Of a DNA stretch of 64,000 nucleotides, positions 1-64,000 are shown piece after piece. Every line of letters begins with the position of its first letter. The stretch's first letter is position 1. The notes beneath the pieces were generated by a model. The model searched no databases. It saw only the letters and a list, made by a program, of their open reading frames with translations, and was not told the origin of the DNA. Made by a program: the position numbers and the translations under genes. The stretch is from Centroscyllium fabricii (Eukaryota), in NCBI GenBank assembly GCA_051313645.2, contig JBNRSN020000089.1, forward strand, positions 2,914,001-2,978,000, written 5' to 3'.

Positions 1-1361
1 CATCTGTGTACAATACATCAGGGAATGTCCATCTGTGTACAGTACATCAGACATTATCCATCTGTGAACAATACTTCAGAAAATGTCCATCTGTGTACAA
101 TACATCCGACGATATCCATCTGTGTACAATACATCAGACAATGTCGATCTGTGAACAAAACATCAGACAATGTCCATCTGTGGACAATACATCAGACAAT
201 GTCGATCTGTGTACAATACGTCAGACAATATGCTTCTGTGTACAATACATCAGACAATGTCCATCTGTGTACAATACATCAGACAATGTCCATCTGTGAA
301 CCATACATCAGCCAATATCCATCTGTGTACAATACATCAGACAATATCCATCTGTGTACAATACATCAGACAATGTCCATCTGTGAACAATACATCAGAC
401 AATGTCCAACTGTGTACAATACATCAGACATTGTCCATCTGTGTACAATACATCAGATATTATCCATCTGTGTACAATACATCAGAAAATGCCCATCAGT
501 GTACAATGCATCAGACAATGCCCATCTGTGAACAATACATCAGACAATATCCATCTGTGTACAATATATCAGACAATATCCATCTGTGTACAATACATCA
601 GAAAATGTCCAACCGTGTACAATACATCAGAGAATATCCATCTGTTTACAATACATCAGCCATTATCCATCTGTGAACAATAGAGCAGACATTATCCATC
701 TGTGTACAATACCTCGTACATTGTCCATCAGTGAACAATACACCAGACATTATCCATCTGTGTACAATACATCAGACAATATCCATCTGTGTACTATAAA
801 TCAGACAACGTCCATCTGTGTACAATCAATCAGACAATATCCATCTGTGTACAATACGTCAGAGAACGTCCATCTGTGTAAAGTATATCAGACAATATCC
901 ATCTGTGAACAATACATCGGACAATGTCCATCTGTGTACAATACATCAGAAAATATCCAGCTGTGTAGAATACATCAGACAATGTCCATCTGTGAGCAAT
1001 ACATCAGACAATGTCCATCTGTGTACAATACACCAGACAATGTGCATCTGTGTACAATACATCAGACAATATGCAACTGTGTACAATACATCAGACAATG
1101 TCCATCTGTGTACAATACATCAGACAATGTCCATCTGTGAACAATACATCAGACAATATCCATCTGATAACAATACTTCAGACAATGTCCATCTGTGTAC
1201 AATACATCAGACAATATCCACCTCTGTACAATACATCAGAAAATGTTCATCTGTGTATAATACATCAGACAATATCCACTTGTGTACAATACATCAGAAA
1301 ATGTACATCTGTGTACAATATATCAGACAATATCCATCTGTGTACAATACATCAGACATTA
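1..1361 (+). repeat. 29-bp satellite array, segment 1 (continues off the window start)
   Basis: Continuous tandem copies of CATCTGTGTACAATACATCAGACAATRTC, mostly 0-3 substitutions per monomer. Common variants are GTGAAC for GTGTAC, and AATATC or ATTATC for AATGTC. Confidence 0.99.
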
Positions 1362-1883
1362 CAAAAGTAGGGAGGTAATGTTAAACCTGTATAACACACT
1401 GGTGAGACCTCAGCTGGAGTACTGTGTGCAGTTCTGGTCACCGCACTACAGGAAGGATGTGGCTGCCCTGGAGAGGGTGCAGAGAAGGTTTACCAGGATG
1501 ATACCTGGTCTGGCGGACCTATGCTACGAGGAAAGGCTGGACAGGCTGGGGTTGTTTGCCTTGGAGAAAAGAAGGTGGAGGGGTGACATGATTGAGGTGT
1601 ACAAGATCATGAGGGGACACGATAGGGTAGACAAAGTGGCATTGTTTCCCCTGGTGGGAGAGTCAAGCACTAGGGGACATAGATTCAAGATCAGGGGGGG
1701 GGGAGGTTTAGGGGGGAGGTAAGGAGAAATTTCTTTACCCAGAGGGTGGTGGAAGACTGGAACTCCCTGCCTGTGAGGGTGGTGGAGGCAGGAACCATCA
1801 CAACATTTAAAAAATACTTGGACCAGCACATGAAGGACCATAACATACAGGGTTATGGGCCAGGTGCGGGCAACTGGGGTTAG
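1362..1883 (+). pseudogene. Frameshifted CR1 ORF2 C-terminal remnant
   Basis: The frame breaks in a G10 run (1694-1703). The shifted frame continues RFRGEVRRNFFTQRVVEDWNSLPVRVVEAGTITTFKKYLDQHMKDHNIQGYGPGAGNWG to TAG at 1881-1883, colinear with the C-terminus of the intact element at 22610-22754. Confidence 0.88.
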
Positions 1884-1908
1884 AACAGTGAGGAGTTTTT
1901 CTGGGCCG

Positions 1909-1968
1909 GTGCGGACTGGATGGGCCGAATGGCCCTTATCCGCACTGTAAAATTTCTATGATTCTATG
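1909..1968 (+). other. LINE 3'-terminal stem-loop and octamer tail (subfamily A)
   Basis: Outer stem GTGCGGA (1909-1915) pairs with TCCGCAC (1939-1945). Inner stem-loop is GGGCC-GAAT-GGCCC (1922-1935). The tail TTTCTATG ATTCTATG (1953-1968) matches the CR1 ATTCTRTG-type terminal repeat. Confidence 0.85.
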
Positions 1969-4900
1969 ATTATCCATCTGTGAACAATACATCAGACATT
2001 ATCCATCTGTGTACAATACATCAGACATTGTCCATCTGTGAACAATACATCAGACATTATCCATCTGAGTACAATACGTCAGACAATATCCATCTGTGTA
2101 CAATACATGAGAAAATATCCATCTGTGTGCAATCCATCAGACAATATCCATCTGTGTACAATACATCAGGGAATGTCCATCTGTGTACAGTACATCAGAC
2201 ATTATCCATCTGTGAACAATACTTCAGACAATGTCCATCTGTGTACAATACATCAGACGATATCCATCTGTGTACAATACATCAGACAATGTCGATCTGT
2301 GAACAAAACATCAGACAATGTCCATCTGTGGACAACACATCAGACAATGTCGATCTGTGTACAATACGTCAGACAATATGCTTCTGTGTACAATACATCA
2401 GACAATGTCCATCTGTGTACAATACATCAGACAATGTCCATCTGTGAACCATACATCAGACAATATCCATCTGTGTACATACATCAGACAATATCCATCT
2501 GTGTACAATACATCAGACAATTTCCATCTGTGAACTCTACATCAGACAATGTCCAACTGTGTACAATACATCAGACATAGTCCATCTGTGTACAATACAT
2601 CAGATATTATCCATCTGTGTACAATACATCAGAAAATGCCCATCAGCGTACAATGCATCAGACAATGGCCATCTGTGAACAATACATCAGACAATATCCA
2701 TCTGTGTACAATATGTCAGACAATATCCATCAGAGTACAATACATCAGAAAATGTCCAATCGTGTACAATACATCAGACAATATCCATCTGTGTACAATA
2801 CATCAGCCATTATCCATCTGTGAACAATAGAGCAGACATTATCCATCTGTGTACAATACCTCGGACATTGTCCATCAGTGAACAATACACCAGACATTAT
2901 CCATCTGTGTACAATACATCAGACAATATCCATCTGTGTACTATAAATCAGACAATGTCCATCTGTGTACAATCAATCAGACAATATCCATCTGTGTACA
3001 ATACGTCAGAGAACGTCCATCTGTGTAGAGTATATCAGACAATATCCATCTCTGAACAATACATCGGACAATGTCCATCTGTGTACAATACATCAGAAAA
3101 TATCCAGCTGTGTAGAATACATCAGACAATGTCCATCTGTGAGCAATACATTAGACAATGTCCATCTGTGTACAATACACCTGACAATGTGCATCTGTGT
3201 ACAATACATCAGACAATATGCAACTGTGTACAATACATCAGACAATGTCCATCTGTGTACAATACATCAGACAATGTCCATCTGTGTACAATACATCACA
3301 CATTATCCATCCGCGTACAATACATCAGAAAATGTTCATCTGTGTACAATACATCAGTTAATTTCCTCTGTGAACAATACATCAGACAATATCCATCTGT
3401 GTACAAAACATCAGACATTGTCCATCTGTGAACAATACATCAGAAAATACCATCTGTGTACAATACATCAGACATTGTCCGTCTGTGTACAATACATCAG
3501 ACAATGTCCATCTGTGAACAATACATCAGACAATGTCCATCTGTGTACAATACATCAGACAATGTCCATCTGTGAACAATACATCAGACAATATCCATCT
3601 GTGTACAATACATCAGACAATGTCCATCTGTGAACAATACATCAGACAATGTCCATCTGTGAACAATACATCAGACATTGTCCATCTGTTTACAATACTT
3701 CAGAGATTTTCCATCTGTGTACAATACGTCAGACATTGTCCACCTGTGTACAATGCATCAGACAGTATCCATCTGTGTACAATATATTAGACAATGTCCA
3801 TCTGTGAACAATACATCAGACAATGTTCATCTGTGTACAATACATCAGACAATATCCATCTGTGAACATTACATCAGACAATGTCCATCTTTGTACAATA
3901 TATCAGAAAATTTCCATCTGTGAACAATCCATAAGACAATATCCATCTGTGCACAGTAAATCAGACAATGTGCATCTGTGTACAATAGATCAGAAAATGT
4001 CCATGTGTGATCAATACATAAGACATTATCCAACTGTGCACAATATATCAGACATTATCCATCTGTGTACAACACATCAGAAAATTTCCATCTGTGAACA
4101 ATACATAAGACATTATCCATCTGTGTACAATAAGTCAGACAATGTCCATTTGTGAACAAAACATCAGACAATATCCATCTGTGAACAATACATCAGACAA
4201 TGTCCATCTGTGTGCAATACTTCAGACAATTTCCATCTGTGTACAATACATCAGACAATATCCATCTGTGTACAGTACTTCAGACAAAGTCCATCTGTGT
4301 ACAATACATCAGAAAATATCCATCTGTGTACAATACAACACACAATGTCCATCTGTGAACAATACATCAGACAATGTCCATCTGTGACAATAAATCATAC
4401 AATGTCCATCTGTGTACATTACATCAGACAATGTCCATCTGTGTACAATACATCAGACAATGTCCTTCTGTGTAGAATACATCAGACAATGTCCATCTGT
4501 GTACATTACATCAGAAAATGTCCATCTGTGTACAATACATCAGACATTTTCCATCTGTAAACAATACATCAGACAATAACCATCTGTGTACAATACATCA
4601 GACAATATCCACCTCTGTACAATACATCAGAAAATGTTCATCTGTGTATAATACATCAGACAATATCCACTTGTGTACAATACATCAGAAAATGTCCATC
4701 TGTGTACAATATATCAGACAATATCCATCTGTGTACAATACATCAGACATTATCCATCTGTGAACAATACATCAGACATTATCCATCTGTGTACAATACA
4801 TCAGACATTGTCCATCTGTGAACAATACATCAGACATTATCCATCTGTGTACAATACGTCAGACAATATCCATCTGTGTACAATACATGAGAAAATATCC

Positions 4901-6289
4901 ATCTGTGTGCAATCCATCAGACAATATCCATCTGTGTACAATACATCAGGGAATGTCCATCTGTGTACAGTACATCAGACATTATCCATCTGTGAACAAT
5001 ACTTCAGAAAATGTCCATCTGTGTACAATACATCCGACGATATCCATCTGTGTACAATACATCAGACAATGTCGATCTGTGAACAAAACATCAGACAATG
5101 TCCATCTGTGGACAATACATCAGACAATGTCGATCTGTGTACAATACGTCAGACAATATGCTTCTGTGTACAATACATCAGACAATGTCCATCTGTGTAC
5201 AATACATCAGACAATGTCCATCTGTGAACCATACATCAGCCAATATCCATCTGTGTACAATACATCAGACAATATCCATCTGTGTACAATACATCAGACA
5301 ATGTCCATCTGTGAACAATACATCAGACAATGTCCAACTGTGTACAATACATCAGACATTGTCCATCTGTGTACAATACATCAGATATTATCCATCTGTG
5401 TACAATACATCAGAAAATGCCCATCAGTGTACAATGCATCAGACAATGCCCATCTGTGAACAATACATCAGACAATATCCATCTGTGTACAATATATCAG
5501 ACAATATCCATCTGTGTACAATACATCAGAAAATGTCCAACCGTGTACAATACATCAGAGAATATCCATCTGTTTACAATACATCAGCCATTATCCATCT
5601 GTGAACAATAGAGCAGACATTATCCATCTGTGTACAATACCTCGTACATTGTCCATCAGTGAACAATACACCAGACATTATCCATCTGTGTACAATACAT
5701 CAGACAATATCCATCTGTGTACTATAAATCAGACAACGTCCATCTGTGTACAATCAATCAGACAATATCCATCTGTGTACAATACGTCAGAGAACGTCCA
5801 TCTGTGTAAAGTATATCAGACAATATCCATCTGTGAACAATACATCGGACAATGTCCATCTGTGTACAATACATCAGAAAATATCCAGCTGTGTAGAATA
5901 CATCAGACAATGTCCATCTGTGAGCAATACATCAGACAATGTCCATCTGTGTACAATACACCAGACAATGTGCATCTGTGTACAATACATCAGACAATAT
6001 GCAACTGTGTACAATACATCAGACAATGTCCATCTGTGTACAATACATCAGACAATGTCCATCTGTGAACAATACATCAGACAATATCCATCTGATAACA
6101 ATACTTCAGACAATGTCCATCTGTGTACAATACATCAGACAATATCCACCTCTGTACAATACATCAGAAAATGTTCATCTGTGTATAATACATCAGACAA
6201 TATCCACTTGTGTACAATACATCAGAAAATGTACATCTGTGTACAATATATCAGACAATATCCATCTGTGTACAATACATCAGACATTA
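1969..6289 (+). repeat. 29-bp satellite array, segment 2
   Basis: Same monomer and orientation; resumes at ATTATCC in phase with segment 1. Confidence 0.99.
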
Positions 6290-6896
6290 CAAAAGTAGGG
6301 AGGTAATGTTAAACCTGTATAACACACTGGTGAGACCTCAGCTGGAGTACTGTGTGCAGTTCTGGTCACCGCACTACAGGAAGGATGTGGCTGCCCTGGA
6401 GAGGGTGCAGAGAAGGTTTACCAGGATGATACCTGGTCTGGCGGACCTATGCTACGAGGAAAGGCTGGACAGGCTGGGGTTGTTTGCCTTGGAGAAAAGA
6501 AGGTGGAGGGGTGACATGATTGAGGTGTACAAGATCATGAGGGGACACGATAGGGTAGACAAAGTGGCATTGTTTCCCCTGGTGGGAGAGTCAAGCACTA
6601 GGGGACATAGATTCAAGATCAGGGGGGGGGGAGGTTTAGGGGGGAGGTAAGGAGAAATTTCTTTACCCAGAGGGTGGTGGAAGACTGGAACTCCCTGCCT
6701 GTGAGGGTGGTGGAGGCAGGAACCATCACAACATTTAAAAAATACTTGGACCAGCACATGAAGGACCATAACATACAGGGTTATGGGCCAGGTGCGGGCA
6801 ACTGGGGTTAGAACAGTGAGGAGTTTTTCTGGGCCGGTGCGGACTGGATGGGCCGAATGGCCCTTATCCGCACTGTAAAATTTCTATGATTCTATG
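6290..6896 (+). mobile_element. CR1-clade LINE 3' fragment, subfamily A, copy 2
   Basis: Appears identical to 1362-1968, including the truncation point, both junctions and the G10 frameshift. Confidence 0.95.
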
Positions 6897-9800
6897 ATTA
6901 TCCATCTGTGAACAATACATCAGACATTATCCATCTGTGTACAATACATCAGACATTGTCCATCTGTGAACAATACATCAGACATTATCCATCTGAGTAC
7001 AATACGTCAGACAATATCCATCTGTGTACAATACATGAGAAAATATCCATCTGTGTGCAATCCATCAGACAATATCCATCTGTGTACAATACATCAGGGA
7101 ATGTCCATCTGTGTACAGTACATCAGACATTATCCATCTGTGAACAATACTTCAGACAATGTCCATCTGTGTACAATACATCAGACGATATCCATCTGTG
7201 TACAATACATCAGACAATGTCGATCTGTGAACAAAACATCAGACAATGTCCATCTGTGGACAACACATCAGACAATGTCGATCTGTGTACAATACGTCAG
7301 ACAATATGCTTCTGTGTACAATACATCAGACAATGTCCATCTGTGTACAATACATCAGACAATGTCCATCTGTGAACCATACATCAGACAATATCCATCC
7401 GTGTACAATACATCAGACAATATCCATCTGTGTACAATACATCAGACAATGTCCATCTGTGAACTCTACATCAGACAATGTCCAACTGTGTACAATACAT
7501 CAGACATAGTCCATCTGTGTACAATACATCAGATATTATCCATCTGTGTACAATACATCAGAAAATGCCCATCAGCGTACAATGCATCAGACAATGGCCA
7601 TCTGTGAACAATACATCAGACAATATCCATCTGTGTACAATATGTCAGACAATATCCATCAGAGTACAATACATCAGAAAATGTCCAATCGTGTACAATA
7701 CATCAGACAATATCCATCTGTGTACAATACATCAGCCATTATCCATCTGTGAACAATAGAGCAGACATTATCCATCTGTGTACAATACCTCGGACATTGT
7801 CCATCAGTGAACAATACACCAGACATTATCCATCTGTGTACAATACATCAGACAATATCCATCTGTGTACTATAAATCAGACAATGTCCATCTGTGTACA
7901 ATCAATCAGACAATATCCATCTGTGTACAATACGTCAGAGAACGTCCATCTGTGTAGAGTATATCAGACAATATCCATCTCTGAACAATACATCGGACAA
8001 TGTCCATCTGTGTACAATACATCAGAAAATATCCAGCTGTGTAGAATACATCAGACAATGTCCATCTGTGTGCAATACATCAGACAATGTCCATCTGTGT
8101 ACAATACACCTGACAATGTGCATCTGTGTACAATACATCAGACAATATGCAACTGTGTACAATACATCAGACAATGTCCATCTGTGTACAATACATCAGA
8201 CAATGTCCATCTGTGAACAATACATCAGACAATATCCATCTGATAACAATACTTCAGGCAATGTCCATCTGTGTACAATACATCAGACAATGTCCATCTG
8301 TGTACAATACATCAGACAAATGTCCATCTGTGTACAATACATCAGACAATATCCATCTGTGAACAATATATCAGACAGTTTCCATCTGTGAACAATACAT
8401 CAGACAATATCCATCTTTGTACAATAGATCAGAAAATGTCCATCTCTGAATAATATATCAGAGAATATCCATCTGTGTACAATACATCAGACAAATGTCC
8501 ATCTGTGTACAATACATCAGCCAATATCCATCAGTGTACAACACATCAGACAATTTCCATCTGTGTACAATACATCAGACAATATCCATCTGTGAACTAT
8601 ATATCAGAAAATGTCCATCTGTGCACAATACATAAGACATTATCAATCTGGGTACAATACATCTGACATTAATCATCTGTGTAGAACACATCAGACAATA
8701 TCCATCTCTGTATAATGCATCAGAAAATGTCCATCTGTGTACCATACATCAGACATTATCCATCTGTGAACAATACATCAGACAATATCCATCTGTGTAC
8801 AATAAATCAGACAATATCCATCTGTGTACAATACATCAGAAAATGTCCGTCTGTGTACAATACATCAGACAATATCCATCTCTGTACAATACATCAGATA
8901 TTATCCATCTGTGAACAATACATCGGACATTATCCATCTGTGTACAATACATCAGACATTTTCCATCTGTGAACAATATATCAGACATTATCCATCAGTG
9001 TACATTACATCAGACAATATCCATCTGTGTACAATACACCAGAGAATGTCCAACTGTGAACAATACATCAGACAATACCCATCTGTGTACAATACATCAG
9101 ACAATGTCCATCTGCGTACAATACATCAGACAATGTCCATCTGTGAACAATACATCAGACAATATCCATCTGTGTACAATACATCAGACAATGTCCATCT
9201 GTGAACAATACATCAGACAATGTCCATCTGTGAACAATACATCAGACATTGTCCATCTGTGTTCAATACATCAGAGATTTTCCATCTGTGTACAATACAT
9301 CAGACATTGTCCATCTGTGTACAATGCATCAGACAGTATCCATCTGTGTACAATACATTAGACAATGTCCATCTGTGAACAATACATCAGACAATGTCCG
9401 TCTGTGGACAATACATCAGACAATGTCCATCTGTGTACAATACATCAGACAATGTCCATCTGTGTACAATACATCAGACAATATCCATCTGTGAACATTA
9501 CATCAGACAATGTCCATCTTTGTACAATATATCAGAAAATTTCCATCTGTGAACAATCCATAAGACAATATCCATCTGTGCACATTAAATCAGACAATGT
9601 GCATCTGTGTACAATAGATCAGAAAATGTCCATGTGTGAACAATACATAAGACATTATCCAACTGTGTACAATACATCAGACATTATCCATCTGTGTACA
9701 ACACATCAGAAAATTTCCATCTGTGAACAATACATAAGACATTATCCATCTGTGTACAATAAATCAGACAATGTCCATTTGTGAACAAAACATCAGACAA

Positions 9801-12800
9801 TATCCATCTGTGAACAATACATCATACAATGTCCATCTGTGTGCAATACATCAGACAATTTCCATCTGTGTACAATACATCAGACAATATCCATCTGTGT
9901 ACAGTACATCAGACAAAGTCCATCTGTGTACAATACATCAGAAAATATCCATCTGTGTACAATACATCACACAATGTCCATCTGTGAACAATACATCAGA
10001 CAATGTCCATCTGTGTACAATAAATCATACAATGTCCATCTGTGTACATTAAATCAGACAATGTCCATCTGTGAACAATACATCAGACAATGTCCTTCTG
10101 TGTAGAATACATCAGACAATGTCCATCTGTGTACATTACATCTGAAAATGTCCATCTGTGTACAATACATCAGACATTATCCATCTGTAAACAATACATC
10201 AGACAATAACAATCTGTGTACAATACATCAGACAATATCCACCTCTGTACAATACATCAGAAAATGTTCATCTGTGTATAATACATCAGACAATATCCAC
10301 TTGTGTACAATACATCAGAAAATGTCCATCTGTGTACAATATATCAGACAATATCCATCTGTGTACAATACATCAGACATTATCCATCTGTGAACAATAC
10401 ATCAGACATTATCCGTCTGCGTACAATACATCAGACATTTTCCATCTGTGAACAATACATCAGACATTATCCATCTGTGTACAATACGTCAGACAATATC
10501 CATCTGTGTACAATACATGAGAAAATATCCATCTGTGTGCAATCCATCAGACAATATCCATCTGTGTACAATACATCAGGGAATGTCCATCTGTGTACAG
10601 TACATCAGACATTATCCATCTGTGAACAATACTTCAGACAATGTCCATCTGTGTACAATACATCCGACGATATCCATCTGTGTACAATACATCAGACAAT
10701 GTCGATCTGTGAACAAAACATCAGACAATGTCCATCTGTGGACAATACATCAGACAATGTCGATCTGTGTACAATACGTCAGACAATATGCTTCTGTGTA
10801 CAATACATCAGACAATGTCCATCTGTGTACAATACATCAGATAATGTCCATCTGTGAACCATACATCAGACAATATCCATCTGTGTACAATACATCAGAC
10901 AATATCCATCTGTGTACAATACATCAGACAATGTCCATCTGTGAACAATACATCAGACAATGTCCAACTGTGTACAATACATCAGATATTGTCCATCTGT
11001 GTACAATACATCAGATATTATCCATCTGTGTACAATACATCAGAAAATGCCCATCAGTGTACAATGCATCAGACAATGTCCATCTGTGAATAATACATCA
11101 GAAATTATCCATCTGTGTACAATATATCAGACAATATCCATCTGTGTACAATACATCAGAAAATGTCCAACCGTGTACAATACATCAGACAATATCCATC
11201 TGTTTACAATACATCAGCCATTATCCATCTGCCAACAATTGAGCAGACATTATCCATCTGTGTACAATACCTCGGACATTGTCCATCAGTGAACAATACA
11301 CCAGACATTATCCATCTGTGTACAATACATCAGACAATATCCATCTGTGTACTATAAATCAGACAATGTCCATCTGTGTACAATCTATCAGACAATATCC
11401 ATCTGTGTACAATACGTCAGAGAACGTCCATCTGTGTAGAGTATATCAGACAATATCCATCTGTGAACAATACATCGGACAATGTCCATCTGTGTACAAT
11501 ACATCAGAAAATATCCAGCTGTGTAGAATACATCAGACAATGTCCATCTGTGAGCAATACATCAGACAATGTCCATCTGTGTACAATACACCAGACAATG
11601 TGCATCTGTGTACAATATATCAGACAATATGCAACTGTGTACAATACATCAGACAATGTCCATCTGTGTACAATACATCAGACAATGTCCATCTGTGAAC
11701 AATACATCAGACAATATCCATCTGATAACAATACTTCAGACAATGTCCATCTGTGTACAATACATCAGACAATGTCCATCTGTGTACAATACATCAGACA
11801 AATGTCGATCTGTGTACAATACATCAGAAAATATCCAGCTGTGTAGAATACATCAGACAATGTCCATCTGTGAGCAATACATCAGACAATGTCCATCTGT
11901 GTACAATACACCAGACAATGTGCATCTGTGTACAATACATCAGACAATATGCAACTGTGTACAATACATCAGACAATGTCCATCTGTGTACAATACATCA
12001 GACAATGTCCATCTGTTAACAATACATCAGACAATATCCATCTGATAACAATACTTCAGACAATGTCCATCTGTGTACAATACATCAGACAATGTCCATC
12101 TGTGTACAATACATCAGACAAATGTCCATCTGTGTACAATATATCAGACAATATCCATCTGTGTACAATACATCAGACATTATCCATCTGTGAACAATAC
12201 ATCAGACATTATCCATCTGTGTTCAATACATCAGACATTGTCCATCTGTGAACAATACATCGGACATTATCCATCTGTGTACAATACATCAGACATTTTC
12301 CATCTGTGAACAATATATCAGACATTATCCATCAGTGTACAATACATCAGACAATATCCATCTGTGTACAATACACCAGAGAATGTCCAACTGTGAACAA
12401 TACATCAGACAATACCCATCTGTGTACATTATATCAGAAAATGTCCATCTGTGAACAATACAAAAGACAATATCCATCTGTCTACAATACATCAGACATT
12501 ATCCATCTGTGTACAATACATGAGAAAATGTCCATCTGTGTTCAATCCATCAGACAATATCCATCTGTGTACAATATATCAGAAAATGTGCATATGTGTA
12601 CAATACATCAGACATTATCCATCTGTGAACAATACTTCAGACAATGTCCATCTGTGTACAATACATCAGACAATATCCATCTGTGTACAATACATCAGAC
12701 AATGTGCATCTGTGTACAATACATCAGACAATATGCAACTGTGTACAATACATCAGACAATGACCATCTGTGTACAATACATCAGACAATGTCCATCTGT

Positions 12801-15800
12801 GAACAATACATCAGACAATATCCATCTGATAACAATACTTCAGTCAATGTCCATCTGTGTACAATACATCAGACAATATCCACCTCTGTACAATACATCA
12901 GAAAATGTTCATCTGTGTATAATACATCAGACAATATCCACTTGTGTACAAAACATCGGAAAATGTCCATCTGTGTACAATATATCAGACAATATCCATC
13001 TGTGTACAATACATCAGACATTATCCATCTGTGAACAATACATCAGACATTATCCATCTGTGTACAATACATCAGACATTGTCCATCTGTGAACAATACA
13101 TCAGACATTATCCATCTGTGTACAATACGTCTGACAATATCCATCTGTGTACAATACATGAGAAAATATCCATCTGTGTGCAATCCATCAGACAATATCC
13201 ATCTGTGTACAATACATCAGGGAATGTCCATCTGTGTACAGTACATCAGACATTATCCATCTGTGAACAATACTTCAGACAATGTCCATCTGTGTACAAT
13301 ACATCAGACGATATCCATCTGTGTACAATACATCAGACAATGTCGATCTGTGAACAAAACATCAGACAATGTCCATCTGTGGACAATACATCAGACAATG
13401 TCGATCTGTGTACAATACGTCAGACAATATGCTTCTGTGTACAATACATCAGACAATGTCCATCTGTGTACAATACATCAGACAATGTCCATCTGTGAAC
13501 CATACATCAGACAATATCCATCTGTGTACAATACATCAGACAATATCCATCTGTGTACAATACATCAGACAATGTCCATCTGTGAACTATACATCAGCCA
13601 ATGTCCAACTGTGTACAATACATCAGACATTGTCCATCTGTGTACAATACATCAGATATTATCCATCTGTGTACAATACATCAGAAAATGCCCATCAGTG
13701 TACAATGCATCAGACAATGTCCATCTGTGAACAATACATCAGACAATATCCATCTGTGTACAATATATCAGACAATATCCATCTGTGTACAATACATCAG
13801 AAAATGTCCAATCGTGTACAATACATCAGACAATATCCATCTGTGTACAATACATCAGCCATTATCCATCTGTGAACAATAGAGCAGACATTATCCATCT
13901 GTGTACAATACCTCGGACATTGTCCATCAGTGAACAATACACCAGACATTATCCATCTGTGTACAATACATCAGACAATATCTTTCTGTGTACTATAAAT
14001 CAGACAATGTCCATCTGTGTACAATCAATCATACAATATCCATCTGTGTACAATACGTCAGAGAACGTCCATCTGTGTAGAGTATATCAGACAATATCCA
14101 TCTGTGAACAATACATCGGACAATGTCCATCTGTGTACAATACATCAGAAAATATCCAGCTGTGTAGAATACATCAGACAATGTCCATCTGTGAGCAATA
14201 CATCAGACAAGGTCCATCTGTGTACAATACACCAGACAATGTGCATCTGTGTACAATACATCAGACAATATGCAACTGTGTACAATACATCAGACAATGT
14301 CCATCTGTGTACAATACATCAGACAATGTCCATCTGTGAACAATACATCAGACAATATCCATCTGATAACAATACTTCAGACAAGGTCCATCTGTGTACA
14401 ATACATCAGACAATGTCCATCTGTGTACAATACATCAGACAAATGTCCATCTGTGTACAATACATCAGACAATATCCATCTGTGAACAATACATCAGACA
14501 GTATCCATCTGTGAAAAATACATCAGACAATATCCATCTTTGTACAATACATCAGAAAATGTCCATCTCTGAACAAAATATCAGAGAATATCCATCTGTG
14601 TACAATACATCAGACAAATGTCCATCTGTGTACAATACATCAGACAATATCCATCAGTGTACAACACATCAGACAATTTCCATCTGTGTACAATACATCA
14701 GACAATATCCATCTGTGAACTATATATCAGAAAATGTCCATCTGTGCACAATACATAAGACATTATCAATCTGGGTACAATACATCTGACATTAATCATC
14801 TGTGTAGAATACATCAGACAATATCCATCTCTGTATAATGCATCAGAAAATGTCCATCTGTGTACCATACATCAGACATTATCCATCTGTGAACAATACA
14901 TCAGACAATATCCATCTGTGTACAATAAATCAGACAATATCCATCTGTGTACAATACATCAGAAAATGTCCGTCTGTGTACAATACATCAGACAATATCC
15001 ATCTCTGTACAATACATCAGATATTATCCATCTGTGAACAATACATCGGACATTATCCATCTGTGTACAATACATCAGACATTTTCCATCTGTGAACAAT
15101 ATATCAGACATTATCCATCAGTGTACAATACATCAGACAATATCCATCTGTGTACAATACACCAGAGAATGTCCAACTGTGAACAATACATCAGACAATA
15201 CCCATCTGTGTACAATACATCAGAAAATGTCCATCTGTGAACAATACAAAAGACAATATCCATCTGTCTACAATACATCAGACATTATCCATCTGTGTAC
15301 AATACATGAGAAAATGTCCATCTGTGTTCAATCCATCAGATAATATCCATCTGTGTACAATATATCAGAAAATGTCCATATGTGTACAGTACATCAGACA
15401 TTATCCATCTGTGAACAATACTTCAGACAATGTCCATCTGTGTACAATACATCAGACAATATCCATCTGTGTACAATACATCAGACAATGTCCATCTGTG
15501 AACAATACATCAGACAATGTCCATCTGTGGTCAATACATCAGACAATGTCGATCTGTGTACAATACATCAGACAATATGCGTCTGTTTACAACACATCAG
15601 ACATTGTCCATCTGTGTACAATACTTCAGACAATGTCCATCTGTGAACAATATATCAGACAATATTCATCTGTGTACAATACATCAGACAATGTCCATCT
15701 GTGTACAATACATCAGACAATGTCAATCTGTGATCAATACATCAGACAATGTCCCTCTGTGTACAATACATCAGGGAATGTCCATCTGTGTACAGTACAT

Positions 15801-18800
15801 CAGACATTATTCATCTGTGAACAATACTTCAGACAATGTCCATCTGTGTACAATACATCAGACAATATCCATCTTTGTACAATACATCAGACAATGTCCA
15901 TCTGTGAACAATACATCAGACAATGTCCATCTGTGGACAATACATCAGACAATGTCGATCTGTGTACAATACGTCAGACAATATGCACCTGTGTACAATA
16001 CATCAGACAATGTCCATCTGTGTACAAAACATCAGAAAATGTCCATCTGTGAACCATACATCAGACAATATCCATCTGTGTACAATACATCAGACAATGT
16101 CCATCTGTGTACAATACATCAGACAATGTCCATCTTTGAACAATACAGCAGACAATGTCCAACTGTGTACAATACATCAGACATTGTACATCTGTGTACA
16201 ATACATCAGATATTATCCATCTGTGTACAATACATCAGAAAATGTCCATCTGTGTACAATGCATCAGACAATGTCCATCTGAGAACAATACATCAGACAA
16301 TATCCATCTGTGTACAATACATCAGACAATATCCATCTGTGTACCATACATCAGAAAATGTCCATCCGTATACAATACATCAGACAATATCCATCTGTGT
16401 ACAATACATCAGCCATTATCCATCTGTGAACTATAGAGCAGACATTATCCATCTGTGTACAATACATCGGACATTGTCCATCTGTGAACAATACACCAGA
16501 CATTATGCATCTGTGTACAAAACCTCAGACAATATCCATCTGTGTACTATAAATCAGACAATGTCCATCTGTGTACAATCCATCAGACAATATCCATCTG
16601 TGTACAGAACGTCAGAGAACGTCCATCTGTGTAGAGTACATCAGACAATATCCATCTGTGAACAATACATCGGACAATGCCCATCTGTGGACAATACATC
16701 AGACAATGTCGATCTGTGTACAATATGTCAGACAATATGCATCTGTGTACAATACATCAGACAATGTACATCTGTGTACAATACATCAGACAATGTCCAT
16801 CTGTGAACCATACATCAGACAATATCCATCTGTGTAGAGTACATCAGACAATATCCAGCTGTGTAGAATACATCAGGCAATGTCAATCTGTGAGCAATAC
16901 ATCAGACAATGTCCATCTGTGTACAATACATCAGACAATGTCCATATGTGTACAATACATCAGACAATATGCAACTGTGTACAATACATCAGACAATATC
17001 CATCTGTGTACAATACATCAAACAATGTCCATCTGTGAACAATATATCAGAAAATATCCATCTGTGTACAATACTTCAGACAATGTCCATCTGTGTACAA
17101 TACATCAGCCAATGTCTATCTGTGTACAATACATCAGACAAATGTCCATCTGTGTACAATACATCAGACAATATCCATCTGTGAACAATACATCAGACAG
17201 TTTCCATCTGTGAACAATACATCAGACAATATCCATCTTTGTACAATACATCAGAAAATGTCCATCTCTGAACAATATATCAGACAATATCCATCTGTGT
17301 ACAATACATCAGACAAATGTACATCTGTGTACAATATATCAGACAATATTCATCAGTGTACAATACATCAGACAATTTCCATCTGTGTACAATTCATCAG
17401 ACAATATCCATCTGTGAACAATATATCAGAAAATGTCCATCTGTGCACAATACATAAGACATTATCAATCTGGGTACAATACATCTGATATTATCCATCT
17501 GTGTAGAATACATCAGACAATATCCATCTCTGTATAATACATCAGAAAATGTCCATCTGTGTACCATATATCAGACATTATCCATCTGTGAACAATACAT
17601 CAGACAATATCCATCTGTGTACAATAAATCAGACAATATCCATCTGTGTACAATACATCAGAAAATGTCCATTTGTGTACAATATATCAGACAATATCAA
17701 TCTGTGTACAATACATCAGACATTATTCATCTGTGTACAATACATCAGACATTTTCCATCTGTGAACAATACATCAGATATTATCCATCTGTGTACAATA
17801 CATCAGACAATATCCATCTGTGTATAATACACCAGAGAATGTCCATCTGTGAACAAATCATCAGACAATGTCCATCTGTGTACAATATATCAGAAAATGT
17901 CCATCTGTGAACAATACATAAGACATTATCCATCTGTCTACAATATATCAGACAATATCCATCTGTGTACAATACATGAGAAAATGTCCATCTGTGTGCA
18001 ATCCATCAGGCAATATCCATCTGTGTACAATACATCAGAGAATGTCCATCTTTGTACAGTACATCAGACATTATCCATCTGTGAACAATACTTCAGACAA
18101 TGTCCATCTGTGTACAATACATCTGACAATATCCATCTGTGTACCATACATCAGACAATGTCCATCTGTGAACAATACATCAGACAATGTCCATCTGTGG
18201 ACAATACATCAGACAATGTCGGTCTGTGTACAATACATCAGACAATATGCTTCTGTGTACAATACATCAGACAATATGCAACTGTGTACAATACATCAGA
18301 CAATGTCCATCTGTGTACAATACATCAGAAAATGTCCATCTGTGAACAATACATCAGACAATATCCATCTGATAACAATACTTCAGACAATGTCCATCTG
18401 TGTACAATACATCAGACAATGTCCATCTGTGTACAATACATCAGACAAATGTCCATCTGTGTACAATATATCAGACAATATCCATCTGTGAACAATAGAT
18501 CAGACAGTTTCCATCTGTGAACAATACATCAGACAATATCCATCTTTGTACAATACATCAGAAAATGTCCATCTCTGAACAATATATCAGAGAATATCCA
18601 TCTGTGTACAATACATCAGACAAATGTCCATCTGTGTACAATACATCAGACAATATCCATCAGTGTACAATAAATCAGATAATTTCCATCTGTGTACAAT
18701 ACATCAGACAATATCCATCAGTGTACAACACATCAGACATTGTCCATCTGTGTACAATATTTCAGACAATATCCATCTGTGTACAATATATCAGACAATA

Positions 18801-20306
18801 TCCATCTGTGTACAATACATCAGAAAATGTCCAACCGTGTACAATACATCAGACAATATCCATCTGTGTACAATACATCAGCCATTATCCATCTGTGAAC
18901 AATAGAGCAGACATTATCCATCTGTGTACAATACCTCGGACATTGTCCATCAGTGAACAATACACCAGACATTATCCATCTGTGTACAATACATCAGACA
19001 ATATCCATCTGTGTACTATAATTCAGAAAATGTCCATCGGTGTACAATCAATCAGACAATATCCATCTGTGTACAATACGTCAGAGAACGTCCATCTGTG
19101 TAGAGTATATCAGACAATATCCATCTGTGAACAATACATCGGACAATGTCCATCTGTGTACAATACATCAGAAAATATCCAGCTGTGTAGAATACATCAG
19201 AAAATGTCCATCTGTGAGCAATACATCAGACAATGTCCATCTGTGTACAATACACCAGACAATGTGCATCTGTGTACAATACATCAGACAATATGCAACT
19301 GTGTACAATACATCAGACAATGTCCATCTGTGTACAATACATCAGACAATGTCCATCTGTGAACAATACATCAGACAATATCCATCTGATAACTATACTT
19401 CAGACAATGTCCATCTGTGTACAATACATCAGACAATGTCCATCTGTGTACAATACATCAGACAAATGTCCATCTGTGTACAATACATCAGACAATATCC
19501 ATCTGTGAACAATACATCAGACAGTTTCCATCTGTGAACAATACATCAGACAATATCCATCTTTGTACAATACATCAGAAAATGTCCATCTCTGAACAAT
19601 ATATCAGAGAATATCCATCTGTGTACAATACATCAGACAAATGTCCATCTGTGTACAATACATCAGACAATATCCATCAGTGTACAATACATCAGAAAAT
19701 TTCCATCTGTGTACAATACATCAGACAATATCCATCTGTGAACTATATATCAGAAAATGTCCATCTGTGCACAATACATAACACATTATCAATCTGGGTA
19801 CAATACATCTGACATTAATCATCTGTGTAGAATACATCAGACAATATCCATCTCTGTATAATGCATCAGAAAATGTCCATCTGTGTACCATGTATCAGAC
19901 ATTATCCATCTGTGAACAATACATCAGACAATATCCATCTGTGTACCATAAATCAGACAATATCCATCTGTGTGCAATACATCAGAAAATGTCTGTCTGT
20001 GTACAATACATCAGACAATATCCATCTCTGTACAATACATCAGATATTTTCCATCTGTGAACAATACATCGGACATTATCCATCTGTGTACAATACATCA
20101 GACATTTTCCAACTGTGAACAATATATCAGACATTATCCATCAGTGTACAATACATCAGACAATATCCATCTGTGAACAATACACCAGAGAATGTCCAAC
20201 TGTGAACAATACATCAGACAATACCCATCTGTGTACAATACATCAGAAAATGTCCATCTGTGAACAATACATAACACATTATCCATCTCTCTACAATACT
20301 TCAGAC
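6897..20306 (+). repeat. 29-bp satellite array, segment 3
   Basis: Same monomer and orientation, with occasional 30-bp (GACAAATGTCC) monomers. Confidence 0.99.
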
Positions 20307-22754
20307 TTTTATAGACCACCAAATAGCAACAGGGAGGTGGAGGAGGAAATTGCGCGACAAATAAAGGAAAGATGTGAGGGACAGAGGGTAGTTATAATGG
20401 GAGATTTGAATTTCCCTAATATAGACTGGAATCTGGGTAGGTCAAGGAGTGCAGAGGTTGAGATTTTCTTACAATGCGTACAGGAAGGTTTCCTGACACA
20501 ATACGTGGAGGAACCAACAAAGGGGGGTGCAACGTTGGACCTGGTTCTGGGAAATGAACCAGGCCAAGTGGTAGAACTGGGGGTAAGGGAGCACTTTGGG
20601 GACAGTGACCACAACTCGGTGACGTTCACAATAGTAATGGAGAAGGATAGGAGCAAGAGGCAGGGCAAGGTATACAGCTGGGGGAGGGGAAATTACGACA
20701 GGGTTAGGCACGATTTAGGTAACACCAATTGGGAACGGGAACTTGAGGGGAGAGGAACGGAAGAAAAATGGAGAGTGTTCAGGGAGCAAATTATGAAAGC
20801 CCTGGACAAGCATGTCCCGAGTAGGATGGGAAGAAAGGGTAAGATGAGAGAACCATGGATCACGAAAGAGGTAGAACAATTAGTAAAAAGGAAGAAGGAA
20901 GCATATGATAAAATGAGAAAACAGAGTACAGAGGGGGCGGGAAGGGAGTACAAAGAAGCAAGGAAAAAACTGAAGAATGGGCTAAGGAAGGCAAAGGGAG
21001 GGCATGAGAAGGCATTAGCGGGAAGGATAAGGGAGAACCCCAAGGCTTTCTATGCTTACGTAAGAAATAAAAGGATGACTAGGGTAAAAGTAGGGCCGAT
21101 CAAAGACAGCAAGGGAGAAATGTGCACGGAGCCAGAGGAAATTGGGGAAGCACTAAATGAATATTTTGCATCCGTGTTCACAAGGGAGAGCGAACTAAAA
21201 GTAGAGGGGGAGTTCAAGATACAAGGGGAAAAGATGGGGGAAGTAAATATTCAGAGGGGGGAGGTATTAGAAATTTTGGAGAAACTAAAGGTAGACAAAT
21301 CTCCTGGGCCGGACGGGATTTATCCAAGGATTCTCTGGGAGGCGAGGGAAGAAATCGCAGAGCCACTGACCTCTATCTTTAGATCATCGCTATCCTCGGG
21401 GATAGTCCCTAAGGACTGGAGAGAGGCGAATGTGGCTCCCATATTTAAAAAGGGGAGCAGGGACGCGCCAGGGAACTACAGACCAGTCAGTCTCACCTCA
21501 GTGGTCGGAAAGGTGATGGAAAGGGTCCTGAAGGACAGGATCTACGACCATCTAGACAGGGGCAAATTAATCAGAAGCAGTCAGCACGGATTCGTTAAGG
21601 GCAAATCGTGCCTGACCAACCTGATAGAATTCTTTGAAGAGGTGACCAGGAGTGTGGACGAGGGAAAGGCGGTTGATGTCATATACATGGACTTCAGCAA
21701 GGCGTTCGACAAGGTCCCGCACGGTCGACTTATGAGGAAAGTAAGGAGATGCGGGGTAAGCAACAAAGTGGTGGGATGGATTGAGAACTGGCTGGCTCAA
21801 AGGAAGCAGAGGGTAGTGGTAGAAGGCCAATACTCGGGCTGGAGACCGGTCACAAGTGGGGTACCACAGGGGTCGGTGTTGGGGCCACTACTGTTTGTAA
21901 TCTTCATCAATGACTTGGAGGAGGGGACTGAGGGGTGGGTCAGCAAGTTTGCGGACGACACAAAGATAGGGGGAGAAGTGGACGAGGAGGAAGGAGGTAG
22001 AAAGATTCAGAGGGATATAGACAGGATGCAGAGCTGGGCTGAAGAATGGCAGATGGAGTTCAACACGGGGAAATGCGAGGTGATGCACTTCGGCAGGGCA
22101 AATAGGAAGAGGGAATATAGGGTCAATGGCAGAATCCTGAGTGAAGCAGAGGAGCAAAGGGATCTGGGAGTATATGTACACAGATCACTGAAGGCTGCCA
22201 CCCAGGTGGACAAAGCAGTGAAAAAGGCCTATGGGGTATTGGCCTTCATCAACAGGGGAATAGAGTTTAAGAACCGGGAGGTCATGCTGCAGCTGTACAG
22301 GTCACTGGTGAGGCCGCACGTGGAGTACTGTGTGCAGTTCTGGGCACCGTACTACAGGAGAGATGTGGAGGCGCTGGAGAGGGTGCAGAGGAGATTCACC
22401 AGGATGCTGCCGGGAATGGGAGGAAGGTCATACGAGGAGAGGTTGAGGGAGCTGGGTCTCTTCTCCCTGGAACGGAGAAGGAAGAGGGGGGACTTGATAG
22501 AGATGTTCAAAATGATGAAGGGGATCGATAGAGTAAACGTGCAAAGACTGTTTCCCCGGGCGGGAAGAACGTCAACAAGAGGACACGAGCACAAGATTCA
22601 AGGAGGAAGATTCAGAAGGGATGGCAGGGGCAGGTTCTTTACACAGAGAGCGGTCGGGGAATGGAATAGGCTACCATCTGAAATAGTGGATGCGGACAGT
22701 CTGGGTGCTTTTAAAAGGATGATAGACAGGTACATGGAGGGGAAGGAACAGTAG
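20307..22754 (+). CDS. LINE ORF2 (C-terminal part of APE endonuclease plus reverse transcriptase), 815 aa, N-terminally truncated
   Basis: APE motifs YRPP, MGDLNFP, LDLVL and SDH. RT motifs KSPGPDG, NYRPVSLTS, QHGF, YMDFSKAFDKVPH, GVPQGSVLGP, FADD and DLGV. CR1-type C-terminus EYCVQFW...FFTQRAVGEWNRLP. No internal stop or frameshift. The first 64 aa of the tracked ORF (20115-20306) are satellite-derived. Confidence 0.93.
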   Translation, partial: FYRPPNSNREVEEEIARQIKERCEGQRVVIMGDLNFPNIDWNLGRSRSAEVEIFLQCVQEGFLTQYVEEPTKGGATLDLVLGNEPGQVVELGVREHFGDSDHNSVTFTIVMEKDRSKRQGKVYSWGRGNYDRVRHDLGNTNWERELEGRGTEEKWRVFREQIMKALDKHVPSRMGRKGKMREPWITKEVEQLVKRKKEAYDKMRKQSTEGAGREYKEARKKLKNGLRKAKGGHEKALAGRIRENPKAFYAYVRNKRMTRVKVGPIKDSKGEMCTEPEEIGEALNEYFASVFTRESELKVEGEFKIQGEKMGEVNIQRGEVLEILEKLKVDKSPGPDGIYPRILWEAREEIAEPLTSIFRSSLSSGIVPKDWREANVAPIFKKGSRDAPGNYRPVSLTSVVGKVMERVLKDRIYDHLDRGKLIRSSQHGFVKGKSCLTNLIEFFEEVTRSVDEGKAVDVIYMDFSKAFDKVPHGRLMRKVRRCGVSNKVVGWIENWLAQRKQRVVVEGQYSGWRPVTSGVPQGSVLGPLLFVIFINDLEEGTEGWVSKFADDTKIGGEVDEEEGGRKIQRDIDRMQSWAEEWQMEFNTGKCEVMHFGRANRKREYRVNGRILSEAEEQRDLGVYVHRSLKAATQVDKAVKKAYGVLAFINRGIEFKNREVMLQLYRSLVRPHVEYCVQFWAPYYRRDVEALERVQRRFTRMLPGMGGRSYEERLRELGLFSLERRRKRGDLIEMFKMMKGIDRVNVQRLFPRAGRTSTRGHEHKIQGGRFRRDGRGRFFTQRAVGEWNRLPSEIVDADSLGAFKRMIDRYMEGKEQ

Positions 22755-22787
22755 GGGGGAAAGGAAAAATCAGAGATGGACTAAGGG

Positions 22788-22855
22788 CGGCACTACATTG
22801 AGGGCCCAAGGGCCTGTACAGTGCTGTATGTTCTATGTTCTATGTTCTATGTTCT
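22788..22855 (+). other. LINE 3'-terminal stem-loop and heptamer tail (subfamily B)
   Basis: CGGCACT (22788-22794) pairs with AGTGCTG (22820-22826, one G-U). Inner stem-loop is GGCC-CAAG-GGCC (22803-22814). Tail is (TATGTTC)4. Confidence 0.82.
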
Positions 22856-23439
22856 ATTATCCATCTGTGTACAATACATGAGAAAATGTCCATCTGTGTT
22901 CAATCCATCAGACAATATCCATCTGTGTACAATATATCAGAAAATGTCCATATGTGTACAGTACATCTGACATTATCCATCTGTGAACAATACTTCAGAC
23001 AATGTCCATCTGTGTACAATACATCAGACAATATCCATCTGTGTACAATACATCAGACAATGTCCATCTGTGAACAATACATCAGACAATGTCCATCTGT
23101 GGACAATACATCAGACAATGTCGATCTGTGTACAATACATCAGACAATATGCGTCTGTGTACAACACATCAGACATTGTCCATCTGTGTACAATACTTCA
23201 GACAATGTCCATCTGTGAACAATATATCAGACAATATTCATCTGTGTACAATACATCAGACAATGTCCATCTGTGTACAATACATCAGACAATGTCAATC
23301 TGTGATCAATACATCAGACAATGTCCCTCTGTGTACAATACATCAGGGAATGTCCATCTGTGTACAGTACATCAGACATTATCCATTTGTGAACAATACT
23401 TCAGACAATGTCCATCTGTGTACAATACATCAGACAATA

Positions 23440-26400
23440 TTCATCTTTGTACAATACATCAGACAATGTCCATCTGTGAACAATACATCAGACAATGTCC
23501 ATCTGTGGACAATACATCAGACAATGTCGATCTGTGTACAATACGTCAGACAATATGCATCTGTGTACAATACATCAGACAATGTCCATCTGTGTACAAA
23601 ACATCAGAAAATGTCCATCTGTGAACCATACGTCAGACAATATCCATCTGTGTACAATACATCAGACAATGTCAATCTGTGTACAATATATCAGACAATG
23701 TCCATCTTTGAACAAAACAGCAGACAATGTCCAACTGTGTACAATACATCAGACATTGTCCATCTGTGTACAATACATCAGATATTATCCATCTGTGTAC
23801 AATACATCAGAAAATGTCCATCTGTGTGCAATGCATCAGACAATGTCCATCTGAGAACAATACATCAGACAATATCCATCTGTGTACAATACATCAGACA
23901 ATATCCATCTGTGTACAATACATCAGAAAATGTCCATCCGTATACAATACATCAGACAATATCCATCTGTGTACAATACATCAGCCATTATCCATCTGTG
24001 AACTATAGAGCAGACATTATCCATCTGTGTACAATACATCGGACATTGTCCATCTGTGAACAATACACCAGACATTATGCATCTGTGTACAATACCTCAG
24101 ACAATATCCATCTGTGTATTATAAATCAGACAATGTCCATCTGTGTACAATCCATCAGACAATATCCATCTGTGTACAGTACGTCAGAGAACGTCCATCT
24201 GTGTAGAGTACATCAGACAATATCCATCTGTGAACAATACATCGGACAATGCCCATCTGTGGACAATACATCAGACAATGTCGATCTGTGTACAATACGT
24301 CAGACAATATGCATCTGTGTACAATACATCAGACAATGTCCATCTGTGTACAATACATCAGACAATGTCCATCTGTGAACCATACATCAGACAATATCCA
24401 ACTGTGTAGAGTACATCAGACAATATCCAGCTGTGTAGAATACATCAGGCAATGTCAATCTGTGAGCAATACATCAGACAATGTCCATCTGTGTACAATA
24501 CATCAGACAATATCCATCTGTGTACAATACATCAAACAATGTCCATCTGTGAACAATATATCAGAAAATATCCATCTGTGTACATTTCTTCAGACAATGT
24601 CCACCTGTGTACAATACATCAGACAATGTCCATCTGTGTACAATACATCAGACAAATGTCCATCTGTGTACAATACATCAGACAATATCCATCTGTGAAC
24701 AATACATCAGGCAGTTTCCATCTCTGAACAATACATCAGACAATATCCATCTTAGTACATTACATCAGAAAATGTCCATCTCTGAACAATATATCAGACA
24801 ATATCCATCTGTGTACAATACATCAGACAAATGTCCATCTGTGTACAATATATCAGACAATATCCATCAGTGTACAATACATCAGACAATTTCCATCTGT
24901 GTACAATACATCAGACAATATCCATCTGCGAACAATATATCAGAAAATGTCCATCTGTGCACAATACATAAGACATTATCAATCTGGGTACAATACATCT
25001 GATATTATCCATCTGTGTAGAGTACACCAGACAATATCCATCTCTGTATAATACATCAGAAAATGTCCATCTGTGTACCATATATCAGACATTATCCATC
25101 TGTGAACAATACGTCAGACAATATCCATCTGTGTACAATAAATCAGACAATATCCATCTGTGTACAATACATCAGAAAATGTCCATCTGTGTGCAATATA
25201 TCAGACAATATCCATCTGTGTACAATACATCAGACATTATCCATCTGTGAACAATACATCGGACATTATTCATCTGCGTACAATACATCAGACATTTTCC
25301 ATCTGTGAACAATACATCAGACATTATCCATCTGTGTACAATACATCAGACAATATCCATCTGTGTACAATACACCAGAGAATGTCCATCTGTGAACAAT
25401 ACATCAGACAATATCCATCTGTGTACAATACATCAGAAAATGTCCATCTTTGAACAATACATAAGACATTATCCCTCTGTCTACAATATATCAGACAATA
25501 TCCATCTGTGTACAATACATGAGAAAATGTCCATCTGTGTGCAATCCATCTGGCAATATCCATCTGTGTACAATACATCAGAGAATGTCCATCTGTGTAC
25601 AGTACATCAGACATTATCCATCTGTGAACAATACTTCAGACAATGTCCATCTGTGTACAATACATCAGACAATATCCATCTGTGTACCATACATCAGACA
25701 ATGTCCATCTGTGAACAATACATCAGACAATGCCCATCTGTGGACAATACATCAGACAATGTCGATCTGTGTACAATATATCAGACAATATGCTTCTGTG
25801 TACAATACATCAGACAATATGCAACTGTGTACAATACATCAGACAATATCCATCTGTGTACAATACATCAGACAATGTCCATCTGTGAACAATACATCAG
25901 ACAATATCCATCTTTGTACAATACATCAGAAAATGTCCATCTCTGAACAATATATCAGACAATATCCATCTGTGTACAATACATCAGACAAATGTCCATC
26001 TGTGTACAATATATCAGACAATATCCATCAGTGTACAATACATCAGACAATTTCCATCTGTGTACAATACATCAGACAATATCCATCTGTGAACAATATA
26101 TCAGAAAATGTCCATCTGTGCACAATACATAAGACATTATCAATCTGGGTACAATACATCCGATATTATCCATCTGTGTAGAATACACCAGACAATATCC
26201 ATCTCTGTATAATACATCAGAAAATGTCCATCTGTGTACCATATATCAGACATTATCCATCTGTGAACAATACATCAGACAATATCCATCTGTGTACAAT
26301 AAATCAGACAATATCCATCTGTGTACAATACATCAGAAAATGTCCATCTGTGTACAATATATCAGACAATATCCATCTTTGTACAATACATCAGACAATG

Positions 26401-29303
26401 TCCATCTGTGAACAATACATCAGACAATGTCCATCTGTGGACAATACATCAGACAATGTCGATCTGTGTACAATACGTCAGACAATATGCATCTGTGTAC
26501 AATACATCAGACAATGTCCATCTGTGTACAAAACATCAGAAAATGTCCATCTGTGAACCATACGTCAGACAATATCCATCTGTGTACAATACATCAGACA
26601 ATGTCAATCTGTGTACAATACATCAGACAATGTCCATCTTTGAACAAAACAGCAGACAATGTCCAACTGTGTACAATACATCAGACATTGTCCATCTGTG
26701 TACAATACATCAGATATTATCCATCTGTGTACAATACATCAGAAAATGTCCATCTGTGTGCAATGCATCAGACAATGTCCATCTGAGAACAATACATCAG
26801 ACAATATCCATCTGTGTACAATACATCAGACAATATCCATCTGTGTACAATACATCAGAAAATGTCCATCCGTATACAATACATCAGACAATATCCATCT
26901 GTGTACAATACATCAGCCATTATCCATCTGTGAACTATAGAGCAGACATTATCCATCTGTGTACAATACATCGGACATTGTCCATCTGTGAACAATACAC
27001 CAGACATTATGCATCTGTGTACAATACCTCAGACAATATCCATCTGTGTATTATAAATCAGACAATGTCCATCTGTGTACAATCCATCAGACAATATCCA
27101 TCTGTGTACAGTACGTCAGAGAACGTCCATCTGTGTAGAGTACATCAGACAATATCCATCTGTGAACAATACATCGGACAATGCCCATCTGTGGACAATA
27201 CATCAGACAATGTCGATCTGTGTACAATACGTCAGACAATATGCATCTGTGTACAATACATCAGACAATGTCCATCTGTGTACAATACATCAGACAATGT
27301 CCATCTGTGAACCATACATCAGACAATATCCATCTGTGTAGAGTACATCAGACAATATCCAGCTGTGTAGAATACATCAGGCAATGTCAATCTGTGAGCA
27401 ATACATCAGACAATGTCCATCTGTGTACAATACATCAGACAATATCCATCTGTGTACAATACATCAAACAATGTCCATCTGTGAACAATATATCAGAAAA
27501 TATCCATCTGTGTACAATTCTTCAGACAATGTCCACCTGTGTACAATACATCAGACAATGTCCATCTGTGTACAATACATCAGACAAATGTCCATCTGTG
27601 TACAATACATCAGACAATATCCATCTGTGAACAATACATCAGGCAGTTTCCATCTCTGAACAATACATCAGACAATATCCATCTTAGTACATTACATCAG
27701 AAAATGTCCATCTCTGAACAATATATCAGACAATATCCATCTGTGTACAATACATCAGACAAATGTCCATCTGTGTACAATATATCAGACAATATCCATC
27801 AGTGTACAATACATCAGACAATTTCCATCTGTGTACAATACATCAGACAATATCCATCTGCGAACAATATATCAGAAAATGTCCATCTGTGCACAATACA
27901 TAAGACATTATCAATCTGGGTACAATACATCTGATATTATCCATCTGTGTAGAGTACACCAGACAATATCCATCTCTGTATAATACATCAGAAAATGTCC
28001 ATCTGTGTACCATATATCAGACATTATCCATCTGTGAACAATACGTCAGACAATATCCATCTGTGTACAATAAATCAGACAATATCCATCTGTGTACAAT
28101 ACATCAGAAAATGTCCATCTGTGTGCAATATATCAGACAATATCCATCTGTGTACAATACATCAGACATTATCCATCTGTGAACAATACATCGGACATTA
28201 TTCATCTGCGTACAATACATCAGACATTTTCCATCTGTGAACAATACATCAGACATTATCCATCTGTGTACAATACATCAGACAATATCCATCTGTGTAC
28301 AATACACCAGAGAATGTCCATCTGTGAACAATACATCAGACAATATCCATCTGTGTACAATACATCAGAAAATGTCCATCTTTGAACAATACATAAGACA
28401 TTATCCCTCTGTCTACAATATATCAGACAATATCCATCTGTGTACAATACATGAGAAAATGTCCATCTGTGTGCAATCCATCTGGCAATATCCATCTGTG
28501 TACAATACATCAGAGAATGTCCATCTGTGTACAGTACATCAGACATTATCCATCTGTGAACAATACTTCAGACAATGTCCATCTGTGTACAATACATCAG
28601 ACAATATCCATCTGTGTACCATACATCAGACAATGTCCATCTGTGAACAATACATCAGACAATGCCCATCTGTGGACAATACATCAGACAATGTCGATCT
28701 GTGTACAATATATCAGACAATATGCTTCTGTGTACAATACATCAGACAATATGCAACTGTGTACAATACATCAGACAATGTCCATCTGTGTACAATACAT
28801 CAGACAATGTCCATCTGTGAACAATACATCAGACAATATCCATCTTTGTACAATACATCAGAAAATGTCCATCTCTGAACAATATATCAGACAATATCCA
28901 TCTGTGTACAATACATCAGACAAATGTCCATCTGTGTACAATATATCAGACAATATCCATCAGTGTACAATACATCAGACAATTTCCATCTGTGTACAAT
29001 ACATCAGACAATATCCATCTGTGAACAATATATCAGAAAATGTCCATCTGTGCACAATACATAAGACATTATCAATCTGGGTACAATACATCCGATATTA
29101 TCCATCTGTGTAGAATACACCAGACAATATCCATCTCTGTATAATACATCAGAAAATGTCCATCTGTGTACCATATATCAGACATTATCCATCTGTGAAC
29201 AATACATCAGACAATATCCATCTGTGTACAATAAATCAGACAATATCCATCTGTGTACAATACATCAGATAATGTCCATCTGTGTACAATATATCAGACA
29301 ATA
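23440..29303 (+). repeat. Tandem higher-order duplication, 2 x 2932 bp (~101 monomers)
   Basis: ORF translations recur at +2932 (23495/26427, 23727/26659, 24249/27181, 25063/27995, 25519/28451). Rare variants such as CTTAGTACATTAC are shared. Boundaries are approximate. Confidence 0.9.
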
Positions 29304-32300
29304 TCCATCTGTGTACAATACATCAGACATTATCCATCTGTGAACAATACATCGGACATTATTCATCTGTGTACAATACATCAGACATTTTCCATCTGTG
29401 AACAATACATCAGACATTATCCATCTGTGTACAATACATCAGACAATATCCATCTGTGTACAATACACCAGAGAATGTCCATCTGTGAACAATACATCAG
29501 ACAATATCCATCTATGTACAATACATCAGAAAATGTCCATCTGTGAACAATACATAAGACATTATCCATCTGTGTACAATATATCAGACAATATCCATCT
29601 GTGTACAATACATGAGAAAATGTCCATCTGTGTGCAATCCATCAGGCAATATCCATCTGTGTACAATACATCAGAGAATGTCCATCTGTGTACAGTACAT
29701 CAGACATTATCCATCTGTGAACAATACTTCAGACAATGTCCATCTGTGTACAATACATCAGACAATATCCATCTGTGTACCATACATCAGACAATGTCCA
29801 TCTGTGAACAATATATCAGACAATGTCCATCTGTGGACAATACATCAGACAATGTCGATCTGTGTACAATACATCAGACAATATGCTTCTGTGTACAATA
29901 CATCAGACAATATGCAACTGTGTACAATACATCAGACAATGTCCATCTGTGTACAATACATCAGACAATGTCCATCTGTGAACAATACATCAGACAATAT
30001 CCATCTGATAACAATACTTCAGACAATGTCCATCTGTGTACAATACATCAGACAATGTCCATCTGTGTACAATACATCAGACAAATGTCCATCTGTATAC
30101 AATACATCAGACAATATCCATCTGTGAACAATATATCAGACAGTTTCCATCTGTGAACAATACATCAGACAATATCCATCTTTGTACAATACATCAGAAA
30201 ATGTCCATCTCTGAACAATATATCAGAGAATATCCATCTGTGTACAATACATCAGACAAATGTCCATCTGTGTACAATACATCAGACAATATCCATCAGT
30301 GTACAATACATCAGACAATTTCCATCTGTGTACAATACATCAGACAATATCCATCTGTGAACTATATATCAGAAAATGTCCATCTGTGCACAATACATAA
30401 GACATTATCAATCTGGGTACAATACATCTGACATTAATCATCTGTGTAGAATACATCAGACAATATCCATCTCTGTATAATGCATCAGAAAATGTCCATC
30501 TGTGTACCATACATCAGACATTATCCATCAGTGAACAATACATCAGACAATATCCATCTGTGTACAATAAATCAGACAATATCCATCTGTGTACAATACA
30601 TCAGAAAATGTCCGTCTGTGTACAATACATCAGACAATATTCATCTCTGTACAATACATCAGATATTATCCATCTGTGAACAATACATCGGACATTATCC
30701 ATCTGTGTACAATACATCAGACATTTTCCATCTGTGAACAATATATCAGACATTATCCATCCTTGTACAATACATCAGACAATATCCATCTGTGAACAAT
30801 ACACCAGAGAATGTCCAACTGTGAACAATACATCAGACAATACCCATCTGTGTACAATACATCAGAAAATGTCCATCTGTGAACAATACATAAGACATTA
30901 TCCATCTGTCTACAATACTTCAGACATTATCCATCTGTGTACAATACATGAGAAAATGTCCATCTGTGTTCAATCCATCAGACAATATCCATCTGTGTAC
31001 AATACATCAGAAAATGTCCATATGTGTACAGTACATCAGACATTATCCATCTGTGAACAATACTTCAGACAATGTCCATCTGTGTACAATACATCAGACA
31101 ATATCCATCTGTGTACAATACATCAGACAATGTCCATCTGTGAACAATACATCAGACAATGTCCATCTGTGGACAATACATCAGACAATGTCGATCTGTG
31201 TACAATACATCAGACAATATGCTTCTGTGTACAACACATCAGACATTGTCCATCTGTGTACAATACTTCAGACAATGTCCATCTGTGAACAATATATCAG
31301 ACAATATTCATCTGTGTACAATACATCAGACAATGCCCATCTGTGTACAATACATCAGACAATGTCAATCTGTGATCAATACATCAGACAATGTCCCTCT
31401 GTGTACAATACATCAGGGAATGTCCATCTGTGTACAGTACATCAGACATTATCCATCTGTGAACAATACTTCAGACAATGTCCATCTGTGTACAATACAT
31501 CAGACAATATCCATCTTTGTACAATACATCAGACAATGTCCATCTGTGAACAATACATCAGACAATGTCCATCTGTGGACAATACATCAGACAATGTCGA
31601 TCTGTGTACAATACGTCAGACAATATGCATCTGTGTACAATACATCAGACAATGTCCATCTGTGTACAAAACATCAGAAAATGTCCATCTGTGAAACATA
31701 CATCAGACAATATCCATCTGTGTACAATACATCAGACAATGTCCATCTGTGTACAATACATCAGACAATGTCCATCTTTGAACAATACAGCAGACAATGT
31801 CCAACTGTGTACAATACATCAGACATTGTCCATCTGTGTACAATACATCAGATATTATCCATCTGTGTACAATACATCAGAAAATGTCCATCTGTGTACA
31901 ATGCATCAGACAATGTCCATCTGAGAACAATACATCAGACAATATCCATCTGTGTACAATATATCAGACAATATCCATCTGTGTACAATACATCAGAAAA
32001 TGTCCATCCGTATACAATACATCAGACAATATCCATCTGTGTACAATACATCAGCCATTATCCATCTGTGAACTATAGAGCAGACATTATCCATCTGTGT
32101 ACAATACATCGGACATTGTCCATCTGTGAACAATACACCAGACATTATGAATCTGTGTACAATAACACAGACAATATCCATCTGTGTACTATAAATCAGA
32201 CAATGTCCATCTGTGTACAATCCATCAGACAATATCCATCTGTGTACAGTACGTCAGAGAACGTCCATCTGTGTAGAGTACATCAGACAATATCCATCTG

Positions 32301-35300
32301 TGAACAATACATCGGACAATGCCCATCTGTGGACAATACATCAGACAATGTAGATCTGTGTACAATACGTCAGACAATATGCATCTGTGTACAATACATC
32401 AGACAATGTCCATCTGTGTACAATACATCAGACAATGTCCATTGTGAACCATACATCAGACAATATCCATCTGTGTAGAGTACATCAGACAATATCCAGC
32501 TGTGTAGAATACATCAGACAATGTCAATCTGTGAGCAATACATCAGACAATGTCCATCTGTGTACAATATATCAGACAATGTCCATATGTGTACAATACA
32601 TCAGACAATATGCAACTGTGTACAATACATCAGACAATATCCATCTGTGTACAATACATCAAACAATGTCCATCTGTGAACAATATATCAGAAAATATCC
32701 ATCTGTGTACAGTACTTCAGACAATGTCCATCTGTGTACAATACATCAGACAATATCCATCTTTGTACAATACATCAGAAAGTGTCCATCTCTGAACAAA
32801 ATATCAGACAATATCCATCTGTGTACAATACATCAGACAAATGTCCATCTTTGTACAATATATCAGACAATATCCATCAGTGTACAATACATCAGACAAT
32901 TTCCATCTGTGTACAATACATCAGACAATATCCATCTGTGAACAATATATCAGAAAATGTCCATTCGTGCACAATACATAAGACATTATCAATCTGGGTA
33001 CAATACATCTGATAATATCCATCTGTGTAGAATACATCAGACAATATCCATCTCTGTATAATACATCAGAAAATGTCCATCTGTGTACCATATATCAGAC
33101 ATTATCCATCTGTGAACAATACATCAGACAATAACCATCTGTGTACAATAAATCAGACAATATCCATCTGTGTACAATACATCAGAAAATGTCCATCTGT
33201 GTACAATATATCAGACAATATCCATCTGTGTACAATACATCAGACATTATCCATCTGTGAACAATACATCGGACATTATTCATCTGTGTACAATACATCA
33301 GACATTTTCCATCTGTGAACAATACATCAGACATTATCCATCTGTGTACAATATATCAGACAATATCCATCTGTGTACAATACACCAGAGACTGTCCATC
33401 TGTGAACAATACATCAGACAATATCCATCTGTGTACAATACATCAGAAAATGTCCATCTGTGAACAATACATAAGATATTATCCATCTGTCTACAATATA
33501 TCAGACAATATCCATCTGTGTACAATACATGAGAAAATGTCCATCTGTGTGCAATCCATCAGGCAATATTCATCTGTGTACAATACATCAGAGAATGTCC
33601 ATCTGTGTACAGAACATCAGATATTATCCATCTGTGAACAATACTTCAGATAATGTCCATCTGTATACAATACATCAGACAATATCCATCTGTGTACCAT
33701 ACATCAGACAATGTCCATCAGTGAACAATACATCAGACAATGTCCATCTGTGGACAATACATCAGACAATGTCGATCTGTGTACAATACATCAGACAATA
33801 TGCTTCTGTGTACAATACATCAGACAATGTCCATCTGTGTACAATACTTCAGACAATGTCAATCTGTGAACAATACATCAGACAATATTCATCTGTGTAC
33901 AATACATCAGACAATGTCCATCTGTGTACAATACATCAGACAATGTCCATCTGTGATCAATACATCAGACAATGTCCCTCTGTGTACAATACATCAGACA
34001 TTGTCCATCTGTGTACAACACATCACACATTATCCATCTGTGTACAATACATCAGAAAATGTTCATCTGTGTACAATGCATCAGACAATGTCCTCTGTGA
34101 ACAATACATCAGACAATATCCATCTGTGTACATAACGTCAGACATTGTCCATCTGTGAACAATACATCAGAAAATACCATCTGTGTACAATACATCAGAC
34201 ATTGTCCGTCTGTGTACAATACATCTGAAAATATCCATCTGTGTAGAGCACATCAGACAATATCCAGCTGTGTAGAATACATCAGACAATGTCAATCTGT
34301 GAGCAATACATCAGACAATGTCCATCTGTGTACAATACATCAGACAATGTCCATATGTGTACAATACATCAGACAATATGCAACTGTGTACAATACATCA
34401 GACAATGTCCATCTGTGTACAATACATCAAACAATGTCCATCTGTGAACAATATATCAGAAAATATCCATCTGTGTACAATACTTCAGACAATGTCCATC
34501 TGTGTACAATACATCAGACAATGTCCATCTGTGTACAATACATCAGACAAATGTCCATCTGTGTACAATACATCAGACAATATCCATCTGTGAACAATAA
34601 ATCAGACAGTTTCCATCTGTGAACAATACATCAGACAATATCCATCTTTGTACAATACATTAGAAAATGTCCATCTCTGAACAATATATCACACAATATC
34701 CATCTGTGTACAATACATCAGACAAATGTCCATCTGTGTACAATACATCAGACAATATCCATCTGTGAACAATATATCAGAAAATGTCCATCTGTGCACA
34801 ATACATAAGACATTATCAATCTGGGTACAATACATCTGACATTATCCATCTGTGTAGAATACATCAGACAATATCCATCTCTGTATAATACATCAGAAAA
34901 TGTCCATCTGTGTACCATATATCAGACATTATCCATCTGTGAACAATACATCAGATAATATCCATCTGTGTACAATAAATCAGACAATATCCATCTCTGT
35001 ACAATACATCAGAAAATGTCCATCTGTGTACAATATATCAGACAATATCCATCTGTGTGCAATACATCAGACATTATCCATCTGTGAACAATACATCGGA
35101 CATTATTCATCTGTGTACAATACATCAGACATTTTCCATCTGTGAACAATACATCAGACATTATCCATCTGTGTACAATACATCAGACAATATCCATCTG
35201 TGTACAATACACCAGAGAATGTCCATCTGTGAACAATACATCAGACAATATCTATCTGTGTACAATACATCAGAAAATGTCCATCTGTGAACAATACATA

Positions 35301-38300
35301 AGACATTATCCATCTGTCTACAAAACATCAGACATTATCCATCTGTGTACAATACATGAGAAAATGTCCATCTGTGTGCAATCCATCAGGCAATATCCAT
35401 CTGTGTACAATACATCAGAGAATGTCCATCTGTGTACAGTACATCAGACATTATCCATCTGTGAACAATACTTCAGACAATGTCCATCTGTGTACAATAC
35501 ATCAGACAATATCCATCTGTGTACCATACATCAGACAATGTCCATCTGTGAACAATACATCAGACAATGTCCATCTGTGGACAGTACATCAGACAATGTC
35601 GATCTGTGTACAATACATCAGACATTATGCTTCTGTGTACAATACATCAGACAATGTCCATCTGTGTACAATACTTCAGACAATGTCCATCTGTGAACAA
35701 TACATCAGACAATATCCATCTGTATACAAAACATCAGACATTGTCCATCTGTGAACAATACATCAGAAAATACCATCTGTGTACAATACATCAGACATTG
35801 TCCGTCTGTGTACAATACATCAGACAATGTCCATCTGTGAACAATACATCAGACAATGTCCATCTGTGTACAATACATCAGACAATGTCCATCTGTGAAC
35901 AATACATCAGACAATATCCATCTGTGTACAATACATTAGACAATGTCCATCTGTGAACAATACATCAGACAATGTCCATCTGTGAACAATACATCAGACA
36001 TTTTCCATCTGAGTACAATACATCAGAGATTTTCCATCTGTGTACAATACATCAGACATTGTCCATCTGTGTACAATACATCAGACAATATCCATCTGTG
36101 TACAATATATTATACAATGTCCATCTGTGAACAATACATCAGACAATGTTCATCTGCGAACAATACATCAGACAATGTCCATCTGTGTACAATACATCAG
36201 ACAATGTCCATCTGTGTACAATACATCAGCCAATATCCATCTGTGAACATTATATCAGACAATGTCCATCTTTGTACAATATATCAGAAAATTTCCATCT
36301 GTGAACAATCCATAAGACAATATCCATCTGTGCACAGCAAATCAGACAATGTGCATCTGTGTACAATAGATCAGAAAATGTCCATGTGTGAACAATACAT
36401 AAGACATTATCCAACTGTGGACAATACATCAGACATTATCCATCTGTGTACAATACATCAGATAATTTCCATCGGCGAACAATACATAAGACATTATCCA
36501 TCTGTGTACAATACATCAGACAATGTCCATTTGTGAACAAAACATCAGACAATATCCATCTGTGAACAATACATCAGACAATGTCCATCTGTGTACAATA
36601 TTTCAGACAATTTCCATCTGTGTACAATACATCAGACAATATAAATCTGTTTACAGTACATCAGACAAAGTCCATCTGTGTACAATACATCAGAAAATAT
36701 CCATCTGTGTACAATACATCACACAATGTCCATCTGTGAACAATTATCAGATAATGTCAATCTGTGTACAATACATCAGACAATGTCCATCTGTGTACAT
36801 TATATCAGACAATGTCCATCTGTGTACAATACATCAGACAATATCCTTCTGTGTACAATACATCAGACAATGTCCATCTGTGTATATTACATCAGAAAAT
36901 GTCCATCTGTGTACAATACATCAGACATTATCCATCTGTGAACAATACATCAGACAATAACCATCTGTGTACAATACATCAGACAATATCCTTCTCTGTA
37001 CAATACATCAGAAAATGTCCATCTGTGTATAATACATCAGACAATATCCATCTGTTTTCAATACTTCAGCCATTATACATCTGTGAACAACAGAGCAGTC
37101 ATTATACATCTGTGTACAATACATCAGACATTGTCCATCTGTGAACAATACATCAGACATTATCCAGCTCTGTACAATACATCAGACCATATCCATCTGT
37201 GTACAATAAATCAGACAATGTCCATCTGTGTACAATACATCAGAGAACGTCCATCTGTGTAGAGTACATCAGACAATGTCCATCTGTGTACAATACATCA
37301 GACAATGTCCATCTGTGAACCATACATCAGACAATATCCATCTGTGTACAATACATCAGAAAATATCCATCTGTGTACAATACATCAGACAATTTCCATC
37401 TGTGAACAATACATCAGACAATGTCCAACTGTGTACAATACATCAGACATTGTCCATCTGTGTACAATACATCAGATATTATCCATCTGTGTACAATACA
37501 TCAGAAAATGCCCATCAGTGTACAATGCATCAGACAATGTCCATTTGTGAACAATTCATCAGACAATATCCATCTGTGTACAATACATCAGACAATATCC
37601 ATCTGTGTACAATACATCAGAAAATGTCCAACCGTGTACAATACATCAGGAAATATCCATCTGTGTACAATACATCAGCCATTATCCATCTGTGAACAAT
37701 AGTGCAGACATTATCCATCTGTGTACAATACCTCGGACATTGTCCATCTGTGAACTATACACCAGACATTATCCATCTGTGTACAATACATCAGACAATA
37801 TCCATCTGTGTACTATAAATCAGACAATGTCCATCTGTGTACAATCAATCAGACAATATCCATCTGTGTACAATACGTCAGAGAACGTCCATCTGTGTAG
37901 AGTACATCAGACAATATCCATCTGTGAACAATACATCGGACAATGTCCATCTGTTTACAATACATCAGACAACATCCAGCTGTGTAGAATACATCAGACA
38001 ATGTCCATCTGTGAGCAATACATCAGACAATGTCCATCTGTGTACAATACACCAGACAATGTGCACCTGTGTACAATACATCAGACAATATGCAACTGTG
38101 TACAATACATCAGACAATGTCCATCTGTGTACAATACATCAGACAATGTCCATCTGTGAACAATACATCAGACAATATCCATCTGTGTACAATACTTCAG
38201 ACAATGTCCATCTGTGTACAATACATCAGACAATGTCCATCTGTGTACAATACATCAGACAAATGTCCATCTGTGTACAATACATCAGACAATATCCATC

Positions 38301-41300
38301 TGTGAACAATACATCAGACAATTTCCATCAGTGAACAATACATCAGACAATATCCATCTTTGTACAATACATCAGAAAATGTCCATCTCTGAACAATATA
38401 TCAGACAATATCCATCTGTGTATAATACATCAGACAAATGTCCATTTGTGTACAATACATCAGACAATATCCATCAGTGTACAATTCATCAGACAATTTC
38501 CATCTGTGTACAATACATCAGACAATATCCATCTGTGAACTATATATCAGAAAATGCCCATCTGTGCACAATACATAAGACATTATAAATCTGGGTACAG
38601 TACATCTGACATTATTCATCTGTGTAGAATACATCAGACAATATCCATCTCTGTATAATGCATCAGAAAATGTCCATCTGTGTACCATACATCAGACATT
38701 ATCCATCTGTGAACAATACATCAGACAATATCCATCTGTGTACAATAAATCAGACAATATCCATCTGTGTACAATACATCAGAAAATGTCCGTCTGTGTA
38801 CAATACATCAGACAATATCCATCGCTGTACAATACATCAGACATTATCCATCTGTGAACAATACATCGGAAATTATCCATCTGTGTACAATACATCAGAC
38901 ATTTTCCATCTGTGAACAATACATCAGACATTATCCATCAGTGTACAATACATCAGACAATATCCATCTGTGTAAAATACACCAGAGAATGTCCATCTGT
39001 GAACAATACATCAGACAATACCCATCTGTGTACAATACATCAGAAAATGTCCATCTGTGAACAATAAATAAGACATTATCCATCTGTCTACAATATATCA
39101 GACATTGTCCATCTGTGTACAATACATGAGAAAATGTCCATCAGTGTGCAATCCATCAGACAATAACCATCTGTGTACAATACATCAGAAAATGTCCATA
39201 TGTGTACAGTACATCAGACATTATCCATCTGTGAACAATACTTCAGACAATGTCCATCTGTGTACAATACATCAGACAATATCCATCTGTGTACAATACA
39301 TCAGACAATGTCCATCTGTGAACAATACATCAGACAATGTCCATCTGTGGACAATACATCAGACAATGTCGATCTGTGTACAATACATCAGACAATATGC
39401 TTCTGTGTACAAAACATCAGACATTGTCCATCTGTGTGCAATACTTCAGACAATGTCCCTCTGTGAACAATATGTCAGACAATATTCATCTGTGTACAAT
39501 ACATCAGACAATGTCCGTCTGTGTACAATACATCAGACAATGTCAATCTGTGGTCAATATATCAGACAATGTCCCTCTGTGTACAATACATCAGGGAATG
39601 TCCATCTGTGTACAGTACATCAGATTTTATCCATCTGTAAACAATACTTGAGACAATGTCCATCTGTGTACATTACATCAGACAATATCCATCTTTGTAC
39701 AATACATCAGACAATGTCCATTTGTGAACAATACATCAGACAATGTCCATCTGTGGACAACACATCAGACAATGTCGATCTGTGTACAATACGTCAGACA
39801 ATATGCATCTGTGTACAATACATCAGACAATGTCCATCTGTGTACAAAACATCAAAAAATGTCCATCTGTGAACCATACATCAGACAATATCCATCTGTG
39901 TACAATACATCAGACAATGTCCATCTGTGTACAATACATCAGACAATGTCCATCTTTGAACAATACATCAGACAATGTCCAACTGTGTACAATACATCAG
40001 ACATTGTCCATCTGTGTACAATACATCAGATATTATCCATCTGTGTACAATACATCAGAAAATGTCCATCTGTGTACAATGCATCAGACAATGTCCATCT
40101 GTGAACAATACATCAGACAATATCCATCTGTGTACAATACATCAGACAATATCCATCTGTGTACAATACATCAGAAAATGTCCATCCTTATACAATATAT
40201 CAGACAATATCCATCTGTGTACAATACATCAGCCATTATCCATCTGTCAACTATAGAGCAGACATTATCCATCTGTGTACAATACATCGGACATTGTCCA
40301 TCTGTGAACAATACACCAGACATTATGCATCTGTGTACAATACCTCAGACAATATCCATCTGTGTACTATAAATCAGACAATGTCCATCTGTGTACAATC
40401 CATCAGACAATATCCATCTGTGTACAGTACGTCAGAGAACGTCCATCTGTGTAGAGTACCTCAGAAAATATCCATCTGTGAACAATACATCGGACAATGC
40501 CCATCTGAGGACAATACATCAGACAATGTCGATCTGTGTACAATACGTCAGACAATATGCACCTGTGTACAATACATCAGACAATGTCCATCTGTGTACA
40601 ATACATCAGACAATGTCCATCTGTGAACCATACATCAGACAATATCCATCTGTGTAGAGTACATCAGACAATATCCAGCTGTGTAGAATACATCAGACAA
40701 TGTCAATCTGTGAGCAATACATCAGACAATGTCCATCTGTGTACAATACATCAGACAATGTCCATATGTGTACAATACATCAGACAATATGCAACTGTGT
40801 ACAATACATCAGACAATGTCCATCTGTGTACAATACATCAATCAATGTCCATCTGTGAACAATATATCAGAAAATATCCATCTGTGTACAATACTTCAGA
40901 CAATGTCCATCTGTGTACAATACATCAGACAATGTCCATCTGTGTACAATACATCAGACAAATGTCCATCTGTGTACAATACATCAGACAATATCCATCT
41001 GTGAACAATACATCAGACAGTTTCCATCTGTGAACAATACATCAGACAATATCCATCTTTGGACAATACATCAGAAAATGTCCATCTCTGAACAATATAT
41101 CAGACAATATCCATTTGTGTACAATACATCAGAAAAATGTCCATCTGTGTACAATACATCAGACAATATCCATCAGTGTACAATACATCAGACAATTTCC
41201 ATCTGTGTACAATACATCAGACAATATCCATTGTGAACAATATATCAGAAAATGTCCATCTGTGCACAATACATAAGACATTATCAATCTGGGTACAATA

Positions 41301-44300
41301 CATCTGACATTATCCATCTGTGTAGAATACATCAGACAATATCCATCTCTGTATAATACATCAGAAAATGTCCATCTGTGTACCATACATCAGACATTAT
41401 CCATCTGTGAACAATACATCAGACAATATCAATCTGTGTACAATAAATCAGACAATATCCATCTGTGTACAATACATTAGAAAATGTCCATCTGTGTACA
41501 ATATATCAGACAATATACATCTAAGTACAATACATCAGACATTATCCATCTGTGAACAATACATCGGACATTATTCATCTGTGTACAATACATCAGACAT
41601 TTTCCATCTGTGAACAATACATCAGATATTATCCATCTGTGTACAATACATCAGACATTATCCATCTGTGTACAAAACACCAGAGAATGTCCATCTGTGA
41701 ACAATACATCAGACAATATCCATCTGTGTACAATACATCTGAAAATGTCCATCTGTGAACAATACATAAGATATTATCCATCTGTCTACAATACATCAGT
41801 CATTATCCATCTGTGTACAACACATGAGGAAATGTCCATCTGTGTGCAATCCATCAGACAATATCCATCTGTGTACAATACATCAGAGAATGTCCATCTG
41901 TGTACAGTACATCAGACATTATCCATCTGTGAACAATACTTCAGACAATGTCCATCTGTGTACAATACATTAGACAATATCCATCTGTGTACCATACATC
42001 AGACAATGTCCATCTGTGAACAATATATCAGACAATGTCCATCTGAGGACAATACATCAGACAATGTCGATCTGTGTACAATACATCAGACAATATGCTT
42101 CTGTGTACAATACATCAGACAATGTCCATCTGTGTACAATACTTCAGACAATGTCCATCTGTGAACAATACATCAGACAATATTCATCTGTGTACAATAC
42201 ATCAGACAATGTCCATCTGTGTACAATACATCAGACAATGTCCATCTGTGATCAATACATCAGACAATGTCCCTCTGTGTACAATACATCAGACATTGTC
42301 CATCTGTGTACAACACATCACACATTATCCATCTGTGTACAATACATCAGAAAATGTTCATCTGTGTACAATGCATCAGACAATGTCCTCTGTGAACAAT
42401 ATATCAGACAATATCCATCTGTGTACAAAACATCAGACATTGTCCATCTGTGAACAATACATCAGAAAATTCCATCTGTGTACAATACTTCAGACATTGT
42501 CCGTCTGTGTACAATACATCAGACAATGTCCCTCTGTGAACAATACATCAGACAATGTCCATCTGTGTACAATACATCAGACAATTTCCATCTGTGTACA
42601 ATACATCAGACAATATCAATCTGTGTACAGTACATCAGACAAAGTCCATCTGTGTACAATACATCAGAAAATATGCATCTGTGTACAATACATCACACAA
42701 TGTCCAACTGTGCACAATTATCAGATAATGTCCATCTGTGTACAATACGTCAGACAATGTCGACCTGTGTAGATTACATCAGACAATGTCCATCTGTGTA
42801 CAATACATCAGACAATGTCCATCTGTGTACAATACATCAGACAATGTCCGTCTGTGTACATTACATCAGAAAATGTCCATCTGTGTATATACATCAGACA
42901 TTATCCATCTGTGAACAATACATCAGACAATAACCATCTGTGTACAATATATCAGACAATATCCATCTCTGTACAATACATCAGAAAATGTCCATTTGTG
43001 TATAATACATCAGACAATATCCATCTGTTTTCAATACATCAGCCATTATCCATCTGTGAACAATAGAGCAGTCATTATACATCTGTGTACAATACATCAG
43101 ACATTGTCCATCTGTGAACAATACATCAGACATTATCCAGCTATGTACAATACATCAGACCATATCCATCTGTGTACAATAAATCAGACAATGTCCATCT
43201 GTGTACAATACATCAGAGAACGTCCATCGGTGTAGAGTACATCAGACAATATCCATCTGTGAACAATAGATCAGACAATGTCCATCTGTGTACAATACAT
43301 CAGGCAATATCCAGCTGTGTAGAATACATCAGTCAATGTCCATCTGTGAACAATACATCAGACAATGTCCATCCGTGTACAATACATCAGACAATGTCCA
43401 TCTGTGTACAATACATCAGACAATATGCACCTATGTACAATACATCAGACAATGTCCATCTGTGTACAATACATCAGACAATGTCCATCTGTGAACAATA
43501 CATCAGACAATATCCATCTGTGTACAATATATCAGAAAATGTCCATCTGTGTACAATACATCAGACAATGTCCATCTGTGTACAATACATCAGACAATGT
43601 CCATCTGTGAACAATACATCAGACAATATCCTTCTGTGTACAATACATCAGACAATGTCCATCGGTGAACAATAAATCAGACATTATCCATCTGTGTACA
43701 GTACATCAGACATTGTCCATCTGTGAACAATATATCAGACATTATCCATCTGTGTACAATACATCAGACAATATCCATCTGTGTACAATACATGAGAAAA
43801 TGTCCATCTGTGTACAATACATCAGACAATATCCATCTGTGTACAATACATCAGAAAATGTCCATCTGTGTACAATATCTCAGACAATATCCAGCTGTGA
43901 ACAATACATCAGACATTATCCACTTGTGTACAATACATCAGACATTGTCCATCTGTGAACAATACATCAGACATTATCCATCTGTGTACAAAATTTCAGA
44001 CAGTATCCATCTGTGTACAATACATGAGAAAATGTACATCTGTGTGCAATCCATCAGACAATATCCATCTGTGTACAATACGATAGGGGATGTCCATCTG
44101 TGTACAGTACATCAGACTTTATCCATCTGTGAACAATACTTCAGACAATTTCCATCTGTGTACAATACATCAGACAATATCCATCTGTGAACAATATATC
44201 AGACAATGTCCATCTGTGGACAATACATCAGACAATGTCGATCTGTGTACAATACATCAGGCAATATGCATCTGTGTACAATACATCAGACAATGTCCAT

Positions 44301-44789
44301 CTGTGTACAATACATCAGACAATGTCCATCTGTGAACCATACATCAGACAATATCCATCTGTGTACAATACATCAGACAATGTCCATCTGTGTACAATAC
44401 ATCAGACAATGTCCATCTGTGAACAATACATCAGACAATGTCCATCTGTGTACAATACATCAGACATTGTCCATCTGTGTACAATACATCAGATATTATC
44501 CATCTGTGTACAACACATCAGAAAATGTCCATCTGTGTACAATGCATCAGACAATGTCCATCTGTGAACAATACATCAGGCAATATCCATCTGTGTACAA
44601 TACATCTGACAATATCCATCTGTGTACAATACATCAGAAAATGTACATCCGTGTACAATACATCAGACAATATCCATCTGTGTACAATACATCAGCCATT
44701 ATCCATCTGCGAACAATAGAGCAGACATTATCCATCTGTGTACAATACATCGGATATGTCCATCTGTGAACATTACACCAGATATTATC

Positions 44790-47700
44790 CATCTGTGTAC
44801 AATACATCAGACATTATCCATCTGTGTACAATACATCAGAGAACGTCCATCTGTGTAGAGTACATTAGACAATATCCATCTGTGAACAATATATCGGACA
44901 ATGTGCATCTGTGTACAATACATCAGAGAACGTCCACCTATGTAGAGTACATCAGACAATATCCATCTGTGAACAATACATCGGACAATGTCCATCTGTG
45001 TACAATACACCAGACAATATCCAGCTGTGTAGAATACATCAGACAATGTCCATCTGTGAGCAATACATCAGACTATGTCCATCTGTGTACAATACATCAG
45101 ACAATGTCCATCTGTGTACAATACATCAGACAATATGCAACTGTGTACAATACATCAGTCAATGTCCATCTGTGTACAATACATCAGACAATGTCCATCT
45201 GTGAACAATACATCAGACAATATCCATCTGTGTACAATACTTCAGACAATGTCCATCTGTGTACAATACATCAGACAATGTCCATCTGTGTACAATACAT
45301 CAGACAAATGTCCATCTGTGTACAATACATCAGACAATATCCATCTGCGAACAATACATCAGACAGTTTCCATCTGTGAACAATACGTCAGACAATATCC
45401 ATCTTTGTACAATACATCAGAAAATATCCATCTCTGAACAATATATCAGACAATATCCATCTGTGTACAATACATCAGACAAATGTCCATCTGTGTACAA
45501 TATATCAGACAATATCCATCACTGTACAATACATCAGACAATTTCCATCTGTGTACCATACATCAGACATTATCCATCTGTGAACAATACATCAGACAAT
45601 ATCCATCTGTGTACAATAAATCAGACAATATCCATCTGTGTACAATAGATCAGAAAATGTCCATCTGTGTACAATACATCAGACAATATCCATCTGTGTA
45701 CAAAACATCAGACATTATCCATCTGTGAACTATACATCGGACATTATCCATCTGTGTACAATACATCAGACAATTTCCTTCTGTGAACAATACATCAGAC
45801 ATTATCCATCTGTGTACAATACATCAGACAATATCCATCTGTGTACAATACACCAGAGAATGTCCATCTGTGAACAATACATCAGACAATATCCATCTGT
45901 GTACAATACATCAGAAAATGTCCATCTGTTAACAATACATAAGACATTATCCATCTGTCTACAATACATCAGACATTATCCTTCTGTGTACAATACATGA
46001 GAAAATGTGCATCTGTATGCAATCCATCATACAATATCCATCTGTGTACAATACATCATAGAATGTCCATCTGTGTACAGTATATCAGATATTATCCATC
46101 TGTGAACAATACTTCAGACAATGTCCATCTGTGTACAATGCATCAGACAATATCCATCTGTGTAGAATACATCAGACAATGTCCATCTGTGAACAATGCA
46201 TCACACAATGTCCGTCTGTGGACAATACATCAGACAATGTCGATCTGTGTACAATACATCAGACAATATGCTTCTGTGTACAATACGTCAGACAATGTCC
46301 ATCTGTGTACAATACTTCAGACAATGTCCATCTGTGAACAATACATCAGACAATATTCATCTGTGTACAATACATCAGACAATGTCCATCTGTGTACAAT
46401 ACATCAGGCAATGTCCATCTGTGATCAATACATCAGACAATGTCCCTCTGTGTACAATACATCAGACATTGTCCATCTGTGTACAATACATCACACATTA
46501 TCCATCTGTGTACAATACATCAGAAAATGTTCATCTTTGTACAATGCATCAGACAATGTCCTCTGTGAACAATACATCAGACAATATCCATCTGTGTACA
46601 AAATATCAGACATTGTCCATCTGTGAACAATACATCAGACAATACCATCTGTGTATAATACATCAGACAGTGTCCGTCTGTGTACAATACATCAGACAAT
46701 GTCCATCTGTGAAAAATACATCAGACAATGTCCATCTTTGTACAATACATCAGACAATGTCCATCTGTGAACAATACATCAGACAATATCCATCTGTGTA
46801 CAATACATCAGACAATGTCCATCTGTGAACAATACATCAGACAATGTCCATCTGTGAACAATACATCAGACATTGTCCATCTGTGTACAATACATCCGAG
46901 ATTTTCCATCTGTGTACTATACATCAGACATTGTCCATCTGTGTACAATACATCAGACAATATCCATCTGTGTACAATACATTAGACAATGTCCATCTGT
47001 GAACAATAAATCAGACAATGTTCATCTGTGAACAATACATCATACAATGTCCATCTTTGTACAATACATCAGACAATATCCATCTGTGTACAATACATCA
47101 GACAATATGCATCTGTGAACATTACATCAGACAATGTCCATCTTTGTACAATATATCAGAAAATTTCCATCTGTGAACAATCCATAAGAAAATATCCATC
47201 TGTGCACACTAAATCAGACAATGTGCATCTGTGTACAATAGATCAGAAAATGTCCGTGTGTGAACAATTCATAAGACATTATCCAACTGTGTACAATATA
47301 TCAGACATTATCCATCTGTGTACAATACATCAGATAATGTCCATCTGTGAACAATACATAAGACATTATCCATCTGTGTATAATACATCAGACAGTGTCC
47401 GTCTTTGTACAATATATCAGACAATGTCCATCTGTGAAAAATACATCAGACAATGTCCATCTTTGTACAATACATCAGACAATGTCCATCTGTGAACAAT
47501 ACATCAGACAATATCCATCTGTGTACAATACATCAGACAATGTCCATCTGTGAACAATACATCAGACAATGTCCATCTGTGAACAATACATCAGACAATG
47601 TCCATCTGTGTACAATACATCAGACATTGTCCATCTGTGTACAATACATCAGATATTATCCATCTGTGTACAATACATCAGAAAATGTCCATCTGTGTAC

Positions 47701-50700
47701 AATGCTTCAGACAATGTCCATCTGTGAACAATACATCAGGCAATATCCATCTGTGTACAATACATCAGACAATATCCATCTGTGTACAATACATCAGAAA
47801 ATGTACATCCGTGTACAATACATCAGACAATATCCATCTGTGTACAATACATCAGCCATTATCCATCTGCGAACAATAGAGCAGACATTATCCATCTGTG
47901 TACAATATATCGGATATGTCCATCTGTGAACATTACACCAGACATTATCCATCTTTGTACAATACATCAGACATTATCCATCTGTGTACAATACATCAGA
48001 GAACGTCCATCTGTGTAGAGTACATCAGACAATATCCATCTGTGAACAATATATCGGACAATGTCCATCTGTGTACAATACATCAGAGAACGTCCACCTG
48101 TGTAGAGTACATCAGACAATTTCCATCTGTGAACAATACATCGGACAATGTCCATCTGTGTACAATACATCAGACAATATCCAGCTGTGTAGAATACATC
48201 AGACAATGTCCATCTGTGAGCAATACATCAGACAATGTCCATCTGTGTACAATACATCAGACATTATCCATCTGTGTACAATACATCAGAGAACGTCCAT
48301 CTGTGTAGAGTACATTAGACAATATCCATCTGTGAACAATATATCGGACAATGTGCATCTGTGTACAATACATCAGAGAACGTCCACCTATGTAGAGTAC
48401 ATCAGACAATATCCATCTGTGAACAATACATCGGACAATGTCCATCTGTGTACAATACATCAGACAATATCCAGCTGTGTAGAATACATCAGACAATGTC
48501 CATCTGTGAGCAATACATCAGACTATGTCCATCTGTGTACAATACATCAGACAATGTCCATCTGTGTACAATACATCAGACAATATGCAACTGTGTACAA
48601 TACATCAGTCAATGTCCATCTGTGTACAATACATCAGACAATGTCCATCTGTGAACAATACATCAGACAATATCCATCTGTGTACAATACTTCAGACAAT
48701 GTCCATCTGTGTACAATACATCAGACAATGTCCATCTGTGTACAATACATCAGACAAATGTCCATCTGTGTACAATACATCAGACAATATCCATCTGCGA
48801 ACAATACATCAGACAGTTTCCATCTGTGAACAATACGTCAGACAATATCCATCTTTGTACAATACATCAGAAAATATCCATCTCTGAACAATATATCAGA
48901 CAATATCCATCTGTGTACAATACATCAGACAAATGTCCATCTGTGTACAATATATCAGACAATATCCATCACTGTACAATACATCAGACAATTTCCATCT
49001 GTGTACCATACATCAGACATTATCCATCTGTGAACAATACATCAGACAATATCCATCTGTGTACAATAAATCAGACAATATCCATCTGTGTACAATAGAT
49101 CAGAAAATGTCCATCTGTGTACAATACATCAGACAATATCCATCTGTGTACAAAACATCAGACATTATCCATCTGTGAACTATACATCGGACATTATCCA
49201 TCTGTGTACAATACATCAGACAATTTCCTTCTGTGAACAATACATCAGACATTATCCATCTGTGTACAATACATCAGACAATATCCATCTGTGTACAATA
49301 CACCAGAGAATGTCCATCTGTGAACAATACATCAGACAATATCCATCTGTGTACAATACATCAGAAAATGTCCATCTGTTAACAATACATAAGACATTAT
49401 CCATCTGTCTACAATACATCAGACATTATCCTTCTGTGTACAATACATGAGAAAATGTGCATCTGTGTGCAATCCATCATACAATATCCATCTGTGTACA
49501 ATACATCATAGAATGTCCATCTGTGTACAGTATATCAGACATTATCCATCTGTGAACAATACTTCAGACAATGTCCATCTGTGTACAATGCATCAGACAA
49601 TATCCATCTGTGTAGAATACATCAGACAATGTCCATCTGTGAACAATGCATCACACAATGTCCGTCTGTGGACAATACATCAGACAATGTCGATCTGTGT
49701 ACAATACATCAGACAATATGCTTCTGTGTACAATACGTCAGACAATGTCCATCTGTGTACAATACTTCAGACAATGTCCATCTGTGAACAATACATCAGA
49801 CAATATTCATCTGTGTACAATACATCAGACAATGTCCATCTGTGTACAATACATCAGGCAATGTCCATCTGTGATCAATACATCAGACAATGTCCCTCTG
49901 TGTACAATACATCAGACATTGTCCATCTGTGTACAATACATCACACATTATCCATCTGTGTACAATACATCAGAAAATGTTCATCTTTGTACAATGCATC
50001 AGACAATGTCCTCTGTGAACAATACATCAGACAATATCCATCTGTGTACAAAATATCAGACATTGTCCATCTGTGAACAATACATCAGACAATACCATCT
50101 GTGTATAATACATCAGACAGTGTCCGTCTGTGTACAATACATCAGACAATGTCCATCTGTGAAAAATACATCAGACAATGTCCATCTTTGTACAATACAT
50201 CAGACAATGTCCATCTGTGAACAATACATCAGACAATATCCATCTGTGTACAATACATCAGACAATGTCCATCTGTGAACAATACATCAGACAATGTCCA
50301 TCTGTGAACAATACATCAGACATTGTCCATCTGTGTACAATACATCCGAGATTTTCCATCTGTGTACTATACATCAGACATTGTCCATCTGTGTACAATA
50401 CATCAGACAATATCCATCTGTGTACAATACATTAGACAATGTCCATCTGTGAACAATAAATCAGACAATGTTCATCTGTGAACAATACATCATACAATGT
50501 CCATCTTTGTACAATACATCAGACAATATCCATCTGTGTACAATACATCAGACAATATGCATCTGTGAACATTACATCAGACAATGTCCATCTTTGTACA
50601 ATATATCAGAAAATTTCCATCTGTGAACAATCCATAAGAAAATATCCATCTGTGCACAGTAAATCAGACAATGTGCATCTGTGTACAATAGATCAGAAAA

Positions 50701-53700
50701 TGTCCGTGTGTGAACAATTCATAAGACATTATCCAACTGTGTACAATATATCAGACATTATCCATCTGTGTACAATACATCAGATAATGTCCATCTGTGA
50801 ACAATACATAAGACATTATCCATCTGTGTATAATACATCAGACAGTGTCCGTCTTTGTACAATATATCAGACAATGTCCATCTGTGAAAAATACATCAGA
50901 CAATGTCCATCTTTGTACAATACATCAGACAATGTCCATCTGTGAACAATACATCAGACAATATCCATCTGTGTACAATACATCAGACAATGTCCATCTG
51001 TGAACAATACATCAGACAATGTCCATCTGTGAACAATACATCAGACAATGTCCATCTGTGTACAATACATCAGACATTGTCCATCTGTGTACAATACATC
51101 AGATATTATCCATCTGTGTACAATACATCAGAAAATGTCCATCTGTGTACAATGCTTCAGACAATGTCCATCTGTGAACAATACATCAGGCAATATCCAT
51201 CTGTGTACAATACATCAGACAATATCCATCTGTGTACAATACATCAGAAAATGTACATCCGTGTACAATACATCAGACAATATCCATCTGTGTACAATAC
51301 ATCAGCCATTATCCATCTGCGAACAATAGAGCAGACATTATCCATCTGTGTACAATATATCGGATATGTCCATCTGTGAACATTACACCAGACATTATCC
51401 ATCTTTGTACAATACATCAGACATTATCCATCTGTGTACAATACATCAGAGAACGTCCATCTGTGTAGTGTACATCAGACAATATCCATCTGTGAACAAT
51501 ATATCGGACAATGTCCATCTGTGTACAATACATCAGAGAACGTCCACCTGTGTAGAGTACATCAGACAATTTCCATCTGTGAACAATACATCGGACAATG
51601 TCCATCTGTGTACAATACATCAGACAATATCCAGCTGTGTAGAATACATCAGACAATGTCCATCTGTGAGCAATACATCAGACAATGTCCATCTGTGTAC
51701 AATACATCAGACATTATCCATCTGTGTACAATACATCAGAGAACGTCCATCTGTGTAGAGTACATTAGACAATATCCATCTGTGAACAATATATCGGACA
51801 ATGTGCATCTGTGTACAATACATCAGAGAACGTCCACCTATGTAGAGTACATCAGACAATATCCATCTGTGAACAATACATCGGACAATGTCCATCTGTG
51901 TACAATACATCAGACAATATCCAGCTGTGTAGAATACATCAGACAATGTCCATCTGTGAGCAATACATCAGACTATGTCCATCTGTGTACAATACATCAG
52001 ACAATGTCCATCTGTGTACAATACATCAGACAATATGCAACTGTGTACAATACATCAGTCAATGTCCATCTGTGTACAATACATCAGACAATGTCCATCT
52101 GTGAACAATACATCAGACAATATCCATCTGTGTACAATACTTCAGACAATGTCCATCTGTGTACAATACATCAGACAATGTCCATCTGTGTACAATACAT
52201 CAGACAAATGTCCATCTGTGTACAATACATCAGACAATATCCATCTGCGAACAATACATCAGACAGTTTCCATCTGTGAACAATACGTCAGACAATATCC
52301 ATCTTTGTACAATACATCAGAAAATATCCATCTCTGAACAATCTATCAGACAATATCCATCTGTGTACAATACATCAGACAAATGTCCATCTGTGTACAA
52401 TATATCAGACAATATCCATCACTGTACAATACATCAGACAATTTCCATCTGTGTACCATACATCAGACATTATCCATCTGTGAACAATACATCAGACAAT
52501 ATCCATCTGTGTACAATAAATCAGACAATATCCATCTGTGTACAATAGATCAGAAAATGTCCATCTGTGTACAATACATCAGACAATATCCATCTGTGTA
52601 CAAAACATCAGACATTATCCATCTGTGAACTATACATCGGACATTATCCATCTGTGTACAATACATCAGACAATTTCCTTCTGTGAACAATACATCAGAC
52701 ATTATCCATCTGTGTACAATACATCAGACAATATCCATCTGTGTACAATACACCAGAGAATGTCCATCTGTGAACAATACATCAGACAATATCCATCTGT
52801 GTACAATACATCAGAAAATGTCCATCTGTTAACAATACATAAGACATTATCCATCTGTCTACAATACATCAGACATTATCCTTCTGTGTACAATACATGA
52901 GAAAATGTGCATCTGTGTGCAATCCATCATACAATATCCATCTGTGTACAATACATCATAGAATGTCCATCTGTGTACAGTATATCAGACATTATCCATC
53001 TGTGAACAATACTTCAGACAATGTCCATCTGTGTACAATGCATCAGACAATATCCATCTGTGTAGAATACATCAGACAATGTCCATCTGTGAACAATGCA
53101 TCACACAATGTCCGTCTGTGGACAATACATCAGACAATGTCGATCTGTGTACAATACATCAGACAATATGCTTCTGTGTACAATACGTCAGACAATGTCC
53201 ATCTGTGTACAATACTTCAGACAATGTCCATCTGTGAACAATACATCAGACAATATTCATCTGTGTACAATACATCAGACAATGTCCATCTGTGTACAAT
53301 ACATCAGGCAATGTCCATCTGTGATCAATACATCAGACAATGTCCCTCTGTGTACAATACATCAGACATTGTCCATCTGTGTACAATACATCACACATTA
53401 TCCATCTGTGTACAATACATCAGAAAATGTTCATCTTTGTACAATGCATCAGACAATGTCCTCTGTGAACAATACATCAGACAATATCCATCTGTGTACA
53501 AAATATCAGACATTGTCCATCTGTGAACAATACATCAGACAATACCATCTGTGTATAATACATCAGACAGTGTCCGTCTGTGTACAATACATCAGACAAT
53601 GTCCATCTGTGAAAAATACATCAGACAATGTCCATCTTTGTACAATACATCAGACAATGTCCATCTGTGAACAATACATCAGACAATATCCATCTGTGTA

Positions 53701-55139
53701 CAATACATCAGACAATGTCCATCTGTGAACAATACATCAGACAATGTCCATCTGTGAACAATACATCAGACATTGTCCATCTGTGTACAATACATCCGAG
53801 ATTTTCCATCTGTGTACTATACATCAGACATTGTCCATCTGTGTACAATACATCAGACAATATCCATCTGTGTACAATACATTAGACAATGTCCATCTGT
53901 GAACAATAAATCAGACAATGTTCATCTGTGAACAATACATCATACAATGTCCATCTTTGTACAATACATCAGACAATATCCATCTGTGTACAATACATCA
54001 GACAATATGCATCTGTGAACATTACATCAGACAATGTCCATCTTTGTACAATATATCAGAAAATTTCCATCTGTGAACAATCCATAAGAAAATATCCATC
54101 TGTGCACAGTAAATCAGACAATGTGCATCTGTGTACAATAGATCAGAAAATGACCGTGTGTGAACAATTCATAAGACATTATCCAACTGTGTACAATATA
54201 TCAGACATTATCCATCTGTGTACAATACATCAGATAATGTCCATCTGTGAACAATACATAAGACATTATCCATCTGTGTATAATACATCAGACAGTGTCC
54301 GTCTTTGTACAATATATCAGACAATGTCCATCTGTGAAAAATACATCAGACAATGTCCATCTTTGTACAATACATCAGACAATGTCCATCTGTGAACAAT
54401 ACATCAGACAATATCCATCTGTGTACAATACATCAGACAATGTCCATCTGTGAACAATACATCAGACAATGTCCATCTGTGAACAATACATCAGACAATG
54501 TCCATCTGTGTACAATACATCAGACATTGTCCATCTGTGTACAATACATCAGATATTATCCATCTGTGTACAATACATCAGAAAATGTCCATCTGTGTAC
54601 AATGCTTCAGACAATGTCCATCTGTGAACAATACATCAGGCAATATCCATCTGTGTACAATACATCAGACAATATCCATCTGTGTACAATACATCAGAAA
54701 ATGTACATCCGTGTACAATACATCAGACAATATCCATCTGTGTACAATACATCAGCCATTATCCATCTGCGAACAATAGAGCAGACATTATCCATCTGTG
54801 TACAATATATCGGATATGTCCATCTGTGAACATTACACCAGACATTATCCATCTTTGTACAATACATCAGACATTATCCATCTGTGTACAATACATCAGA
54901 GAACGTCCATCTGTGTAGAGTACATCAGACAATATCCATCTGTGAAGAATATATCGGACAATGTCCATCTGTGTACAATACATCAGAGAACGTCCACCTG
55001 TGTAGAGTACATCAGACAATTTCCATCTGTGAACAATACATCGGACAATGTCCATCTGTGTACAATACATCAGACAATATCCAGCTGTGTAGAATACATC
55101 AGACAATGTCCATCTGTGAGCAATACATCAGACAATGTC
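44790..55139 (+). repeat. Tandem higher-order repeat, 3 x 3450 bp (~119 monomers)
   Basis: ORF translations recur at +3450 and +6900 (44807/48257/51707, 45075/48525/51975, 46196/49646/53096, 47453/50903/54353, 47967/51417/54867). Only a handful of substitutions separate the copies. Boundaries are approximate. Confidence 0.93.
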
Positions 55140-56779
55140 CATCTGTGTACAATACATCAGACAATGTCCATCTGTGTACAATACATCAGACAAATGTCCA
55201 TCTGTGTACAATACATCAGACAATATCCATCTGCGAACAATACATCAGACAGTTTCCATCTGTGAACAACACGTCAGACAATATCCATCTTTGTATAATA
55301 CATCAGAAAATATCCATCACTGAACAATATATCAGACAATATCCATCTGTGTACAATACATCAGACAAATGTCCATCTGTGTACAATATATCAGACAATA
55401 TCCATCACTGTACAATATATCAGACAATTTCCATCTGTGTACAATACATCAGACAATATCCATCTGTGAACAATATATCAGAAAATTTCCATCTGTGCAC
55501 AATACATAAGATATTATCAATCTGGTAACAATAAATCTGACATTATTCATCTGTGTAGAATACATCAGTCAATATCCATCTCTGTATAATACATCAGAAA
55601 ATGTCCATCTGTGTACCATACATCAGACATTATCCATCTGTGAACAATACATCAGACAATATCCATCTGTGTACAATAAATCAGACAATATCCATCTGTG
55701 TACAATAGATCAGAAAATGTCCATCTGTGTACAATACATCAGACAATATCCATCTGTGTACAAAACATCAGACATTATCCATCTGTGAACTATACATCGG
55801 ACATTATCCATCTGTGTACAATACATCAGACAATTTCCTTCTGTGAACAATACATCAGACATTATCCATCTGTGTACAATACATCAGACAATATCCATCT
55901 GTGTACAATACACCAGAGATTTTCCATCTGTGAACAATACATCAGACAATATCCATCTGTGTACAATACATCAGAAAATGTCCGTCTGTTAACAATACAT
56001 AAGACATTATCCATCTGTCTACAATACATCAGACATTATCCTTCTGTGTACAATACATGAGAAAATGTGCATCTGTGTACAATCCATCAGACAATATCCA
56101 TCTGTGTACAATACATCAGAGAATGTCCATCTGTGTATAATATATCAGACATTATCCATCTGTGAACAATACTTCAGACAATGTCCATCTGTGTACAATG
56201 CATCAGACAATATCCATCTGTGTAGAATACATCAGACAATGTCCATCTGTGAACAATGCATCACACAATGTCCGTCTGTGGACAATACATCAGACAATGT
56301 CCATCTGTGTACAATACATCAGACAATATGCTTCTGTGTACAATACGTCAGACAATGTCCATCTATGTACAATACTTCAGACAATGTCCATCTGTGAACA
56401 ATACATCAGACAATATTCATCTGTGTACAATACATCAGACAATGTCCATCTGTGTACAATACATCAGGCAATGTCCATCTGTGAACAATACATCAGACAA
56501 TGTACCTCTGTGTACAATACATCAGACATTGTCCATCTGTGTACAATACATCACACATTATCCATCTGTGTACAATACATCAGAAAATGTTCATCTTTGT
56601 ACAATGCATCAGACAATGTCCTCTGTGAACAATACATCAGACAATATCCATCTGTGTACAAAATATCAGACATTGTCCATCTGTGAACAATACATCAGAC
56701 AATACCATCTGTGTATAATACATCAGACAGTGTCCGTCTGTGTACAATACATCAGACAATGTCCATCTGTGAAAAATAC

Positions 56780-58860
56780 ATCAGACAATGTCCATCTTTG
56801 TACAATACATCAGACAATGTCCATCTGTGAACAATACATCAGACAATATCCATCTGTGTACAATACATCAGACAATGTCCATCTGTGAACAACACATCAG
56901 ACAATGTCCATCTGTGAACAATACATCAGACATTGTCCATCTGTGTACAATACATCCGAGATTTTCCATCTGTGTACTATACATCAGACATTGTCCATCT
57001 GTGTACAATACATCAGACAATATCCATCTGTGTGCAATACATTAGACAATGTCCATCTGTGAACAATACATCAGACAATGTTCATCTGTGAACAATGCAT
57101 CATACAATGTCCATCTGTGTACAATACATCAGACAATGTCCATCTGTGTACAATACATCAGACAATATGCATCTATGAACATTACATCAGACAATGTCCA
57201 TCTTTGTACAATATATCAGAAAATTCCCATCTGTGAACAATCCATAAGACAATATCCATCTGTGCACTGTAAATCAGACAATGTGCATCTGTGTACAATA
57301 GATCAGAAAATGTCCGTGTGTGAACAATTCATAAGACATTATCCAACTGTGTACAATATATCAGACATTATCCATCTGTGTACAATACATCAGATAATGT
57401 CCATCTGTGAACAATACATAAGACATTATCCATCTGTGTATAATACATCAGACAATGTCCATCTTTGTACAATACATCAGACAATGTCCATCTGTGAACA
57501 ATACATCAGACAATATCCATCTGTGTACAATACATCAGACAATGTCCATCTGTGAACAACACATCAGACAATGTCCATCTGTGAACAATACATCAGACAT
57601 TGTCCATCTGTGTACAATACATCCGAGATTTTCCATCTGTGTACTATACATCAGACATTGTCCATCTGTGTACAATACATCAGACAATATCCATCTGTGT
57701 ACAATACATTAGACAATGTCCATCTGTGAACAATTCATCAGACAATGTTCATCTGTGAACAATGCATCATACAATGTCCATCTGTGTACAATACATCAGA
57801 CAATGTCCATCTGTGTACAATACATCAGACAATATGCATCTGTGAACATTACATCAGACAATGCCCATCTTTGTACAATATATCAGAAAATTTCCATCTG
57901 TGAACAATCCATAAGACAATATCCATCTGTGCACAGTAAATCAGACAATGTGCATCTGTGTACAATAGATCAGAAAATGTCCGTGTGTGAACAATTCATA
58001 AGACATTATCCAACTGTGTACAATATATCAGACATTATCCATCTGTGTACGATACATCAGATAATGTCCATCTGTGAACAATACATAAGACATTATCCAT
58101 CTGTGTATAATACATCAGACAATGTCCGTCTGTGTACAATACATCAGACAATGTCCATCTGTGAAAAATACATCAGACAATGTCCATCTTTGTACAATAC
58201 ATCAGACAATGTCCATCTGTGAACAATACATCAGACAATATCCATCTGTGTACAATACATCAGACAATGTCCATCTGTGAACAATACATCAGACAATGTC
58301 CATCTGTGAACAATACATCAGACATTGTCCATCTGTGTACAATACATCCGAGATTTTCCATCTGTGTACTATACATCAGACATTGTCCATCTGTGTACAA
58401 TACATCAGACAATATCCATCTGTGTACAATACATTAGACAATGTCCATCTGTGAACAATACATCAGACAATGTTCATCTGTGAACAATACATCATACAAT
58501 GTCCATCTGTGTACAATACATCAGACAATGTCCATCTGTGTACAATACATCAGACAATATGCATCTGTGAACATTACATCAGACAATGTCCATCTTTGTA
58601 CAATATATCAGAAAATTTCCATCTGTGAACAATCCATATGACAATATCCATCTGTGCACAGTAAATGAGACAATGTGCATCTGTGTACAATAGATCAGAA
58701 AATGTCCGTGTGTGAACAATTCATAAGACATTATCCAACTGTGTACAATATATCAGACATTATCCATCTGTGTACAATACATCAGATAATGTCCATCTGT
58801 GAACAATACATAAGACATTATCCATCTGTGTACAATACATCAGACAATGTCCATTTGTGA
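56780..58860 (+). repeat. Short higher-order repeat, ~3 units (667 bp = 23 monomers, then 725 bp = 25 monomers)
   Basis: ORFs recur at 56788/57455/58180 and 57049/57716/58441. The landmark CATCCGAGATTTTCC appears once per unit. Confidence 0.85.
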
Positions 58861-61800
58861 ACAAAACATCAGACAATATCCATCTGTGAACAATACATCA
58901 GAAAATGTCCATCTGTGTACAATACATCAGACAATATCCATCTGTGTACAGTACATCAGACAAAGTCCATCTGTGTACAATACATCAGAAAATATCTATC
59001 TGTGTACAATACATCACACAATGTCCATCTGTGAACAATACATCAGACAATGTCCATCTGTGTACAATACATCAGACAATGTCCATCTGTGTACATTACA
59101 TCTGACAATGTCCATCTGTGTACAGTACATCAGACAATGTCCTTCTGTGTACAGTACATCAGATCATGTCCATCTGTGTACAATACATCAGACATTGTCC
59201 ATCTGTGTACAATACATCACAAAATGTCCATCTGTGTACAATATATCAGAAAATGTCCATCTGTGAACAATCCATAAGACAATATCCATCTGTGAACAAT
59301 ACATCAGACATTATTCTTCTGTGTACAATACAGCAGAAAGTGACCATCTGTGAACAATACATAAGACATTATCCATCTGTGTACAATACATCAGACAATG
59401 TCCATTTGTGAACAAAACATCAGACAATATCCATCTGTGAACAATACATCAGACAATGTCCATCTGTGTACAATACATCAGACAATATCCATTTGTGTAC
59501 AATACATCAGACAATATCCATCCGAATACAGTACATCAGACAATGTCCATCTGTGTACAATACATCAGACAATATCCATCTGTGTACAATACATCAGACA
59601 ATGTCCATCTGTGTACAATACATCAGACAATGTCCATCTGTGTACAATACATCAGAAAATGTCCATCTGTGAACAATACATAAAATATTATCCATCTGTG
59701 TACAATACATCAGACATTATCCATCTGTGTACAATACATCAGCAAATGTCCATCTGTGAACAATATATAAGACATTATCCATCTGTGTACAATACATCAG
59801 ACATTATCCATCTTTGAACAATACATCAGACAATATCCATCTGTGTACAATACATCAGACAAATGTCCATCTGTGTACAATACATCAGACAATATCCACC
59901 TGTGTACAATACATCAGACAATGTCCATCTGTGTACAATACATCAGACAATATCCATCTGTGAACAATACATCAGAAAATGTCTATCTGTGTACAATACA
60001 TCAGACATTATCCATCTGTGAACAATACATCAGACAATATCCATCTGCGTACAATACATCAGACAATATCCATCTGTGTACAATACATCAGAAAATGTCC
60101 ATCTGTATACAATACATCAGACAATATCCATCTTTGTACAATACATCAGCCATTATCAATCTGTGAACAATAGAGCAGACATTATCCATCTGTGAACAAT
60201 ACTTCAGACATTGTCCAACTGTGAACAATACATCAGACATTATCCATCTGTGTACATTTCATCAGAAAATATCCATCTGTGTACAATAAATCAGATAATG
60301 TCCATCTGTGTACATTCCATCAGAAAATATCCATCTGTGTACAATACATCAGAGAATGTCCATCTGTGTAGAGTACATCAGACAATATCCATCAGTGAAC
60401 AATACATCAGACAATGTCCATCTGTGTACAATACATCAGACAATATCCAGCTGTGTAGAATACATCAGACAATGTCCATCTGTGAAAAATACATCAGAGA
60501 ATGTCCATCTGTGTACAATACATCAGACAATGTCCATCTGTGTACAATAGATCAGACAATATGCACCTGTGTACAATATATCAGATAATGTCCATCTGTG
60601 TACAATACATCAGACAATATCCATCTGTGAACAATACATCAGACAATATCCATCTGTGTACAATACATCAGACAATGTCCATCTGTGTACAATACATCAG
60701 ACAATGTCCATCTGTGTACAATACATCAGACAAATGTCCATCTCTATACAATACATCAGACAATATCGATCTGTGAACAATACATCAGAGAGTGTCCATC
60801 TGTGTACAAAAAATCAGACAATATCCATCTTTGTACAATACATCAGACAATGTCCATCTGTGAACAATACATCAGACAATATCCAGCTGTGCACAATACA
60901 TCAGAAAAATGTCCATCTGTGTACAATACATCAGACAATATCGATCAGTGTACAATATATCAGACAATTTCCAACTGTGTACAATACATCAGACAATATC
61001 CATCTGTGAACAATACATCAGACAATTTCCATCTGTGTAGAATACATCAGACAATATCCATGTCTGTATAATACATCAGAAAATGTCAATCTGTGTACAA
61101 TACATCAGACATTATCCATCTGTGAACAATACATCAGACAATATCCAGCTGTGTACAATAAATCAGACAATATCCATCTGTGTACAATACGTCAGAAAAT
61201 GTCCATCTGTGTACAATACATCAGACAATATTCATCTGTGTACAATACATCAGACATTATCCATCTGTGAACAATACATCAGACATTATACATCTGTGTA
61301 CAATACATCAGACATTGTCCATCTTTGAACAATACATGAGACATTATCCATCACTGTACAATATATCAGACAATATCATTCTGTGTACAATATATCAGAG
61401 AATGTCCATCTGTGAACAATACATCAGACAACATCCATCTGTGTGCAATACATCAGAAAATGTCCATCTGTGAACAATACCTAAGACATTATCCATCTGT
61501 GTACAATACATCAGACATTATCCATCTGTGTACAATACATTAGAAAATGTCCATCTGTGTGCAATCCATCAGACAATATCCATCTGTGTACAATACTTCA
61601 GAGAATGTCCATCTGTGTACAGTACATCAGACATTATACATCTGTGAACAATACATCAGACAATGTCCATCTGTGTACAATATATCAGACAATATCCATC
61701 TGTGTACAATACATCAGGCAATGTCCATCTGTGAACAATACATCAGACAATGTCCATCAGTGGACAATACATCAGACAATGCCGATCTGTGTACAACACA

Positions 61801-64000
61801 TCAGACAATATGATTCTGTGTACAATACTTCAGACAATGTCCATCTGTGAACAATAATTCAGACAATATTCATCTGTGTACAATACATCAGACAATGTCC
61901 ATCGGTGTATTATACATCAGACGATGTCCATCTGTGAACAATACATCAGACAATCTCCATCTGTGTACAATACATCAGATATTGTCCATCTGTGTACAAT
62001 ACATCAGACATTATCCATCTGTGTACAATACATCAAAAAATGTCCATCTGTGTACAATGCATCAGACAATATCCTCTGTGAACAATACATCAGACAATAT
62101 CCATCTGTGTACAATATATCAGATAATGTCCATCTGTGAACAATACATAAGTCATTATCCATCTGTTTTCAATATATCAGACAATGTCCATTTGTGAACA
62201 AAACATCAGACAATATCCATCTGTGAACAATACATCAGACAATATCCATCTGTGTACAATACTTCAGACAATATCCATCTGTGTACAGTACATCAGACAA
62301 TGTCCATCTGTGTACAATACATCAGAAAATATCCATCTGTGTAAAATACATCACACGATGTCCATCTGTGAACAATACATCTGACAATGTCCATCTGTGT
62401 ACAATACAACAGACAATGTCCATTTGTGTACATTACATCAGACAAGGTCCATCTGTGTACAGTACATCAGACAATGTCCTTCTGCGTACAGTACATCAGA
62501 TCATGTCCATCTGTGTACAATACATCAGACATTGTCCATCTGTGTACAATACATCAAAAAATGTCCATCTGTGTACAATATATCAGAAAATGTCCATCTG
62601 TGAACAATCCATAAGACAATATCCATCTGTGAACAATACATCAGACATTATCCATCTGTGTACAATACATCAGAAAATGACCATCTGTGAACAATACATA
62701 AGACATTATCCATCTGTGTACAACACATCAGACAATGTCCATTTGTGAACAAAACATCAGACATTATCCATCTGTGAACAATACATCAGACAATGTCCTT
62801 CTGTGTACAATATATCAGACAATATCCATCTGTGTACAATACATCAGATAATATCCATCTGTGTACAGTACATCAGACAATGTCCATCTGTGTACAATAC
62901 ATCAGACAATCTCCATCTGTGTACAATACATCAGACATTGTCCATCTGTGTACAATACATCAGACATTATCCATCTGTGTACAATACATCAAAAAATGTC
63001 CATCTGTGTACAATGCATCAGACAATATCCTCTGTGAACAATACATCAGACAATATCCATCTGTGTACAAAACATCAGACATTGTCCATCTGTGAACAAT
63101 ACATCATACAATATCCATCTGTGTACAATACATCAGACATTGTCCGTCTGTGTACAATACATCAGACAATGTCCATATGTGAACAATACATCAGACAATG
63201 TCCATCTCTTTACAATACATCAGACAATGTCCATCTGTGAACAATACATCAGACAATATTCATCTGTGTACAATACATCAGACAATGTCCATCTGTGAAC
63301 AATACATCAGACAATGTCGATCTGTGAACAATATATCAGACATTGTCCATCTGTGTACAATACATCAGGGATTGTCCATCTGTGTACAATACATCAGACA
63401 TTTTCCATCTGTGTACAATACATCAGACAATATCCATCTGTGTACAATACATTAGACAATGTCCATCTGTGAACAATACATCAGACAATGTTCATCTGTG
63501 AACAATACATCAGACAATGTCCAGCTGTGTACAATACATCAGACAATGTCCATCTGTGAACATTACATCAGACAATGTGCATCTGTGTACAATATAACAG
63601 AAAATTTACATCTGTGAACAGTCCATAAGACAATATTCATCTGTGTACAGTACATCAGACAATGTGCATCTGTGTACAATAGATCAGAAAACGTCCATGT
63701 GTGAACAATACATAAGACATTATCCATCTGTGTACAATACATCAGACATTATCCATCTGTGTACAATATATCAGATAATGTCCATCTGTGAACAATACAT
63801 AAGTCATTATCCATCTGTGTTCAATATATCAGACAATGTCCATTTGTAAACAAAACATCAGACAATATCCATCTGTGAACAATACATCAGACAATGTCCA
63901 TCTGTGTACAATACTTCAGACAATATCCATCTGTGTACAGTACATCAGACAATGTCCATCTGTGTACAATACATCAGAAAATATCCATCTGTGTAAAATA

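Follow-up and report, generated by a model that had tools for sequence, protein, structure and literature searches.

Recurrent insertion of CR1 retrotransposons at one position of a 29-bp satellite array in Centroscyllium fabricii

Background

Why should two CR1 LINEs of different subfamilies have entered a tandem satellite at the identical base and on the same strand? CR1 is the dominant LINE in many vertebrates, and its target choice has been described merely as a weak bias, partly because the empty site is rarely known. The question was raised by a 64,000-nucleotide window of the Centroscyllium fabricii genome (C1477:2914001-2978000, where C1477 is a 3.35-Mb contig), which a preliminary description had read as the record of two separate insertions into a favoured variant of the satellite. 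For avian CR1 only a TTCT target bias was found, together with an overlap of the 3' end with the target (PMC2612034). The section of PMC6007223 on CR1 3' ends puts this overlap at one to several bases, and the tail is described in a passage of PMC8665684 as ATTCTRTG plus a hairpin.

Results

The window was a single 29-bp array (1..64000, + strand; unit CATCTGTGTACAATACATCAGACAATGTC as given by TRF) with three inserts, namely A, a copy of A and B, and it belongs to the array at C1477:2149761-3039060. Insertion A is a 5'-truncated CR1 of subfamily A1 (1362..1968, + strand) that retains the ORF2 C-terminus, a 3' UTR hairpin and an (ATTCTATG)2 tail at 1953-1968. It is flanked by CAGAC plus ATTA on the 5' side (1353..1361, +) and by the target ATTATCC on the 3' side (1969..1975, +), where the junction falls at monomer position 24, the common insertion site. 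Since ATT is common to tail and target at the 3' junction and the final TA of the 5' flank also matches the element, as judged against longer natural copies, the target duplication is 2-4 bp. A second, identical copy (6290..6896, +) is offset by +4928 bp through duplication of a 4928-bp array block, so the two were counted as one event. Insertion B (20307..22855, +) is a CR1 of subfamily B truncated inside the APE endonuclease, with ORF2 open to 22754, a 3' hairpin and a (GTTCTAT)4 tail (22827-22857, +). It lies between CAGAC (20302..20306, +) and ATTATCC (22856..22862, +), again at position 24, and as C is shared at the 5' junction and AT at the 3' junction, there is no clear duplication. A and B were identical at 73 of 111 residues across their common part (about 68% at the DNA level) and had unlike tails, so they represent separate lineages and separate events. 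The junction coordinates given in the preliminary description were all correct, and its reading of two subfamilies inserted separately at the identical satellite base, on the same strand, was confirmed. Among the 2071 monomers of the window, ATTATCC was present in 262 (12.7%), AATGTCC in 701 and AATATCC in 517. Taken alone, the coincidence of both events at the same one of 58 possible sites has P~0.02.

ORF2 of subfamily B encodes an APE endonuclease (Pfam Exo_endo_phos_2, E 3e-10) followed by a reverse transcriptase (RVT_1, E 1.3e-37), and its closest relative among solved structures was L1 ORF2p (E 1e-29). The A tail fits the ATTCTRTG type (PMC2612034; PMC8665684) and not poly(A), and the B tail is a 7-mer variant of that type. 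Long stem-loops folded before the tail in the 3' UTR of both A (z -2.55) and B (z -0.03), that of B being no more stable than shuffled sequences; with this proviso, the elements combine the APE plus RT ORF2, the ATTCTRTG-type tail and the 3' stem-loop of the CR1 clade. The A- and B-type elements may be those called HE1/HER1. One table in PMC3747384 lists an HE1/HER1 pair in sharks and rays. In the whole genome we counted 22,403 B, 6,274 A2 and 3,973 forward A1 3' ends, the A1 count being slightly too low; with tens of thousands of dispersed copies against 11 array events, these elements are not confined to one target repeat. Apparently full-length copies within the array are a B element at C1477:2485820-2490939 (5.1 kb) and an A2 element at C1477:2607048-2612696 (5.6 kb). 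Several dispersed B copies were 99.8-99.9% identical over 1.5 kb to this array B copy, indicating that B is very young. The A1 insertion at C1477:2657252-2658282 carries a 5' inversion of the kind seen in twin priming.

For the census of the array, C1477:2054001-3118000 was surveyed and gaps of at least 70 bp between monomers were scored. The array extends from 2149761 to ~3039060 (~0.9 Mb) and contains ~28,200 monomers, all on one strand. In 32 of the 40 gaps the insert was a CR1 or a CR1-tailed SINE whose tail abutted the satellite; excluded from the count were 5 LTR-like copies (3 events), one captured gene fragment, one run of degenerate monomers and one complex segment at the array edge whose junction lacked a tail. 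Smaller spacing irregularities in the array revealed no short insert. When array-duplicated groups of 4, 10, 4 and 2 copies were merged, 16 independent events remained, and in 14 of them the 3' junction was at monomer position 24, CAGAC^A[A/T]T[A/G]TCC, on the + strand. These 14 comprised four A1 events (C1477:2657252, 2716920, 2882501 and 2915335), three A2 events (2153219, 2607048 and 2857758), six B events (2244655, 2471341, 2485820, 2621171, 2934284 and 2990228) and one SINE event (2696467). The target variant was ATTAT in 5, AATAT in 4, AATGT in 4 and AATGA in 1. Target duplications were short (0-7 bp), a few events having small deletions or a longer offset, and in three B events ...TTCTATGT was directly followed by AATGTCC, with zero homology between tail and target. 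The two exceptions likewise ended at an AWTRT word. One was a third lineage, C (C1477:2291180), at position 12, where the monomer has its other AC^AAT site, here as the rare AATAT variant and with AATAT duplicated; the other was an antisense copy at the array edge (C1477:2149761), at GT^ATTGT.

Against a uniform null, 14 of 16 events at one site have P~1e-21, and it is this array-wide count, rather than the two window events, that places the pattern far beyond chance. The + strand was used in 15 of 16 events (P 0.0003 if both strands are equally likely, 0.02 if the + strand has the 0.69 predicted by the logo). Requiring a CR1 tail with the monomer no more than 30 nt downstream, a genome-wide search returned 38 matches; every one lay on C1477, and apart from one monomer variant they were all in a single phase. 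The same search in reverse orientation, also genome-wide, yielded no true insert inside the array, and the antisense matches within it (C1477:2425801-2966963) proved to be monomer variants without an insert. Insertions spread over phases and both strands, which the preliminary description had held to be incompatible with a site preference, were thus not what the array contains: one base and one orientation of the repeat took 14 of 16.

As judged from their sequences, the 16 events are independent, differing in subfamily, 5' end, duplication length, target variant and flanks. Mismatches per 174 nt numbered 17-85 between events and 0-6 between copies in the upstream flanks, and 12-70 and 0-15, respectively, in the downstream flanks; the subfamily-by-variant classes among the events, nine in all, set a conservative minimum. 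Nested array duplications with periods of ~2.4 and ~10 kb (C1477:2696467-2745707) have multiplied two insertions, a SINE to 10 copies and a short A1 element to 4, and these amplified copies are usable as markers of array expansion. The array holds 11 young A1, A2 and B events where 4.5 were expected from the genome-wide element density (P 0.007). This excess, at most ~2.4-fold, leaves the proposed role of the satellite as a landing pad weak at most.

Three LTR-like inserts with TG...CA ends (C1477:2602846, 2835901/2848755 and 2887135/2889838) occupy three monomer phases, with 4-bp duplications of TGTA, ATAT and AATA, and two of the three were duplicated along with the array. The captured fragment of 3.15 kb (C1477:2669054-2672231; L076:5054-8231) contains an exon of NSRP1 (Pfam NSRP1_N, E 9e-10), an intron, fragments of CR1 and a cut SINE. 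It is inserted at CAGAC^AAT, the same site as the CR1s, with CAGACA microhomology at its right end, and from these features it looks like a templated capture at a break. C1477 bears a satellite cluster, with a 42-bp satellite to the left of the 29-bp array (C1477:2057600-2092000) and a 37-bp satellite adjoining it on the right (C1477:3039060 to beyond 3160566), in which an antisense insert with another tail type is found at C1477:3056269. When the 37-bp array was used as a control, no tails of types A to D were detected in it and seven matches were monomer variants, its size making the comparison uninformative.

The preference outside the array was determined from 172 unique junctions on contig C1, taken in listing order (22 A1, 60 A2, 60 B and 30 SINE). 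The resulting logo was loose: among 68 usable A-type junctions, the base at +1 was A in 62 and that at +2 was A or T in 58, with little farther on, and in 40 of 60 B junctions an A came directly after the tail match. An AWTRT word was reachable at 9 of 82 A-type LINE, 1 of 60 B and 1 of 30 SINE junctions, compared to 13 of 14 at the focal satellite site. A generic CR1 motif, which the preliminary description had offered as the other way to account for the coincidence, is therefore much looser than what is seen in the satellite.

Words directly following A-type tails outside the array were also counted across the whole genome. Among all 79 matches of one 8-mer search, AATGTCCA occurred 12, ATTGTCTG 11 and AATGTCTG 11 times; among all 37 matches of a second word search, AATACATC occurred 7 and ATACATC 29 times; and among the first 100 of 186 matches of a third, ATCTGTGT occurred at least 9 times, ATCTGTGA at least 4 times (14 tandem matches on contig C25 having been dropped) and ATCAGACA at least once. 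The look-alikes of the minus-strand satellite sites, ATTGTCTG and AATACATC, were thus about as frequent genome-wide as AATGTCCA, although their own satellite sites had received 0 events each in the common form. A downstream TCC conferred no advantage genome-wide. On C25, tandem arrays at 598438-598962 and 2329402-2330003 contain CR1-tail-like octamers every ~70-150 bp (at least 14 matches), possibly a satellite that has grown from a CR1 tail.

Applied to the real array, position-weight nulls assigned position 24 a weight of 6-20%, also when C at -1 was assumed to be strong, and P for at least 14 of 16 was 5e-16 to 1e-8. A composite 8-mer null, background-normalised and with partly assumed weights, gave the focal site 20-50% and P of 1e-8 to 2e-3. 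Even a null restricted strictly to C^AWTRT left the minus-strand twin, with its 0 of 16 events, at P 0.002. The look-alike counts and the nulls together indicate that the downstream sequence lowers ATC sites, and they leave the empty minus-strand twin and position 12 unexplained. On the upstream side, sites with a called duplication of at least 3 nt were compared: C stood at -1 in only 4 of the 15 unselected ones and in 6 of the 10 with an AWTRT word, which makes the upstream term a weak one. The sense strand showed a mild skew of C over G in 59 resolved genome-wide 5' flanks (0.20 at -1..-5, P 0.013), in the same direction as the satellite + strand; SINE copies were dropped from this upstream context as too old and with unclear junctions.

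Two further ideas were rejected. The idea that the best local site wins came from an exploratory comparison of 12 cells, in one of which AWTRT words were depleted (1 vs 8.8 expected) at 8-23 nt on the downstream side of non-AWT junctions, but the signal failed a pre-set replication (7 vs 5.1 expected, with 45 usable of 60 new sites). For a hairpin or cruciform with the site in its loop, four 87-mers showed no sign of folding (z -0.46 to 0.21).

A second CR1 hot spot lies in a dispersed tRNA-derived SINE (for example L317, L192, L193, L345 and L351), in which 5 of 10 sampled junctions, B copies included, were at one antisense base. A further recurrent site is AATGTGCAAAC. Within a 31-nt window of this SINE, ACAC^ATATCCC held at least 67 of the 84 unique A-tail junctions among the first 100 of 413 matches, 16 double-listed matches having been removed before counting; at least 12 others were at CCCT^ATCCCC and at least 5 elsewhere. 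The SINE site resembles the satellite site AGAC^AATATCC, and single-base hot spots are thus possible without satellite chromatin. The SINE hot spot is weaker evidence than it may seem, because ATA is the commonest junction start genome-wide (27 of 91) and the simple logo accounts for about half of the hot spot by our own arithmetic.

Discussion

In the array, 14 of 16 independent events share one junction and one orientation, and the events have duplications of 0-7 bp and can dispense with tail homology, and the genome-wide logo of the same elements is loose. We lean, with reserve, towards a preference of the CR1 endonuclease, which would favour one bottom-strand TpG nick by reading a wider sequence or shape than the short genome-wide logo captures. 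Under the model of target-primed reverse transcription, a CAGAC^AWTRT junction implies a bottom-strand nick at ..AWT^G... The enzyme would nick the bottom strand at 5'-GGA[C/T]A[A/T]T^GTCTG-3', reverse transcription would be primed from that nick, and a second-strand cut 0-7 bp away would leave the short duplications. Through additional bases or DNA shape, position 24 would be nicked far more readily than other monomer sites, and tail pairing over A, AT or ATT would probably add a small bonus to the ATTAT variant. It is the nick that sets the A, to judge by the three zero-homology B events and by the B junctions genome-wide with A after the tail. Since both exceptions lie at AWTRT words, the choice tracks sequence and not position alone; the LTR-like inserts at three phases indicate that other phases are accessible and tolerated, and the single-base SINE hot spot outside satellite chromatin supports the case. 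Against an endonuclease preference, none of the sequence models built matches the observed sharpness, the position-weight nulls giving the site 6-20% and the composite 20-50%. The part of PMC6007223 concerned with target choice attributes LINE sites to APE endonuclease specificity, and there the enzyme may read the minor groove.

Alternatively, a monomer-bound protein, phased nucleosomes or a tether in the array may expose position 24 or recruit the elements to it, with one-way replication or transcription setting the strand, which we regard as possible but doubtful. Both the sharpness and the strand bias exceed every sequence null, no event has used the minus-strand twin GGAC^ATTGTCTG, whose downstream 8-mer does serve genome-wide, and one LTR-like insert (duplication ATAT) and the captured gene fragment break the monomer at or beside position 24, which would fit a general exposure of that spot. 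However, the two other LTR-like inserts lie at different phases, the off-site CR1 exceptions track the AWTRT word, and the dispersed SINE has a comparable hot spot of one base and one orientation. A satellite factor or chromatin, acting with one-way replication or transcription, would then confine a promiscuous LINE and SINE and might represent a step toward R1/TRAS-like targeting with the enzyme unchanged, a reading that we hold only tentatively.

It is very unlikely that the pattern arises because ATTAT is the preferred site by virtue of pairing with the CR1 tail (ATT or AT) at priming. Both window events are in ATTAT, A-type junctions genome-wide begin with A or AT, and the 3' overlap of CR1 with its target is known (PMC2612034; PMC6007223). 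The ATTAT preference originally proposed survives as a mild enrichment, with 5 of 14 array events against 11.6% of monomers (P 0.017), and not as a required site, as 9 of 14 events used other variants; ATTAT is thus a mild bonus rather than a rule, and an ATTAT-only preference was ruled out. Pairing alone would also favour two minus-strand ATT sites and the ATA, ATC and ATG sites, which are essentially unused. With these empty ATT sites and the three zero-overlap events, tail microhomology was rejected as the cause, and tail pairing as sole cause is largely refuted. The least probable reading is non-independence, in which a single old junction was spread by recombination or gene conversion, or in which insertions elsewhere in the monomer were purged: four events were indeed amplified by array duplication, to 2-10 copies each, and one old copy differs from its sister at 15 of 174 downstream bases, inside the between-event range, but the subfamilies (A vs B ~68% DNA identity), 5' ends, duplications and target variants are unlike, upstream flanks differ far more than between copies, the nine subfamily-by-variant classes are unable to share one junction, and inserts at other phases survive, even duplicated.

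The array elements resemble avian CR1 and shark HER1/HE1 in the APE plus RT ORF2, the 3' hairpin, the 8-mer tail ATTCTATG, 5' truncation, short 3' overlap and weak base bias; reports on those describe weak bias only, whereas here one base and strand takes 14 of 16 events, zero-overlap events included. The nearest precedent, by analogy, may be the site-specific retrotransposition of L1 into human alphoid DNA reportedly described by Laurent et al. (1997, Genomics 46:127, PMID 9403067), where a non-site-specific LINE likewise recurs at one satellite monomer site. That case concerns the L1 clade, with a poly-A tail and a target consensus of TTTT/AA, whereas the present one concerns CR1, a 29-bp monomer and several subfamilies plus a SINE, with a logo too loose to predict the site. 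LINEs of the R1, TRAS/SART and Tx1 groups are confined to their own target repeat. They too use an APE-type enzyme at one base and in one orientation of a tandem repeat, but the CR1s studied here are widely dispersed, with few copies in the satellite. Tx1 target specificity is treated in a section of PMC3747384. A search of CC-licensed PMC articles and bioRxiv found nothing relevant on CR1 phase-locking in satellites.

A tandem array supplies the empty site, so that the nick position, the 0-7 bp duplications and homology-free priming can be read at single-base resolution, and site choice within it is far sharper than the genome-wide logo predicts. The question of enzyme, tail pairing or chromatin is directly testable with one 29-bp substrate. 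If the endonuclease preference holds, the array would be a natural assay of how CR1 chooses its landing sites, with a bearing on the origin of site-specific LINEs and on the build-up of insertions in satellites.
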